Assembly: GCA_014728225.1 (NCBI GenBank)
Contig: WJLX01000012.1
Span: 591 to 64,590 of the forward strand
DNA from: Candidatus Coatesbacteria bacterium
GTDB taxonomy: Bacteria; RBG-13-66-14
Length of the DNA stretch: 64,000 nt
Direction of reading: 5' to 3'
Both the position numbers and the translations under genes were made by a program. Below are positions 1 to 64,000 of the stretch, piece by piece (position 1 is the first letter of the stretch; each line of letters begins with the position of its first letter). Below the pieces are notes generated by a model. That model was not told where the DNA came from. It saw only the letters and a program-made list of their open reading frames with translations, and did not search any database.

Positions 1-502
1 GCCGGGTGCTCCACCACTCGAACCACTTGCTCTCCACCCCGGCGGACTGGCTCATGTAGAGCGGATCGGCGAAGGCCGAGACCGCCACCGGCGGCTCTGT
101 CTCATAGTCGTAGCCCGGGGCGAACTGGGTAGTCAGGGTGGCCTCGGCGAACAGCCGCGCCAGGGGCGAGAGGGCGTAACCGGAGCGGGTGGCGAAGTCG
201 ATGCTGTCCGCCGAGGTGCGGAAGTCCTCGTCGCCCTGCTTGGTCTGGGCGAAGGCCAGGCTGAGTTCGCTGTTCCAGAAGAACTCGCCGGGCTCGTAGT
301 CCAGGGTACCCTCGAGGCCGGAGGTATAGGCCAGGGAGTTCTCGCCGCCGGCGGCCCAGTTGCTGAAGGAGGCCTGGGAGAGACCGGCGCTGAGATGCAG
401 GCTGTAGCTCCAGGGACCGTTCGCTTTCTCGGCGGGCTCTTCCTGGGCGGCCAGGGGGACGACCAGGGCGAGGAGTATCAACAGGCACAGGGTGGAATGC
501 AT
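1..502 (-). CDS. DUF3078-like outer-membrane beta-barrel protein, 5' part; gene continues past window start
   Basis: ATG at 500-502 on the minus strand. Signal peptide MHSTLCLLILLALVVPLAAQ. Motif SFSNWAAGGENSLAY, which I recall as typical of DUF3078. The frame runs open to the window edge, so it is absent from the ORF track. Confidence 0.45.
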   Translation of the reverse strand, partial: MHSTLCLLILLALVVPLAAQEEPAEKANGPWSYSLHLSAGLSQASFSNWAAGGENSLAYTSGLEGTLDYEPGEFFWNSELSLAFAQTKQGDEDFRTSADSIDFATRSGYALSPLARLFAEATLTTQFAPGYDYETEPPVAVSAFADPLYMSQSAGVESKWFEWWSTR

Positions 503-586
503 GGTTTCCTTTCCGTTGTAACGACGGCTGCGCTGCGGGTGATTCGTGATCACGGGACCGCCCCGTAGACCTTCCACCGGTCCGGC

Positions 587-1483
587 TCAACCGAGCGACA
601 GTTCGTAGACGTACATCCAGTTGAAGCCCTCCTCGCCGCGCAGGCCGGCGGCCAGGAAGGTTTTTTCCAACGGCAAAGGCACCGGGGTCCAGAGGTCGGC
701 CCCGGGATGCAGGTGGCGGATCAGCCGTCCCAGGGCCTGGACGAAGGCCGCGTCGAAGGCCGCCGGCTCGCCGCTGACGGCGCTGAGATAGAGGTGATCG
801 GGACGGGGATCGCCGGCGTAGAGCGGCGCCGCGGCGCGCAGGCCCCGCGGTCCCCGCCGGACCAGGATCGGTCGTCCACCCAGGGCTTCCCGCAGGCGCT
901 GCGCCGTGGCCGCGGGCAGCACCCAGCCCCGGGACAACAGTCCGGCGTAGTGCTCGCGACAGCCGGCCAGCAGGAAATCGAGCACCCCGGGCTCGTCGAT
1001 GTCGACGAGGGCCAGATCGTCGGTTCCGGCGGTGACTGCGGCGCGGTTTTCCAATGGTTTTTCCCGAGAGTAAGGATAGCCCGCGAAGGGTAAAACGAGC
1101 ACCTTGCGGAAGCCGCTGCCGGCGGCGAAACCGACGGAACGGTTGCTGTCCGCCGTCGACCAGCGGGCCATACCGTGTCCCAGCCGGTGCAGCTCGGCCA
1201 TGGTGAACTCGTGGAGCCGTCGACCCAGCCCCAGACCCCACTGCTGCGGGTCGACGCGCAGTCCCTCGAGCCACCATTCGTCGTCGGCCAGGCGACGCAC
1301 CCGGCTGACGCCGACCAGGCGGTCCCGCAACTCGGCGACGTAGACGCCGCCTTCGGCGATCCGGCGATCGATGGAGACAACGAGGTAGTCGTGACCCTCC
1401 CAGATGGTGCGGACCATTTGCCGAATCGGCTCGGCGTCGGCCGGCCGGGCGGGACGAAAGCTGAGCTCGTCGAAGTCTGCCAA
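587..1483 (-). CDS. GNAT-family N-acetyltransferase with C-terminal extension
   Basis: The N-terminal ~150 aa carry GNAT-like motifs (VYVAE...VGVSRV...WWLEGLRVDPQQWGLGLGRRL). The 298-aa ORF in this frame supersedes the artefactual 391-aa ORF 102..1277. Confidence 0.55.
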   Translation of the reverse strand: MADFDELSFRPARPADAEPIRQMVRTIWEGHDYLVVSIDRRIAEGGVYVAELRDRLVGVSRVRRLADDEWWLEGLRVDPQQWGLGLGRRLHEFTMAELHRLGHGMARWSTADSNRSVGFAAGSGFRKVLVLPFAGYPYSREKPLENRAAVTAGTDDLALVDIDEPGVLDFLLAGCREHYAGLLSRGWVLPAATAQRLREALGGRPILVRRGPRGLRAAAPLYAGDPRPDHLYLSAVSGEPAAFDAAFVQALGRLIRHLHPGADLWTPVPLPLEKTFLAAGLRGEEGFNWMYVYELSLG

Positions 1484-1558
1484 GGAACCTCCCCTAGCCC
1501 GCGAGCGTTATCCAAATACTAGACAACTATAGCATATCCACGCCCGGACGAGCGGACC

Positions 1559-1587
1559 TGGCAATCCGCCGCTCGACGGTCTATACT
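1559..1587 (+). promoter_or_regulatory. candidate sigma70-like promoter (-35 TGGCAA, 17-nt spacer, -10 TATACT) upstream of TPR gene
   Basis: Hexamers read in the AT-richer divergent spacer between the GNAT and TPR genes. Confidence 0.25.
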
Positions 1588-1620
1588 TGAGCAATCGATA
1601 ACCACCGAGGCGGTGCGGTA

Positions 1621-2127
1621 ATGGAAGACAAACCCCAAGGCCTGGAGCGCGACTTCAACGGTTTGGAGCCTGTGCGCTGCCCGTACTGCGGCCGGCGCTC
1701 CTACCCCACCCGGCCCCAGCCCCGGGTACGCTGCGCCTGGTGCGGTCGCGGGTTCCAGGTCCGCCTCGAGGGCGAGGACCCCTGGTACGAGCAGGCCGTC
1801 AAGGACCTCAATCGCGCCTTGGCCATCAAGACCGACCTCTTCCTGGCCTATCACAACCTCGGCCTGGCCTACAGCGAGATCGGCCAGTACGAGCAGGCGA
1901 TCACCGTCTTCGAGAAGGAACTCAAGCTCAGCCCCGATGACGCCGACACCTATTTTTTACTGGGGATGGCCTACGCCGGGGCGACTACCCAGTACAAGCG
2001 GGCCATCGCCAACCTGGAGCGCTACCTCGAGCTGCGTCCCGAGGCCACGGAGCGGGAGGAGATCCGCCGCCTGATCGCCCGGCTGGCCAAACTGGAGCAG
2101 GAGAACGGCGGCAACGGTCGGCACTGA
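1621..2127 (+). CDS. zinc-ribbon plus TPR-repeat protein
   Basis: CPYCG...CAWCG zinc ribbon at the N-terminus. TPR-like repeats follow (AYHNLGLAYSEIGQYEQAITVFEKELKLSPDDADTYFLLGMAY). Confidence 0.55.
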   Translation: MEDKPQGLERDFNGLEPVRCPYCGRRSYPTRPQPRVRCAWCGRGFQVRLEGEDPWYEQAVKDLNRALAIKTDLFLAYHNLGLAYSEIGQYEQAITVFEKELKLSPDDADTYFLLGMAYAGATTQYKRAIANLERYLELRPEATEREEIRRLIARLAKLEQENGGNGRH

Positions 2128-2237
2128 CCAACCCACTGACCAACCACGGACCAGCGGCGGAAAAAGACGAGCCCCCGGGGGCTCGATTGCTTTTCCGCAG
2201 GATTGATGCTGAACCGTAGTTTAGTCGGAGCGACGCC

Positions 2238-2434
2238 GGCGGAACTTTGAAAAAGGGTTGCGGAACCTAGTCCGCCACACCGCCTTTCCCCGCCGGAACC
2301 GGCACGGTTTTTGCATCTCGGCGACCGTTACGACCGATTGATAACGGTCGGCCTCCGCAAAAACCGTGCCGGTTCCGGCGGGAGTCCTATCAACTCGCGC
2401 TGCGTCGGCGAGGCCTGTTTTTCAAAGTTCCGCC
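2238..2434. repeat. nested palindromic repeat element, copy A (core 2293..2378, ATCTCGGC-first orientation)
   Basis: Core reads CCGGAACCGGCACGGTTTTTGC ... GCAAAAACCGTGCCGGTTCCGG. Inner hairpin GACCGTTA...TAACGGTC. Outer inverted repeat GGCGGAACTTTGAAAAAGG (2238-2256) / CCTGTTTTTCAAAGTTCCGCC (2414-2434). Lies between convergent 3' ends. Confidence 0.8.
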
Positions 2435-2436
2435 GG

Positions 2437-3741
2437 CTAACCGTTTTTGACGGTGATGTTGAAGGTTCGTTCGCCGACCTTGACGCGGACTTTGACCCGT
2501 TCGCTTTCGGGGTTGACGCGAATGTTGAGTCCGTCGGAGTCGCCGTCGACGGAGGCCTGCCAGGTGACCCGGGTGGCGGTGGCTTCGAGGACGCGGTCGT
2601 CCTCGCCGGCGGCGTAGTCGCCGCCCTTTTCGAAGCCGAGTTCGTAGTCGGCCAGCAGGGTGCCCTCGCCCTCGATGATCTCGGCGGAGCCGTCGAAGCC
2701 CTCGAAGGGCGGGTTGTCGTAGCGGTCGAGGTTGCCCCAGCGGATTTTGATGGTTCGGCCGTCGTCGTGAAGCCAGGCGTTGGCGCGGTTGTGATCGCCG
2801 ACGGCGCTGATCAGGATCACCCGTTCGAAGTCGCCGGCGGTGACTCGGACCCGGGCGTCGCCGCCCCGGGGTTCGACGTGGACGTTGAGGCCGTCGCCGT
2901 CGGCGGGGCGAACGGAAGCCTCCCAGCGGACGACGTCGGGGCCGTCTTCGAGGATGCGGTCGTTGGAGCCGCTGGAGTAGGAGCCGTCGCTTTCCCAGGA
3001 GTGGGTGTCGGTGACAGAGAGCTCGGCCCGACCGACGACGACGGTCACCTCGCCGTCGAAGGTTTCGAAGGGTGTGCTGGGGAAGGCATCGAGATTGCCC
3101 CAGCGAATCTTGACGGTCCGGTTGTCGTCGTGGAGCCAGGCGTTGGCGCGGTTGGGTCCGACCTCGCCCTCCTCGGGCGGTCCGCCCATGGTCCAGTTGG
3201 TCACCGAGCGGGTCAGCGAGCGTTCGTGCATTCCGTTGAGATCTACGACGAATTCGCCCAGCCAATCGCCCAGATGCAGGTGAACGATCTCTTCACCGGT
3301 GACCGTAATCCCGAAGGTCAGTCCGTCGGTGTCGTTCTGCGAGCTGGCGCGCCAACTGAGGTAATCGGGGCCTTTGTCGACGACGGCGTCGTCGCCGCCG
3401 GAGTCATAATCGCCGCCGGAGTCCAGCAGCTCATGGTTGATGACCGTGCAGGGGCTTTGCTCGGGGTCGAGGAAGCCGTCGAAATAGTTCAGTCCAACCC
3501 CGGGTCGGTTGTCGAGGTTGCCCCACTCGAGTTCGAAGACCAGCTGGGCGCGCTCGTCGTTGATCTCGCGCCGGGAGACCTGTTCGAGGCGCAGGACGTT
3601 GCCGGCGGAATCGAGTTGCAGGCTGGCGGCTCCCTGGGCGGCGGCGGGTACTCCCGTGGCGGCGTAGAGGGTAACGAGCAGCCAGGCTGGCGGACGGCTT
3701 TTCATCAAGTTCATCATAGTCGATAGCGACAGGCTTGGCAA
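2437..3741 (-). CDS. secreted protein with three tandem ~110-aa 'WGNL' repeat domains of unknown function
   Basis: Signal peptide. Internal repeats carry (L/I)(E/R)WGNLD...FDGF...GGDY..G.DD.V..GPD.V.W.AS...DGL...V.....GD(W/F)..EF. Paralog of the adjacent 3791..4315 gene. Confidence 0.6.
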   Translation of the reverse strand: MPSLSLSTMMNLMKSRPPAWLLVTLYAATGVPAAAQGAASLQLDSAGNVLRLEQVSRREINDERAQLVFELEWGNLDNRPGVGLNYFDGFLDPEQSPCTVINHELLDSGGDYDSGGDDAVVDKGPDYLSWRASSQNDTDGLTFGITVTGEEIVHLHLGDWLGEFVVDLNGMHERSLTRSVTNWTMGGPPEEGEVGPNRANAWLHDDNRTVKIRWGNLDAFPSTPFETFDGEVTVVVGRAELSVTDTHSWESDGSYSSGSNDRILEDGPDVVRWEASVRPADGDGLNVHVEPRGGDARVRVTAGDFERVILISAVGDHNRANAWLHDDGRTIKIRWGNLDRYDNPPFEGFDGSAEIIEGEGTLLADYELGFEKGGDYAAGEDDRVLEATATRVTWQASVDGDSDGLNIRVNPESERVKVRVKVGERTFNITVKNG

Positions 3742-3790
3742 GCTGGAGACCGCGTCTCCTGTTCGTTTCCATCCTCTTGCGGCTCGTTGT

Positions 3791-4315
3791 TCAGGGCGCG
3801 TCGATGGCCGGTCCGTCGGGGTTCCAGACCGAGGTCGATTCCTGCAGGGAGTCTTCGACGAGGTTGCCGGCGGCGATTTTGAACTCGCCGTGCCAATCGC
3901 CGACCTTGATATGGACGACGGTGTCGCGATTGGTGATCACGCGGACGGTTAGGCCGTCGGTCTTGCCGACGGTGCTGGCCCGCCAGCGGACGTAGGCCGG
4001 GCCGTCGTGGGTAACTTTGTCGTCGAGACCGTTCTCGTACTTGCCGCCGTGGTCGAACATCCGCACATCCACCACCCGGCATTCGCCGTGCTCGGGAGCG
4101 ACGAAGCCGTTGAATTTCTGGAAACCGACTCCGTCGACGCCTTCGAGGTTGCCCCATTCCAGGAAGATATTGACGGCGCGGCGTCCGCCTTCGAGTTCGG
4201 CGGTGGCGCGTTGTTCCACTTTGAGCATGTTGCCGCTTTCATCGACCCGGATGGTCATCGCAACGGCGGATACCGCCAGCAGCAGCGTAAAGACGAGTAG
4301 GATTCTGCCACGCAT
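3791..4315 (-). CDS. secreted single-domain paralog of the 'WGNL' repeat protein
   Basis: Start at internal Met (MRGRILLVFTLLLAVSAVA, a signal peptide) preceded by an AGGAGG RBS. It has the same domain signature: LEWGNLEGVDGVGFQKFNGF...WRAS...DGL...GDWHGEF. Confidence 0.6.
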   Translation of the reverse strand: MRGRILLVFTLLLAVSAVAMTIRVDESGNMLKVEQRATAELEGGRRAVNIFLEWGNLEGVDGVGFQKFNGFVAPEHGECRVVDVRMFDHGGKYENGLDDKVTHDGPAYVRWRASTVGKTDGLTVRVITNRDTVVHIKVGDWHGEFKIAAGNLVEDSLQESTSVWNPDGPAIDAP

Positions 4316-4490
4316 CTTTTCCTCCTTGATGGTGAAGGTGGGTTGGAACGACATTAGTAAATTATAGCGGGTGCTGGATTAGTTTGCAGAGGTGTTTGCG
4401 GGGTTTTCGGGCCGGTTTGTCATTTCCGCTCGCGGATCACCGGTCCGGGGTTGCCTGGTAAGCGGAACGCCTTTGCCGTATTGCACCGGG

Positions 4491-4554
4491 CCGTCACATT
4501 TCTTGCACTTGCAACGAACCCTTGGTCGGGTTCGTTGCGCAAGAAATGCGCCGG
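4491..4554. repeat. degenerate relative of the palindromic element (variant K)
   Basis: CACATTTCTTGCACTTGCAACGAACCC ttggtc GGGTTCGTTGCGCAAGAAATGCG. Imperfect hairpin sharing the TTCTTGC / GCAAGAA half-sites. Sits in a ~600-bp spacer. Confidence 0.5.
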
Positions 4555-4933
4555 CCCTCGCTTGTTGCCGGATGGCGGGCGTCCGGCGAGATGCGCGACG
4601 GGCGAGGGGGAGCTCATCGCCCCGGCGGGTATCAGCAGTGTAAGACGTGCTGCTGTGCGGGCGGGTTTATTAGACCCGCCCGCGAACTACCATTGGTAAT
4701 GCCCTGCTGGCGGGCAGACCCTGGCGTGGGCCGCCGTGGATCAGGGTTGGGGGCGGTTCGCCGTTAAGGGGTGACCGGCTGGCTCGCAGAGCCCGCCCGA
4801 CAGGGCTATCGGGTTGCGGCCGGGGCCAGAGGAGTCAGCCCACGCTTCGTCCTGGGTGGTTGATCCGTTCCTTTCTCACCCCGGCCCGTGAACGATCTTC
4901 CTCCCCGGCGGAGAGGGAAACCGATCCGGTGGG

Positions 4934-6766
4934 TCAACGGCTGATCACAAACCGTCGGGTCGCCCCTGAACCTTCTCCCGCCAGTCGGGCGAGGTAGACG
5001 CCCGGTTGGTATTGTTCCACATCGAGGAGGAGGGTGTGACGACCGGGGGTCGCCTCCAGGGTTTCCGTAGTTATCCGGCGGCCGGTGAGATCATAGATAG
5101 TCAGCGTCGCTGAGGCGCAGCCCTCGGGCAGGGTGTAGCTGAGCGTCAGGGCGTCGGCGGCCGGGCTGGGATAGGGCTCGTGAAGGGTCAGCCGCTGCGT
5201 CTGCGGTGGCGCGACGACGGCCTCCGTCGGGCCGTAGCGCTCGACCGCGCCCGCGTCCCCGGTGATCTCCAGCCAGTAGGAGTAAGCCTCGCCGGGGGTG
5301 ACGCCCCGGTCCAGCCAGCGGGTGGTTCGCCCGTCGAGGGCACCCGAGACGGCGATGGGATTCTCCCGGCCCCGCAGGACGCGAAGGCCGGCGGGGGGCT
5401 CGCCCTCGACGGCCCAGTCGACCAGGACGCCGTCCCCGCCGGGCGCCGCGCTCAGCTCGACCGCGCCGACGGGGAAGTCCTCGAGGGGGTCGGCCAGGGC
5501 GGCGGTGTAACCTACCGCGGCGCGCAGGACGTCGGTGCCGAAGGGCCAGTAATCCTCGTAGTTGGCCAGCAGGTCCGTGGTGGAATGGTAATGCGGGTTC
5601 TCGTCGTAATCGTTCTCGATCAGCAACAGGGCGGGGTAGCCGTTGTCCCAGAACGGCGAGTGGTCGCTCCACTCGAAGGCGGGGTCGTAGCTGGTGGCGA
5701 CGTTCAGGTCCGGGACGTACTCGGCGGCGAAGGTCTCCAGCCCCGTGGCCAGATCGCTGGATTGGCCGTCGTAGGGCACCCAGACGGTGTAGCCCTCCAG
5801 GCCGTCCCACAACACCATGTCGACGTTGATCACGCCCTGGATGTCGTCGCCGGCGGCGTAGGCCTGGTCGGCGTAGTAGGTGCTGCCGCACAGCCCCTGC
5901 TCCTCGGCGCCGAAGCAGATGTAGCGCAGGGTGGCGTCGAATTCATACTGGGAGAGGACGCGGGCGGCCTCGAGTACGGCGGCGGCGCCGCTGCCGTTGT
6001 CGTCGGCCCCGGGGGCGTCGTCCTCGCTGTTCCAGGGATAACCCGCCGTCGAGTCCAGGTGGCCGCAGATGATGTAGATCTCCTCCGGCGTGACCTGCCC
6101 CGGCTGCTCGGCGATGACGTTGTAGCAGGTGAAGGTGCTGCCGTACCAGGGGTCGGCGGTGAAGGTCTGAATCTCTCCGTCCAGGCCCAAACCGTCCAGA
6201 TAGTCCTCGGCGTAGAGGCAGGACTGGTAATACTGATCGTGCCGGGCGCTGCGGGTGACGAAGTCCTCCAGCTCCTGGATGACGTCCTTGATCTCGTCCT
6301 CGCTGACGGCGTCGACGATCTCGCTCAACTCCTGGTCGTCGGACCACGCCGGTGACGGACCGCCCGAGCTTTCGACCATGCGCGCCGGCGAGGCCGTTCG
6401 CAGGGGCAGGACGCCGTGGAGACCCTCGAGGTTGAAGCCCGGCGGCAGCTCGCCGTTCCAGCGCACCAGATAGAGCTGGTCCCGCCGCCAGACGACCACG
6501 CCCAGTTCGGCCGCTTTGCCCACCGCGGCCGGATCGTTGACCAGAACACGCAGGTACTCCCGGGTCTCGGCGTCACGGTCCAGGACGACGGCGTCGGGCG
6601 TCGCCTCGCCGAGGCAGACCGCGTAGTCGGCGCCCCGAAGAACGATCCGGGCGTCCGCGGGCGGAACGTCGCCCTCGTACAGCACCAGATCGGCGGCGCC
6701 GCCAGCGACGGCGAGCAACAGCAGAAACAACAAAGAAATCAAGGAAATCGCTCGGCGGATCGACAT
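4934..6766 (-). CDS. secreted M28-family aminopeptidase with PA domain and C-terminal T9SS-type sorting (Por secretion CTD) domain
   Basis: Start taken at the internal Met (MSIRRAISLISLLFLLLLAVA, a signal peptide). The upstream in-frame extension would overlap repeat copy B. M28 motifs: GHLDS, ADDNGSGAAAVLE, EEQGLCGS. C-terminal segment TLTIYDLTGRRITTETLEATPGRHTLLLDVEQYQPGVYLARL. Confidence 0.75.
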   Translation of the reverse strand: MSIRRAISLISLLFLLLLAVAGGAADLVLYEGDVPPADARIVLRGADYAVCLGEATPDAVVLDRDAETREYLRVLVNDPAAVGKAAELGVVVWRRDQLYLVRWNGELPPGFNLEGLHGVLPLRTASPARMVESSGGPSPAWSDDQELSEIVDAVSEDEIKDVIQELEDFVTRSARHDQYYQSCLYAEDYLDGLGLDGEIQTFTADPWYGSTFTCYNVIAEQPGQVTPEEIYIICGHLDSTAGYPWNSEDDAPGADDNGSGAAAVLEAARVLSQYEFDATLRYICFGAEEQGLCGSTYYADQAYAAGDDIQGVINVDMVLWDGLEGYTVWVPYDGQSSDLATGLETFAAEYVPDLNVATSYDPAFEWSDHSPFWDNGYPALLLIENDYDENPHYHSTTDLLANYEDYWPFGTDVLRAAVGYTAALADPLEDFPVGAVELSAAPGGDGVLVDWAVEGEPPAGLRVLRGRENPIAVSGALDGRTTRWLDRGVTPGEAYSYWLEITGDAGAVERYGPTEAVVAPPQTQRLTLHEPYPSPAADALTLSYTLPEGCASATLTIYDLTGRRITTETLEATPGRHTLLLDVEQYQPGVYLARLAGEGSGATRRFVISR

Positions 6767-6820
6767 ACGAACTCCATCGCGTTGGTGGTCGAAGGGCGGG
6801 CGGTTGATACCGGAGCAGCG

Positions 6821-7009
6821 CCCGAGAGACCGTTGACGAAACGGCTGCGCGGTCGGGCTCGTCGCGGTCGGAACCGGCACGGTTTTTGCGGAGGCCGACC
6901 GTTAACGTCGGCCGTAACGGTCGCCGAGATGCAAAAACCGTGCCGGTTCCGACCGCCGTGGCGTTGTCGGGTGTCGGCGCGGCGGGCCTTGCGTCAACGG
7001 TCTCTCGGG
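6821..7009. repeat. nested palindromic repeat element, copy B (core 6866..6954, GGAGGC-first orientation)
   Basis: Same 22-bp arms as copy A. Inner hairpin GACCGTTAACG...TAACGGTC. Outer inverted repeat CCCGAGAGACCGTTGACG (6821-6838) / CGTCAACGGTCTCTCGGG (6992-7009). Confidence 0.8.
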
Positions 7010-7026
7010 CGGCGGAGCGGGACGGC

Positions 7027-8286
7027 TCACTCGACCTGGTAGAGTTCGAGGTTGACGAAGCTGGCGAAGCCGCGGCGGACCTTGAGGTTGGTCATCGGCT
7101 GCAGGGTGCGCAGCTCGGTGGGGTCTTCCTCGCCGAGGAGGGCCCGGGCTTCCAGGAGGTAGTAGGTTCCGGGCGCCACCCCGACGAGCTGGAACTCGCC
7201 GATGTAGTTGCTGGTGGTGGTCTTGTAGGGGCGGCTCTCCTCGTATTCCTCCCGGGTGCGGTAGACCGCCACCGTGGCTCCCGGGACGGCGGTGCCCCGG
7301 ATCAGCACCCGACCGACGACGACGCCGGTGGTCTGGGGGTCCATCTCGATGGTGTCGGAGCGGCCGTAGCGTCCGCCGTCGAGGGTGGGGATGCGCAGGG
7401 AGTTGAAGATCGAGATCAATTCGCGCAGGTGGGCGTGGAACTCGTCGGCGGGCAGGCTGGCCTGCATGGTGTAGCCGACGCTGTTGCGCAGCAGGTAGCA
7501 GACGACGTGCCTGGTCGTTACGGTGGTTGCGCTGACGGGATCGGTGACGCCGTCATCGTAGACGGCCAGGTAGGGTTCGCCGCTGGCCAGTTCCCGCAGC
7601 AGTTCGGCCATCTCGTCCAGCTCTTCCTGATCCGCGGCGCTTTCAGCCTCGGCGGCGCGGACCTCCGGGGTCTTGTAGGGCACGCCCGTGGTCTGCTGGA
7701 GGGCTATCAGCCCTTCCATCACCGTCATATCCTCGATGATCACCTCACCGGCGTCGGGGTCGTCGTCGGCGGGTTCGTCGCTAGGCGTTTCCGGCGCGGG
7801 TGTCGGCTGCTCGCTCTCGGGGGGCGTTTCCGGGTACGCTTCAGGATCGAGGCCCTCCTCGGGCAGCGCCTCGTCGTCGAGCTCGCCGACGAGGGGTTCG
7901 GCGCTGTATTCGATCGGCCGGGGCAGCAGTTCGGGCTCCCGGCCCTCCCAGGCCTCGATCAGGGCCTGGACGCTGGTTTCGGCGCCGCGAACGCCGTAGC
8001 TGTTGCGGGCCAGCTTGCGATGGTCCGACGGGGTGTCGAGGGAGTCCATCACGTCGACGTAGACGCGGAAGCCGACGCGGCCGTCGGGGCTCTGCAGCAG
8101 GACCAGGGCGGCGCCGACGTTCTTTTCCACGCTCCAGCCCGCCGGGGCGGTGACCTGGAAGCCGTAGTCGGTGTTTGAGTAGGTCTGGCCGGTGATCGAG
8201 GTGCGGGCCGTCGCCGGGGCGAGGATACCCCAGGCCAGCAGCGCGGCGGCGGTCAGGCTCCAGAACGGTCGGCGCAGGTGTTTCAT
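7027..8286 (-). CDS. secreted hypothetical protein with acidic Pro/Glu-rich linker and C-terminal carboxypeptidase-regulatory-like beta-sandwich
   Basis: Internal Met start (MKHLRRPFWSLTAAALLAWGILAPATA, signal peptide). Low-complexity PETPPESEQPTPAPETPSDEPADDD. C-terminal VVGRVLIRGTAVPGATVAVY. Confidence 0.5.
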   Translation of the reverse strand: MKHLRRPFWSLTAAALLAWGILAPATARTSITGQTYSNTDYGFQVTAPAGWSVEKNVGAALVLLQSPDGRVGFRVYVDVMDSLDTPSDHRKLARNSYGVRGAETSVQALIEAWEGREPELLPRPIEYSAEPLVGELDDEALPEEGLDPEAYPETPPESEQPTPAPETPSDEPADDDPDAGEVIIEDMTVMEGLIALQQTTGVPYKTPEVRAAEAESAADQEELDEMAELLRELASGEPYLAVYDDGVTDPVSATTVTTRHVVCYLLRNSVGYTMQASLPADEFHAHLRELISIFNSLRIPTLDGGRYGRSDTIEMDPQTTGVVVGRVLIRGTAVPGATVAVYRTREEYEESRPYKTTTSNYIGEFQLVGVAPGTYYLLEARALLGEEDPTELRTLQPMTNLKVRRGFASFVNLELYQVE

Positions 8287-8429
8287 CGCGTCCATTATAG
8301 CACCCCGGACGCCCGGGTCAATGCCGTCGTTGATGCCCCTTGCAGTACCGGCCTCCAATCGGCTATGCTATTAGCCGTCCAGGGTCGATTCTACCGCGAG
8401 TCCCCGGGAGGGCGACTTTGCCGCTGTTC

Positions 8430-11400
8430 ATGTTCACCGACATCCAGGGTTCGACCCGGCTGTGGGAGAAGCACGGCCGGGCGATGGCCGAGATTCTCGA
8501 GCGCCACGACCGCCTGGTGGAGCAGACCGTCACCGAGTTCGGCGGGCGGATCCTCAAGCATCTGGGTGACGGCTTCTTTATCATCTTCAACGAAGGCGGC
8601 GATCCCCTGGGCTGCGCCCTGAGCCTGCAGCGGCGGATCGGCGCGGCGGACTGGAAACCCGTCGGCGATCTGCGGGTGCGCACGGCCCTGCACGCCGGCG
8701 AAGCCGAGCGCCTCGGCGAGGACTATTTCGGTCCGGTGATCAACCGTACGGCCCGGCTCTGCGACGCCGGCTGGGGCGGTCAGATCCTGCTCTCCCCCAG
8801 CGCCGCCGACTACGGACCCCTGCCCGAAGGGGCCGAACTGGTCGAGCTGGGCTCGCACCAGTTGCGCGACCTGGACCGGCCCCAGGAGATCCTGGCCCTC
8901 GACCACCCCGAGCTCCCCCTGCGCAGCTTTCCCGAGCTGCGCACGATGAGCGCCCGACCCAACAACCTGCCGCCCCAGTCGACCCCCTTCGTCGGCCGCG
9001 TCGAGGAGCGCCACGAACTGCACCGGCTCCTCGATAAGGAAGGCGCCCGCCTGCTGACGATCACCGGCCCCGGCGGGATGGGCAAGACCCGTCTGGCCCT
9101 CCAGGTGGCCGCCGAGCGGCTCGACCGCTACGACGACGGCGTCTACTTCGTCCCCCTGGCGCCGCTGGCCGACGTCGAGCAACTGGTCCCCGCCGTCGCC
9201 GAAGCTTTGTCGTACAGCTTTTCGCCCGGCTCGGAGCCCCAGGAGCAGCTGCTCAACTATCTCGAGGGCAAGCGCCTGCTGCTGGTCCTCGACAACTTCG
9301 AGCACCTGACTGCCGGGGTCGAGCTGGTGGCCGATATCAACGAGCGCGCCCCGTCGATTAACGTGCTGGCCACGAGCCGGACCCGCCTCAACCTGCGGGG
9401 CGAGCAGCTCTACACCATCGCCGGCCTGCAATTCCCCCGGCACTGGGAGCCCGCGCCCGAGGATCATTACAGCGCCCTGCACCTGTTCCTGGAGAGCGCC
9501 CGGCGTCTGGAGCCCGACTTCGTCATCACCCCGGACAACGTGCGCCAGGTTATCCGCGTCTGCAGCCTGGTCGGTGGGATGCCCTTGGGGATCGAGCTGG
9601 CGGCCAGTTGGGTGCGCACCCTGGAGCCCGCCGAGATCGTCGAGGAACTCGAGAGCGGGTTGGACTTCCTCGACACCGAGCTGCGCGATCTGCCCGAACG
9701 CCACCGCAGCCTCCTCGGGGTGGTCGACTACTCCTGGCGCCTGCTGAGCGAAGGGGAGCGGACCGTCTTCAGCTCGCTGGCCGTCTTCCGCGGCGGTTGC
9801 GACCGCGCCGCCGCCAAGGCCGTCCTCGGCGTCGGCCCCCGGGAGCTGATGAAGCTGGTGGATAAGTCCCTGCTGGAACGGGGCAGCGACAAACGCTATC
9901 GGATGCACGAAGTGGTGCGCGTCTTCGCCGAGGAGAAACTGGCGGCGGAACCCGAGCGACGGGAGAAGCTGCGCCTGGCCCATGTCGAGTACTTCAACGA
10001 GTTCCTGCAGCGGCGGCGCAAGGGTCTCAGCCGGGAAGAGGGCGCCGCTCTGCAGGAGTGCCGCCGCGAAGCCGACAATCTCAACGCCGCCTACGGTTAC
10101 GCCCTGAACACCGGCGATCGCGAGCTGCTCGCCGATTATCTCGAGGTCTTCTCCGCCTACATCAACGCGACCTACCGCCACCGCGAGCACCTGGAGCTCA
10201 GTCGCCGGGGCCTGGAGGTCCTGCCGCGACGGGACGATCGCGCCGACGGTCTGCTGCTGGCCGCCCAGGCCTCCTCCCTGGCCTCCCTGGGGCGCTACAA
10301 GGAGTCGATCGATTACGCCCGGCGCTCCTACGAGATCTTCGAGAAACTCGACGACGTCAGCAACGCCTACTACGTCATCTACCGCCTCGGCGCGGCCTAC
10401 TTCCGCACCTTTCAGATCGACAAGGCCCGCGAATACTTCATCAAGGCCCTCGAACTGGCTCGACGGCTGGACAGGCCCATGAGTCTGGCCAGCGCGCTGC
10501 TGGCCATCGGCGATATCGAGAACGCCAGCGGCAACCTGCACCAGGGGCTCGAGTACTGCAACGAGGCTCTGGAGATCAACCGCCGCGAGGGCCGCCGGAC
10601 CGGCGTGGTCAACTGCCTGATCACCGTGGCCGACATCTACAACCACCTGGGCGACCTGCGCACCGCCTACGAGCATCACGCCGAGGCCGTGCGCATCGCC
10701 GACGAAATCACCTACCTCCACGGCAGCGCCCTGGGGCGTTCGGCCCTCAGCGAGGTCGGTAACAAATTGCACCGGGGGCGCGTCAACCTCATCACGGCGC
10801 GGCGCTCCCTGGAGTTGTTCCAGGAGATCGGCGATGTCTACTGGCAGAACAACGCCCGCAGCGAGCTGGGCATCGCGCTGACCGACGAGGGCCAATACGA
10901 CGAGGGTCGCAGAATGCTCGATTCGGCGTTGAGCAGCTATCACGAAGAACGCGTCTCTCCGCTGATCGCCTACGTCGAGAGGTATCTGGGTCGACTCGAA
11001 CTCTTCAACGACGATCCCCACGCCGCCCTCGCCCACTTCACCCGCAGCCTCGAGCATTACTCGCTGAAAGAGTACTGGAGGCCCAGGCTGCAGGTGGAAC
11101 TCTACCAGGTCTGGGCCCGTCTCGCCGCCGGAGACAACCGGCGAACGCTCGCCGAGCTGGAGAGTATCGCCGCCGATTTCCACCGCTGCCTGAGCGGCGA
11201 AACCGATGAAAGCGGCGGCGTCATCGGGATCGGCCTGCACACCCTGCGGGGGCTGTCGCTGCGCTCGAGCGGCGCGGACCCGGCTGCAGAGCTTGACGAG
11301 GCCCGCCGCCTGCAGATCGCCGAGGAGAACGGTGAAGTCGACGATTGCGGCCTGCTGCTGGGGCTGGAGTTGTCGAGGGTCCTGCCCATGGACCCCGCCG

Positions 11401-11567
11401 CCCGGCTGATCGCCCGGCTGGCCGACGACGAGCGCACTCCGCGCTATTTCGCCCTCCAAGCCGCCGAGCTGCGCCGGGAACGCGGCATGCCCGTCGTCAA
11501 GCTCGAAGCCCCCGAGGACTACAACCGGGGCTACCAGGCGCTGCTGGCGGAGCTCGCCCGGCCCTGA
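8430..11567 (+). CDS. class III adenylate/guanylate cyclase fused to STAND AAA ATPase and TPR repeats
   Basis: Start at MFTDIQGSTRLWEKHG. Cyclase motifs: FTDIQGST, GDGFF, GPVINRTARL. Walker A ITGPGGMGKTRL; Walker B LLLVLDNFEHL. C-terminal TPR-like repeats. The antisense 1080-aa ORF 8391..11633 is an artefact. Confidence 0.7.
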   Translation: MFTDIQGSTRLWEKHGRAMAEILERHDRLVEQTVTEFGGRILKHLGDGFFIIFNEGGDPLGCALSLQRRIGAADWKPVGDLRVRTALHAGEAERLGEDYFGPVINRTARLCDAGWGGQILLSPSAADYGPLPEGAELVELGSHQLRDLDRPQEILALDHPELPLRSFPELRTMSARPNNLPPQSTPFVGRVEERHELHRLLDKEGARLLTITGPGGMGKTRLALQVAAERLDRYDDGVYFVPLAPLADVEQLVPAVAEALSYSFSPGSEPQEQLLNYLEGKRLLLVLDNFEHLTAGVELVADINERAPSINVLATSRTRLNLRGEQLYTIAGLQFPRHWEPAPEDHYSALHLFLESARRLEPDFVITPDNVRQVIRVCSLVGGMPLGIELAASWVRTLEPAEIVEELESGLDFLDTELRDLPERHRSLLGVVDYSWRLLSEGERTVFSSLAVFRGGCDRAAAKAVLGVGPRELMKLVDKSLLERGSDKRYRMHEVVRVFAEEKLAAEPERREKLRLAHVEYFNEFLQRRRKGLSREEGAALQECRREADNLNAAYGYALNTGDRELLADYLEVFSAYINATYRHREHLELSRRGLEVLPRRDDRADGLLLAAQASSLASLGRYKESIDYARRSYEIFEKLDDVSNAYYVIYRLGAAYFRTFQIDKAREYFIKALELARRLDRPMSLASALLAIGDIENASGNLHQGLEYCNEALEINRREGRRTGVVNCLITVADIYNHLGDLRTAYEHHAEAVRIADEITYLHGSALGRSALSEVGNKLHRGRVNLITARRSLELFQEIGDVYWQNNARSELGIALTDEGQYDEGRRMLDSALSSYHEERVSPLIAYVERYLGRLELFNDDPHAALAHFTRSLEHYSLKEYWRPRLQVELYQVWARLAAGDNRRTLAELESIAADFHRCLSGETDESGGVIGIGLHTLRGLSLRSSGADPAAELDEARRLQIAEENGEVDDCGLLLGLELSRVLPMDPAARLIARLADDERTPRYFALQAAELRRERGMPVVKLEAPEDYNRGYQALLAELARP

Positions 11568-11661
11568 GCCGTCCCGCGGCCCGCCCCGCCCATCCCCGCT
11601 CCCCCGGGGAGCGGTTCGGGGCGGGTAACACACGCCTTACGGCCGTCTACCCAGGCCCCGG

Positions 11662-11721
11662 CGCGGTTATTGCGCAACGCCCCCCGCTGCGGGGGGCGTT
11701 GCCGCGCAAGAACCGTGACGG
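11662..11721. repeat. degenerate relative of the palindromic element (variant J)
   Basis: CGCGGTTATTGCGCAACGCCCCCCGC tgc GGGGGGCGTTGCCGCGCAAGAACCGTGACGG. GC-rich hairpin flanked by GGTTATTGC / GCAAGAACCGTG half-sites. Confidence 0.5.
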
Positions 11722-11791
11722 GGCCGGCGGGCGGCCCGGGGTGGAGCGGGCGGGTTTGCCCCGGGGTGGGCGGGGTAGTACAATCGGCATC

Positions 11792-12457
11792 ATGCTGGAG
11801 TTGCGCGACGTCAGTCTGGAACGGGCCTGCGGCCTGGGCGGACCCTTCATCCGCCGGAAGCGCTTCACCGTCGCGGCGGGGCTGAATTGGCGCCTGCCGG
11901 AGCGGGGTTTGGCGCTGATTCGGGGTCCGGCGGGCTGCGGCAAGACCAGCCTGTTGCTGCTGCTGGCGGGCGCGCTCAAACCGGCCGCCGGTGAGTTGTT
12001 TATCGACGGTCGGCCGACGCGGCGCCGGGGTGGGCGTCGCCGCCGTCGGCTGTTCGCCGGAAACCTCTATCTGGGGCCGGAACCCGCGGCCTGGCAGTTG
12101 GAGGAGCGGGTGGGGGAGCTGTCCGACGAAGCCCGGGCTTGGGCCGCGGAGCTGACGGGGCTTTATCACGACGATGCAACGCGGCTGGGTGAGCTGTGCC
12201 GCTGGGGGCGGCTGGCTCTGGCCCTGGGGGCGCGGCTGGCTCTGCGGCCCCGGGCGCTGCTGCTGGATGATCCCGCTGCCGGATTGGACCCGGGCCGGAT
12301 CGACGATTTGGTGGGGGCGATAAAAAAAGCGGCCGCCGATCGTTTGGTGGTCGCGGCTGCGGCGGAACCGGGCTCGCTAGGTGCGGCCGCCGGGTTGACT
12401 TTGGTACTCGCTCAGTCGTCGCCGGGGCACTCCTCGAGCCGGGCGGCGAACTCGTAG
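11792..12457 (+). CDS. ABC-transporter-like ATP-binding protein (degenerate)
   Basis: Start MLELRDVSL. Walker A GPAGCGKTS. Walker B-like LLLDDPAAGLD. The upstream part of ORF 11345..12457 is Arg-rich junk. Confidence 0.45.
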   Translation: MLELRDVSLERACGLGGPFIRRKRFTVAAGLNWRLPERGLALIRGPAGCGKTSLLLLLAGALKPAAGELFIDGRPTRRRGGRRRRRLFAGNLYLGPEPAAWQLEERVGELSDEARAWAAELTGLYHDDATRLGELCRWGRLALALGARLALRPRALLLDDPAAGLDPGRIDDLVGAIKKAAADRLVVAAAAEPGSLGAAAGLTLVLAQSSPGHSSSRAANS

Positions 12458-12918
12458 ACAGCGTTGAGTTGACTCTCGGTCTGGATCGAGCCCGGGCGCA
12501 GGCGACGGACGTAATCGACGGCCTCCTCGGCATCCCAGCCCCGGCTGATCAGATAGGCGGCGATGACGGTGCCGGTCCGTCCCAGACCCATGTAGCAGTG
12601 GACGAGGATCGCCTCGCCGGCCCGGCGGGCCTCCTCGATGACCGCCACGGCGCGACGCAGCTCGGCGATGCTCGGGGCGGTGAAGTCGACGATCGGCAGG
12701 TGTTCGATGCGGCTGAAGGGTAGTTTGCCCAGCCCGACGCCCAGGGGTACCTCGGTCAGGGTCAGCAGGCGGCGGATACCGAGCTGCCTCAGGGCCTCCA
12801 GCTCGCGCCGCAGCCCCGTATAGGTGCCCGGCTTGCCCATGGCGGCCAGTTCACCCTCAATGTACCAGGTCAGATCGGGCAGGTCGGAGTGGGTGTTGGA
12901 GTCGCTCAAGGTTTTCAC
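12412..12918 (-). CDS. dual-specificity protein phosphatase
   Basis: CX5R active site VHCYMGLGRTG in a DSP-like fold context. Confidence 0.7.
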   Translation of the reverse strand: MKTLSDSNTHSDLPDLTWYIEGELAAMGKPGTYTGLRRELEALRQLGIRRLLTLTEVPLGVGLGKLPFSRIEHLPIVDFTAPSIAELRRAVAVIEEARRAGEAILVHCYMGLGRTGTVIAAYLISRGWDAEEAVDYVRRLRPGSIQTESQLNAVYEFAARLEECPGDD

Positions 12919-13033
12919 CTTTCGGCATTACCGTATCGTATTGCCATCGAATTGCCGCTGAGTCGCGAACTGCTTCTTATCCATGACTGCAACGAAAGTC
13001 TGCAACGAGATTAACTCATTCTGACAAGAAATG

Positions 13034-13060
13034 TCAAAAACCCCCGAAAATAACGGGGAT
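13034..13060 (-). terminator. intrinsic terminator downstream of panD
   Basis: On the minus strand: CCCCG-ttatttt-CGGGG hairpin followed by a TTTTT run. Lies in a local low-GC island. Confidence 0.5.
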
Positions 13061-13085
13061 TTACGACGCGCTGCCGCTGTGGAGC

Positions 13086-13451
13086 CTACTTGTCCTCGAG
13101 GTCGCTGATGGCGTTGTCTTCGTCGACGTAGACGACGCGCAGGTTGTAATCCTCTAGCTCATCGTCGTCGAGGAGGCGGTAGGCCAGGATGATTACCTGA
13201 TCGCCGACCTGGGCCAGGCGGGCCGCCGCCCCGCGGATACTGACCGTGCCCGAGCCGCGCTCCGCGTCGATCAGATAGGTCTCGAAGCGGTCGCCGGAAT
13301 CGATGTTGAAGACGTGCAGCAGCTCACCGGGCAGGAAGCCGGCCGCCTCGTAGAGGTCGGGATCCAGGGCGATCGAGCCCTCGTAGTCCAGCTCGGTTTC
13401 GCTGACGTTGGCGCGGTGGATCTTGCCTGTGACCATCCGGCGCAGAGCCAT
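13086..13451 (-). CDS. panD: aspartate 1-decarboxylase
   Basis: MALRRMVTGKIHRANVSETELDYEGSIALD matches the PanD N-terminus, including the Gly-Ser self-cleavage site. Confidence 0.85.
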   Translation of the reverse strand: MALRRMVTGKIHRANVSETELDYEGSIALDPDLYEAAGFLPGELLHVFNIDSGDRFETYLIDAERGSGTVSIRGAAARLAQVGDQVIILAYRLLDDDELEDYNLRVVYVDEDNAISDLEDK

Positions 13452-13567
13452 GGGACGGCCTCCTCGGTAGCGGTGGCGCTCAATGAGGTTTGACCAGGCG
13501 AAGTATAGTCCGCTACACTCGGAGTGTCAAGGCGGACCCCGCGGGGTCGAAAAGGAAGGGAAGGCCG

Positions 13568-14443
13568 ATGGAACCTGCCATTACACTGATCACGGGCTGT
13601 TCGTCGGGCATCGGCTTGGAGACGGCGCTGCTGGCCGCCCGGCGGGGCCACCGGGTCTACGCCACCATGCGTAACCTGGACAAGCGCGGCCCCCTGCTGG
13701 AACGGGCCGCGGCGGAGAAGCTGGAACTCGAGCTGCTGCGGCTGGACGTCACCGAACCGCAGAGCATCCGCGCCGCCGCCGCCGAGCTCGAAGGGCGCGA
13801 GGGCCGGCTGACCAATCTGGTCAACAACGCCGGCTTCAGCTACTTCGGCATCCTCGAACACTTCTCCGACGCCGAGATCCGCGACCAGTTCGACACCAAC
13901 GTTTTCGGGGTCCTGCGGACGACCCGGGCGCTGCTGCCGCTGATGCGTCGCGATAAATCACCCCGGCGGACCCTGGTCAACGTCTCCTCGCTCACCGGTC
14001 GCGTCGTCTATCCGCTGATGGGGCTCTACGCGGCGACCAAGTTCGCCGTCATCGCCCTGACCGAAGAGTGGCGCCACGAGCTGCGACCCTTCGGCATCCG
14101 CGCCGTCAGCGTCGAGCCCGGCGCCATCGACACCAACTTCGGCCGCGGCTCCCTCAAGCATCCGGCGGCCTACGACGGCGCCTCGCCCTACCGCGCCGTC
14201 GTCGAGACCGTCGAGAAACGCTTCGCCGCGATGACCACGGCCGAGGGGGGCTCACCGGTCACCGCCGCCCGGACGATCCTGCGGGCGATCGAGGCCCGCA
14301 AGCCCACTCTGCACTGGAGCTGCGGACCCAAATCCAAGCTCGCCACCTTCGCCCTGCGCTGCGCACCCTACAGCTTCGTCGAGTGGTCGATGCGGCGGGA
14401 CGCCGGTCTGAACAAAAAAGGAAAAACCCCGGAAAATGATTGA
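13568..14443 (+). CDS. short-chain dehydrogenase/reductase (SDR) family oxidoreductase
   Basis: Start MEPAITLITGCSSGIG preceded by AAGGAAGGGAAGG. Motifs TGxxxGxG, NNAG, YAATK. Confidence 0.8.
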   Translation: MEPAITLITGCSSGIGLETALLAARRGHRVYATMRNLDKRGPLLERAAAEKLELELLRLDVTEPQSIRAAAAELEGREGRLTNLVNNAGFSYFGILEHFSDAEIRDQFDTNVFGVLRTTRALLPLMRRDKSPRRTLVNVSSLTGRVVYPLMGLYAATKFAVIALTEEWRHELRPFGIRAVSVEPGAIDTNFGRGSLKHPAAYDGASPYRAVVETVEKRFAAMTTAEGGSPVTAARTILRAIEARKPTLHWSCGPKSKLATFALRCAPYSFVEWSMRRDAGLNKKGKTPEND

Positions 14444-14450
14444 CGGAGCA

Positions 14451-14819
14451 CTAGAAAACCATCACCTTGTCCGCCGTCGAGATGGCGTCGACGGCATCGT
14501 CCAGCCCGGCCACGGTGACGAAGTCCAGCAGGTCCTCCTCGCCGAGGTCGCGCTCACCCATCTCCGTCCGGCAGGCGAAGATCTCCGCTTTGTCCAGCAC
14601 GGCCAGCATCTGTTGGGGATTGTAACCCAGGCCCTTCTCGACGTTATAGAGCCCTTCGGCGTATTGCGGTCCGCTGCGGGCGCAATAGACGCCGTCGGAC
14701 ATCAGAAAGACCGTCAAGTGCACCGTGGGCAGGCGCATCATCCGCCGCGCCAGGCGCAATCCCGCCCGGGCGACGTCGTTGCCGAAGGGCGGGTGGGTGA
14801 TCACCAAGACCAGTTCCAT
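14451..14819 (-). CDS. DsrE/DsrF/TusD-like sulfur-relay family protein
   Basis: ~120 aa with conserved Cys (VYCARSG; IFACRTEMGERDL). Resembles TusD/DsrE. Confidence 0.55.
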   Translation of the reverse strand: MELVLVITHPPFGNDVARAGLRLARRMMRLPTVHLTVFLMSDGVYCARSGPQYAEGLYNVEKGLGYNPQQMLAVLDKAEIFACRTEMGERDLGEEDLLDFVTVAGLDDAVDAISTADKVMVF

Positions 14820-14913
14820 TCAACCTTCCAGGCTCGGGATCGAAGCGCTGCGGCTCTCGATCCCGCTTGAGCCGGTTATACGGTCCAGCAACGAAGACGA
14901 TAAAGAAGAACGG

Positions 14914-15285
14914 CTAGAGGGTCAGCACCTTGTCCGCGGTCGCCGTCTCTTCGTTGAGAATATCCATCGTACCCTTCTGGATGCCCTCGAGCATGTCGCC
15001 GTCCTGTAAGCCCCGCTCGCCCATGCAGGTACCGCAGGCGTAGATCGTCGCCTTCTCCAGGATCAGCGAGACCAGTTGCGGCGCGCTGAACGTCTGGGCC
15101 TCCAGCTCGCCGTAGGAGCCGTTGGCGTACTCCGCTCTCTTGCAGGCGCAGTAGACCGCTTCCGCCATCAGAAAGATCGACAGCTCCACGCCGGGCTCCT
15201 TGAGCAAGCGGCGGGCGATCCGCAGGGCGCTGCGGGTGGTTTCGTTGCCGTAGGGCGGGTTGGTGCAGATGATGAAGACGCGCAT
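14914..15285 (-). CDS. DsrE/DsrF/TusC-like sulfur-relay family protein (paralog)
   Basis: MRVFIICTNPPYGNE...VYCACKR...IYACGTCMGERGL. Tandem paralog of 14451..14819. Confidence 0.55.
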   Translation of the reverse strand: MRVFIICTNPPYGNETTRSALRIARRLLKEPGVELSIFLMAEAVYCACKRAEYANGSYGELEAQTFSAPQLVSLILEKATIYACGTCMGERGLQDGDMLEGIQKGTMDILNEETATADKVLTL

Positions 15286-15305
15286 GGAGACTCCTCGCAG
15301 ATTGA

Positions 15306-16871
<1,566 letters not shown>

Positions 16872-16879
16872 AGGCGCCG

Positions 16880-17704
16880 ATGACCAGCGACGATTACCGA
16901 AGCGCCCTGCGCTTCTTCCCCGCCGAACCGGGTCAACAGGTCCCCCGGGCCCACTTGCTGAGCCGTCGGGGCGAGCTGCGCTGCGGCGACTGCTGGGCCG
17001 CTGTGCTCTGGGGCGACGAACTCTGCCTGGGGGGCGATCCTTTCGGCAGTCCGGTGGATCCCGGTCGGCTGCAGGATCAGGTCGAGGTCGACATCCGCCT
17101 GTCCTGCGAGGTTCCGGCCCGCTCGCGGATCACCGCGCCGGCGGGGGAGCCGGCGGCGTTGGGCGCCCTGCCCGGGGCCGATTGGCGGGGCTTCTGCTAC
17201 ACCCCCGCCGTCTGGACCCCCCTGTTGCGCGCCCGTTTCGCCGAGGTCCAGGCCTGGACCCGGGTCGGTTTCGTCGGCGCCGCCCCCTACCCCACCCCGG
17301 AACACCCCGTGCGACCGTTGGAGCCCGGCGACGAGGCGGAGCTGGTCGAATTCGGCCAACCCTGGCTGTGGAAGTACCACGGCTCGGCCGCCGGCTTGAT
17401 CACTGCGGGCCGGGCCCGGGTCACCCTGGCGGACGGCCGTCCCCGGGCCGCGGCCGCTGTCTTCGCCGCCGACGACGCCTACGCCGAGTTGGCCGTGGTC
17501 ACCCACCCCGGCTTCCGCCGGCGGGGTCTGGGTCGGGCCGCCGCCGTCGCCCTGGCCGCCGCCGTCGCCGCCGAGGGCCTGACACCCTATTGGGAGACCG
17601 GCGCCGACAACGTCGGCAGCGTGGCCATCCCCCTCTCCCTGGGCTGGGAGCAGGTCAAGCTGACGCCGATGTACACTATCAACCGCCGCCCGCCGCTGGA
17701 CTGA
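16880..17704 (+). CDS. hypothetical protein with C-terminal GNAT acetyltransferase-like domain
   Basis: Start MTSDDYRSAL, 9 nt after the tgt stop. C-terminus AELAVVTHPGFRRRGLGRAAAVALAAAV is GNAT motif A-like. Confidence 0.5.
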   Translation: MTSDDYRSALRFFPAEPGQQVPRAHLLSRRGELRCGDCWAAVLWGDELCLGGDPFGSPVDPGRLQDQVEVDIRLSCEVPARSRITAPAGEPAALGALPGADWRGFCYTPAVWTPLLRARFAEVQAWTRVGFVGAAPYPTPEHPVRPLEPGDEAELVEFGQPWLWKYHGSAAGLITAGRARVTLADGRPRAAAAVFAADDAYAELAVVTHPGFRRRGLGRAAAVALAAAVAAEGLTPYWETGADNVGSVAIPLSLGWEQVKLTPMYTINRRPPLD

Positions 17705-17872
17705 CGACGACGCCCGCCGGGCCGGCGAGCAATGAAACGGGCGGGTCTGAGGACCCGCCCCGCGTCCAACCGTCCGCCCATTTAACCCCCTCCCGCTCCC
17801 CGCCGAGGAGGAAACTAGATTTGGGATTATCACCTGATTATGACCAAGCGCGAAGTCTGCTCCCGAGGTGGT

Positions 17873-18289
17873 TTAGCGCGTTTTCGGCGTCTCGATGGTT
17901 GAAGCTGAACGACCTTTCACGGATAAAGAGTCTGCCGTTACGCTTGAAGCCGTCGTGGTAGGCTTTTTGGCGGCGCTTGGCGTGGTCCCGGAAGTCTCGA
18001 GGCCGTTGATATGCACCTTGCCGTTGACCAAGGTCTTGTCATGGTTGATGCGTTTATGGTGAAAGCCGTTGAGCGACAGTTTCTTATTGGCCTTCCAGTC
18101 GTCGGAATAGACGATCATGTCCAGCGCGGCCTGGCGAGCGGCGGCGCGGCGCCGGCGCGTTGCGACGCCCCGGGGACGACGCTTGAACAATTTGCCGCAA
18201 CGCTTGCGCCGATACCGCCCGTCGGCGCAGCGGTAGTTGCAGCTGGGACGGTTGACGCGCCGCTCCCGCAACCCGCTCTTCCCCGTCAC
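17873..18289 (-). pseudogene. IS1595-family-like transposase remnant (internal deletion plus frameshift)
   Basis: Zinc ribbon (PSCNYRCADGRYRRKRCGKLF) fused to the distal half of a DDE domain (IVYSDDWKANKKLSLNGFHHKRINH...VHINGLE). After INGLE the motif continues in another frame (YHDGFKRNGRLFIRERSFSFNHRD). Local GC ~52% versus ~70% in the flanks. No clear terminal inverted repeats found. Confidence 0.5.
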
Positions 18290-18474
18290 ATTGCCCCCTC
18301 GTCAGTGGCGGGATGACAGACCCGTTCACACCACGGGAAGAACCCAACTGCAATAGCTGATGTTCACCTTCCGTGATGATCCCCTAGATTTACCCCGACC
18401 CATGCCGCTGCTTCCCGCACGGGCGACCGCCTCCGGTCGCCCGTGCTCGATCCGGCACCGACGAGGGCCGGCGC

Positions 18475-18530
18475 GTGTTTTTGCGCCGCCGGACCGGACG
18501 GGTCCGGCGGCGTTGCAAAAACCGTGACGG
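18475..18530. repeat. degenerate relative of the palindromic element (variant D)
   Basis: GTGTTTTTGC GCCGCCGGACC ggac GGGTCCGGCGGCG TTGCAAAAACCGTGACGG. Confidence 0.5.
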
Positions 18531-18542
18531 CCCGGCGCAGCG

Positions 18543-18579
18543 GCGACAATGGTTAAAAAACGACAACGGGTCGGCCCGC
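18543..18579 (-). terminator. intrinsic terminator downstream of ccdA-like gene
   Basis: On the minus strand: CGGGTCGGCgcggGCCGACCCG hairpin followed by TTGTCGTTTTTTAACC. Confidence 0.45.
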
Positions 18580-18613
18580 GCCGACCCGCTGCAACAATAA
18601 CCCGTCGATCGCC

Positions 18614-19474
18614 CTAGCCGAAGCTCAGCACGACCTGGATCTTGTCCAGGATCATCAGTACGCCCAGGGCCACCAGTAGCAGACCGCCGATGATCTCGAC
18701 GACCTTCATATGCTTCTTGACCTTCTCGAAGAAGTTCAGGGCGGCGTCGATGGCCAGGGCCGTCAGGATGAAGGGAATGCCGATGCCGATGCCGAAGGCG
18801 GCCAGCAGGATCACCGCCCCCCAGACGTTGGCCTGCAGGGCCATACCGATGATCCCACCCAGAAAGCCGCTGGTGCAGGCGCTGAAGGCGAAAGCGAAGG
18901 TCAGACCCATCAGGAAGCTGCCCACCAGGGTGCCGCTCTTACCTTTGAAGCTGCCGCCGCCGCCGATATAGTTGAGCACGGGGATGTTGACGAAGCCGGT
19001 CATGTGCAGGCCGAAGAGGACGACGATGTGCCCCAGCACCATGAAGAAGATCCGGCGGAAGGGGCTGCCCGGCGCCATGTTGACGCCGATCAGGCCGAAG
19101 ACCGCGCCCAGCAGGATGTAGACCACCAGGATGCCGAGGAAGAAGAACAGGGCGTTGAAGAACATCTTGCGCAGGTTGGCCCGCTTGCGCTTCTTCTTCT
19201 CCTCGGGGGGCAGGGCGTCCAGCTCCTCGCCCTTGAGCTGGCCCAGGGAGAGGCCGGTCATGTAGCTGATGTAGGCCGGGATCAGCGGCAGCACGCAGGG
19301 GGTGAAGAAGGTCACCAGACCCATCAGGATGGCGGTCAAGAAGCCGCCGAAGGAGAACTCCGGTGTACCGTCGACGGCGGCGAAGGCCCCCGTTGGCAGC
19401 ACCAGCAGCAGGATCACGGCGACGAACAGCAGGCGGCGCTTGGACACGTGAACACCTCCGAGGCGATTTAGCAA
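18614..19474 (-). CDS. ccdA: cytochrome c biogenesis / thiol-disulfide transfer membrane protein (CcdA/DsbD family)
   Basis: Polytopic membrane protein. Conserved TPCVLPLIP motif, plus a second Cys in FAFAFSACTSGF. Confidence 0.75.
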   Translation of the reverse strand: MLNRLGGVHVSKRRLLFVAVILLLVLPTGAFAAVDGTPEFSFGGFLTAILMGLVTFFTPCVLPLIPAYISYMTGLSLGQLKGEELDALPPEEKKKRKRANLRKMFFNALFFFLGILVVYILLGAVFGLIGVNMAPGSPFRRIFFMVLGHIVVLFGLHMTGFVNIPVLNYIGGGGSFKGKSGTLVGSFLMGLTFAFAFSACTSGFLGGIIGMALQANVWGAVILLAAFGIGIGIPFILTALAIDAALNFFEKVKKHMKVVEIIGGLLLVALGVLMILDKIQVVLSFG

Positions 19475-19522
19475 AAACGAATGCGTTATCTTACCCCAGC
19501 GGCGGGGTGGATTGCAAGGTTG

Positions 19523-20926
19523 CTAATATCGTCCTTCCGGGCCTTCGGGTTCGGTCTCCAGCGGCGGCGGACCCGCGGCCTGGTCGACCACGGACAGGGT
19601 CAGGGCGCCGGTCTCCCGGGCCCGCTCGTCCCGGGCCAGCCCCGGCACCCATAACGGTCCGGCGGCGTCGGCGATCACGGGGACGTGCTCGCGCTCCCAG
19701 GCCGGCACCCGGCTTTCGGAGAGGATCTTTTTCAGCTTTTTGGTGCCGACGCCGGACAGGCGCAGGGCGTCGCCGTCGATCCGGCTGCGCAGCGTCAGAG
19801 GCAGATCGGCGGTTTCGACGCTCAGGTGACCCAGAGAGCCCGTCATGGGTTTGTTCGACAGCTCGACCAGGTATGAACCCCACTCCCAGCGGCCGGGATC
19901 GTCCAGTTCCAGGGGCGCCGGCGGTTTGGGCAGCCGCTTCGGCCCCAGGCAGATCTTGTGCCAACTGCGGCGCAGGCGCAGGCTCTTGGGCAGATCGACG
20001 GCGGCCTGCTCGTTAGCGCCGCGGACGAGATCGGCCATCTCGACCAGGTGGGCGCTGGTCAGGTGGCCGCGCCAGCCGACGACGGCGGCCCAGACGGCGC
20101 GCAGCGTCTCGAACAGCAGGGCCTCGTGGATCTCGATCAGGCGCTGGATGCCGTAGACCTCACCCCAGGGGCCGGTGCCCAGGTAGGTCTCGGCGGCGAG
20201 TTCGTCGCCGCGGCGGCGCAGGAAGTCTCGCTGGCGCGCCAGGATGCCCGAGGCCCGGGCGATGTTGTGCAGCACCTCCGGATTGACCTGGGCCAGCAGC
20301 GGCAGGACCTGGTGACGGATCAGGTTGCGGGCGATGGCTTTGTCCCGGTTGGAGGGGTCCTCGATCCAGCCCACCCCCCGGCTGCGCAGGTAGGCCCGCA
20401 GGCGGCGGTGGCGCAGGTTGAGGAAAGGCCGCCAGAGCTCGCCGTCGTCGACGACCATCCCGGCCAGGCCGTCCAGACCCGCCCCCCGGGTCAGGTTGAC
20501 GATCAGGGTCTCGACCTGGTCCTCGAGGGTGTGCCCGAGGGTGATACGCCGGAAGCCCTCGCCGCGGCACAGCTCGCGCAGGAAGGTGTAGCGGGCCTCG
20601 CGGGCGGCGGCCTCGCCGCCGGAGCGGTCGGCATCCTTCCAGCGCCGCAGGTAGCTCTTGACGCCCAGCTCATCGCAGAGCTCGAGAACCCGGGAGGCGT
20701 CGGTGGTCGAGTCGGAGCGCAGCCGGTGATCGAAGTGGGCCACGGCCAACTCGAGGTCCAGTTCGGCCTCGACCAGGGCGCGCAGCAGGGCGGTGGAGTC
20801 GGCGCCGCCGGAAACGGCCACCAGCACCGGCGTACCCGGCGGCGGCGCCGAGTCGGTCAAGGCCTGGGCCAGGGGAGCAAAGGTTTCCTCGGGTGGAGTC
20901 CCTGTCTGACGGGCGGGGGGGGTCAT
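19523..20926 (-). CDS. tilS: tRNA(Ile)-lysidine synthetase
   Basis: PP-loop VAVSGGADSTALL. Length and C-terminal domain typical of TilS. Confidence 0.8.
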   Translation of the reverse strand: MTPPARQTGTPPEETFAPLAQALTDSAPPPGTPVLVAVSGGADSTALLRALVEAELDLELAVAHFDHRLRSDSTTDASRVLELCDELGVKSYLRRWKDADRSGGEAAAREARYTFLRELCRGEGFRRITLGHTLEDQVETLIVNLTRGAGLDGLAGMVVDDGELWRPFLNLRHRRLRAYLRSRGVGWIEDPSNRDKAIARNLIRHQVLPLLAQVNPEVLHNIARASGILARQRDFLRRRGDELAAETYLGTGPWGEVYGIQRLIEIHEALLFETLRAVWAAVVGWRGHLTSAHLVEMADLVRGANEQAAVDLPKSLRLRRSWHKICLGPKRLPKPPAPLELDDPGRWEWGSYLVELSNKPMTGSLGHLSVETADLPLTLRSRIDGDALRLSGVGTKKLKKILSESRVPAWEREHVPVIADAAGPLWVPGLARDERARETGALTLSVVDQAAGPPPLETEPEGPEGRY

Positions 20927-20939
20927 CGACCTCCTGCTG

Positions 20940-22508
20940 CTATTTACGGGTCGGGGCTTTGGGGTGCATCACGGCGCAGGGGATGATCATCTCGGGCATC
21001 GAGACGCCGCCGTGCTGGAAGGCGCCGGCGTAGTAGCGTCGCTGCTCGTGCTGACGGTAGGAGTAGACGAAGTTGTAGTCCTCGAGGGCGATCAGGTAGT
21101 TCTTGCCGATGCGCTCGGCGGGCAGGCGCCATTCGCCCGGACGGTCGATCAGCAGGGCGCCCTCGCCCTCGTAGCGCAGGTTCTGGCCGAACCACAACCG
21201 CAGGCCCTTGCTGGTGCGCTTGTCACAGTAGGCGATCACGGCCCGGCGGGTCTGGATGCTGCCGTGATCGGTGGTGATGACCACGGTGCAGTCGCGGCGG
21301 GCCAGCTCCTTGAGCCCGGCCAGCAGCTTCGAGTGGGCGAACCACGAGGCGGCCACGCTGCGGAAGCTCTGCGGCGTGTTGCTCATCTCGCTCAGGACGT
21401 CGAAGTAGGCCCGCTCGTGAGTCAGCACGTCGACGAAGTTGATCACCAGGGCGTAGAGGGTGGGATCACGCCAGCCGCGGAACAGCTCGGCGATATCGGC
21501 GTCGGCGCTGGTGCCGCGGGCCTTCTTGTAGCGCGGCCGTCGGGGCGGCTGGACGCCGTGGCGCTCCAGGCAGGCCCGCATCAGCTCGGCCTCGAACTTG
21601 TTCAGGCTGGCGTCCTCTTCGGAACGCTCGATCCACCAGTCGGGATACCGCTCGGCGATCTGGGCCGGGAAGAGGCCGGAGAAGATGGCGTTGCGGGCGT
21701 AGTTGGTGCTGGTGGGGATGATCGAGAAGTAGGGGAAGTCGTCGATCAGCCAGTCGGCCTCCAGGAAGCGCCGGAACAGCAGCCAGGCGTCGTAGCGCAT
21801 GGCGTCGATGACGATGAAGTACACCGGCCGTTTCTGGCCCAGGAAGGGGAAGACCACCCGGGGCAGGATGTCCGGGGCCAGCAGGGGCCGGCCGCCCTCG
21901 TCGGCGATCCAGTCGCGGTAGTTGTCGATGACGAAGCGGGCGAAGTGGGCGTCGTCCTCGCGCAGCAGTTGGTGGTGCAGGTCGTAGAGGTCGCGGTCCC
22001 GGGCGCTCTCCAGGGCGATATCCCACTTGACCAGGCTGACGTAGCGCTCCAGCCAGTCGTCGGGGTCGGCCAGCTCGTCCCGGGAGCTGTCGAGCTGGCG
22101 CAGCTCGGTCATGTAGCGCTGGACCAGGCTTTGGGCCTCCAGGGCCCGGGCCTCGAGGATGCGCTTGAGCACGCTGACCAGCTGGCTGGGCTTGACCGGC
22201 TTGACGACGAAGTCGTCGGCCGCCAGGCCGTAAGCCTCGTTCATCAGCTCCTCCTGCTCCCCCTTGGTGACCATCACCACGGGGAGCTCGGGGCGGATGC
22301 GCTTGAGTTCGGCCAGGGTCTCGGTGCCGGTCAGGCCCATCATCTGCTCGTCGAGGAGGACGAGGTCGAAGTGCTGCTCCAGCACGGCGCGCAGGGCGTC
22401 GTCGCCGTTGGTGACCCCGGCCACCTCGTAGCCCCGGCGCTTGAGGTACAGCACCTGGGAGCGCAGCAGCTCGATCTCGTCATCGACCCAGAGGATCTGC
22501 TTCTTCAT
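20940..22508 (-). CDS. porX: PorX-like response regulator (REC receiver + PglZ/alkaline-phosphatase-like domain)
   Basis: MKKQILWVDDEIELLRSQVLYLKRRGYEV... 522 aa. The domain order and many residues match how I remember Porphyromonas PorX: ILWADDEIDLL, PVVMVTK, YARNAIFSGL, FQHGG. Confidence 0.8.
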   Translation of the reverse strand: MKKQILWVDDEIELLRSQVLYLKRRGYEVAGVTNGDDALRAVLEQHFDLVLLDEQMMGLTGTETLAELKRIRPELPVVMVTKGEQEELMNEAYGLAADDFVVKPVKPSQLVSVLKRILEARALEAQSLVQRYMTELRQLDSSRDELADPDDWLERYVSLVKWDIALESARDRDLYDLHHQLLREDDAHFARFVIDNYRDWIADEGGRPLLAPDILPRVVFPFLGQKRPVYFIVIDAMRYDAWLLFRRFLEADWLIDDFPYFSIIPTSTNYARNAIFSGLFPAQIAERYPDWWIERSEEDASLNKFEAELMRACLERHGVQPPRRPRYKKARGTSADADIAELFRGWRDPTLYALVINFVDVLTHERAYFDVLSEMSNTPQSFRSVAASWFAHSKLLAGLKELARRDCTVVITTDHGSIQTRRAVIAYCDKRTSKGLRLWFGQNLRYEGEGALLIDRPGEWRLPAERIGKNYLIALEDYNFVYSYRQHEQRRYYAGAFQHGGVSMPEMIIPCAVMHPKAPTRK

Positions 22509-22561
22509 CGGCGGCTCTCTTCCAGGATCCCCCGGTTAACGTTACGGACGGCCCGCCGGTT

Positions 22562-23815
22562 TCAAATCTGTCCGGCCGGGGCGAGCTCGATGGTGAAGGT
22601 GGTGCCTTCGCCGAGGCGGGAATCGACACTGATCCGCCCGTGGTGGTAGTCGCTGATGATCCGCTTGGCCAGGGTCAAGCCCAGGCCCCAGCCGCGGTGC
22701 TTGGAGCTCTTGCCGGCGTCGAAGGCGTGACGCCGCATGTGGCGGGTCATCCCCGGGCCGTCGTCGGCGATCTTGATCACGACCAGGTCGCCCCGGCGTT
22801 CGAGGGTGACCTCGATGGAGCCCACCGGGGTGCTGACGCCGGGATCCAGGGCCTGCTCGACGCGGCGCTCCCGGGCCTCGCGGGTGCGGGCGCCGGCCTC
22901 GGCAGCGTTGCGGATCAGGTTCTCCAGCACCCAGCCGAAGAGGATCGGGTTGAGGGGCACCGGCGGCGTGTCCTCCAGCCGCGTCTTCAGGGCGACGTTG
23001 GCCAGGCTGATCCGTTTCCGGCAGTATTCGACGGCCTCTTCGACCACGGGCCGCGGGTTCAACGGCTCCAGCTCCGGGGCCGAGCCGACCACGGCGAAGC
23101 GGTTGACGATGGCCTCCAGCCGGCCGATGTCCGAGGCCAGCTCGGGCAAAACGTCGGGCAGGCTGGCCGGGTCGTCCTTGAGCAGCTCCAGCCAGCCCAG
23201 CAAACTGGAAACCGGCGTGCCGAGCTGGTGGGCCGTCTCCTTGGCCAGACCGACCCAGATGGCCTGCTGCTGGGACAGACGGAAGCGGTGGTTGGCGTAC
23301 AGCCCCAGCCCGCCGAAGAGGATGATGAAGCCGATGCCCACGCCGGGCACCCAGGCCAGGGAGCGGATGAAGTCGGGCAGGCGGTAGTGCAGGCGGAACA
23401 GCTCGCGCTCGAAGACTTCGCCGGTGGCTCGGTGGGTCTTGCGCTGGACCAGGCTGACCGGTTCGTTGGCCTCGTCCATCTCCTTGGCGATGCGCAGGAT
23501 CTCCAGGCGGGAATCGCTGTCGACGGGTTTGAGTCCGCCGGGCATGTTGCGCGAGGTGACGATCCGGCCGTCGACGGTGGTGACGACGGCGGGAAAGTCC
23601 AGCATCCCGCGCAGGCTCTCGACGATCTCGTCGAGCAGCCCCTGGGGGACCTCGGTGGCCGAGAGGATGGCCGACGAGACGTCGGCGTAGGCCAGGGCGA
23701 CGCTGCGGTACTCGTCCTCGAGGCGGTTGATCAACAGGTTGGAGTAGACGAACAACCCGACGCCGACGAGGACGAAGAGCAGGATGAAGTACAGGGTGAT
23801 CCGCCGTAGAACCAT
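22562..23815 (-). CDS. porY: sensor histidine kinase (PorY-like), cognate of the PorX-like regulator
   Basis: Two TM segments. H-box HQLGTPVSSLLGWLELL. HATPase_c motifs NAAEAG and DDGPGM, plus GWGLGL. Sits immediately upstream of porX in the same orientation. Confidence 0.7.
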   Translation of the reverse strand: MVLRRITLYFILLFVLVGVGLFVYSNLLINRLEDEYRSVALAYADVSSAILSATEVPQGLLDEIVESLRGMLDFPAVVTTVDGRIVTSRNMPGGLKPVDSDSRLEILRIAKEMDEANEPVSLVQRKTHRATGEVFERELFRLHYRLPDFIRSLAWVPGVGIGFIILFGGLGLYANHRFRLSQQQAIWVGLAKETAHQLGTPVSSLLGWLELLKDDPASLPDVLPELASDIGRLEAIVNRFAVVGSAPELEPLNPRPVVEEAVEYCRKRISLANVALKTRLEDTPPVPLNPILFGWVLENLIRNAAEAGARTREARERRVEQALDPGVSTPVGSIEVTLERRGDLVVIKIADDGPGMTRHMRRHAFDAGKSSKHRGWGLGLTLAKRIISDYHHGRISVDSRLGEGTTFTIELAPAGQI

Positions 23816-23816
23816 C

Positions 23817-24326
23817 TCAATCGCCCGGGGGGGTCTCCAACAGCAATCCGGCCTCGCGCTCGCAGGTCGCCGCCAGCTCGCTGAGGTGGCCGACCAGACC
23901 GGCGGGCTCGACGACGACGGGCAGGTCCAGGGCCAGGTACAAGCGGCGGCCGTCGGGGTGCAGGGCGTACTTGTAGCCCGCCAGGGCGAAGCTGCGCTCC
24001 AGGGCCCGGCGGGCCAGGGCAGCGCCCAGCAGGGGCGGGGTTTCGCCGTCGGCCGGGGCCGGCAGCTCCACCAGCAGGGCGCTCAGGAACAGCCGACCCT
24101 CGTCCAGATAGACGGTGATCCGCCAGTCACTGCGCCGGCCGGCGTAATCGACGTACAGGCGTCGGGGCTCGGCGGGATCGCTGGTGACCGTCAGCCCGGC
24201 CTCTTCGAGGGCTTGCAGGTATTCGACGGGGGCGGGCGGTTCCGCGTCGGTGGTCGGGGGCGTCGCGGCGGTCGCGGCGGCCAGGGCCGCGATGAGCAGT
24301 ACCGGCGCTGCCGACCGCTGCTTCAT
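23817..24326 (-). CDS. secreted hypothetical protein
   Basis: Start at MKQRSAAPVLLIAALAAATA (signal peptide). No recognisable catalytic motif. Confidence 0.4.
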   Translation of the reverse strand: MKQRSAAPVLLIAALAAATAATPPTTDAEPPAPVEYLQALEEAGLTVTSDPAEPRRLYVDYAGRRSDWRITVYLDEGRLFLSALLVELPAPADGETPPLLGAALARRALERSFALAGYKYALHPDGRRLYLALDLPVVVEPAGLVGHLSELAATCEREAGLLLETPPGD

Positions 24327-24356
24327 GCTTTGGGGAAACCTCATTCCGGCGTCGCC

Positions 24357-25292
24357 TCAGGGAAAGACCGCCAGTCCGCGCAGCTCGCCCTCGACGGGCG
24401 CCAGCAGCTCGATCCGGCCCGCGGCCGAGGTGCCCAGCCGGCGGTAGATACCCGGACCGGCCTCGAGTTCGGCATAGAAAAGAACGCTCTCGTTGTCGGT
24501 TTCGACGATCGGGAACAGCTCGTCGCCGGGCTCGTCGGTCAGCCGGCGCAGTCCGCTGTTGTCGACGTTATAGAGGAACAGGTCGTAATCGCCCAGTCCC
24601 TCCGGGGAGTCGGGATGGATGACGCCGCCGCGGTTGGAGGCGAAGACCAACCAGCGGGCGTCGTGGCTCCAGGAGGGTTGGATGTTGTCGGCGTGGTCCT
24701 CGACGAGGCCGTCGAACAGCTTGACACCGTGGTCGTAGCGCCAGATGTCCCGGCCCGAGGAGACGGCCTCGCCGGGATGGAGCTCGGCGTCGACGGTCAG
24801 GGCGAGGAAGTTGCCCCGCTGGTCCCAGCGGGCGTCGACGACACCGTTGTACAGCTCGGTGTTGACGTCCAGGGACGGAGAAACGCCCGGCTCGGTCAGG
24901 ACGCGCAGCACCGGGCCGTCGGAGTCGTAGGCCAGGTAGACGACGCCCTCGTTCCAGCTTACCGGGGCCGGAAAGCGGTCGTCGATCAGATTGTGCGTCA
25001 GCTTCTCGACCTCGCCGCCGTCGACGGGGACGCGGTAGATGTCCCAGTCGCCGTCGGCGTCCGAGGCGAAGAAAACCCACTCGCCGTCGCTGGAAAAGGC
25101 CGGCGAGGTCTTGTCGCCCCCGGTGAAGGTCAGCTGTTCGGTCGTCTCCTGCGTCCGATCGAAGAGGTAGACCTCGTCGGAGACGCCCCGGGAGGCGACG
25201 TAGGCCAGGCGGGGTTCGACGTTGCCGGCGCAGCCGGCGGCGAGCAGGGCCGTCGCCGCGGCGAATACGATAAATGGCTTGCTGCGGAACAT
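24357..25292 (-). CDS. TolB-like beta-propeller lipoprotein (PD40/WD40-like repeats)
   Basis: Lipobox LLAAGC after Met at codon 17. Repeated DG..IYF.S.R.G..DIY.. propeller blades. Confidence 0.6.
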   Translation of the reverse strand: MFRSKPFIVFAAATALLAAGCAGNVEPRLAYVASRGVSDEVYLFDRTQETTEQLTFTGGDKTSPAFSSDGEWVFFASDADGDWDIYRVPVDGGEVEKLTHNLIDDRFPAPVSWNEGVVYLAYDSDGPVLRVLTEPGVSPSLDVNTELYNGVVDARWDQRGNFLALTVDAELHPGEAVSSGRDIWRYDHGVKLFDGLVEDHADNIQPSWSHDARWLVFASNRGGVIHPDSPEGLGDYDLFLYNVDNSGLRRLTDEPGDELFPIVETDNESVLFYAELEAGPGIYRRLGTSAAGRIELLAPVEGELRGLAVFP

Positions 25293-25370
25293 CGCTTCTC
25301 TCCAGGCTGGGGAGGGGTCGGAACTCACGCCCGGTAGCATAGCAGATTGGAGCCGGTGCGGTAAAGCGGC

Positions 25371-27539
25371 TCAGTCGGCGAAGGGCTGGAGACCCAGCAG
25401 GTGGTTGGAGTTCTGATCGACGAGGTAGAGCTCCTCGACGCTGCTCCCGGCCACGGACCAGGGTCGCAGGGTCTCGACGTCGGGCTCACCGAGGTGCGAA
25501 GGCGCCACCAGCTCCAAGCGCTCGCCCCGGCGACGCACCGCCCGCAGGTCGATGGTTCCCAGGTGCTCCAGGGCCGGAGCGGCGGCGGCGGGGTTGCCGC
25601 CGTAGAGGTTGTCGGAACCTGCTCCGCGGCGGACCGGCCGGGTGGCGTCGAAGAACTGCAGCCGGTTGTTGTCGCCGCCCTCGGCCACCACCAACACGCC
25701 CTCCCGGGTGACCGTCAGGTCCGTCGGGGTGCGCAGTTGGCCCGGACCGTTGCCGTAGACGTCGAGTTCACCCAGGTAGTCGCCGGCGAAGCTGTAGATG
25801 ATGATCCGGTTGGCAGAGAGGTCGATGACGTACAGCCGGCCGTCGGGTCCGACGGCCAGGCGCGTCGGCTGGGCCAGGGCCGCCCCCCGGGCCGGGCGGA
25901 CGCCGATCTCCAGGTCCCAGCGCCCCGAGGGGCCCCAGCCCTGGAGCCGGTGGTTGAGGGTGTCGGCGACCAGCAGGAACCCGCCGTGATGAACGACGTC
26001 CTGGGGCCGGTTGAGGCTGCCCGGGGCGTCGCCGATCTTGCCCCGGCTGTTGTACAGGTAGCTGCCGTCAGGATCGTACTGCTTGATCGTCGAGTTGTGG
26101 GTGTCGGCGATCCAGACGCCGCCGTCGTCGTCGACGGCCACGGCGCTGGGGCCGGAGAGGGCGCCCTCGCCCCGGTGATCGCCGAAGCAGATCAGCGGCG
26201 CCCGGCGGCGGGAAGCGCTCTCGCGCTTGAGGGTTTCCAGATAGGTCCGCAGCGGCAGGCGGTGGACCCGGTTCTGGTTGTACTCGATGATGAAGAGATC
26301 GCCGCGGTGTTCGTCGACGTAGTAGGGATGCAGGCGCTGGAGCCCCAGGCTCGGCCTGGCGCTCAGGTCCCAGGCCCGCAAAGTGGTCAGCCCCGCCAGT
26401 CGCCGACGCAGGAGCTGGAGCTCCTCCCGATCGCCGACGGTCTCCTCGTTCGGCCGGGGCGGTCGCTGCGGAGCGTGGCGACGCTCGATCCGGCGCGGCG
26501 GCGGCGGGTTGTCGACCAGGGTCAACTCGACGTCGGCCTCGGCGGACAAAGTTGCGGGCGCGGCGGCGCCGGAGCGGGGCTCGGTCCTGCGGCGACGGGG
26601 CTTGACGGGTTCGGGACGCCTCAGGGGTCGCGGTGTGCGCCCCGCCAGATAGACCCGGTTGCGCCCGGCGTTCTTGGCGGCGTAAACCGCCTTGTCCGCG
26701 GCGTGGAGGACGGCGGCCCCGTCGGCGCCGTCCTCCGGATAGAGCCCGACGCCCAGGCTGGCGGTGACCCGGAAGCTGATGCCCTTCTCGGGCACGGGAA
26801 CGGTCTCGGCGGCCAGCTCGCGCCGGACCTTCTCGGCGATGCGGGCGCTTTTGGCCAGGTCGGCGTCGACCAGGATCAGGACCATCTCCTCGCCGCCCCG
26901 GCGCACGGCGAAGTCGCCGTCCCCCGCCGAGCGGCGCAGAACCGCGGCGGCGCTGCGCAGGGCGCGGTCGCCCACGGCGTGGCCGTAGGTGTCGTTGACC
27001 GATTTGAAGTGATCGAGGTCCAGCATCACCACGCCGTAGCGGCCGAAGCGCTCGGCGGCTTCACCGAAGCGGCGTTCCAGCTCGTCCTGACTGTAAAGCC
27101 CGGTCAGGGTGTCGAGCTGGGAGAGCTTGTCGTTGATGATCCCGGTCAGCAGCTCGACGAAGCCGCCGCAGGCCTGGAAGTCGTGTTCGCCCAGCTTGTG
27201 CGGCGGTTCGAGACCGAAGATCTCCAACCGACCGTAGAGCTGACCGCGGTGGTGCAGGGGCAGGGAGAAAACGGGGCTGCGGGCCTCGTTGCCATCCCCC
27301 GCCCCGGGCAGTTCGAGATAGCTCAACTCGGCGTCCTTGCCCGGGCTGCCCACGGGACGCTTGTCGAACAACGGGCAGTAGCGCGGATACCAGACCAGAC
27401 GCGGACGGCGGCAGGCCGTGATCCGGGTCAGGTGCTCCAAAACGGCGCGGAAGACCTCGACGATGTCGTCGGAGTTCCGCGACAGCTTCATCAGCTCGGT
27501 GAACGAGCCGGCGATACTGAAGTCGTCGCTCGCAGCCAC
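25371..27539 (-). CDS. diguanylate-cyclase (GGDEF) domain protein fused to C-terminal NHL-repeat beta-propeller
   Basis: GGDEF core: LDLDHFKSVNDTYGHAVGDRAL...RRGGEEMVLIL, i.e. a GGEEM variant. Pro/Arg-rich linker. Then NHL-like repeats (LNRPQDVVHHGGFLLVADTLNHRLQ; RLYVIDLSANRIIIY). Confidence 0.7.
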   Translation of the reverse strand: MAASDDFSIAGSFTELMKLSRNSDDIVEVFRAVLEHLTRITACRRPRLVWYPRYCPLFDKRPVGSPGKDAELSYLELPGAGDGNEARSPVFSLPLHHRGQLYGRLEIFGLEPPHKLGEHDFQACGGFVELLTGIINDKLSQLDTLTGLYSQDELERRFGEAAERFGRYGVVMLDLDHFKSVNDTYGHAVGDRALRSAAAVLRRSAGDGDFAVRRGGEEMVLILVDADLAKSARIAEKVRRELAAETVPVPEKGISFRVTASLGVGLYPEDGADGAAVLHAADKAVYAAKNAGRNRVYLAGRTPRPLRRPEPVKPRRRRTEPRSGAAAPATLSAEADVELTLVDNPPPPRRIERRHAPQRPPRPNEETVGDREELQLLRRRLAGLTTLRAWDLSARPSLGLQRLHPYYVDEHRGDLFIIEYNQNRVHRLPLRTYLETLKRESASRRRAPLICFGDHRGEGALSGPSAVAVDDDGGVWIADTHNSTIKQYDPDGSYLYNSRGKIGDAPGSLNRPQDVVHHGGFLLVADTLNHRLQGWGPSGRWDLEIGVRPARGAALAQPTRLAVGPDGRLYVIDLSANRIIIYSFAGDYLGELDVYGNGPGQLRTPTDLTVTREGVLVVAEGGDNNRLQFFDATRPVRRGAGSDNLYGGNPAAAAPALEHLGTIDLRAVRRRGERLELVAPSHLGEPDVETLRPWSVAGSSVEELYLVDQNSNHLLGLQPFAD

Positions 27540-27680
27540 GTCCCTAGCTTACCACGAGCGACCGTCGCAGACCAGGGGTTGCTCGACCGCCGTCTTGACC
27601 GGCGGCGGGCGCCGTGGTAGGGTTTTGCCGTTGGGCAAACCCACGCGAGCCCCGTCTCGACAACAATGGACGGTCGAACC

Positions 27681-28199
27681 ATGGGCGCCGTCAAGCGCTT
27701 CTTCACCCGCATCAAGGACTGGCTGCTGGGCAACCGGGACCCCCGGGAGATCGCCCTCGGCCTGGCCCTGGGCGCCGCGATCTCGGTCACCCCCCTGGTC
27801 GGCTTCCACGCCGTGCTGGCCGTCCTGCTGTCCTCGATCACCCCGGCCAACCGCCTGGCCGCCCTGGCCGCCACCCAGGTCGGCAATCCCCTGACCCTGC
27901 CCTTCTGGTTCTGGCTGGAGATCGAGATCGGCGGCTGGATCACCGGCACGATCATCGAGACCCGGCTGGACTTCACCAGCGTCGAGAGCGTCTTCCAGTC
28001 CCTGGGCGGCTTCCTCGGCGAGGCCGCCCTGCCCTGGATGATCGGTGCCGGCCTGCTCAGCGTCGCCGTCGGCTTCAGCGTCTACTACCTGACCATCCTC
28101 GTCGCCAAGCTCCTCCACCTGCGGATGCGCCGCAGACTGCTCGTCGAGGAGGCCCGCCGCGCCGCCGAAGAAGCAGCCGGAGAGAACGACGGCTGCTGA
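27681..28199 (+). CDS. DUF2062-family membrane protein
   Basis: Start MGAVKRFFTRIKDWLL. Motif GLALGAAISVTPLVGFHAVLAVLL...GNPLTLPFWF typical of DUF2062. Confidence 0.55.
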   Translation: MGAVKRFFTRIKDWLLGNRDPREIALGLALGAAISVTPLVGFHAVLAVLLSSITPANRLAALAATQVGNPLTLPFWFWLEIEIGGWITGTIIETRLDFTSVESVFQSLGGFLGEAALPWMIGAGLLSVAVGFSVYYLTILVAKLLHLRMRRRLLVEEARRAAEEAAGENDGC

Positions 28200-28200
28200 A

Positions 28201-28361
28201 CCGCGAACGACCTCGACGGACGCCAGCCACGCCAGCCCCCCGAGCCGGCACGGTTTTTGCGGAGGCGAACCGTCGCCGTCGCTCCGACGGCCGCCGAGCT
28301 GCAAAAACCGTGCCGGCTCGGGGGGCGAGGTCGAAAGACGGGCCGTCGAGGTCGTTCGCGG
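28201..28361. repeat. nested palindromic repeat element, copy E (core 28236..28326, GGAGGC-first, GAGCCGG variant)
   Basis: Core CCCCCGAGCCGGCACGGTTTTTGC GGAGGC ... GCCGAGCTGC AAAAACCGTGCCGGCTCGGGGGG. Outer inverted repeat CCGCGAACGACCTCGACGG (28201-28219) / CCGTCGAGGTCGTTCGCGG (28343-28361). Confidence 0.8.
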
Positions 28362-28506
28362 GGTCAATGTCCGTAAGCGAGCGTTGGCCTCCACACCGCC
28401 GCGCGCCGGCGGTCTTTCACTCCGTCGCCCTGTGGTGGTAAACTGGTGAGGTTGCGTGACCGGGCGTACGCGAACCAATCCGACGCTCACGAAAGGGAGG
28501 CGCGAA

Positions 28507-28848
28507 ATGCTGGTACACGATCACCGGACGATCGAGCGTGAGGAGGTCCAGACCGCGGGCGCCGTCGGCGTGGGCGTGCGCTGGCTGGTGACCAGGGCCA
28601 TGGGGGCGCCCAACTTCGCCATGCGCGAATTCGAGGTGGCGCCGGGCGGCCGGACGCCCCACCACTCCCACCCCTGGGAGCACGAGGTCTTCGTCCTCGC
28701 CGGCGGCGGCGAGATTCACGGTGACGACGGCGCGCAGCCGATCGGTCCGGGAACGGTGGTCTTGGTGGCCCCCGACGAACCCCACCATTTCGCCAACACG
28801 GGAGCCGAGGCTCTGCGCTTTCTCTGCCTGATCCCCCATCACGATTAG
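28507..28848 (+). CDS. cupin-domain protein
   Basis: HHSHPWEHEVFVLAGGGEIH...PHHFAN matches the cupin two-His/Glu metal motifs. Start MLVHDHRTIE. Confidence 0.65.
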   Translation: MLVHDHRTIEREEVQTAGAVGVGVRWLVTRAMGAPNFAMREFEVAPGGRTPHHSHPWEHEVFVLAGGGEIHGDDGAQPIGPGTVVLVAPDEPHHFANTGAEALRFLCLIPHHD

Positions 28849-28861
28849 CCAACGCTTCGAG

Positions 28862-30859
28862 GTGTCCATGGCGCGTAAACAACGAACCGGCGGGTTCTGG
28901 GACAGCCCCTGGCCCAAGGTGATCATCGTGGCGGCGGCGCTGCTGCCCCGGCTGCTGCTGTTGGGCGCCCTGGCGCCCAGCGAGTTCTTCACCGAACCGG
29001 TGATGGATTCCCAGGTCTACGACGATTGGGCCTGGACGATCGTTTCCGGGGAGTACCAGGGCCAGGCGGAGCATTACCTCAACGGCTCCTACTACATGGG
29101 GCCGCTGTACGCTTACTTCCTGACCCTGATCTTCGGGGTTTTCGGTCACAGCCTGCTGGCGGCGCGGCTGGTGGGGGCGCTCATCGGCGCGGCGACGGCC
29201 CTGCTGGTTTCCGGGATCGGCAACCGGCTGTTCGGTCGGAAGCTGGGCTTCGCCGCCGGCCTGGCGGCGGCCCTCTACCCGGCGCTGTTCTTCTACGACG
29301 CGGCCCTGCTGATGAGCGTGCTGCTGGTCTTCCTGACCGCCCTGGCGCTCTACCTGGTGCTGCGTGGGCAGCAGGGGGACCGCTGGTACCACTGGCTGGG
29401 CGCCGGGGCCTGCCTGGGCTGCTACGCCCTGGGCCGGGCCAACATCCTGCTCTTCGCCCCGGTGCTGGCGCTCTGGGTCTTCTTCAGTTTCTGGAAGAAA
29501 CCGGGGGAGGACGGCGTCGGCTCCGGTCTGGGCGGGCGCTGGAAAACGGAGCGGCGGCGGGGCTTCAAGCGCGTCGTGCTGCTGGCCGCCGGGACGCTGC
29601 TCTTCGTCGCGCCGGCGACCATCCATAACGCCGTCGAGGGCGGCGAGTTCGTCCCGGTGACGGCCAACGGCGGCATCAACTTCTACATCGGCAACAACGA
29701 GCTGGCCACCGGCGAGTACGTCAACCCCTCCTGGATCGATGTCAAGCACGACCCCGGCGGACTGTCCTACGTCGAGGGCCGGCTGGGCGAGCAGTTGACC
29801 TACGGCGAGGCCTCGCGCTGGTGGAGTGCGCGGGCCGGGGAGTGGATCGCCGACAACCCGGGTCGCTGGTTGGGGCTGCTGGGCACCAAGGCCTTCCTCT
29901 TCGCCCACCGCCACGAGATCATGCAGGTGGCCAACATCCACGTCATCCTGGGCTGGGAGACGCCGTCATGGTTCTTCGGCGTGCTGTTCACCCTGGCCCT
30001 GGCGGCCTTCGTCTGGGGGCGCGAACAGCGGCGACGGATGGGCGCGCTGTGGCTGTTCCTGTTGGTTTACGCCCTGTCGATCGTCGTCTTCTTCATCACC
30101 TCGCGTTACCGATTGCCCTTCGTCGTCGTCGCTCTGCCGGCGGCGGTCTGGGGGGCGCGGGAGCTGGTCCGGCGCTCGCGGCGGGGCGGCAGGGTGTTGG
30201 TAAAAACCCTGGCCCTGGTGGTGCCGCTGTTGGTGGTGACCAACATCCCCCTGAGCTGGTTGGGGATCGAGCTCCAGGGCAACGACGCCGCCCTGGCCAA
30301 CAACCGGGGCACGATCTACCTCGAGCAGGGCGCCTACCAGTTCGCCGCCGAGGAGTTCGAGCGCGCCGCCCGGGCCAACCCCAAGCTCTACGCCGTCTAC
30401 ACCAACCTGGGGATCGCCAACCTGCGCCGGGGGATGATCACCGAGGCCCGTAATAACTTCCGGCAGGCCCTCTCTCTCTACCCGGACCCCAAGGCGATGA
30501 TCAACCTGGGCGGGATCTACCTGGAGAAGGTCCAGAACGGTGAGCGCCAGTACCTCGACGATGCCGGCCGCTACCTGGCCCGGGCCGTGGAGCTGGTTCC
30601 GGGTAACCCCAACGCCAACATTAACTTCGCCATCTACCAGTTGGCCCTGGCCGATTACGAAGGCGCCGCCGACACCCTGGAGCGCGGGTTGGTCTACCGG
30701 CCGGACAATCCGCGCCTGCTGTTCTATCTGGGCCATCTCTACGCCAAGGAGCTGGAGCGTCCGGCGCGCGCCGTCGAGCTGTTGGAACGCTTCCTGGAGA
30801 CCCGGCCCTGGACCGCCGAGCACAATGTGGCCCTCTCCTGGTTGGAAGCGCTGCGCTAG
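28862..30859 (+). CDS. GT39/PMT-ArnT-family membrane glycosyltransferase with C-terminal TPR repeats
   Basis: N-terminal polytopic domain with DD/YY-rich loop (GSYYMGPLYAYFL), typical of dolichyl-phosphate-mannose/ArnT-type transferases. C-terminal ~250 aa are TPR (LANNRGTIYLEQGAYQFAAEEFERAARANP...). Confidence 0.65.
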   Translation: MSMARKQRTGGFWDSPWPKVIIVAAALLPRLLLLGALAPSEFFTEPVMDSQVYDDWAWTIVSGEYQGQAEHYLNGSYYMGPLYAYFLTLIFGVFGHSLLAARLVGALIGAATALLVSGIGNRLFGRKLGFAAGLAAALYPALFFYDAALLMSVLLVFLTALALYLVLRGQQGDRWYHWLGAGACLGCYALGRANILLFAPVLALWVFFSFWKKPGEDGVGSGLGGRWKTERRRGFKRVVLLAAGTLLFVAPATIHNAVEGGEFVPVTANGGINFYIGNNELATGEYVNPSWIDVKHDPGGLSYVEGRLGEQLTYGEASRWWSARAGEWIADNPGRWLGLLGTKAFLFAHRHEIMQVANIHVILGWETPSWFFGVLFTLALAAFVWGREQRRRMGALWLFLLVYALSIVVFFITSRYRLPFVVVALPAAVWGARELVRRSRRGGRVLVKTLALVVPLLVVTNIPLSWLGIELQGNDAALANNRGTIYLEQGAYQFAAEEFERAARANPKLYAVYTNLGIANLRRGMITEARNNFRQALSLYPDPKAMINLGGIYLEKVQNGERQYLDDAGRYLARAVELVPGNPNANINFAIYQLALADYEGAADTLERGLVYRPDNPRLLFYLGHLYAKELERPARAVELLERFLETRPWTAEHNVALSWLEALR

Positions 30860-30871
30860 GGGGACGTCGAG

Positions 30872-33800
30872 GTGGATGAGCTGCGGCGCGATCTGGAACG
30901 CTTTCTGCCCCCGGGGCTGGTGCGCTACGCCGTCAGCGACGCCGAGCGCATCGACGCCCTGCAGCGGGAGCTGGGCGTTCTCGAACGCCGCCACCACACC
31001 CTGGCCCTGGCCTGGCCTCTGCGCGGGGTCCTCGAGGGCGGGGGCTTTTTGCTGCCCGGAACGGTGCTGGCCGGCGATGTCGGCGCCCAGGACCACCCGA
31101 CCCACCGGCGGGCCGCCGAGGTGCTGCTGGCGGCCCTCGAGGAGTACAACGGCCGGCTGTTGGCCTGGGGCGCGGGGACCTTCCTGGCCTTCTTCCCCGG
31201 AGTCACCGCCTCGGGCTCCAGCACCCAGGCCAATTATTTTCGCGCCTGCCAGACGGCCAGCGAGATGGCCGAGCTCGAGCTCCCCGGCCTGCGCCAGGCC
31301 TTGACGGCGGGGCGGGGTGGTCTGGTGGTCTGCGCCGCCCTGGAGCGCAAGCTGACCGTGCCCGTCGGTGGAGCCGTCGGCGCGGCCCTGACCCTGACCG
31401 CGGCCGCCGAGCCGGGGACGATCCGCCTGTCGACGACGATGGCCGAGGTGGTCGCCGAGCGCTTCCAGGTCGTCGAGGGCTCCGGCGGTCCCCTGTTGGG
31501 AACCATCCTCTCCGGCCGTCGGGTCAACAAGGCCCTCGTCGAAGACCAGGCCCCCGTGCCGCCCGAGCATCTCCTCGACCGCCTGGCCCAGGCGGCGGCG
31601 GGGATGGAGCGCGCCCGGCCCTGGCTGGCCCCCTGGCAACTCGAGCCCCTGGGCGCCCGCTTCAGCGGACGGCGACCGCTGACCGCCGAGGCCGTCCTGG
31701 CCCTGGCCTGGCCGCCACCGGGCGAATCGGCCAACCGCGGCGCCGCCCTCGAGGAGCGCCTGCGCGTCGAGGCCGAACTCTGCGCCAACTGGGACGGCGA
31801 GCTCTGGGGGTTGGTACCGCACCCCGACGGACTCTGCAGCGCCTACGCCTTCCCCGACGTCCGCGCCGCCGGTGCGGCGGCCCTGGCCGTGCTGGCCGAG
31901 ACCGACGATCGCGGCGGGGCCATCGAGGTCGGCGAACTCTGCGATCATTACCTGCGGGGTCCCCGCTCCTCGGCGGCGGCTCCGGCGGGGAGGGCCTTGC
32001 GTTCGGCCTGCGGTGAGGCCCTGCTGGCCCCGACCGGGGAGCTGGTCTGTCATCCCGCCAGCCGGGACGAGGTCGAGCCGGAATTCGAAATCGTCCGCAG
32101 CCTCGAAGTCGCCGATCGCCCCCTGGCCGTGCTGCGCGCCGCCGCCGAGCGCGAGGAGGCCGGCCGGCCCCTGTTGGGCTGCGGCGAGCTGCTGGAGAAA
32201 ACGGACGCCTGGCTGGAGGAGTTGCGCCGCGGCGGCTCCATCGTCGGCGTGGTCACCGGCGGCCCCGGAGCGGGTAAGAGCCGGGCCTGCCGCGAGCTGC
32301 GCGACCTGTTCGCCGAGCTGGGCGACGCCCACCTGTTCCGTTGCCAATCCTGGTGGGCCTACGATCCCTACAGCCTGTGGCGGCGGACCCTGCTGGCCAT
32401 CTGGGGCCCCCCGGCCAGCACGGCGGCCAACCGGGCCCTGCGCGAGGCCCTCGGCGAGGCGGCCCCGCGCCTGGGCGAGTTCATCAGCCGCTTCACCGGC
32501 GGCGAGCTCTCCGAACCGCTGTGGGGCTTGAGCCCGCGCCAGAAGGGTCAGATGGCCGGCGAGCTGCTGCTGGCCGCCCTGCGCGCCCGCGAGGGCCGAC
32601 CCCTGGCCCTGGTCATCGACGACGCCGACTGGCTCGACGCCGGCAGCCTGCAACTGGTGCGTTCGTTGAGCGCGGCCGGTCTGCCCCTGGCGGTGATCCT
32701 CTGCTGCCGCCGGGCCCCGGAGGAGCTGAGCGCCCAGTACGCCGAACTCCAGCCCCTCGAACCCGACGAAGCCGCCGACCTGTTCGCCGACGCCGCCGGG
32801 CGTCCCGGGCCTTTCATCGAGCGCCTGCCGCGACGGGAGCTGGTACCGGGCAAGCTGTCCCACCTGGCCGCCCTGGCCGCCGCCGGAGCCGATCCGGCCC
32901 TGGGCGCTCGGCTGTCCCTGGAGCGCCTGGGGCAGGAGCTGCTGCGTCTGGAGCCCGACGGCGAGGCGCCGCAACTGGTCTCCGTCCTGGGGCCCCGCTT
33001 CGGCGCCGGGGACCTGGCCGCCGTCACCGACGGGGTCAGCGAGCTGCGCCGCCGGCTCGAATCCAGCCGCCTGCTGGAGCGCAGCGGCGGCGAGTACGCC
33101 TTCCGCGGCCGCGCCGTCTGGCAGGCCGCCTACACCGCCCTGGAACCTCGCCGTCGCCGGGAGCTGCACTTTCGCGCCGCCCGTTTCTACCAGCGCCAGC
33201 ACCGCGGCGTCGTCGCCCAGGCCGTCGCCCACTTCATGAACTGCGGCGATCCCGGTGAGCGGGTCACGGCGCTGGAGCTCGCCGGAGAGCGCGCCGCCGC
33301 CGTCGGCTCCTTCACCGCCGCCCGCCGCTACCTCCGCGAAGCCGTCGCCGCCGCCACCAACCGCCGCGACACCCGCCGCCTGATCGCCAAGCTGGCCGCC
33401 ATCCACACCCACGCCCGCAACTACCCCGAGGCCGACCGGCTCTACGACAACCTGCTCGAGGAGGCCGAGGAAGCCGAGCAGCGCCAGGCCGCCGAGTTGG
33501 CCCTCGATCGCGCCGAGCTCCAACTCGCCGTCGGCGATCCCGAGATGATCGAGCGCTGGGTCGCCCGCGCCGCCGCCCTGGAACCCGAGCTCGATCCACC
33601 GCGCCGGTCCTATCTACTCGGTGAGGCCGCCAAACTGCGCGGCGACGCCGAGGCGGCCCGCGAACATCTGGGTCGGGCCGCCGAAGCGCCCACCCCCGAG
33701 GGCGCCCGGGCCGCCGTCCGCCTCGGTCGACTGCTCCTCGGGGCTGATGAAACCGCCGAGGCTCTGGAATTTCTCCGGCGCGCCGAAGCCTGGGCCCGGC

Positions 33801-35014
33801 AGCAGAGCCATGTGGCCCTGATCGTCGAGGCCGTCCGCCTGGCCGCCGACGCCCACGCCGCCCGCGGCGCCGTCGACGAGGCCCGCGCGGCCCTCGAACA
33901 GGCCCTCGAGCGCGAGCGCGCCCTGCTGCAGGTCCAGCCCGTCGCCGAGACCCTGAGCGCCCTGGCCGATTTCTACGCCGCCGCCGGGGAGCGCCGCCGG
34001 GCCCTCGACTGCCTGACCGAGGCCGAGGCTACCTTCACCCGCCTCGAACTGCCCGTCAAACGCCTCGACGCCCGGGAGCGCCGCGCCGCCGTCAGCGCCG
34101 ACCTGGGCCGGATCGCCGTCGCCCGAGAGATCCTCGAAGAGGTGAGCGTCAAGCGCCGCGGCCTGCGCGACCGTTTCGGCGCCACCCGCTGCGCCCTGCT
34201 CGAGGGCCGCTTGGCCGCCCTGCAGGGTGACTGGCGCACCGCCAACAATGCCTACGACCAGGCCCTCCTCGGCGCCCGCGAGGTCGCCGACGAAGAGCTG
34301 ATCGCCGCCGCCCGACGCGGCCACGCCCACTCGCTGTTACATCAAGGAAGACTCGCCGAGTTCGACGAAAGCCTCGGGGAACTGGAAGCCGCCGAAGCCG
34401 CCTTGCTGAGCGGCGAACTATACCGCCTGCTCTACCTCTTCGACACCGCCGCCCGGGAGCACCGCCGGACCCTCGACGCCGACCCCGACTCCCTCGAACG
34501 CCGCCTGGCCCTGGCCCTCGATCACCTGAGCGCCGGCAACAGCCGGGCCGGAAAGCGCCTGCTCGCCGAAACCGCCTGGCCGCCGGCCCCCAGACTCGAA
34601 CTGGAACTCGATTACCGTCGGGCCCGGGTGCTAGTGACCCTGATCGAACACAAACCCGCCCGGGAAACCGAGCTCCAACGCTACCGCGAGCTGGCCGAAG
34701 GCGCCGACGCCGTCGTCCACCGCGCCCTGGCCGCCAAGGACGCCGCCGCCGGCCTGGTCCTCGACGGTGAACTCGCCGCCGCCCGGGAGCTCATCGACAG
34801 CGCCCTGACCCGCGAACCGCCCGCGATCGTCGGCTGGCAGTTGCAGTTCTTCGCCGGTCTGCTCGCCGGACGCGACGGCGACGCCGACGCCCGCGGCGAG
34901 TTCTTCGGCCAAGCCCTGCGTTCCCTCGAAGACTTCCGCCGCCGCCTGCCCGACGCCGAACTCCAGCGACGCCTCCAGCGCAGCGAAACCTACAACGCCC
35001 TGCGCCGCGGCTGA
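30872..35014 (+). CDS. giant STAND NTPase with N-terminal degenerate (pseudo) nucleotide-cyclase-like domain and extensive TPR repeats
   Basis: GTG start. P-loop VVTGGPGAGKSRACREL near aa 470. N-terminal segments align to class III cyclase motifs but lack the metal-binding Asp residues (TLALAWPL; GRLLAWGAGTFLAFF; GLVVCAALERKLTVPVGGAVGAALTLTAAAEPGTIRLS). About 800 aa of TPR-like helices follow. The antisense 1185-aa ORF is an artefact. Confidence 0.6.
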   Translation: MDELRRDLERFLPPGLVRYAVSDAERIDALQRELGVLERRHHTLALAWPLRGVLEGGGFLLPGTVLAGDVGAQDHPTHRRAAEVLLAALEEYNGRLLAWGAGTFLAFFPGVTASGSSTQANYFRACQTASEMAELELPGLRQALTAGRGGLVVCAALERKLTVPVGGAVGAALTLTAAAEPGTIRLSTTMAEVVAERFQVVEGSGGPLLGTILSGRRVNKALVEDQAPVPPEHLLDRLAQAAAGMERARPWLAPWQLEPLGARFSGRRPLTAEAVLALAWPPPGESANRGAALEERLRVEAELCANWDGELWGLVPHPDGLCSAYAFPDVRAAGAAALAVLAETDDRGGAIEVGELCDHYLRGPRSSAAAPAGRALRSACGEALLAPTGELVCHPASRDEVEPEFEIVRSLEVADRPLAVLRAAAEREEAGRPLLGCGELLEKTDAWLEELRRGGSIVGVVTGGPGAGKSRACRELRDLFAELGDAHLFRCQSWWAYDPYSLWRRTLLAIWGPPASTAANRALREALGEAAPRLGEFISRFTGGELSEPLWGLSPRQKGQMAGELLLAALRAREGRPLALVIDDADWLDAGSLQLVRSLSAAGLPLAVILCCRRAPEELSAQYAELQPLEPDEAADLFADAAGRPGPFIERLPRRELVPGKLSHLAALAAAGADPALGARLSLERLGQELLRLEPDGEAPQLVSVLGPRFGAGDLAAVTDGVSELRRRLESSRLLERSGGEYAFRGRAVWQAAYTALEPRRRRELHFRAARFYQRQHRGVVAQAVAHFMNCGDPGERVTALELAGERAAAVGSFTAARRYLREAVAAATNRRDTRRLIAKLAAIHTHARNYPEADRLYDNLLEEAEEAEQRQAAELALDRAELQLAVGDPEMIERWVARAAALEPELDPPRRSYLLGEAAKLRGDAEAAREHLGRAAEAPTPEGARAAVRLGRLLLGADETAEALEFLRRAEAWARQQSHVALIVEAVRLAADAHAARGAVDEARAALEQALERERALLQVQPVAETLSALADFYAAAGERRRALDCLTEAEATFTRLELPVKRLDARERRAAVSADLGRIAVAREILEEVSVKRRGLRDRFGATRCALLEGRLAALQGDWRTANNAYDQALLGAREVADEELIAAARRGHAHSLLHQGRLAEFDESLGELEAAEAALLSGELYRLLYLFDTAAREHRRTLDADPDSLERRLALALDHLSAGNSRAGKRLLAETAWPPAPRLELELDYRRARVLVTLIEHKPARETELQRYRELAEGADAVVHRALAAKDAAAGLVLDGELAAARELIDSALTREPPAIVGWQLQFFAGLLAGRDGDADARGEFFGQALRSLEDFRRRLPDAELQRRLQRSETYNALRRG

Positions 35015-35017
35015 ACG

Positions 35018-35215
35018 CCGGGAACCTTTGAAAAACGACGCCGGCCCGGCGCGCGGCGTCGGATACGCCCGGCGCCGGAACCGGCACGGTTTTTGCGGAG
35101 GCGCAGCGTGGCCGACGCTCCAACGGGCGCCGAGATGCAAAAACCGTGCCGGTTCCGGCGCCCCGGAGCGCCGCAGCGGCGCGGGCGTAGAGCGCTGTTT
35201 TTCAAAGGTTCCCGG
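35018..35215. repeat. nested palindromic repeat element, copy F (core 35071..35162, GGAGGC-first)
   Basis: Core GGCGCCGGAACCGGCACGGTTTTTGC GGAGGC ... GCCGAGATGC AAAAACCGTGCCGGTTCCGGCGCC. Outer inverted repeat CCGGGAACCTTTGAAAAACG (35018-35037) / CGCTGTTTTTCAAAGGTTCCCGG (35193-35215). Lies between the STAND gene and mutS. Confidence 0.8.
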
Positions 35216-35257
35216 CGGTTGTGCGAATAGGTCAACCCGGCCAAACCAGAGAAACCG

Positions 35258-37888
35258 ATGGCAGCCAAAGACCCCAACGACACACCGATGATGCGCCAGT
35301 ACCGTTCCTTCAAGGAGCGCTACCCGGGCTACCTGCTGCTGTTCCGGATGGGCGATTTCTACGAGACCTTCGGCGACGACGCGGTCACTGTGGCCGAGGC
35401 GCTCTCGATCACCCTGACCAGCCGGGACAAGGGCCGGGAAGACGCCGTCCCCCTGGCGGGCATTCCGATCAAGGCCTTGGATACCTACCTGCCCCGTCTG
35501 CTGCGCCGGGGCTACAAGGTGGCCCTGGCCGAGCAGCTCGAGGATCCGGCCCAGGCCAAGGGTCTCGTTGAGCGCGGCGTGGTGCGGCTCTATACTCAGG
35601 GCACCCTCTTCGAGGAGGAGCTGCTGCCCGACGGCGGGGCCAACTATCTGGCCGCCGTTCATGCCGATCGACGGGGCTTCGGCCTGGCGTTGTGCGAGTT
35701 GTCGACGGGGGAACTGCTGCTGGCGGATTACGCCGGCGGCGAGGCCCGCCGCACCCTGCTGGGGGAGCTGGCCCGCCGGCGGCCGCGGGAGTTCCTGCTC
35801 AGCGAGGCCGCCGGCTTCCTGCGCGATGAGCTGGATTCCGCCGCCGTGACCCTGCGGCCCGCGGGGGATTTCAGCCGCGCCGACGCCGAGCGCCGTCTGC
35901 GGGAGCACTACGGGGTCGGCTCCCTCGAGGGCTACGGAGCCGCCGGGTTCGGCGCCGCCTTGGGGGCCGCCGGGGCCGTGCTGGCCTATCTCGAGGAAAC
36001 CCAGCTCGGCGAGCCGGTCGCCCTGCGGCCGCCGCGTCCCCTGCACGGCGTCTCGAAGTTGCTGCTCGACCGCTCGACGATCGACACCCTGGAGCTGGTC
36101 AGCTCGGCCGGCGACCGCGCCTCGTCCAAGCGCAGCCTGCTGGCCCTGCTGGATCACAGCGCGACGCCGATGGGCCGCCGCTTGCTGCACCGCTGGCTGG
36201 TGGCGCCCCTGGCCCGCCTCGAGCCGATCATGACCCGCCAGGCCGCCGTGGCCGAACTGGCCGAGGATGCCCGGGCCCGCAAGCGCCTCGTCGCGGCCCT
36301 GAGCGGGACGGGCGATCTGGAACGCGCCGTGGGCCGGGCGGCCCACCGGCGGGCCGGAGCCCGGGATCTGGTGCTGATCCGGGAGAACCTGCGCCGGGCG
36401 CCGGAGCTGACGGAGTGGCTGGGGCGGCGCGAGGGCGCCCACTGGTCCGAACTCGGCGCCGGGCTGGAGGAACTGACGGCTCTGCGCGCCCTGCTGGAGC
36501 GCGGCCTGGTCGAGGAGCCGGGGCGGCTGGGTTCCGGGGCGGTGATCGCCCGGGGTTACGACGAGGCCTTCGATCGGGCCCTCGACGAACTCGACGAGGC
36601 CGAGGAGTGGATCCGCAATCTACAGCAAACCGAGCGCGAACGCTCGGGCGTCGACAGCCTCAAGGTGGGCTTCAACAAAGTCTTCGGTTACTATCTCGAG
36701 ATCCCGCGCTCCCGCTCCGACGAGGTTCCCGAGCACTACATCCGCAAGCAGACCCTGGTGGCCGCCGAACGCTTCATCACCCCGGAGCTCAAGGAGAAGG
36801 AGGCGGTCATCACCCGCAGCCGGGAACGGCTGGCCGGTCTCGAGGGGCGGATCTTCCGCCGCCTGCTCGAGGAGGTCGCCGGCTGGGCCGGCCCCCTGGG
36901 CGAGCTGGCCGGCGCCCTGGCCCGTCTCGACGTCATCACCTCCCTGGCGGCGACGGCCGCCGAGCTGGGTTGGTGCCGCCCCGAGATCGACGAGGGTCTG
37001 GTGCTGGAGATCGAGGAGGGCCGGCATCCCCTCGTCGAGCGCCATACCGCCGGGCCCTTCGTCCCCAACGACTGCCGCCTGGACGCCGACGAGCGGCAGA
37101 TCATGCTGCTCACCGGCCCCAACATGGCCGGTAAGTCGACCTACATCCGCCAGCTCGGTTTGGCCGTGGTGCTGGCCCAGGTCGGCTCCTTCGTTCCGGC
37201 CCGACGGATGCGTCTGGGGCTGGTCGACGCCGTCTACACCCGTGTGGGCGCCGCCGACGATATCGCCCGCGGCCTGTCGACCTTCATGGTCGAGATGACG
37301 GAGACGGCGCGGATCGTCAACTGCGCCACGCCGCGCAGCCTGCTGCTCCTCGACGAGGTCGGCCGGGGCACCAGCACCTCCGACGGGGTGGCCATCGCCT
37401 GGGCCGTGGCCGAGCACATCCACAACGCCGGGGGTCTCGGTGCGCGGACCGTCTTCGCCACTCACTACCACGAGCTGACCCGCCTGGTCGAGGAGCTGCC
37501 CCGGGCCTTCAACATGCAGTTGGCGGTCAGCGAGGACGGCGGCGAGGTACGCTTCCTGCACCGTGTCGAACCCGGCGCCGCCCGCACCAGCTACGGCGTC
37601 CACGTCGCCCGCCTGGCCGGACTGCCCCGGGGCGTAGTCCGGCGGGCCCGGGCCCTGCTGCGCCAGTTCGAGAAGGACCGCCTCGGCGCGCCGACGGCCC
37701 AGTTGACCCTGGCGCCGGCCGCGCCCGTCGACAACGAACCCGACTACGCCTGGTTGGCGGCCGAGCTGCGCTCGGCGAACCCCGACGCCCTGACGCCCCT
37801 GGCCGCCCTCAACCTGCTGGCCCAGTGGCGCGGTCGCCTGGAGGCCGACGGCGGCGACGATGAAGGAAATCAGCCCGCCGGCGGGTAG
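35258..37888 (+). CDS. mutS: DNA mismatch repair protein MutS
   Basis: N-terminal TPMMRQYRSFKERYPG...FYETFGDDA. Walker A GPNMAGKSTYIRQ. C-terminal dimerisation region. Confidence 0.9.
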   Translation: MAAKDPNDTPMMRQYRSFKERYPGYLLLFRMGDFYETFGDDAVTVAEALSITLTSRDKGREDAVPLAGIPIKALDTYLPRLLRRGYKVALAEQLEDPAQAKGLVERGVVRLYTQGTLFEEELLPDGGANYLAAVHADRRGFGLALCELSTGELLLADYAGGEARRTLLGELARRRPREFLLSEAAGFLRDELDSAAVTLRPAGDFSRADAERRLREHYGVGSLEGYGAAGFGAALGAAGAVLAYLEETQLGEPVALRPPRPLHGVSKLLLDRSTIDTLELVSSAGDRASSKRSLLALLDHSATPMGRRLLHRWLVAPLARLEPIMTRQAAVAELAEDARARKRLVAALSGTGDLERAVGRAAHRRAGARDLVLIRENLRRAPELTEWLGRREGAHWSELGAGLEELTALRALLERGLVEEPGRLGSGAVIARGYDEAFDRALDELDEAEEWIRNLQQTERERSGVDSLKVGFNKVFGYYLEIPRSRSDEVPEHYIRKQTLVAAERFITPELKEKEAVITRSRERLAGLEGRIFRRLLEEVAGWAGPLGELAGALARLDVITSLAATAAELGWCRPEIDEGLVLEIEEGRHPLVERHTAGPFVPNDCRLDADERQIMLLTGPNMAGKSTYIRQLGLAVVLAQVGSFVPARRMRLGLVDAVYTRVGAADDIARGLSTFMVEMTETARIVNCATPRSLLLLDEVGRGTSTSDGVAIAWAVAEHIHNAGGLGARTVFATHYHELTRLVEELPRAFNMQLAVSEDGGEVRFLHRVEPGAARTSYGVHVARLAGLPRGVVRRARALLRQFEKDRLGAPTAQLTLAPAAPVDNEPDYAWLAAELRSANPDALTPLAALNLLAQWRGRLEADGGDDEGNQPAGG

Positions 37889-38460
37889 ACATCCACCTGC
37901 AGCACGTCGTCGGTGTCGGCGTCCAGCCAGATCTCCGCCGTCTTCTCCAGCCCGCCGTACTCATCCTCGGCGTAGTACCACAGCAGGGCGTAGTTGTCGA
38001 CGCCCGCGCTCTGGTCGTTGAAGTCGGCGGTCACCGTCAGCAGGCGGACGTCGATGTCCTCCTCGTTGAGACCTTCGTCCAGCGCCGCGGCGTCTCCGGC
38101 GTTGATCCAGGACTCGGCGTCCTCGTAACGCGGCACCGTCTCCCACTCCGGTGAGGCCGGGGCCGCCTGGCTGAAGGTCGTGCCGTCGTAGTCCACCCGG
38201 ACCAACAGACCCGCGTAACCGTCGCCGAAGTGGAAGGTGAAGCAGGAGTCCTCGTGGGAGACGATCCGACCCTCGTCATCGAGGCGACAGCCGTAGATCA
38301 CCTGGAGCTCGCCCTCGGACAGCTCGGCGTCGCGGACATCCTCGGCCCTGTCGCGGGCCCAGCCCAGACTGTGGGGCGGCGGCGGGACGTACTGCGATAG
38401 ATCGCAGGCCGCCGCGGTCAACAGGACGGCTGCAACAACAATTACCAACCAACGCTTCAT
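37870..38460 (-). CDS. hypothetical lipoprotein
   Basis: MKRWLVIVVAAVLLTAAAC lipobox. Acidic secreted protein. Convergent 19-bp overlap with the mutS 3' end. Confidence 0.5.
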   Translation of the reverse strand: MKRWLVIVVAAVLLTAAACDLSQYVPPPPHSLGWARDRAEDVRDAELSEGELQVIYGCRLDDEGRIVSHEDSCFTFHFGDGYAGLLVRVDYDGTTFSQAAPASPEWETVPRYEDAESWINAGDAAALDEGLNEEDIDVRLLTVTADFNDQSAGVDNYALLWYYAEDEYGGLEKTAEIWLDADTDDVLQVDVYPPAG

Positions 38461-38546
38461 GCTTTGTCTCCCGTGTTGCGGCTGTTTCGCCGTTGGACCG
38501 TTTAACCATTATAGCCGAACAGACCCCGGGTTGCCGAAAGGAAGCC

Positions 38547-39524
38547 ATGCTGGAACTCGAAGACCTGAGCGAGGTGCTGCGCCGCGCCGCGGAGGAACCC
38601 CAATCCTTCCAGGGCTTTCTGTTGATCAAGCAACGCACAGTCAAGATGACCAAACGCGGCGATCCCTTCCTCCATCTCACCCTGGCCGACGCCACGGCGG
38701 CGGTCACCGGCGTGGTCTTCGCCGACCACAGCGCCTACGAGACCCTGCGCGATCCGGAAACCGTCTTCATCGCCCTGCGCGGCGTGGTCGAGAACAACCC
38801 GACATACGGGATGCAGCTCGTCATCCGCGAGGCCCGGCCGGTACGCGATGCCGATCGGGAACTGGGATTCGACGAGTCCCGCCTCGTACCCTCGACGCCC
38901 TACGACATCGACGCCCTCTGGCGAGAGGCTCTCGAACTGGTGGAATCGATCGCCGAAGAGGCCCTGCGCGAGGTCGTCCGCGAGCTGCTGACCGCGCACG
39001 AGGAACAACTGCGCCGCGCCCCCGCGGCGCGGACCATCCACCAGGCCTACCGCGGCGGCCTGCTCGAACACATGGTCTTCGTCGCCCGGGACGCCCGTTA
39101 TTACGCCGACAAGTACCCGGAACTCGACGCCGACCTGCTGCTGGCCGGCGCCCTGCTCCACGACATCGGCAAGCTCGTCGAACTGGACGACGGTCCACCC
39201 TACGACTATACCGACGCCGGACGCCTGATGGGACACCTCTATCAGGGGGCGCGGATGATCGAGGAGGCCGCCACGACCGCCGAGCTCGAAAACGACAAGA
39301 CCATGCAGCTCGTCCATCTGATCCTCTCCCACCACGGCGAGCGGGAGTACGGCGCCGTCACCACACCCAAGACCCGGGAGGCCGTCCTGCTGCACTACCT
39401 GGACAACATCGACGCCAAGCTGGCCATCTTCCGCCGCTACGTCGCCCAGGCCGGACCCGGCAACTGGACCGAGCCCGCCTGGGAGCTGGGACGGGCCCCG
39501 CTGTGGAAAGGCGGCGACGACTGA
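38547..39524 (+). CDS. YhaM-like 3'-5' exoribonuclease / OB-fold + HD-domain phosphohydrolase
   Basis: Start MLELEDLSEV after AAGGAAG. N-terminal OB-fold region, then HD motif ALLHDIGK...LSHHGEREYGA. Confidence 0.65.
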   Translation: MLELEDLSEVLRRAAEEPQSFQGFLLIKQRTVKMTKRGDPFLHLTLADATAAVTGVVFADHSAYETLRDPETVFIALRGVVENNPTYGMQLVIREARPVRDADRELGFDESRLVPSTPYDIDALWREALELVESIAEEALREVVRELLTAHEEQLRRAPAARTIHQAYRGGLLEHMVFVARDARYYADKYPELDADLLLAGALLHDIGKLVELDDGPPYDYTDAGRLMGHLYQGARMIEEAATTAELENDKTMQLVHLILSHHGEREYGAVTTPKTREAVLLHYLDNIDAKLAIFRRYVAQAGPGNWTEPAWELGRAPLWKGGDD

Positions 39525-39536
39525 GCGCCGCCGAGA

Positions 39537-39718
39537 CCCCGGAAAAGGAACCGCCGCCGCGTCTCTAACGACACGGCGCGGGACCGTCGGAACTGGCACG
39601 GTTTTTGCGGAGGCGGACCGTTAGCGTCAGCCGTAACGGCCGCTGAGATGCAAAAACCGTGCCAGTTCCGACGGAGGCGGCGAGCCTTATCAACTCTCGC
39701 GCATTCCCTTTTCCGGGG
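39537..39718. repeat. nested palindromic repeat element, copy G (core 39585..39674, GGAGGC-first, GGAACTGG variant)
   Basis: Core CCGTCGGAACTGGCACGGTTTTTGC GGAGGC ... GCTGAGATGC AAAAACCGTGCCAGTTCCGACGG. Inner GGACCGTTA...TAACGGCC. Outer inverted repeat CCCCGGAAAAGGAA (39537-39550) / TTCCCTTTTCCGGGG (39704-39718). Lies between convergent genes. Confidence 0.8.
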
Positions 39719-39804
39719 TCTCCGCGGCTCGCGCAATAGCCAACCGGGAGGGCTCAGGCCCTCCCGGTTGGCGTACTGGATAACAACTCGGACGCGACGG
39801 GCGT

Positions 39805-41277
39805 CTAGCCGTTGTGTTCGGCGTTGCCGCCCCACATCGCCCAGTCGGTCAGGTCGTCGTCGCCGGTGTCGAAGCCCACCAGGGTGCCGTAGTCGGTGCC
39901 CACGTAAACCCAGCCGTCCCACAGGGCGGGCTGGAAGCGCACGGGCTCGCCGATCTCGACCCGCCACAACAGCTCGCCGTCGTCGGCGTCGAGGCAGATC
40001 ACGTAGCCGTCTTCGGTGCCGATGACGAGCTTGTCGTCGGCGAAGGAGGGCGGAGTGAGCATCCGGCCGCCCAGGCGTTCGCCCTCCGGCTCGTAAAAAT
40101 ACTCGAAGAGCACCTCGCCGGAGTCGATGTCGGTGCAGATGACGGCGTCGCCCTGAGAGGCCCAGGAGCGGTCCCCGCGGACCACGGGCCGCGATCCCTG
40201 GTAGGCCCAGACGCCGGAGACGCTGGACAGACCCACGTTGCCGGCGGCCTGGTGCAGTTGGGCCGTCTCCGGGGCGGCGGCGAAACCGACAGAGGAGTCG
40301 GCCGCCGCTTGTTCTTCGTGGTAGGCCTGTTCGGCGTTGTAGGCGTGGCGCAGGTAATCGGCCTTACGTCGCTGCCACAGTTCTTCATTGGTGCGGGTAC
40401 CGGTCTTGTCGTCGAGGCGGGCCAGGCCCTCGTAGGCGAGCGTACCGTACTCGTCCTCCTCGTCGCCTTCCTCGCGCTGGCTGACGTAGATCTCGCCGTC
40501 GGCGATCCAGGGGGCGCTGGTGGCCAGCAATTGTTCGCTGAAGATCTCGGCCCCGGTCGCCAAATCCAGGCGGTAGACCGTGCCCTCGAGGCAGGTGAAG
40601 TAGACGGAGTCGTCGTCGATGATCGGGGCACTGAGCACCTCTCCGATGATGGGGACGTCCCAGATCTTGCGGCCGCTCTCCAGCTCGCGGGCGGTTATCC
40701 GATGACCGCCCTGACCCGGATAGGTCATCACGATCCGCTTGCCGGTGATCGCCGGCTGGGCCATCAGCGGGTCGCCCAGCCATTCGCCCCAGACCATCTG
40801 GCCGCTGGCGGCGTCGAGAACGTAGAGGATGCAGCTTTCGGTATTGAAGGCCACCCGGCCCTGATCGAAGACGGCAGCGGTGGGACCATCGTCGCCGGAC
40901 TTGAACATCCAGGCCGCCGCGCCGTCGTCGGCGTCGAAGGCGTAGAACTCGTAGGAGCCGAAACCGCCGCCGACGTAGACCAGCCCGTCGCCAACCGCCG
41001 GGGTGGCCAGAGGCCGGCCGCCGGGAACGGCGAGCCGCCAGCCCTCACCGTCGAGGTCCGTCTCGAAGCTCTCCACGACGATAGCCAGCTCGTCACCGGC
41101 AAGGACCGTCTCCGCGGCCGCCTGGGGTACATCGGGGTCACCGTAGTTGTACTCACCCAGCGCACTCTGCTGCGTAATATCGGGCATGCTCTGTTCCAGG
41201 TAGTCGTCGGCGGCGATAGCGACGACGGTAGTCAGCACGGCCGGGACAACCAACATCAACCAGCGCGGTTTATCCAT
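39805..41277 (-). CDS. secreted PQQ-like (BamB-type) beta-propeller repeat protein
   Basis: Signal peptide. Repeated blades of the type G.VY.....G.LYA.DA.TG...W. Confidence 0.6.
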   Translation of the reverse strand: MDKPRWLMLVVPAVLTTVVAIAADDYLEQSMPDITQQSALGEYNYGDPDVPQAAAETVLAGDELAIVVESFETDLDGEGWRLAVPGGRPLATPAVGDGLVYVGGGFGSYEFYAFDADDGAAAWMFKSGDDGPTAAVFDQGRVAFNTESCILYVLDAASGQMVWGEWLGDPLMAQPAITGKRIVMTYPGQGGHRITARELESGRKIWDVPIIGEVLSAPIIDDDSVYFTCLEGTVYRLDLATGAEIFSEQLLATSAPWIADGEIYVSQREEGDEEDEYGTLAYEGLARLDDKTGTRTNEELWQRRKADYLRHAYNAEQAYHEEQAAADSSVGFAAAPETAQLHQAAGNVGLSSVSGVWAYQGSRPVVRGDRSWASQGDAVICTDIDSGEVLFEYFYEPEGERLGGRMLTPPSFADDKLVIGTEDGYVICLDADDGELLWRVEIGEPVRFQPALWDGWVYVGTDYGTLVGFDTGDDDLTDWAMWGGNAEHNG

Positions 41278-41367
41278 CGGAAACCTCCGGGGCTTGGTGG
41301 AAGGGACGTTGTTTATCTACGCCGTGGGGTCGGGTTTGGTTGCAGGGCCGCGGCGGGAGCATGCGGT

Positions 41368-41580
41368 CCGCGCCGGCGTCAATCCAGACCTGGTTGAAGG
41401 TGGTTTGCGGCGGCTTGGCGATGCGGCCGCCGGAACCGGCACGGTTTTTGCATCTCGGCGACCGTTACTGACGATGATAACGGTTCGCCTCCGCAAAAAC
41501 CGTGCCGGTTCCGGCGGCGCGGTCCAGAGTTGTCGGTGTCGGGTCTCTGGTGGCGGGGTCTGGATTGACGCCGGCGCGGG
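41368..41580. repeat. nested palindromic repeat element, copy H (core 41426..41518, ATCTCGGC-first)
   Basis: Core GCCGCCGGAACCGGCACGGTTTTTGC ATCTCGGC GACCGTTActgacgatgaTAACGGTTC GCCTCC GCAAAAACCGTGCCGGTTCCGGCGGC. Outer inverted repeat CCGCGCCGGCGTCAATCCAGACC (41368-41390) / GGTCTGGATTGACGCCGGCGCGG (41558-41580). Confidence 0.8.
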
Positions 41581-41634
41581 GCCGGGATTATTGAGCCGGT
41601 CGTTGAGTCGGGGGCGATGAAGGCGTCGAGGGGT

Positions 41635-42354
41635 TTAATCGGTCATTTCGTCGATCTCGTCCCAGTCGGGCCGGGCGGCGATATAGTCCTGGATCAGCTC
41701 GCGGGCGCGTTCGGCGTCGCCGCGCAGGACGTGGATGGTACCCCAGTAGCCCTTGGCGGTGGTGAAGATGCCGTCGAACCAGGGTACGTAGTTGCTAATG
41801 ATGTAGTAGGGGATGTTGTTTTGTTTGAGCAGGCCGGTCAGCAGGCGGGCCTGCATCTCGTTGGCGGCGCGGTGGACCTCGTCGGTGGCCATCGCCCGGC
41901 CGAGGCGGTGCTGGTGCCAGTCCTCGGGTGGGCCGTCGTCGAGCTCCGCGGCCATTTCGGCCAGTTTTTCCTCGAGTTCCCAGGGGTCGTAGAAGCGGCC
42001 GCCGTCGTAGGGTTGGTAGACCAGTTCCTGGTTGTCGGTGAGGACGAAGGGTGCTTGGGCGACCTCGGCCAGGTAGATCAGCAGCTCGACCAGTTTGAGC
42101 TGCTCGAGCTCTTCCCCGGCGGGCGGGGCTTCGTCCTCGCCGGCGTAGCGCCAGAGGCTGGTTTTCTTGCGGTAGTAGTCGAGGACTGCCGGGGGCGGTT
42201 CGAGGCTCTGCAAGTGCTCCTCGAGTTCCCTGTCGCGCAGGAATTCGAGGGCCAGACCGGGAGCCCGACCGCGCAGCTCGCCGAGGGGGTTTTCGACGTC
42301 CCCCAGGTGACGCAGGAGGTATTCGGGGTCGACGACGATGCGTACGCTGTCCAT
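41635..42354 (-). CDS. hypothetical cytoplasmic protein
   Basis: 239-aa ORF with normal coding composition. No motif I can name. Confidence 0.45.
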   Translation of the reverse strand: MDSVRIVVDPEYLLRHLGDVENPLGELRGRAPGLALEFLRDRELEEHLQSLEPPPAVLDYYRKKTSLWRYAGEDEAPPAGEELEQLKLVELLIYLAEVAQAPFVLTDNQELVYQPYDGGRFYDPWELEEKLAEMAAELDDGPPEDWHQHRLGRAMATDEVHRAANEMQARLLTGLLKQNNIPYYIISNYVPWFDGIFTTAKGYWGTIHVLRGDAERARELIQDYIAARPDWDEIDEMTD

Positions 42355-42454
42355 GGCGGCCTTTCCGGGGGCGGTTCAGTTACAGTTTAGCACAACGGGG
42401 GGGAGATGCGCCGCCGCTCTTGCGGGCCGGGGGCGCGGGGGTTACAATCGGAGG

Positions 42455-42841
42455 GTGGACGGCAAGCTGAAAGAAACCCACCGTCGCGCCGACGGGCGCC
42501 CCCTGGGCCGTCGGCTGGGCTGGATTCTGTTGCTGATCGGGCTGGGCCTGGCCGCCTACCTGCTGTTGGGCTCGAAGAACAGCATCTTCGAGCTGCGCGA
42601 GCTGCGCGAGGAGAAGGCGGAGTTGCTGGAGCGCCGTCGGGAAGCCGAGCGCAGCCTGGAGCGTTACCGGGAGCTGCTGGAGCGGCTGGAGACCGACGAC
42701 GCCTTCCTGGAGGAGCTGGTTCGGGAGCGCCTGGGTCTGGCCGCTCCGGGGGAACGGGTCTATGTTATCATCGATAAAACCTCGGCGGACGGGGAGAACA
42801 CGGAGGGCGCTGACGCCGCCGATCCCGCCGGTGGGGATTGA
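42455..42841 (+). CDS. ftsB: cell-division protein FtsB/DivIC-like (septum formation initiator)
   Basis: Short basic N-terminus, single TM (WILLLIGLGLAAYLLL), coiled coil (ELRELREEKAELLERRREAERSLERYRELL), conserved ...ERLGLAAPGERVYVI. Start codon uncertain: GTG at 42455, or ATG at 42338 which would overlap the divergent gene. Confidence 0.5.
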   Translation: MDGKLKETHRRADGRPLGRRLGWILLLIGLGLAAYLLLGSKNSIFELRELREEKAELLERRREAERSLERYRELLERLETDDAFLEELVRERLGLAAPGERVYVIIDKTSADGENTEGADAADPAGGD

Positions 42842-43005
42842 CGTGAGGTGAAAGAGTTGCAAGGGCGACTCATTGGATTGGAGGACGGCGTGGCGTCCCG
42901 TCGCGGTCGGACGGACCGCGGCGGCGCCCGGGAACCGCTGCCGGTCGGGCATCGCATATTCCGATTCGCCGACAACCGTTCCCCCGCTTCCACAAAGGAT
43001 TGACC

Positions 43006-44451
43006 ATGGGCAAGAAGAACCGCAAGGGCTCCGTCGAGAGCATTACCGATATCAACGAGGACTTTTCCGCCTGGTACGTCGACGTCGTGCGCCAGGCCAA
43101 GCTGGCCGATTACACCTCCCTCAAGGGCTGCATGGTCATCCGGCCCTACGGCTTCGCCCTGTGGGAGAACATGCGCGACCATCTGGACAAGCGGATCAAG
43201 GATACGGGTCACGTCAACGCCTACTTCCCGCTGTTCATTCCGGAGAGCCTGCTGCAGAAGGAGGCCGACCACGTCGAGGGCTTCGCTCCGGAGGTGGCTT
43301 GGGTGACCCACGGCGGCGAGAAGGAGCTCGAGGAGCGGGTCTGCGTCCGACCGACCTCCGAGGCGATCATCGGCAGCATCTACTCCAAGTGGATCCAGTC
43401 CTACCGCGACCTGCCCCTGCTGATCAACCAGTGGGCCAACGTGGTCCGTTGGGAGAAGGTCACCCGGCTGTTCCTGCGGACCACGGAGTTCCTCTGGCAG
43501 GAGGGTCACACCTGCCACCGCACCGAGCAGGAGGCCATCAACGAGGCTCTCAAGATGCTCGAGGTCTACGAACGCTTCTACGAGGAGGATCTGGCCGTTC
43601 CCGTGCTCAAAGGGGTCAAGAGCGAGGCGGAGAAATTCGCCGGCGCCCGCAGCACCTTCTGCGTCGAGGCCCTGATGCAGGACGGTAAGGCGTTGCAGGC
43701 GGGCACGACCCATGATCTGGGTCAGCACTTTGCCAAGGTGTTCGATATCAAGTTCCTCGACGAGGACGAGAGCGAGAAGTACGTTCACCAGACCAGTTGG
43801 GGCGTCAGCACGCGTTCGGTGGGCGCCCTGGTGATGACCCACGGCGACGCCCGCGGTCTGCGCCTGCCCCCGCGGGTGGCTCCGACCCAGATCGTCGTCG
43901 TGCCGATCCTGTTCGACGACACCCGAGAGGACACCCTCAGCTATTGCGCCTACGTACTGGAGTGCCTGGAGGGCTACCGGGTGGAGTTCGACACCTCGCC
44001 CAAGAGCCCGGGCTGGAAGTTCGCCGAGGCCGAGCTGCGCGGGATCCCGCTGCGGATCGAGGTCGGCCCCCGGGACATCAAGCAGGATCAGGTGACGATG
44101 GTGCGTCGCGATACCGGCGAGAAGCGTCCGGTGCTGGTCGAGGATCTGGAGCGGATCGTCGGCGAGACGCTGGAGGACATCCAGCAGAAGTTGTACCAGC
44201 AGGCCCTGGAGTACCGCCAAGCCCACACCTGGAGCGTGTCCGGCCTCGACGAGCTGGCCGAGCGTCTCGAGGAGCAGCGCGGTCTGTACCACGCCCCCTG
44301 GTGCGGCAGCCCCGAGTGTGAGACCGCGGTCAAGGATCGCACCAAGGCCACCATCCGCTGTCTGCCCTTCGAGCAACCCGAGGACAAGGGCGTCTGCCTG
44401 GTCTGCGGCGCCGAGGCCAAGTGGGACGCCGTCTTCGCCCGGGCCTATTAG
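43006..44451 (+). CDS. proS: prolyl-tRNA synthetase (archaeal/eukaryal-type, class II)
   Basis: Class II motifs: FLRTTEFLWQEGH; GKALQAGTTHDLG. C-terminal zinc-binding tail CGSPECE...CLVCG. 481 aa. Confidence 0.9.
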   Translation: MGKKNRKGSVESITDINEDFSAWYVDVVRQAKLADYTSLKGCMVIRPYGFALWENMRDHLDKRIKDTGHVNAYFPLFIPESLLQKEADHVEGFAPEVAWVTHGGEKELEERVCVRPTSEAIIGSIYSKWIQSYRDLPLLINQWANVVRWEKVTRLFLRTTEFLWQEGHTCHRTEQEAINEALKMLEVYERFYEEDLAVPVLKGVKSEAEKFAGARSTFCVEALMQDGKALQAGTTHDLGQHFAKVFDIKFLDEDESEKYVHQTSWGVSTRSVGALVMTHGDARGLRLPPRVAPTQIVVVPILFDDTREDTLSYCAYVLECLEGYRVEFDTSPKSPGWKFAEAELRGIPLRIEVGPRDIKQDQVTMVRRDTGEKRPVLVEDLERIVGETLEDIQQKLYQQALEYRQAHTWSVSGLDELAERLEEQRGLYHAPWCGSPECETAVKDRTKATIRCLPFEQPEDKGVCLVCGAEAKWDAVFARAY

Positions 44452-44475
44452 CTCCTTCGGTGCGTTCGTTTTTTA

Positions 44476-44503
44476 CGACCCCGCCCGCGGGCGGGGTTTT
44501 TTG
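44476..44503 (+). terminator. intrinsic terminator after proS
   Basis: GACCCCGCCCGCGGGCGGGGT hairpin followed by TTTTTTG. Confidence 0.6.
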
Positions 44504-44583
44504 CGGCCGCTCCCGTACCACGGCGGCGGTGTCGTCCCTCCGCGGCCGGGGGCCCACCGGGTCTGCCCCCGGCGCGACACCGG

Positions 44584-44648
44584 CCCGGCACGGTTCTTGC
44601 GATGACGACGGACCCGGCCGGGTCCGTCGTCGCAACAACCGCGCCGGG
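44584..44648. repeat. degenerate relative of the palindromic element (variant I)
   Basis: CCCGGCACGGTTCTTGCGATGACGACGGACCCGG CCGGGTCCGTCGTCGCAACAACCGCGCCGGG. Imperfect 31-bp palindrome sharing GGCACGGTTCTTGC with the core arm. Confidence 0.5.
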
Positions 44649-44738
44649 CCTTTGGCTTGGGCGTTGTTCACTGGTGCGGGGCGTTGCAGGGGCTCGGTCG
44701 TCTGTTATAATCAATAGGCAACCGCAGGGGAAACGGCT

Positions 44739-45377
44739 ATGCTGACCATCGGCTGGACGGGGGGCGTCTGCGCGGGCAAGACGACGGCCCTGCGCTGCCT
44801 GGGCGAGATCGCCGCCCTGGAGGTTCTCGACGCCGACGCCCTGGGTCATCACCTGCTGCGCGAGGAGGGGATCAGGGGGCGGGTCGTCGAGCTGCTGGGC
44901 GCCGAGGTCCTGGGGGCCGACGACGAGCTGGACCGCGGCGCGGTCGGTCTGCGGGTCTTCGCCGACCGGGCCCTGCTGGAGCGCTTCAACGCCCTGGTGC
45001 ATCCGCCCTTGGTGGAGCGCATCGGCCGGGCCGTCGCGGCGGCCCGCGAGCGTCCGCCGCGGGGGCGGGAGGCCTTCGTCGTCGACGCGGCGTTGATCTA
45101 CGAGTGGGGCATCCAGGACCTTTTCGACGTCGTGGTGGCGGTGCGCGCCGTGTCCGGCCTGGCCCTGCGGCGGTTGAGGGAGCGGGGTCTCGACGAGGAC
45201 GGAGCGCGCCGGCGGATGGCGGCCCAGTTGCCGGCGCAGAGCAAGGCCCGGCGGGCGGACTTCGTCGTGGTCAACGACGACGACCTGACGGCCCTGCGGC
45301 GGCGGGTGCGTTTCCTCTGGGAGCATCAGTTGTACGAGCTGCGCCGGGAGCGGGGAACGGTGGACGACGATGGCTGA
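44739..45377 (+). CDS. coaE: dephospho-CoA kinase
   Basis: MLTIGWTGGVCAGKTT P-loop. ~210 aa. Confidence 0.8.
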   Translation: MLTIGWTGGVCAGKTTALRCLGEIAALEVLDADALGHHLLREEGIRGRVVELLGAEVLGADDELDRGAVGLRVFADRALLERFNALVHPPLVERIGRAVAAARERPPRGREAFVVDAALIYEWGIQDLFDVVVAVRAVSGLALRRLRERGLDEDGARRRMAAQLPAQSKARRADFVVVNDDDLTALRRRVRFLWEHQLYELRRERGTVDDDG

Positions 45378-46020
45378 GCGGTTGCGTGACAACCAGGCCG
45401 AGCTGCGGCGGCGCGTGCGCCGCGCCCGGGTGGTGCCGCTGATCCGCACCCGGGAGGCCGCAACGGCCCGCCGGGTGGGCGGAACGTTGATCGCGGCCGG
45501 CGCCACGGTCCTCGAGGTGGCGTTGACCTGCCCTGATGCCCCGGCGGTCCTGCGGGCGCTGTCGCCGGCGGACTGCCTGGTCGGCGCGGCCAGCGTGGCG
45601 GACGAGGAGTCCCTGCGGGCCGCTCTGGAGGCCGGGGCGGACTTCGCCGTCAGCGCCCACCTCGATCGTCGCTTGATCGAGGTTTGCCAGGCGGCCGGTC
45701 GGCCCTTCATCCCCGGGGCGGCGACGCCGACGGAGATTTGCGCCGCCGTCGAGTCCGGCGCCGAGCTGGTCAAGGTCTTTCCGGCCCGACAGCTCGGCGG
45801 ACCGGCCTACCTGCGGTCCCTGCTGGGTCCGCTGCCCGGTCTGCGCCTGCTGCCGGCGGGGGGGATCGCCCTCGAGGAGATCGACGACTATCTGGCGGCC
45901 GGCGCCTGGGGCGTCGTCGTCGGCAATGCTCTGATCGGCGCCGCCGAGCCGTCCGCGGCCTACACCGAGCTGCAGCGCCGCCTGTCCGCGGAACGGTCCG
46001 GCGCGGGAGGTGGATCGTGA
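45370..46020 (+). CDS. eda: KDPG/KHG aldolase
   Basis: TIM-barrel aldolase motifs: LEVALTCPDA; ELVKVFPA; LLPAGGI. 8-nt overlap with coaE. Confidence 0.75.
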   Translation: MAERLRDNQAELRRRVRRARVVPLIRTREAATARRVGGTLIAAGATVLEVALTCPDAPAVLRALSPADCLVGAASVADEESLRAALEAGADFAVSAHLDRRLIEVCQAAGRPFIPGAATPTEICAAVESGAELVKVFPARQLGGPAYLRSLLGPLPGLRLLPAGGIALEEIDDYLAAGAWGVVVGNALIGAAEPSAAYTELQRRLSAERSGAGGGS

Positions 46021-46385
46021 CGAGGCTGGTGCCGTTGCTGCTGCTGTGTTTGTCGACGGTCGTTCCCGCCCAGGCCGTGTCCGTCGAGGAGCTGGTCATC
46101 CGCCCCGACGGCGAGATCGTCCTGGAGCTCAACCTCAATGAGGACGGGGCGGGGTACTTCTTCCGCGCCGAGCTGGAGTGGTGGACCTGGGCCGGCGAGC
46201 GCGGCTACCGCGAGCTGGAGTACGGCCGGCGCCATACCCGCTTCAGCGGCCCGACGGGACCGCTGACCATGGGTGAGCTGTCCCGGTTGACCGGCGGGGC
46301 GTCCATCAAGCTGGCCGTGATCACCGTCACCCTGGTCGACGACGCGGGCAACCGCGTGCGCGAGGAGTACCGGTGGCGGCCCTGA
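46017..46385 (+). CDS. small secreted protein of unknown function
   Basis: GTG start overlapping the eda TGA (GTGA), preceded by a GGGAGG RBS. Signal peptide VTRLVPLLLLCLSTVVPAQA. Confidence 0.45.
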   Translation: MTRLVPLLLLCLSTVVPAQAVSVEELVIRPDGEIVLELNLNEDGAGYFFRAELEWWTWAGERGYRELEYGRRHTRFSGPTGPLTMGELSRLTGGASIKLAVITVTLVDDAGNRVREEYRWRP

Positions 46386-48064
46386 GGCCGGCGGACGAAG
46401 CCGCCCCCGAGGCCCTGCCCCTGCGCCTGGGAGCCGGGCTGCCGCCGTCGGCCGCCGAGCGGCCCTGGGTGTTGGTGGAGAGTCACGCCGGTGAGACCCA
46501 CCCCGGCGCCGCCCACCTCGAAGACCTCTCGCGGGAGCTGGCCGACGCCCTGCTCGGGGCCGGACTGGCCCCCTACCGGGCCCACTGCACCGATCTGTGT
46601 GACGGCGTGGCCCAGGGCACCCCGGCGATGGGCCTCTCCCTGGCCGGGCGCGAGCTCTACGCCCTGGCCGCCGAGCTCCACGCCCGCGGCGGACACGCCG
46701 TCGCGGCGGTCTTCGTCGCCGCCTGCGACAAGGCCCTGCCCGGTCAACTGCTGGCCGCCGTCCGGCTGGACCTGCCCTGCCTGGTCCTGCCCGGCGGGGT
46801 GATGCCCCGGGCCGCCGGCGACGCAACCCTGGCCGACGTCGGCGACTGGGCCGCCGCCCGGCGGCGCGGCGCCCTGGGGCGTGAGGAATACGAGCGCCGA
46901 CGCCGGGGCGCCTGTCCCGGACCCGGAGCCTGCGCCTTCCTGGGCACGGCGGGCACCATGCAGTGCCTGGCCGAGGGCCTGGGGCTGGCCCTGCCCGGCA
47001 GCGCCCTGCTGCCGACGACGGGTGGCGAGCTGACCGTCGCTCTGGGGCGCGTCGCCGAGCGCCTGCCCGGCCTGCTGGCGGACGGACCCACCCCGCGCCG
47101 CCTGCTCGACGCCCGCTCCCTGCGTAACGCCGTACGCCTGACCGCCGCCCTGGGCGGTTCGACCAACGCCCTGCTCCACCTGGCCGCCCTGGCCCGGGAG
47201 CTGGGAACGCCCTTCGAGCTGCGCGCCGTCGACACCCTCTGCGCCGCGGTGCCCCGCCTGGTCGATCTGCGCCCCGCCGGACGCCGTCCCACAGACCGCT
47301 TCCATCTGGCCGGCGGAGTGCCCGCCGTCGTCGAGCGCCTGCTCGAGCTCGGTTGCTGGGAGCCGGAGGCCCGGACCGTCCTCGGCGATTGGCCGACGAC
47401 CCTGGCTCGTTGGCGCGAACGCGACGAGCCCGGCGTCCGCCTGCGTCTGTTGGATGAACTGGGCGAGACGCCGACGGATTATCTGGCCCCGGCGCGGGAA
47501 CCCTTCGCCCCCGGCGGCGGATTGCGCGTCCTCTTCGGCAATCTGGCCCCCCGGGGCGCCGTGGTCAAGGCCGCCGGTCTCGAGCGTCGGCTCGTCGCCG
47601 GACCGGCGCGGGTCTTCGCCGGCGAGGCCGCCGCCCTGGAAGCCGTGGCCGCCGGGGCGATCGCTCCGGGCGAGGTCCTCGTCCTGCCCGGCCAGGGACC
47701 CCGCGGCGCCGGAATGCCCGAGCTCTACTACCTGACCGCCGCCATGCGCGAACATCCCCGATTGAGCGGCTCGACGGCCCTCGTCACCGACGGCCGCTTC
47801 TCCGGCGCCACCAGCGGACCCTGCGTCGGCCATGTCTGCCCCGAGGCTGCCGTCGGCGGTCCCCTGGCCCTGGTGCGCGACGGCGATCCCGTGCGCGTCG
47901 ACCTCGAGGGGCGCCGCCTGGAGCTGCTGGTCGAGCCGAGTGAACTGGAGCGCCGCCGGGCGACACCCCCTGCGCCCGCCCCCGCCGCGGGCCGACTCGG
48001 TCGCCTGTACCGCGCCCTGGCCCGCCAGGCCGACGAGGGGGCCGGTCTCGACATCCCCGCCTGA
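46373..48064 (+). CDS. IlvD/EDD-family sugar-acid dehydratase
   Basis: Motifs: ACDKALPG; [17 protein letters not shown]; TDGRFSGAT. The flanking eda and PfkB genes suggest a 2-keto-3-deoxy sugar-acid pathway rather than ilvD. Confidence 0.75.
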
Positions 48065-48076
48065 CGAGGTGACAAC

Positions 48077-48508
48077 GTGCGCTACGAAGAGATGCGGACA
48101 GCCTTCGAGCTGCTGCTCGGGGCCCGGCTGCTGGAGGCCCGGCGCTCGCAGTGGCACGTGCGCTTGCTGCTCGAACGCCCCGGACGTTCGGCCCTCGGCT
48201 GTCCCGCCCTCTGGTACCTCACCGGCGCCCTGGTCAACTGCGCAGACCTCGTCTACCGCCCCGCCGCCGGGGAACGACTGCTGGCCCCGGAGCGCCTGGC
48301 CGAACTCGAGCCCCGGTTGGAGGCCGTCGGCGGCGCGGATCCGACCCTCGAGCTGGCCTGCACCGACCGCGACGGTGGTCCCGGCGCCTTGAGCCTGCGG
48401 GCCCGCGGTCTGCTGCTCTACGACGCCGCCGGCGAGGAGCTGACCCTCGACGGCCTGCGGACAACGGCCCGCGAGTGCTGGGGCCGCGGGACGGAGGACG
48501 ACGGGTGA
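48077..48508 (+). CDS. hypothetical protein
   Basis: GTG start after GAGGTGA. Lies within the operon between the dehydratase and the kinase. Confidence 0.4.
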
Positions 48509-49410
48509 GCCGACCCCTGCTGTTCACCGCCGGCGAGCTGATGCTGGAGACCCACCGGGAACACCCCGGCCATCGCTCCGTCGGCGGCGCCGCCGCCAAC
48601 GCCGCCCTGGCCTTCACCCTCACCGGGGGCCGCGCCGCGCTCGCCTGCCGCCTGGCCGAGGACGACGAGCTGCCCCGGTTGCGCGCCGCCCTCGAGCGCC
48701 GCTGCCTCTGGAGTCCCGCCGTGCGCCTCGGCGGACCCTTCAACGCCGTCTACGACATCGGCGGCCGCTGCCCCTACAGCCGCTTCGGCTACACCCGCGA
48801 CGGCAGCGCCGGCAGCCGCCTGACCGTCGACGACCTCGACGACGCCCTCCTCGCCGCCGCCGACGTCGTCCTGGTCTCCGGCGTCTTCAGCTCCCTCAAC
48901 GACGGCGGCCGCCGCGTCGGCCTGTACCTCGTCGAGCACGCCCGCCCCGGCGCCCTGCGGGCTTACGACGTCAACCGCCGCCCCGCCCTGGTCGACGACG
49001 TCCGCGCCCGGGAGCTTTACCGCCAACTGGCCCCGCGCCTCGACCTCGTCAAGGCCGACCTCGCCGAGGCCCGCCTGCTTTGGGGGCCCGGCGGACCCGA
49101 CGCCCTGCTCGCCCGGGCCGCCGAGCAGCACCACCACGTCCTGATCACCCTCGGAGCCGACGGCCTGCTGCTCCACAGCCACGGCGCGACGATCCGCCAA
49201 ACCGCCTTGCCCGCCGACGAGATCGACCCCACCGGCGCCGGCGACGCCGCCCTCGGCGCCGCCCTCCACGGTCTGGCCCGCGGCGACTCCCCCGACGCCG
49301 TCGCCCGCAGCGCCGCCGCCTGTGGCGCCCGCTGCGTCACCCGCCACGGCGCCTGGGGCTACGCCGACAATCACTCACCCCACTTACTCCAACAAAGAGA
49401 AGAAGAATGA
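48505..49410 (+). CDS. PfkB-family carbohydrate kinase (2-keto-3-deoxygluconate kinase-like)
   Basis: GTG start overlapping the upstream TGA. PfkB signature DPTGAGDA plus an N-terminal GG motif. Confidence 0.65.
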   Translation: MSRPLLFTAGELMLETHREHPGHRSVGGAAANAALAFTLTGGRAALACRLAEDDELPRLRAALERRCLWSPAVRLGGPFNAVYDIGGRCPYSRFGYTRDGSAGSRLTVDDLDDALLAAADVVLVSGVFSSLNDGGRRVGLYLVEHARPGALRAYDVNRRPALVDDVRARELYRQLAPRLDLVKADLAEARLLWGPGGPDALLARAAEQHHHVLITLGADGLLLHSHGATIRQTALPADEIDPTGAGDAALGAALHGLARGDSPDAVARSAAACGARCVTRHGAWGYADNHSPHLLQQREEE

Positions 49411-49880
49411 AAAGCCTGCTCATTGCTCTGCTGCTCATCGCCCTGCTGGCCCCCGCCGCCGCCCAGGTCCGCACCTTCGGCCTCGGCCTGATCGCCGGCG
49501 AACCCAGCGGCCTGTCCGCCAAACTCAACCTGTCCCAGACCAGCGCCCTGGCCTTTCATCTCGCCTGGAGCTTCAACGGCGGCATCGCCGCCGGGGCCGA
49601 CTACCTCTTCCATATGCCCTGGCTGCCCAGCCCCTGGCGCCCCTACCTCGGCGTCGGCGGCCGCTTCCACATCCGCGACCGCGACCACGCCGACAAACCC
49701 GACGAACTCGAAGACGACGAGACCGAATTCCACCTCGCCGGACGCGGCCTGATCGGCTGTGAATACCTCTTCCTCGACGGCCGCCTCGGCGTGGGCCTCG
49801 AAGCCGGACTGGGCCTCGACTTCATCCCCGGCGTCGATTTCGACGCCTCCGGCGGCCTGACCCTGCGCTACTATTTCTAG
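49407..49880 (+). CDS. small outer-membrane beta-barrel protein
   Basis: Start MKSLLIALLLIALLAPAAAQ after AAAGAGAAGAAG. Alternating amphipathic strands. C-terminal LTLRYYF, with an aromatic last residue. Confidence 0.55.
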   Translation: MKSLLIALLLIALLAPAAAQVRTFGLGLIAGEPSGLSAKLNLSQTSALAFHLAWSFNGGIAAGADYLFHMPWLPSPWRPYLGVGGRFHIRDRDHADKPDELEDDETEFHLAGRGLIGCEYLFLDGRLGVGLEAGLGLDFIPGVDFDASGGLTLRYYF

Positions 49881-50018
49881 CACGAGCACCCGACGACGAC
49901 AGCCCGGACCCCCTTCACAGCACCCCCTTATTCTTGACACACCCCGCGCCCCGGTGTTACTTTCATTGCGCTATCAACACCCACGGGGAGCTCCCCGCAA
50001 CCCCCGACAAAGACAACT

Positions 50019-50864
50019 TTGGTCCCCAGCTTAAAAAGGCTGCTGGCGGCTCTGCGCCGTCTGCCCGGCATCGGCGCCAAATCCGCCCAGCGCATCGGCT
50101 ACCACCTCCTGCGCGCCGACGACCAACAGAGCCTCGAACTCGCCCGCTCCATCGTCAACCTCACCCGCCGCGTCGGACTCTGCTCCATCTGCGGCAACAC
50201 CGCCGAGGTGGGCCGCAATCAAGAACGGGCCAAGTACGGGGGCCACGCCTTAGAAGACGGACGGACCACCCGCGAAGAACCCACCGACGAGCCGGGCCGC
50301 AATCAAGAACGGGCCAAGTACGGGGGCCACGACTTAGAAGGCGGACGGACCACCCGCGAAGAACCCGCCGGCGAGCCGGGCCGCAATCAGGGGGGGCCGC
50401 ATAATGGGGGCGGATCACCCGCAGAGGCGGATTACGAGACCCCCGACGGCGGCGCGACAAGCCTCGTCTGCGACATCTGCGCCGATCCCGAACGCGACCA
50501 CGGCCGCCTGCTGATCGTCGAGGAACCCTACAACGTCGAGGCCTTCGAGCGCACCGGCGTTTACGACGGCTACTATCACGTCCTGGGGGGCTTGTTCGAT
50601 CCCCTCGCCGGGATCGGCGCCGAGGAGCTGAGCCTCGACCACCTGGTCGTCCGCCTGCGCCGCGGCGCCTATCGCGAGGTCATTCTGGCCACCAGTCCGA
50701 CCTCGGCCGGTGAGGCCACCGCCTCTTATCTGCGGGAACTGCTCGAGCCTCTCGAACTCGAGGTCACCCGCATCGCCGTGGGCCTCTCCGCCGGCGCCGA
50801 CGTCGACTACGCCGACGAGGTCTCCCTGCGCCTGGCCCTCGAGGGACGCCGCCGCTTTAGCTGA
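50019..50864 (+). CDS. recR: recombination protein RecR carrying an ~85-aa low-complexity insertion inside the zinc finger
   Basis: MVPSLKRLLAALRRLPGIGAKSAQRIGYHLL (helix-hairpin-helix). CSICGN ...[insert]... CDICAD. Toprim/C-terminal RecR motifs are intact. Confidence 0.8.
   Translation: MVPSLKRLLAALRRLPGIGAKSAQRIGYHLLRADDQQSLELARSIVNLTRRVGLCSICGNTAEVGRNQERAKYGGHALEDGRTTREEPTDEPGRNQERAKYGGHDLEGGRTTREEPAGEPGRNQGGPHNGGGSPAEADYETPDGGATSLVCDICADPERDHGRLLIVEEPYNVEAFERTGVYDGYYHVLGGLFDPLAGIGAEELSLDHLVVRLRRGAYREVILATSPTSAGEATASYLRELLEPLELEVTRIAVGLSAGADVDYADEVSLRLALEGRRRFS
50211..50392 (+). repeat. in-frame 84-bp tandem repeat (~2.2 copies) inside recR
   Basis: GGCCGCAATCAAGAACGGGCCAAGTACGGGGGCCAC... 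repeated at 50211 and 50295, with a third partial start at 50379. Encodes GRNQERAKYGGH(A/D)LE(D/G)GRTTREEP(T/A)(D/G)EP. Confidence 0.8.
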
Positions 50865-51139
50865 GGCTGGCGGCCGACGCGGGCGACTGGTATACTGGAG
50901 CTGTTATCACGGTGGCGGCGGTATCCCGACCGCAGCCTCCTTCGACGCCGGACGGGCCGACGCCGGACGGGCGTTTATGCGGATGATGACCCGCCTCGAC
51001 CGGTAAACCAGCGTCAAACCTTATCTCAACCCGGCCTTTTCTTTACCACGTGACCCGGGAGCCCGGGAGAACGCAACCGCAGCAATCCAGCGGGCGGCGC
51101 AATCCCGGCCCCGCAAGCTCGCCGCGGAGTGGCTGAATC

Positions 51140-51637
51140 ATGGAACACGAACAAAGCGTTGAGCTTTTCGAGGAAGATTATCAAATCATCAACCGCGTGC
51201 TGTCCCGTCTGCTGACGGAGGCCAACGCCCGCATCGTCCTGCTGGTCGACCGCTCCGGGCAGTTGATCAGCTCCCACGGCGACACCTCCAATATGGACTC
51301 CACCGCCTTCGCCAGCCTGTCGGCGGGCAACTTCGCCGCCACCAGCGCCCTGGCGAAGATCCTCGGCCAGGACGAGTTCTCCGTGCTCTTCCACCAGGGA
51401 GAGAAGGAGTCCATCCATATCTCCATCGTCCAGAGTCGGGTCATCCTGGTCATCGTTTTCGACAACCGCACCAGCCTCGGTCTGGTACGGCTGCGGGTCA
51501 AGAAGGCCCTCGAAGAGCTGTCCACCGTCTTCGAGAACATCTTCGCCAAGCTGGGCGCCTCCAGCCAGAGCCGCAGCCTGGACTCCTCCTTCGCCTCGGT
51601 CGCCGAGAGCGAGATCGATAATCTCTTCAAGGACTAA
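51140..51637 (+). CDS. mglB: Roadblock/LC7-domain protein (MglB-like GTPase-activating protein)
   Basis: Roadblock fold hallmarks: VLLVDRSGQLISSHGD...AALSAGNFAA. Located immediately upstream of mglA. Confidence 0.7.
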   Translation: MEHEQSVELFEEDYQIINRVLSRLLTEANARIVLLVDRSGQLISSHGDTSNMDSTAFASLSAGNFAATSALAKILGQDEFSVLFHQGEKESIHISIVQSRVILVIVFDNRTSLGLVRLRVKKALEELSTVFENIFAKLGASSQSRSLDSSFASVAESEIDNLFKD

Positions 51638-51705
51638 CCAGCGGGCGGCGCGTCCGGCTCCAAGCGAACGCCGCCGCTTCTTAAAAGCACGGGGGATGGC
51701 TCTCG

Positions 51706-52299
51706 ATGTCGCTGATCAACTACGCCAATAAGGAGATCAACTGTAAGATCGTCTATTACGGTTGCGGCCTGTGCGGCAAGACGACCAACCTGCTCTACAT
51801 CCACAAGAAGATCGCCGCCGAGTACCGCGGCAAGCTGGTCAGTCTGGCCACCGAAACCGACCGCACCCTGTTCTTCGATTTCCTGCCCCTCGATCTGGGC
51901 AGCATCCAGGGCTTCACCACCCGCTTCCACCTCTACACCGTCCCCGGCCAGGTCCACTACGACGCCTCGCGCAAGCTGATCCTCAAGGGCGTCGACGGCC
52001 TGGTCTTCGTCGTCGACTCCCAGGTCGAACGCATCGAGGACAATATCGAGAGCCTGGAGAACCTCAAGGTCAATCTGCGCAGCCAGGGCTACGAACTCGA
52101 TGACCTGCCCATGGTCGTGCAGTACAACAAGCGCGACCTGCCAAACGTCGTCCCCGTCGAGGAGCTGGAGCGCCAGATCAACCACCGCAACGACCCCAGT
52201 TTCGAATCCATCGCCACCGAGGGCGTCGGCGTCTTCGACACCCTGCGCGCGATCAGCAAGCTCATCCTGGCCAGCATCAGCCAGAAGCAATCCGTCTAG
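51706..52299 (+). CDS. mglA: Ras-like small GTPase MglA
   Basis: MSLINYANKEINCKIVYYGCGLCGKTTNLLYI...TETDRTLFFDFLPLDLG...FHLYTVPGQVHYDASRKLILKGVDGLVFVVDSQ...QYNKRDLPN. Near-identical motif-for-motif to the Myxococcus MglA sequence as I remember it. Confidence 0.9.
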   Translation: MSLINYANKEINCKIVYYGCGLCGKTTNLLYIHKKIAAEYRGKLVSLATETDRTLFFDFLPLDLGSIQGFTTRFHLYTVPGQVHYDASRKLILKGVDGLVFVVDSQVERIEDNIESLENLKVNLRSQGYELDDLPMVVQYNKRDLPNVVPVEELERQINHRNDPSFESIATEGVGVFDTLRAISKLILASISQKQSV

Positions 52300-52506
52300 T
52301 CTTTTCATCCAGGCGACTCCGGCGACGTCCGTCGGGGAGGTAACCCGTTCCCGATGCTGGAAGAGGCACCACCCGTCCTGCGCTGAAACACTGGGGTGGA
52401 TGGCCGCCCTTCCGGCCTCTTTACGCCGGACAACCGACGACCGTCAGCGTCCGTTACGCGCCGCCGAGCAACCCCAAACCCGACCGGAAGCCAACCACCG
52501 CCGACC

Positions 52507-53127
52507 ATGCCCTTCGATGGAGACTTAAAGGATTTCGCCCTGCCCGACATCCTGCAGATGCTGCAGATGGGTAAGCGCACCGGCGCCCTGTCGATCCGGC
52601 GCGGTGAGGATATCGGCACCCTCTACTTCCGCAAGGGCGAACTCGTCCACGCCACCTTCGCCAACATGACCGGCGAGGATGCCGCCTACGCGCTGTTGAA
52701 ATGGAAGAACGGCCGCTTCCGCTTCGACACCACCATCTATCCCACCCGGCGGACCATCGACATCTCCGCCACCAATCTGATTCTGGAATCGGCGCGGCGC
52801 TCCGATGAGCTGCGCGACCTGCAGACCGAGCTGCCGCCGCCGGACACCGTGCTGACCTTCGCCAAGGTCGAGGGCGCCCACGACGATATTCACCTCTCGC
52901 CCCAGCAGTGGAAGGTCCTGGCCCTGATCGACGGCGCGCGCACCATTACCGAGATCTGCGCCGTCTCGGACCAGGATGAGGTCACCGTGCTGCAGACCCT
53001 CGAGGAGATGATCAATATCGGCCTGGTCAGGCGGGTCGGGGATAACGCGGCGGGCGAGGAGGAGATCGACCTCGACGAGGAAATCGGCGCCCCCGACGAT
53101 GACTGGGACCGTCCGCCGGGCTCCTGA
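52507..53127 (+). CDS. DUF4388-domain protein downstream of mglA
   Basis: MPFDGDLKDFALPDILQMLQMGKRTGALSIRRGEDIGTLYFRKGELVHA matches the DUF4388 N-terminal signature. Acidic C-terminus. Confidence 0.55.
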   Translation: MPFDGDLKDFALPDILQMLQMGKRTGALSIRRGEDIGTLYFRKGELVHATFANMTGEDAAYALLKWKNGRFRFDTTIYPTRRTIDISATNLILESARRSDELRDLQTELPPPDTVLTFAKVEGAHDDIHLSPQQWKVLALIDGARTITEICAVSDQDEVTVLQTLEEMINIGLVRRVGDNAAGEEEIDLDEEIGAPDDDWDRPPGS

Positions 53128-53203
53128 GCCGGCACCGCCGTCCCGTTCCCCCCGCCGCCCCGCCCTTCGACCCATTTCCAGCCACCCGTCGAGTCCGCCC
53201 CGT

Positions 53204-55387
53204 ATGAAAAACCTCTTGGCAGTGCTGAATCCGGCGCAGCAGAAGGCGGTGACCCACCGCGGGGCGCCCCTGCTGGTTCTCGCCGGCGCCGGTACGGGCA
53301 AGACGCGCACCGTCACCGTGCGCATCGCCCATCTGCTCGAAGAGGACGGCGTCCAGCCCGACGAGATCCTGGCCATCACCTTCACCAACAAGGCCGCCGG
53401 GGAGATGCGTGAACGGGTCAACTCCCTGCTGGGGGCCGAGGAGACCCGGGGCACCGCCGAGCGCATCTGGATCCACACCTTCCACGCCTTTTGCGCCCGG
53501 GTCCTGCGCCGCGACATCCACCACCTGCCCGACCGCGAGCGCGAATTCGTCATCGCCACCCAGGCCGACCAGCGCTCGATCATCAAGCGCCTGATCGGCC
53601 CGGAGCGCAGCGGCGACGTCAAGCCCAACGAGGTCGTCAGCGTCATCTCCCGGGCCAAGAACAACCTCGTCCAGGCCGGCTCCTTCCCCGCCTCCACGGC
53701 GCGGGAGAAGCGTATCAAGGAGCTGTTCCTGGAGTACGAGAGCCAGCTCCGCGACACCAACGCCCTGGACTACGCCGACCTGATCCTGCTGACCGTCACC
53801 CTGTTCCACGAGTACCCGGACGTGCTGGCCCGTTACCGCCGCCGCTTCCGCCATATCCTCGTCGACGAGTACCAGGACACCAACACCGCCCAGCACGATC
53901 TGATCCGCCTGCTGGCCGGCGCGGGCGAGAACCTCTGCGTCGTCGGCGACCCCGACCAGAGCATCTACCGCTGGCGCGGCGCCGAGCCCGAGAACATCGC
54001 CCGCTTCCCCGAAGAGTTCCCCGGCGCCCGGATCATCAAGCTACTGGAGAACTACCGCTCGACGCGCAACATCCTCAAGGTCGCCAACGCCCTGATCGCC
54101 AACAACCCGCTGACCTTGGGCGAGGACAAGGAGCTGTGGACCAAGGGCGAGGAGGGCAAGCGGGTCATCGTCTACGCCGGGCCCGACGAGTACGACGAGA
54201 GCGGCTGGATCGCCACCCAGATCTTCAACGCCGTCCACAACCGGGACGAAGGCGGCTACGACGACTATGCCGTGCTCTACCGCACCAACGCCCAGAGCCG
54301 GGTCCTCGAGGACGCCCTGCGCAAGCGCTCGATCCCCTACAACATCATCGCCGACGTCCGTTTCTACGACCGGCGCGAGATCCGCGATCTGCTGGCCTAC
54401 CTGCGCCTGCTGGTCAACCCCAACGACCTGCTGTCCTTCCGCCGCATCGTCAACGTCCCCAGCCGCGGCGTGGGCAAGATCTCGGTCAACACGATGATGG
54501 AGGAGGTCGAGAAGGACCGCAGCCACCTGCCCGACGTCATCCGCCGCTGCATCGACGAGGAGCTGATCCCGCCCCGGGCCCGACGGGCCGTCGACAACCT
54601 GATGGAGCTTCTCGACGAACTGACCACCCGGCGGGCGCCCGTGGACGAACTCCTCGAGGAGCTGCTCGAGCGCATCGACTACACCGCCTGGCTGCAGAAG
54701 TCCAACGACGCCGTCAGCCGCCTGGAGAACGTCGAGCAGTTCCTGGAGACCGCCCGCGACTTCACCGCGGCCAACCCCGAGGGCAGCCTGGAGGACTTCC
54801 TCGAGGAGGTCTCTCTGACGGCGCCGATCGACAACTTCGACGAGCACGCCGGCTCGGTCTCCCTGCTGACCCTCCACGCCGCCAAGGGGCTGGAGTTCCC
54901 CGTCGTCTTCATCAGCGGCCTGGAGGAGGGGCTGATCCCCCTGGTGCGCCGGAGCTCCCGCGAGGCCGAGGCCGAGTTGCAGGAGGAGCGCCGCCTGCTC
55001 TACGTGGGCATCACCCGCGGCCAGTACCGCGTCTACCTGACCCGGGCCCTGCGGCGCAACCTCCAGGGGCGCAAGGTCTACAACCAGCCCAGCCGGTTTT
55101 TGAAGGAGCTGCCGCCGGACCTGCTCGACGACCGCTCCATCCGCGAACTCAACGTGCTGTCGACCACCGAGGACCTGCGGGCCGTCGAACAGAAGAAACA
55201 GCGCGTCAAGAAGGCCCAGAAGGGCGTCGTCTTTTCGACGGGGGATCGGGTGTGGCACGACAAGTGGGGCCGGGGGATCATCCTCTCCCGGGCCGGCGAC
55301 GGTCCCAACCTCAAGCTGACCGTCAAGTTCGCCCGTCACGGGATCAAGAAGCTGGTGGCCAAATACGCCAACCTGCAAAAGATGTAA
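53204..55387 (+). CDS. uvrD: UvrD/PcrA-family ATP-dependent DNA helicase
   Basis: Helicase motifs: GAGTGKTRT; TFTNKAAGEMRER; VDEYQDTN; LENYRST; TLHAAKGLEF. C-terminal Tudor-like tail. Confidence 0.85.
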   Translation: MKNLLAVLNPAQQKAVTHRGAPLLVLAGAGTGKTRTVTVRIAHLLEEDGVQPDEILAITFTNKAAGEMRERVNSLLGAEETRGTAERIWIHTFHAFCARVLRRDIHHLPDREREFVIATQADQRSIIKRLIGPERSGDVKPNEVVSVISRAKNNLVQAGSFPASTAREKRIKELFLEYESQLRDTNALDYADLILLTVTLFHEYPDVLARYRRRFRHILVDEYQDTNTAQHDLIRLLAGAGENLCVVGDPDQSIYRWRGAEPENIARFPEEFPGARIIKLLENYRSTRNILKVANALIANNPLTLGEDKELWTKGEEGKRVIVYAGPDEYDESGWIATQIFNAVHNRDEGGYDDYAVLYRTNAQSRVLEDALRKRSIPYNIIADVRFYDRREIRDLLAYLRLLVNPNDLLSFRRIVNVPSRGVGKISVNTMMEEVEKDRSHLPDVIRRCIDEELIPPRARRAVDNLMELLDELTTRRAPVDELLEELLERIDYTAWLQKSNDAVSRLENVEQFLETARDFTAANPEGSLEDFLEEVSLTAPIDNFDEHAGSVSLLTLHAAKGLEFPVVFISGLEEGLIPLVRRSSREAEAELQEERRLLYVGITRGQYRVYLTRALRRNLQGRKVYNQPSRFLKELPPDLLDDRSIRELNVLSTTEDLRAVEQKKQRVKKAQKGVVFSTGDRVWHDKWGRGIILSRAGDGPNLKLTVKFARHGIKKLVAKYANLQKM

Positions 55388-55392
55388 GCGGG

Positions 55393-56481
55393 GTGGGAGC
55401 AGTGACAGTCAAACAGATCGCCCTGGAGGACATCGAGCGCGGGATCCGCGCCGTCCTGACCGAGAAGGGGCGCGACAAGGAAGAGCTCATCCAGGGCTTC
55501 CTCGACATCCTCGGCCGGGGGATGGGGGTCAGCCGCGCCTGCTACAACGAGAAGCAGGGCCAGAGCTTCATCACCGCCCTGGAGTGGTGCAACGACGGCA
55601 TCAAGCCCTCCCTGGGCCAGAAGCTGCCCGACCGCTTCATGCGCGCCCTGGTCACCGGCGACATCCACTACTTCACCCGGGAGACCGCCGCCGGGTTGCT
55701 GCCCAAGGAGCTGAAGTTCATCGCCGGCACCGTGCTGTCGATCCTGGAGTTCCTGCAGAACATCACCGCCATCATCGCCGGGCCGATCTACATCGACGGC
55801 CAGATGACCTCCGTGGTCTCCCTGGATATCTGCCGGGAGCATCGGGAGCGCAAGGACTGGAACCGGGAGCAGCTCGACTTCACCGCCAAGATGATCCGCC
55901 TGCTGGGCGACGAGCTGCGCCGCCGTCACTGGTCGGCCCCGATCAAAGCCGAGCCCAAGTCCGCCCTGTTGGTTCTCGATCTGGTCCAATCGACCAACCT
56001 GGTCCTCGACTACGGCGACGACATCTACATCGACCAGATCGATCTGTTTCACAAGGCGTTCATGGAGCACCCCTCCTCCCGGGAGCTGATCTTCATCAAG
56101 AACACCGGCGACGGCTTCCTGGTCGTCTACCGCAACGCCCGGGACTGCTTCACCGTGGCCTGGGACTTCCTGCTCGACAACCCCCTGCAGGACAGCCGGC
56201 TGCGGATCGGCATCCACTGGGGTTCCATCAAGAGCGGCGTCGGCGGCGACCCCCTGGGCGTCGAGGTGCACCGCGTCTTCCGTATCGAAGGTGTCAGCAC
56301 CCGGGACCGCGTCTTCGCCACGGGCTTCCGCAAACTGCCGCCCCACGGGCGGATCATGGCCACCCAGGAGATCCTCAACCTGCTGACCAAGGAGCAGCGG
56401 CGCTACTTCCACCGCGCCGGTCGCTTCCGTCTGCGCGGTTTCGCCGAGCCCTGCCCCCTCTGGGTGGCCAGCCGCGATTGA
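55393..56481 (+). CDS. GAF-domain-containing class III adenylate/guanylate cyclase
   Basis: GTG start (55393 or 55402). N-terminal GAF-like ~180 aa. C-terminal cyclase domain: ALLVLDLVQST...GDGFLVVY...RLRIGIHWGS...GDPLGVEVHRVFRIEG. Confidence 0.65.
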   Translation: MGAVTVKQIALEDIERGIRAVLTEKGRDKEELIQGFLDILGRGMGVSRACYNEKQGQSFITALEWCNDGIKPSLGQKLPDRFMRALVTGDIHYFTRETAAGLLPKELKFIAGTVLSILEFLQNITAIIAGPIYIDGQMTSVVSLDICREHRERKDWNREQLDFTAKMIRLLGDELRRRHWSAPIKAEPKSALLVLDLVQSTNLVLDYGDDIYIDQIDLFHKAFMEHPSSRELIFIKNTGDGFLVVYRNARDCFTVAWDFLLDNPLQDSRLRIGIHWGSIKSGVGGDPLGVEVHRVFRIEGVSTRDRVFATGFRKLPPHGRIMATQEILNLLTKEQRRYFHRAGRFRLRGFAEPCPLWVASRD

Positions 56482-56665
56482 GGCCGCTTTTCCGCCGTTG
56501 CGCTGCGCAGAAGCGGGGGGACTTTTTTTACCCCGGCTGGACGGATTAGTCGGCGGCGGCTGGGCTTGCGGGGGTGGTTATGCGCCCCGGCGTCGCGCGA
56601 CGACAGCTTGATAAACAAGGCCCCCGCGGGGGCGTGACCTTTAACCGGCAAAACCATGGAGGAGC

Positions 56666-58156
56666 ATGCTGCGCTACGAGTTCGACCACGACACACCGGC
56701 CGAGGAGATCAAGAGGCAACTCATCGACGAGGGCGTCAGCACCATCGACCTCAAGTACATCGACCTGCCCGGCCGCTGGCACCACCTGACCCTGCCCGTG
56801 GAGGGCCTGAACGAGAAGATCTTCACCAAGGGCGTCGGCTTCGACGGATCCTCGATCCCCGGCTTCCAGCGCGACGTCACCGGCGGCGACATGGTCATGC
56901 TGCCCGACAAGACCACGGCGATGGAGGACGTCTTCTGGGAGGAGCGCTGCGTCAGCTTCATCTGCGACTGCGCCGACGCCGCCACCGGCGAGCCCTTCAC
57001 CGGCGACCCCCGCGGCGTGGCCAAGCGCGCCGTCGCCTACGCCAAGCAGTTCTTCGCCGCCAATGAGACGGCCAAGACCGCCGGAGCCGCCGACGGCCTG
57101 TTCAGCCCCGAGTTCGAGTTCTTCGTCTTCGACGACGTGGTCATCACCAAGCGCGACCAGGCTCTGGGCTACCGCCTGGATTGCGAGGAGGCCGACTGGA
57201 ACTTCGACGAGAACGAGTTCGGCAACAGCGGCTTCCAGCTCCGCCACCAGGCCGGTTACCACGCCGTCAACCCGGCGGACAAGACCTACGACCTGCGCAA
57301 CGAGATCGTCCGTTTGCTCATCGAGATGGGCATCCCGGTCAAGTACCACCATCACGAGGTCGGCGGACCGGGACAGTGCGAGATCGAGCTGCTGTTCGAA
57401 CGCCTGGTCACCGCCGCCGACAACGGCATGTGGACCAAGTACATCATCCACAACCTGGCCTACCAGTACGGCCGGTCGGCCACCTTCATGCCCAAGCCGA
57501 TCTACGGCGTGGCCGGCAACGGTATGCACGTCCACCAGTATCTGATCAAGGACGACGGCCACAGCGCCTTCGCCGGTGAGGACGAGACCGGCTTCAACGC
57601 CCTGGCCCGGGCCTACACCGCCGGCATCCTCAAGCACGGTCGCAGCCTGGCCGCCGTCACCAACGCCAGCACCAACTCCTACAAGCGGCTGGTCGAGGGC
57701 TACGAGGCCCCGGTCTGGCTGTTCTACGGCATGGCCAACCGCGAGGCCGCCTGCCGCGTCCCGGCCTACGCCGCCCCGGCCAAGCGCCGCGTCGAGTTCC
57801 GCTCCGGCGACGCCACCGCCAACCTGTACCTGATGCTGGCGGCGATGCTGATGGCCGGGATCGACGGCATCGAGCGCGGGCTGGACCCCTCCGCCGAGGG
57901 CTTCGGTCCCTACGGCGCCGAGGGCACCACCCGGATGGCCGAGCTGACCGGGCAGGAGCGCAAGGACCACGTCATGCCCCGCGACTTCACCCAGGCGTTG
58001 CACGCCCTGGAGCGCGACCACGATTACCTGATGCGGGGCGGGGTCTTCGACGAGCCGCTGATCGAGGCCTACCTGCGCTACAAGTACGACCACGAGCTGG
58101 CCAAAATCCTCAACCGCCCCCACCCCTACGAGCTGTTCCTGTACTACGATCTCTAG
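56666..58156 (+). CDS. glnA: glutamine synthetase
   Basis: GS beta-grasp and catalytic motifs: FDGSSIPGF; KPIYGVAGNGMHVHQ; NSYKRLV. Confidence 0.9.
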   Translation: MLRYEFDHDTPAEEIKRQLIDEGVSTIDLKYIDLPGRWHHLTLPVEGLNEKIFTKGVGFDGSSIPGFQRDVTGGDMVMLPDKTTAMEDVFWEERCVSFICDCADAATGEPFTGDPRGVAKRAVAYAKQFFAANETAKTAGAADGLFSPEFEFFVFDDVVITKRDQALGYRLDCEEADWNFDENEFGNSGFQLRHQAGYHAVNPADKTYDLRNEIVRLLIEMGIPVKYHHHEVGGPGQCEIELLFERLVTAADNGMWTKYIIHNLAYQYGRSATFMPKPIYGVAGNGMHVHQYLIKDDGHSAFAGEDETGFNALARAYTAGILKHGRSLAAVTNASTNSYKRLVEGYEAPVWLFYGMANREAACRVPAYAAPAKRRVEFRSGDATANLYLMLAAMLMAGIDGIERGLDPSAEGFGPYGAEGTTRMAELTGQERKDHVMPRDFTQALHALERDHDYLMRGGVFDEPLIEAYLRYKYDHELAKILNRPHPYELFLYYDL

Positions 58157-58379
58157 GCCGGGGGCCCGCCCGCGGGCGGGATGGAGAACCGGGACGCACG
58201 AAGACCCCGGGTCGGGGCGCCAGCTCCGACCCGGGGTTCACTTGTCGGCCGCGCTGTGCCGGCGAGGTCAACGCAAGAGCGGCCCCGCCGGGCCGCTCGT
58301 CACGGATCTCGAGGCACTTCTGTCAAACCTGCGCAATCAAGCCCGCAAGGGGTGTTATGTCATAGCCCGCACTCCCCGG

Positions 58380-59000
58380 CTACTCCATTCCGCCGGGGTT
58401 GGGTCGGGTCTCGGCGACCTCGATCAGGGCCAGCAGGGCGCCGAAAACCTCGTCGGCCGGATGGCGGTTGCCGCCGTGGAGCTCGGCCAGGGCGATGCCG
58501 TCGGTGGCGTCGAGGACCAGCTCGGCCAGCAGATCCGGCCCCAGGTCGCCCCGTCGGGGGGGACCGTCGGACAGGGAGGAGCGCAACAGCTCGCGCAGCC
58601 GATCCCGGCCGGCGTTGACCAGCCGGGCGCTCTCGTCGTCCCGGCCGACGGTCTGGAGGAACTCCAGGGTCCGGGCCCGGTTGCGGACGTAGCCGGTAAA
58701 ATCGTTGAAGACGGCGTAACCGAAGGCGACCAGGCCGTCGATGCCCGCTGAACCGGCCTCGAGAGCCTCGGCGCACCGGCGCAGCAGCTCCGCCGCCTCG
58801 GCGCTCCAGACGGCGCGCAGCAGGTCGGCTTTGGCGCCGAAGTGCTGGTAGATCGAGGAGACGGAGAGCCCGGCGGCGGCGGCGACGTCGCGCATCCGCA
58901 GCCCGGCGACCGGGGTCTCGGCGAGCAGGCCGCGGGCGGCGGCGATGATCCGGTCCCGGGTCGCGGCCGGTCCGGCGTCGTCGGGGGAAGGGTGTGCCAT
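58380..59000 (-). CDS. TetR-family transcriptional regulator
   Basis: N-terminal HTH RDRIIAAARGLLAETPVAGLRMRDVAAAAGLSVSSIYQHF. Start at internal Met MAHPSPDD. Confidence 0.75.
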   Translation of the reverse strand: MAHPSPDDAGPAATRDRIIAAARGLLAETPVAGLRMRDVAAAAGLSVSSIYQHFGAKADLLRAVWSAEAAELLRRCAEALEAGSAGIDGLVAFGYAVFNDFTGYVRNRARTLEFLQTVGRDDESARLVNAGRDRLRELLRSSLSDGPPRRGDLGPDLLAELVLDATDGIALAELHGGNRHPADEVFGALLALIEVAETRPNPGGME

Positions 59001-59117
59001 GACGACCCCATTATCCCAAGGCGCGGGGGGGTTGGTCAAGGCTGCCGAACAACGGTTCGGCGCGTCGTCAGCCGCTCCGCGCTTCGCTGGACCCCTGCGG
59101 CCGAACGGCCGTTCGGT

Positions 59118-59465
59118 TCAGCCGCGCAGATTCTCCAGGCGCCGGCGGGCCTCCGGCACCTGCTCGAGCAGGCCGGAGATCAGCCCGCAGGGCAGCTCGG
59201 CGCACTCGGCGCAGGTCTTGAAGCCCCTGTCGATGGCGCAGGCCCGGATCTCGCATTCCGGGGCGTGACAACCCAGGGGTTGCGGCGGGCGAGCCAAGCA
59301 GCCGTCACAGGGCAGATCCGCCGCATCGATCTCGGTCTGGTAGAGCTCGCTCCACTGCCGGGCGACTTCGGCGAAGGCCGCCCGGTCGCCGGAGCGGGTG
59401 GCGATGAAGGCCGGGCATTCGGCGCATTCCAGGCCGCAGCATCCTCCGTGTTCCAGCATGCTCAC
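59118..59465 (-). CDS. cysteine-rich DUF3795-like protein
   Basis: Twelve Cys in C..C / CxxC arrays (GCCGLECAECPAF; CDGCLARPPQPLGCHAPECEIRACAID; CAECAELPCG). Confidence 0.5.
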   Translation of the reverse strand: MSMLEHGGCCGLECAECPAFIATRSGDRAAFAEVARQWSELYQTEIDAADLPCDGCLARPPQPLGCHAPECEIRACAIDRGFKTCAECAELPCGLISGLLEQVPEARRRLENLRG

Positions 59466-59791
59466 TCCTTGGCCCAGACACCGAAGACGTGGCCCTCGGG
59501 GTCGCGCAGGCGGGCGTAAAAACCCATTCCGCCGCCGATGTCGGTCTTGGGGACCACCACGGCGCCGCCGGCGGCCTCGACCCCGCCCTGGACCGCCTCG
59601 ATGTCGGCGACCTCGAAGTAGATCACCGGATGCTCGACGTCGGCGGTGGGCTCACCGCCCAGGTTGCCGCCCAGATCGAACATCTCCGGGCCGCCGTAGC
59701 TGGTCCTGCCCCAGCCGAGAACGTTGCAGTAGAAGTCGAGCTGGGCCCGCCGGTCCTCGGCCGGTACCTCGAACCATACGATCCGGGACAT
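59462..59791 (-). CDS. VOC-family (glyoxalase/bleomycin-resistance fold) protein
   Basis: IVWFEVPAED...GFYARLRDPEGHVFGVW matches the Glyoxalase_2 pattern. Confidence 0.65.
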   Translation of the reverse strand: MSRIVWFEVPAEDRRAQLDFYCNVLGWGRTSYGGPEMFDLGGNLGGEPTADVEHPVIYFEVADIEAVQGGVEAAGGAVVVPKTDIGGGMGFYARLRDPEGHVFGVWAKE

Positions 59792-59821
59792 TGCCCTCCT
59801 CTCGTTGTTGTACCGCTTTGA

Positions 59822-59935
59822 CTAGTCGCTCTTCTTGAACTGGTCCCGGGGCGCGCCGCACTCCGGGCACTGCTGGGGTCGGCAGCGCACCTTGGCGGTC
59901 CGGTGACCGCACTTGCCGCAGACGTAGACCGGCAT
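59822..59935 (-). CDS. small (37 aa) zinc-ribbon protein, not in the ORF track
   Basis: ATG preceded by a GGGAGGAGG RBS. Encodes MPVYVCGKCGHRTAKVRCRPQQCPECGAPRDQFKKSD, with CxxC...CxxC. Stop TAG at 59822-59824. Confidence 0.4.
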   Translation of the reverse strand: MPVYVCGKCGHRTAKVRCRPQQCPECGAPRDQFKKSD

Positions 59936-59947
59936 TCCGCCTCCTCC

Positions 59948-61060
59948 CTATTCGACAGATGGATTGGCGTTCCACGGTTGACCGACGTATTGCTGATAGA
60001 ACTCAGTGGCGCTGATGGTCTCGAAAAGGGGATCGGCGGCAAAGGCTGCGGTGGGTTTCAAGACCACGCTGACATAGTAGTCCTTGTTCCAGTCTGCGGC
60101 TACCAGAGTGATCGGGTCCGGAGCGGCGATCACCCGGGAGGCGCCGTCGGCGAAGTTGTAGATTTTCAAGCAGTTGAGGGGGTCTTGATCGTTCCAGTCG
60201 GCGGCTGCCGCCGGCTCGGTGGTGGGGCCGTCGACGAGGGGTAGTCGATTTCATCTTCGTGCATCTCGCCCAGCCGGAGCAGTATCCGGGCGTCTTCCAG
60301 GTATTCTCAAGCTCGCCCACCACATATCGACTACGCAGATGGCCTCCAGGGTGCGGCAGTCGTAGACACCGAGATTACCAACACTGGTGTCGGCCCAATA
60401 GCGGGAACCGTCCTGCCAGAGTCCGAGCTCGCCATACTTGCGCAGGGGGCTTAACCGATGACACCCTTGCCTTACGGTTAGCTGGAATCCGGTATGCGCG
60501 AGGTGATCACCCGTGGCGAGCACGAGGTGCCGCTCGTCGGGGGATCGGCTATAGCGGGCTTGGTAACCCAACTCACCCTTGGCGGCGTTGTCGATGAATG
60601 CTTGTGCGGCTGCTAACAGCGCAGCGGCGTCACTCAAACCGGCTGTCGCCTCGACCTCGGCCAGGGCCGATAAGGCTTCCCGATCGAGCAGAAAACAGCC
60701 GGGTGTCCAGCCCGTGGTGCCGTCCTCCAGGATCACTTCTCGCCAGAGTATATGCCCTCCGGGGTCGTCGACGCTATACTCGTCGTGTTCATCGACCGCG
60801 GTGACCAATTGATCCCGCCGCAGGAGGGCGATTCTGGGGCTGGTCCGAGCCCGCCGCCGGGCGTACCGGTAACTCTTCGGCCGTACAGATCAAAACCGGC
60901 GCGGTCGCGGGGGTTTTGCTTTCCCAGGAGTTAGTCGTTTGATCGACCTGTTCCACCATGCCGGTCAGCTTCAGGACGGGGAGTTCAGCGGCCCGTCATC
61001 CGCCCGCTCATTGGCACAGCCCGCGATTAAGGTATGCAGCACCAGGGCTGCTAATCGATA
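59948..61060 (-). pseudogene. fragmented lipoprotein gene (signal peptide, then frameshifts and an in-frame TGA)
   Basis: From 61060: MKQYRLAALVLHTLIAGCANE lipobox, then a stop. The protein continues in two other frames (ORF 60251..60808). After the TGA at 60251 it reads through in-frame into 59948..60169 (repeat AADWN(D/K)). Local GC is visibly lower than the surroundings. Confidence 0.45.
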
Positions 61061-61199
61061 CTGTTTCATTGATTACCTTCCCGACAGCTTGAAGCGCTGA
61101 GACGTTGATCCCGTGAGCCGCTCCGTGCCAACCGGATCGCGCTTGACTGGCGATGTGTTTCAGTTGCCGCGTTTCTCAGGGCCTGAGCAGGTGCAACGG

Positions 61200-61538
61200 C
61201 TACTTGCTCCACAGGCCCAGCAGGGTGCCCTCGGGGTCGGTGAACAGGCCGATCTTGCCGTAGTCCCCGCCGTCGCCGGTGTCGATCTTCATCTCGCCCA
61301 TCACGGTCTTGCCGCCGCGGGCCTCGATCTTCTTCATGGTCTCCGGGATGCTCTCGACCTCGATATACAGCACCGGGACCCGACCGCGGGGGTCCAGGCC
61401 GCCGCCCAGCCCCGCGGGCGGGTTGACCAGCAGGTACTCGCCGGAGGGTTGCGTTTTCCAGCCGAACAGCTTGCCGTAGAACTCGCCCTGCTTCTCGGTG
61501 TCCCTGGCCGGGAGGTCGAAGTGAACGATGCCGTACAT
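61200..61538 (-). CDS. VOC-family (glyoxalase-fold) protein
   Basis: MYGIVHFDLPARD...GKIGLFTDPEGTLLGLW. Second VOC paralog in this neighbourhood. Confidence 0.65.
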   Translation of the reverse strand: MYGIVHFDLPARDTEKQGEFYGKLFGWKTQPSGEYLLVNPPAGLGGGLDPRGRVPVLYIEVESIPETMKKIEARGGKTVMGEMKIDTGDGGDYGKIGLFTDPEGTLLGLWSK

Positions 61539-61711
61539 GGCGCTCCTTGGTGTGGTTGTGGTGGACACTGCGAGGGTTCAAGTCGGCGCCGGTCCGGGGG
61601 CTCGCGCCTCGGGAAAAACGTATCAGCGGAACCGCATGGATGACAACTTAGGATTGTACTACAGGGCGGTTTCCAGGGCCAGGGGTTTTCGTGGTTGTGC
61701 TCTGTGGATGC

Positions 61712-61741
61712 TTGACTTCAAGCGTCGCGTTGCGTTACACT
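61712..61741 (+). promoter_or_regulatory. candidate promoter for tRNA-Leu (-35 TTGACT, 18-nt spacer, -10 TACACT)
   Basis: Hexamers lie 40 nt upstream of the tRNA 5' end. Confidence 0.3.
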
Positions 61742-61780
61742 TCCGCGGGTCCGGGGCGCCCTTCGGCGCCCGTTCCCGAC

Positions 61781-61867
61781 GCCGGGATGGCGGAACTGGC
61801 AGACGCGCATGGTTGAGGGCCATGTGGGGGAGACCCCATAGGAGTTCAAGTCTCCTTCCCGGCACCA
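61781..61867 (+). tRNA. tRNA-Leu (anticodon GAG)
   Basis: 87 nt with encoded CCA. Acceptor GCCGGGA/TCCCGGC. Anticodon stem CATGG/CCATG with loop TTGAGGG. Long variable arm GGGG-aga-CCCC. T-arm AGGAG-TTCAAGT-CTCCT. Confidence 0.85.
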
Positions 61868-61968
61868 GTACAATCAACAAACCACCCGGGAGGCTGGAGG
61901 GCACTGGTGCGCTCGCTGCGAACGAGCGACGCCGGTTGGCTCCCGGCGGCACCCGGGGGTTTTTCTAG

Positions 61969-63831
<1,863 letters not shown>

Positions 63832-63845
63832 GCGGTCGGGGGCGG

Positions 63846-64000
63846 GGGTGAGACGGTGATCTTCTGGCGGAAATGGCTGCGCGACTTCGTCCGCTTCGTG
63901 CTCCAGGCCCCGGCCCGGGCGCTGGCCTTCCTGGAGGTCGAGCCGGCCACCCTGACCCTGCTGGGCCTCACGGCGAGCCTGGGCGCCGGGTTCGTCGCCG
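63846..64000 (+). CDS. membrane protein, 5' part only (possibly CDP-alcohol phosphatidyltransferase family)
   Basis: GTG start. VIFWRKWLRDFVRFVL...EPATLTLLGLTASLGAGF resembles the N-terminal PN.LT..R.. region of that family. Truncated by the window end. Confidence 0.25.

Follow-up and report, generated by a model that had tools for sequence, protein, structure and literature searches.

A predicted MglB–MglA module followed by a stand-alone PATAN gene in a Candidatus Coatesbacteria bacterium

The 64-kb stretch of Coatesbacteria DNA analysed here (the window) carries three consecutive genes on the + strand, mglB, mglA and a gene for a PATAN (DUF4388) protein, which together span positions 51140–53127 and are each present in a single copy within the window. 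Judged by homology and motif content, the locus is a bona fide MglB–MglA module, that is, a predicted Roadblock GAP with its Ras-like GTPase, the bacterial front–rear polarity switch. We lean towards reading the PATAN protein as an adaptor or effector of this switch, probably acting on the type IV pilus motor. MglA and MglB form the best-studied polarity GTPase switch in bacteria, and what is known of its partners comes almost entirely from Myxococcus. The pairing of mglBA with PATAN has been described before, and its conservation extends across phyla; the present locus is a sound but ordinary new example of it. The features discussed below are collected in Table 1.

Table 1. Coordinates of the mglB–mglA–PATAN locus, its flanks and the PorX region in the 64-kb window
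Feature	Position	Strand	Description
recR	50019–50864	+	TIGR00615, 6.7e-58; upstream flank, outside the module
mglB	51140–51637	+	predicted Roadblock/LC7 GTPase-activating protein, 165 aa, C-terminal helix included (FASVAESEIDNLFKD)
mglA	51706–52299	+	predicted group 1 MglA small Ras-like GTPase, 197 aa
mglA–PATAN intergenic spacer	52300–52506	+	207 bp
Stand-alone PATAN (DUF4388/PatA_N) protein gene	52507–53127	+	206 aa, pI 4.5
PATAN core	52519–52812	+	residues 5–102; from Pfam match coordinates, alignment and secondary structure
Winged-helix-like C-terminal part of the conserved PATAN unit	52888–53040	+	residues 128–178
Disordered acidic tail of the PATAN protein	53041–53124	+	conserved [DE]-W near the C-terminus
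pcrA/uvrD-type helicase	53204–55387	+	TIGR01073 (pcrA), 1.8e-234; downstream flank, outside the module; likely start ATG 53204
PorX	20940–22535	-	NF052313 equivalog
Histidine kinase adjoining PorX	22562–24082	-	neighbour of PorX

The MglB–MglA pair and the spacer behind it

In a phmmer search against the PDB the mglA product matched M. xanthus MglA with an E-value of 4e-93 (314 bits), ungapped over residues 1–192 at about 70% identity, and T. thermophilus MglA with 1.5e-72; Arf proteins came next, at 1e-7. On the strength of its sequence, the GTPase is MglA with all hallmarks of group 1 (Wuichet & Sogaard-Andersen 2014). It is a single-domain protein within the group 1 size range (150–240 aa), its P-loop, GCGLCGKT, conforms to the G1 consensus GxxxxGK[ST], and mglB lies within four genes, ending 68 bp upstream on the same strand. 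The intrinsic arginine finger beside the G2 threonine, which is a group 1 criterion (R53-T54; PMC4316618), is present as D52-R53-T54 in the ungapped alignment to M. xanthus MglA. G3 reads T78-V-P-G-Q82 (TVPGQ, not DxxGQ) and G4 reads N141-K-R-D144 (NKxD). The catalytic motifs are thus intact, and the protein is predicted to bind GTP and to hydrolyse it under stimulation by MglB. The GenBank record of the same protein, MBD3398943.1, is named ‘gliding-motility protein MglA’. SofG, reported as a protein of 239 aa that is not aided by MglB (PMC4316618), was set beside it by description only: the MglA found here has 197 aa, no terminal extensions, a coupled mglB and about 70% identity to M. xanthus MglA. 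For the homologues from myxobacteria that are extended and uncoupled (L068 and L072) the identity is only 56–57%.

The mglB product carries a Pfam Robl_LC7 match (1.3e-14) and aligns with the M. xanthus MglB structure 6h5b_B at 3e-48 over residues 8–164. The alignment covers the C-terminal helix, the tail FASVAESEIDNLFK being placed against FAEISDDDIDNLFS of the M. xanthus protein. These similarities identify it as MglB, the predicted Roadblock/LC7 GAP of MglA. It is much closer to M. xanthus MglB than to the Thermus type: T. thermophilus MglB matched at 2.6e-19, and the NCBIfam equivalog NF052242, a model built on Thermus-type sequences, gave 102.4 bits, below its cut-off of 200.

An earlier note on this DNA, made without database searches, had likened the GTPase to MglA and had called the two genes a GAP–GTPase pair. 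Both calls hold up, since the identity to M. xanthus MglA is accompanied by R53, TVPGQ and NKRD, and the PDB matches together with the motif residues mark a true MglB/MglA pair. A grouping of the GTPase with SofG, which that note had named as the counter-indication, did not show up in the indirect comparison above. The ‘immediately upstream’ placement in the same note is fair for mglB and mglA, and looser for the third gene, 207 bp beyond mglA.

The spacer between mglA and the PATAN gene held no terminator-like site in a terminator scan and no recognisable ribosome-binding site. Aligned with seven relatives, it showed no conservation outside the start-codon region. A regulatory RNA or conserved element was considered and rejected on this lack of conservation, on the absence of an Rfam match and on a fold z-score of 0.16, that is, no excess of RNA structure. 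Across Coatesbacteria the spacer varies from 143 to 424 bp, is unconserved and, in one subclade, contains a GC-rich hairpin. With such a spacer the PATAN gene may be co-transcribed with mglBA or may have a promoter of its own.

The PATAN protein

The open reading frame at 52396–53127 matched PF14332 (DUF4388) with an E-value of 2.9e-26 (92.3 bits, gathering score 25). The match falls on residues 5–102 of the 206-aa protein, in agreement with the N-terminal DUF4388 domain of the earlier note. PF14332 appears as PatA_N in precomputed Pfam annotations, and DUF4388 is the PATAN domain. The ‘uncharacterised’ partner of that note is therefore a known domain, the MglA/MglB neighbourhood of which was reported by Makarova et al. 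2006 and by Wuichet & Sogaard-Andersen 2014; in the latter, PATAN genes lie ‘occasionally’ near group 1 and group 5 mglA (PMC4316618). The gene almost certainly starts at ATG 52507, because this start yields the exact 206-aa sequence of GenBank MBD3398944.1 and because every homologue opens with M-[PA]-F-[DE]-G; on these grounds a start at GTG 52396 was ruled out.

In the protein (AF2 model, pLDDT 88) the PF14332 domain is followed by a long helix, then by a winged-helix-like part of acidic character and, at the end, by an acidic tail that is disordered. The PATAN core has the topology beta-alpha-beta3-alpha-beta with conserved G5, G26, G44, H48-A49, W66, G69, F71 and F73. The family comprises 13,227 cluster representatives at E<=1e-3. 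Most relatives match query residues 1–175, so that the conserved unit is about 175 residues long and includes the winged-helix-like part. In the AF2 model this part has the topology H-H-H-E; its net charge is -3 and its pI 4.7, and its weak matches to Pfam HVO_A0114 and HTH_27 lie below the Pfam cut-offs. The acidic tail that the earlier note had pointed out is borne out by residues 179–206 (DNAAGEEEIDLDEEIGAPDDDWDRPPGS), where 12 of 28 positions are D or E and pLDDT falls to 51–62. Its DW/EW is kept in four of the five Coatesbacteria homologues aligned, and P0008 is without the tail.

A sequence search of solved structures with the PATAN protein returned no match. With the full AF2 model, Foldseek gave weak matches to Nprl2/Nprl3 of GATOR1/SEAC (E 5e-3, TM 0.28). 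Since these alignments are short and of low rmsd, the modelled similarity suggests an origin in the winged-helix part. Modelled alone (pLDDT 82), the N-domain found GyrB/ParE fragments at best (E 0.035, TM about 0.3), and with the Nprl2/Nprl3 match absent from that search a longin- or Roadblock-like fold of the N-domain was rejected. Among 76 longer PATAN relatives there were fusions to TPR (5) and REC (4) and one each to FHA and HAMP, and no fusion to a GTPase or a Roadblock domain. PatA-type regulators are defined by PATAN fused to a CheY-like receiver. The protein studied here gave no Response_reg match and has only 206 aa; it is therefore a stand-alone PATAN protein and not a PatA-type regulator.

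Linkage to mglB-coupled mglA and a proposed role

The order recR-mglB-mglA-PATAN-pcrA is held in Coatesbacteria relatives down to 60% PATAN identity. RecR precedes mglB wherever the relatives' contigs reach far enough upstream, and pcrA (727–729 aa in relatives) follows PATAN in both Coatesbacteria-type and Zixibacteria-type loci. The three-gene arrangement mglB-mglA-PATAN is kept within Coatesbacteria and Zixibacteria-type genomes. The two closest PATAN relatives from outside the lineage, P0009 and P0010, do not lie beside mglA on their short contigs.

To survey the linkage more widely we used 80 species loci with close MglA homologues, 52 of them coupled to mglB and 28 uncoupled, and scored PATAN genes within 6 kb. 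They were present in 40 of the 52 coupled loci (24 directly downstream, 14 directly upstream, 2 elsewhere), 38 times directly adjacent and on the same strand, and near only 2 of the 28 uncoupled mglA genes (Fisher p = 8e-10, with related genomes counted as independent). PATAN genes are thus strongly associated with mglB-coupled mglA across phyla, and the DUF4388 linkage, the conservation of which the earlier note had proposed to check in relatives, is kept in Coatesbacteria and well beyond. The 12 coupled loci without PATAN belong to Acidobacteriota, Gemmatimonadota and two MAGs labelled Coatesbacteria. Some loci insert a second Roadblock gene (mglB-mglA-mglB2-PATAN), and one (L074) encodes a REC-PATAN-Roadblock fusion protein. 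In Thermodesulfobacteriota a REC-PATAN gene, sometimes Roadblock-fused, precedes mglBA and pilM-pilN; the order REC-PATAN, mglB, mglA, CheW-like, PAS kinase, sigma54 regulator, pilM, pilN recurs in 13 loci. In L067 a PilB/GspE-type ATPase gene adjoins mglA, with REC-PATAN nearby.

Under the adaptor reading, the PATAN protein would be a protein–protein interaction component of the MglA switch, through which either the nucleotide state of MglA or the pole marked by MglB is coupled to an envelope machine at the pole. Its most probable target would be the type IV pilus motor (PilB/PilC). This choice rests on the PATAN-mglBA genes within Thermodesulfobacteriota pilus clusters and on Synechocystis, where the PATAN domain, as in PixE and PixG, binds PilB1 and the N-terminus of PilC and suffices to switch the direction of phototaxis (PMC11181946; bioRxiv 10.1101/2021.06.11.447907). 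Our literature search found no demonstrated physical interaction of any PATAN protein with MglA or MglB, and nothing relevant on motility in Coatesbacteria. More tentatively, an ancestral MglA/MglB polarity module, widespread outside myxobacteria (in Coatesbacteria, in Zixibacteria and allied candidate phyla, and in Thermodesulfobacteriota), could include stand-alone PATAN as its dedicated third subunit. In direct contact with MglA or MglB, PATAN would then either link the switch with the type IV pilus motor or provide polar anchoring or a GEF function of the RomR/RomX kind.

A regulatory role is a rival reading. Where RomR/RomX (GEF and polar recruiter), the GAP co-factor RomY and MglC are missing, PATAN might stand in as a functional analogue of one of them, acting on the nucleotide cycle or the polar placement of MglA instead of downstream of it. 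RomR of M. xanthus has a receiver domain and an acidic, Glu-rich C-terminal tail, which the PATAN tail resembles in composition. RomR is narrower in distribution than MglA/MglB, and it was co-occurrence, not adjacency, that led to the Rom genes (PMC9481161); given the narrower distribution, most MglA-bearing phyla are without a known GEF. The specific association with mglB-coupled mglA, the REC-PATAN-Roadblock fusion and the mglB-mglA-mglB2-PATAN order would also suit a regulator. However, the PATAN N-domain is unlike the RomX, RomR, longin and Roadblock folds, and the sole known biochemistry of PATAN is binding to parts of the pilus motor, so that we regard this role as unlikely. Slightly less likely still is mere inheritance of gene order, with PATAN an independent transcription unit between mglA and pcrA that has no functional link to the switch. 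The unconserved spacer of 207 bp without a recognisable ribosome-binding site is consistent with it, as are the equally syntenic housekeeping genes recR and pcrA and the position of P0009 and P0010 away from mglA. Yet the linkage recurs in an unrelated phylum in another order and architecture (PATAN upstream and REC-fused), a PATAN-Roadblock fusion exists, and mglA loci without mglB are almost devoid of PATAN, a combination that simple gene-order drift does not predict.

A transcription-factor role for the protein, with DNA bound by the winged-helix-like part, appears very improbable. Structural matches of this part to winged helices, the weak HTH_27/HVO_A0114 matches and one JGI record that names a cluster member ‘predicted transcriptional regulator’ point that way, but the Pfam matches are below cut-off, the region is acidic, as is the whole protein, and studies of PatA-type regulators speak against DNA binding and place these proteins at the membrane or the motor instead. 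The acidity of the winged-helix-like part favours protein binding over DNA binding. Equally far from our expectation is control of T9SS-dependent gliding, or of T9SS placement, by the Mgl module and its DUF4388 partner together with PorXY. The genome is indeed T9SS-bearing: besides PorX (541.9 bits to the equivalog model NF052313, the cut-off being 300) and the histidine kinase next to it, the window encodes an M28 peptidase that carries a T9SS sorting domain, and the pilus genes that would favour the adaptor reading are not visible in it. However, PorX and mglBA-PATAN are on opposite strands, and the 29 kb that separate them contain unrelated housekeeping genes. The window showed no recognisable gld or spr genes, and in the related loci with annotated neighbours neither these nor PorX were recognised. 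Where other phyla offer an informative context, it consists of pilM/pilN or PilB-type ATPase genes and not of T9SS or gliding genes. The presence of PorX claimed in the earlier note is confirmed, while its suggested connection to the Mgl module drew solely on their sharing the same 64 kb and is not supported.

Returning to PATAN as an adaptor between MglA/MglB and the pilus motor, this is now a concrete, testable hypothesis. What our survey adds is that most mglB-coupled genes among the closest relatives of this MglA are accompanied by PATAN, that PATAN can be fused to Roadblock and that one phylum has the module embedded in a cluster of pilus genes. Taken alone, the window contributes an accurate annotation from a candidate phylum about which little is known; it is no discovery.

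Comparison with known systems

The pair resembles MglA/MglB of M. xanthus and T. thermophilus in having mglB directly upstream, an MglA of 197 aa with R53, TVPGQ and NKRD, and an MglB that shows the signature of the Roadblock fold and includes the C-terminal helix. It differs in the P-loop, where Cys20 replaces Pro20 (GCGLCGKT), a substitution common to Coatesbacteria-type and Zixibacteria-type relatives. To our knowledge, the mglBA operon of M. xanthus has no PATAN neighbour, whereas here a PATAN gene follows mglA. From the rest of the M. xanthus polarity and motility set, no RomR, RomX, RomY, MglC, type IV pilus, Agl/Glt or other gliding genes are visible in the 64-kb window; in Pfam scans of the window PorX was the only receiver-domain protein. 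Like RomR/RomX, the MglA GEF and polar recruiter of M. xanthus, PATAN would be a third component of the MglA/MglB switch. It shares neither sequence nor fold similarity with them, and RomR has a receiver domain; the gene after mglA is, as the earlier note put it, a DUF4388 gene rather than RomR/RomX.

With PatA of Anabaena, PixG, PixE and LsiR of Synechocystis and SgnC of M. xanthus the protein shares the PF14332 match and the conserved unit of about 175 residues. It differs from these PATAN domain proteins in its size of only 206 aa and its short disordered acidic tail. A receiver is present in PatA-type regulators and not here, so that switching by phosphorylation of that kind is excluded. 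The Zixibacteria-type orthologues, unlike this protein, carry an extra C-terminal region of 150–180 aa without a Pfam match. The REC-PATAN(-Roadblock)-mglB-mglA-pilSR-like-pilMN clusters of Thermodesulfobacteriota (L073–L089) keep PATAN, MglB and a group 1 MglA together on one strand, as here. In those clusters PATAN lies upstream, is fused to a receiver and is surrounded by pilus and two-component genes, whereas in the Coatesbacteria locus it lies downstream, stands alone and is surrounded by DNA-repair and housekeeping genes.

The mglB-mglA pair and the gene downstream

The three genes at 51140-53127 (+) have the codon-position GC of real genes and lie in a window of high GC content (about 65-75%). 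Window proteins are identical to GenBank entries of a Candidatus Coatesbacteria MAG, including MBD3398943.1 (MglA, named 'gliding-motility protein MglA') and MBD3398944.1 (206 aa, named 'DUF4388 domain-containing protein'). The first product aligns over its whole length with M. xanthus MglB structures (3e-48), the C-terminal helix included (FASVAESEIDNLFK in the window, FAEISDDDIDNLFS in M. xanthus), and more weakly with T. thermophilus MglB (2.6e-19). The second matches MglA of M. xanthus (4e-93, about 70% identity) and of T. thermophilus (1.5e-72); its best solved-protein matches after the MglAs are eukaryotic Arfs (1e-7). Agreement with both M. xanthus proteins bears out the GAP-GTPase pair proposed in the earlier note, and we conclude that the observation was correct and the annotation of the three-gene module is sound.

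Features of the window and of the PATAN protein
Feature	Position	Strand	Remarks
M28 peptidase	4934-6901	-	T9SS C-terminal sorting domain
STAND-type NTPase-TPR protein	8334-11567	+	very large; N-terminal adenylate/guanylate cyclase domain
PorX and adjacent histidine kinase	20940-24082	-	NF052313 match for PorX
GGDEF-NHL protein	25371-27548		adjoins histidine kinase
STAND-type NTPase-TPR protein	30860-35014	+	very large
recR	50019-50864		281 aa
recR tandem repeat	50198-50389		84 bp x 2.3 copies, 93% matches
mglB	51140-51637	+	165 aa; Roadblock/LC7 domain 1.3e-14
mglA	51706-52299	+	197 aa; ungapped alignment to M. xanthus MglA
PATAN gene	52507 (ATG)-53127 (ORF end)	+	PF14332/DUF4388 2.9e-26
Protein after pcrA	55390-56481	+	about 360 aa
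PATAN, beta-rich core	residues 3-74		alignment and AF2 model
PATAN, long helix	residues 88-108		alignment and AF2 model
PATAN, winged-helix-like part	residues 132-176		three helices; alignment and AF2 model
PATAN, acidic tail	residues 179-206		pLDDT 51-62 in AF2 model

For the third gene the mechanical ORF start, GTG 52396, was rejected in favour of the ATG, because the GenBank protein has 206 aa, all homologues open with M-[PA]-F-[DE]-G there, and the DNA 5' of it is unconserved. The genes are thus separated by 68 bp (mglB-mglA), 207 bp (mglA-PATAN) and 76 bp (PATAN-pcrA, with the probable pcrA start at 53204). In the 207-bp spacer a terminator scan found no terminator-like site, Rfam gave no match, alignment with relatives revealed no conservation, and RNA structure was not in excess (z = 0.16). 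In one Coatesbacteria subclade (survey loci L012-L014 and L016) the mglA-PATAN spacer holds a conserved GC-rich hairpin, GCGCCCCTCCGGaCCGGGGGGGCG, which may cause transcription attenuation or termination there; it is absent from the window.

Neighbouring genes have features of their own. The recR repeat is in frame (about 28 aa per copy) and falls within the zinc-finger region, between its two CxxC pairs; RecR of relatives has 201-210 aa. The protein encoded directly after pcrA has only a faint adenylate-cyclase-like NCBIfam match and no Pfam family, and several Coatesbacteria relatives have a homologue at the same place, with 361 aa in L007-L009 and 385 aa in L004. Two STAND-type NTPase-TPR proteins are encoded elsewhere in the window.

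Linkage of PATAN genes to mglB-mglA across genomes

DUF4388 is the PATAN (PatA N-terminal) domain, labelled PatA_N in precomputed Pfam annotations, and its family comprises 13,227 cluster representatives (E<=1e-3). PATAN genes have been described near MglB homologues (Makarova et al. 2006) and 'occasionally' near group 1 and group 5 mglA (Wuichet & Sogaard-Andersen 2014, PMC4316618), a remark found again elsewhere in the literature. The linkage to MglAB was therefore already known and the proteins already named in GenBank, so the earlier note overstated novelty in presenting an uncharacterised partner.

Conservation of the linkage in relatives was confirmed. On Coatesbacteria-lineage contigs with PATAN homologues down to 60% identity the order is always mglB-mglA-PATAN-pcrA, with recR upstream in every contig reaching that far. 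For a wider survey, one genome per GTDB species was scanned for MglA, the best 80 loci were kept (52-96% identity, many phyla), and iterated profiles of MglB, MglA and PATAN were run against their six-frame ORFs. An adjacent mglB was present in 52 of the 80. PATAN lay directly downstream on the same strand in 24 of these 52, directly upstream in 14 and elsewhere within 6 kb in 2; the 12 loci with no PATAN within 6 kb come from Acidobacteriota, Gemmatimonadota and two MAGs labelled Coatesbacteria. The remaining 28 loci lack mglB and are from Bdellovibrionota and WOR-3 or encode MglA-like proteins with long C-terminal extensions; PATAN was nearby in only 2 of them. The comparison of 40/52 with 2/28 (Fisher p = 8e-10) counts kin genomes as independent and so overstates the evidence; the direction of the association is clear.

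The arrangement varies between phyla. Downstream PATAN proteins have about 200 aa in Coatesbacteria and about 350 aa in Zixibacteria and allied candidate phyla; the Zixibacteria-type order, mglB-mglA-PATAN-pcrA-gatC-kelch-gatA, has housekeeping neighbours, as in the window. Eight loci of candidate-phylum MAGs, including Mcinerneyibacteriota (L026, L030, L032-L034, L037, L038, L040), have the order mglB-mglA-mglB2-PATAN, mglB2 being a second Roadblock gene (154-159 aa) that in most cases separates mglA from PATAN. Thermodesulfobacteriota loci read REC-PATAN, mglB, mglA, CheW-like, PAS histidine kinase, sigma54 response regulator, pilM, pilN; pilM and pilN are both present in 13 loci, and some loci have further genes upstream, for a stand-alone PATAN-winged-helix protein and for a Cache-HAMP protein. 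The REC-PATAN protein of L074 (4316-5455, +) ends in a Roadblock/LC7 domain that scores above the Pfam cut-off (8.5e-7). This three-domain fusion, in which PATAN is joined to an MglB-like domain, also occurs in L075; in these Thermodesulfobacteriota MAGs its gene lies directly 5' of mglB-mglA. Rokubacteria locus L067 has a PilB/GspE-type ATPase after mglA (T2SSE 2e-143, plus MshEN) and a REC-PATAN gene 3.4 kb upstream.

Other genes also occur after mglA. In two Acidobacteriota loci without PATAN the next gene (L031:6600-7244, L039:6601-7224) encodes a small protein, about 210 aa long, that matches TPR models weakly, and in Gemmatimonadota loci cinA takes this position. An Acidobacteria MAG (L079:7101-8922) has mglA, two Roadblock genes and then an MshEN plus DnaA-type ATPase domain protein.

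Architecture and possible role of the PATAN protein

In most close relatives the alignment spans residues 1-175, so the conserved unit exceeds the 122-position Pfam model; it is made up of the beta-rich core, the long helix and the winged-helix-like part. Confidence in the AF2 model is high (pLDDT 88) outside the tail. A sequence search of solved structures found no relative. Foldseek with the full model gave weak matches to Nprl2/Nprl3 of GATOR1/SEAC (E 5e-3, TM 0.28), whose short low-rmsd alignments suggest that they stem from the winged-helix part of the model. A longin/Roadblock-like regulator, considered on the basis of these matches, was dropped: the N-domain modelled alone gave nothing significant and did not recover Nprl. 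The winged-helix-like part might be taken to bind DNA; its net charge of -3 and pI of 4.7, together with a pI of 4.5 for the entire protein, argue for protein binding instead.

The organism is very probably T9SS-bearing, as the earlier note assumed, judging from a PorX equivalog (REC-PglZ, NF052313; 541.9 bits, cut-off 300), the kinase beside it, which a PD40 protein also adjoins, and the M28 peptidase with its sorting domain. A tie between the Mgl module and PorXY/T9SS is unsupported by anything found here: 29 kb separate the PorX and kinase genes from mglBA, which is on the other strand, the genes between include tilS, a GGDEF protein, a glycosyltransferase-like TPR protein, mutS, a BamB-like protein, proS, coaE and Entner-Doudoroff-type enzymes, and none of the related loci with annotated neighbours links the module to T9SS or gliding genes. 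Of the earlier interpretation, the module and its conserved partner stand; its novelty was overstated, and the T9SS link lacks support.

With the protein identities, conservation and gene contexts shown here, the small PATAN protein is best read as a part of the MglA/MglB switch that binds proteins, presumably through direct contact. In Synechocystis, experiments showed that the PixE/PixG PATAN domain binds PilB1, the ATPase of pilus assembly, as well as the PilC N-terminus, and alone suffices to switch movement direction (PMC11181946; bioRxiv 10.1101/2021.06.11.447907); in M. xanthus the leading pole is marked by MglA-GTP, which also stimulates the formation of pili (PMC11580455). Put together with the gene contexts, these findings make it most likely that the PATAN protein would act as an adaptor or effector passing the polarity decision of MglA/MglB to a type IV pilus motor, the direction of signalling and the target both being inferred. 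In a close rival reading PATAN would regulate the switch instead of relaying its output, serving as GEF, GAP co-factor or polar anchor. RomR is distributed more narrowly than MglA/MglB (PMC9481161), so that no exchange factor is assigned in most phyla, and this rival, too, accommodates the Roadblock fusion and the mglB2-PATAN order. Mere inherited adjacency of PATAN and mglBA is less likely, given independent arrangements in distant phyla. No pilus, gliding or Rom genes were recognised in the 64-kb window. The survey turns an old neighbourhood hint into a testable hypothesis, a modest added value.

MglA class and P-loop

All the defining features of group 1 MglA (PMC4316618) were found: the intrinsic arginine finger R53 beside T54, TVPGQ (G3), NKRD (G4), a length of 197 aa and mglB directly upstream. 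Group 1 MglA was already known from several FCB-group phyla, and SofG, the paralogue that the earlier note named as a possible refutation, is reported to be 239 aa long and to receive no aid from MglB (PMC4316618). The window MglA shares only 56-57% identity with the extended, mglB-uncoupled myxobacterial homologues L068 and L072, compared with about 70% with M. xanthus MglA.

Sixteen survey loci (L049, L050, L053, L055-L063, L068, L069, L071, L072) encode MglA-like G domains with C-terminal extensions of 100-300 aa, some with N-terminal extensions too. These G domains are 52-61% identical to window or M. xanthus MglA, and only L063 has a nearby mglB; the hosts are Myxococcota, 'Deltaproteobacteria', Eisenbacteria, Planctomycetota and Aminicenantes MAGs. 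Some of these proteins may be SofG-like.

Most Coatesbacteria-type and Zixibacteria-type MglAs, and a few from Thermodesulfobacteriota, have Cys20 in the P-loop as in the window sequence GCGLCGKT (L001-L028, L074, L075, L082). Window MglA differs here from M. xanthus MglA: where the latter has Pro20, the window protein has Cys20 (codon 51763-51765), and hence two P-loop cysteines.
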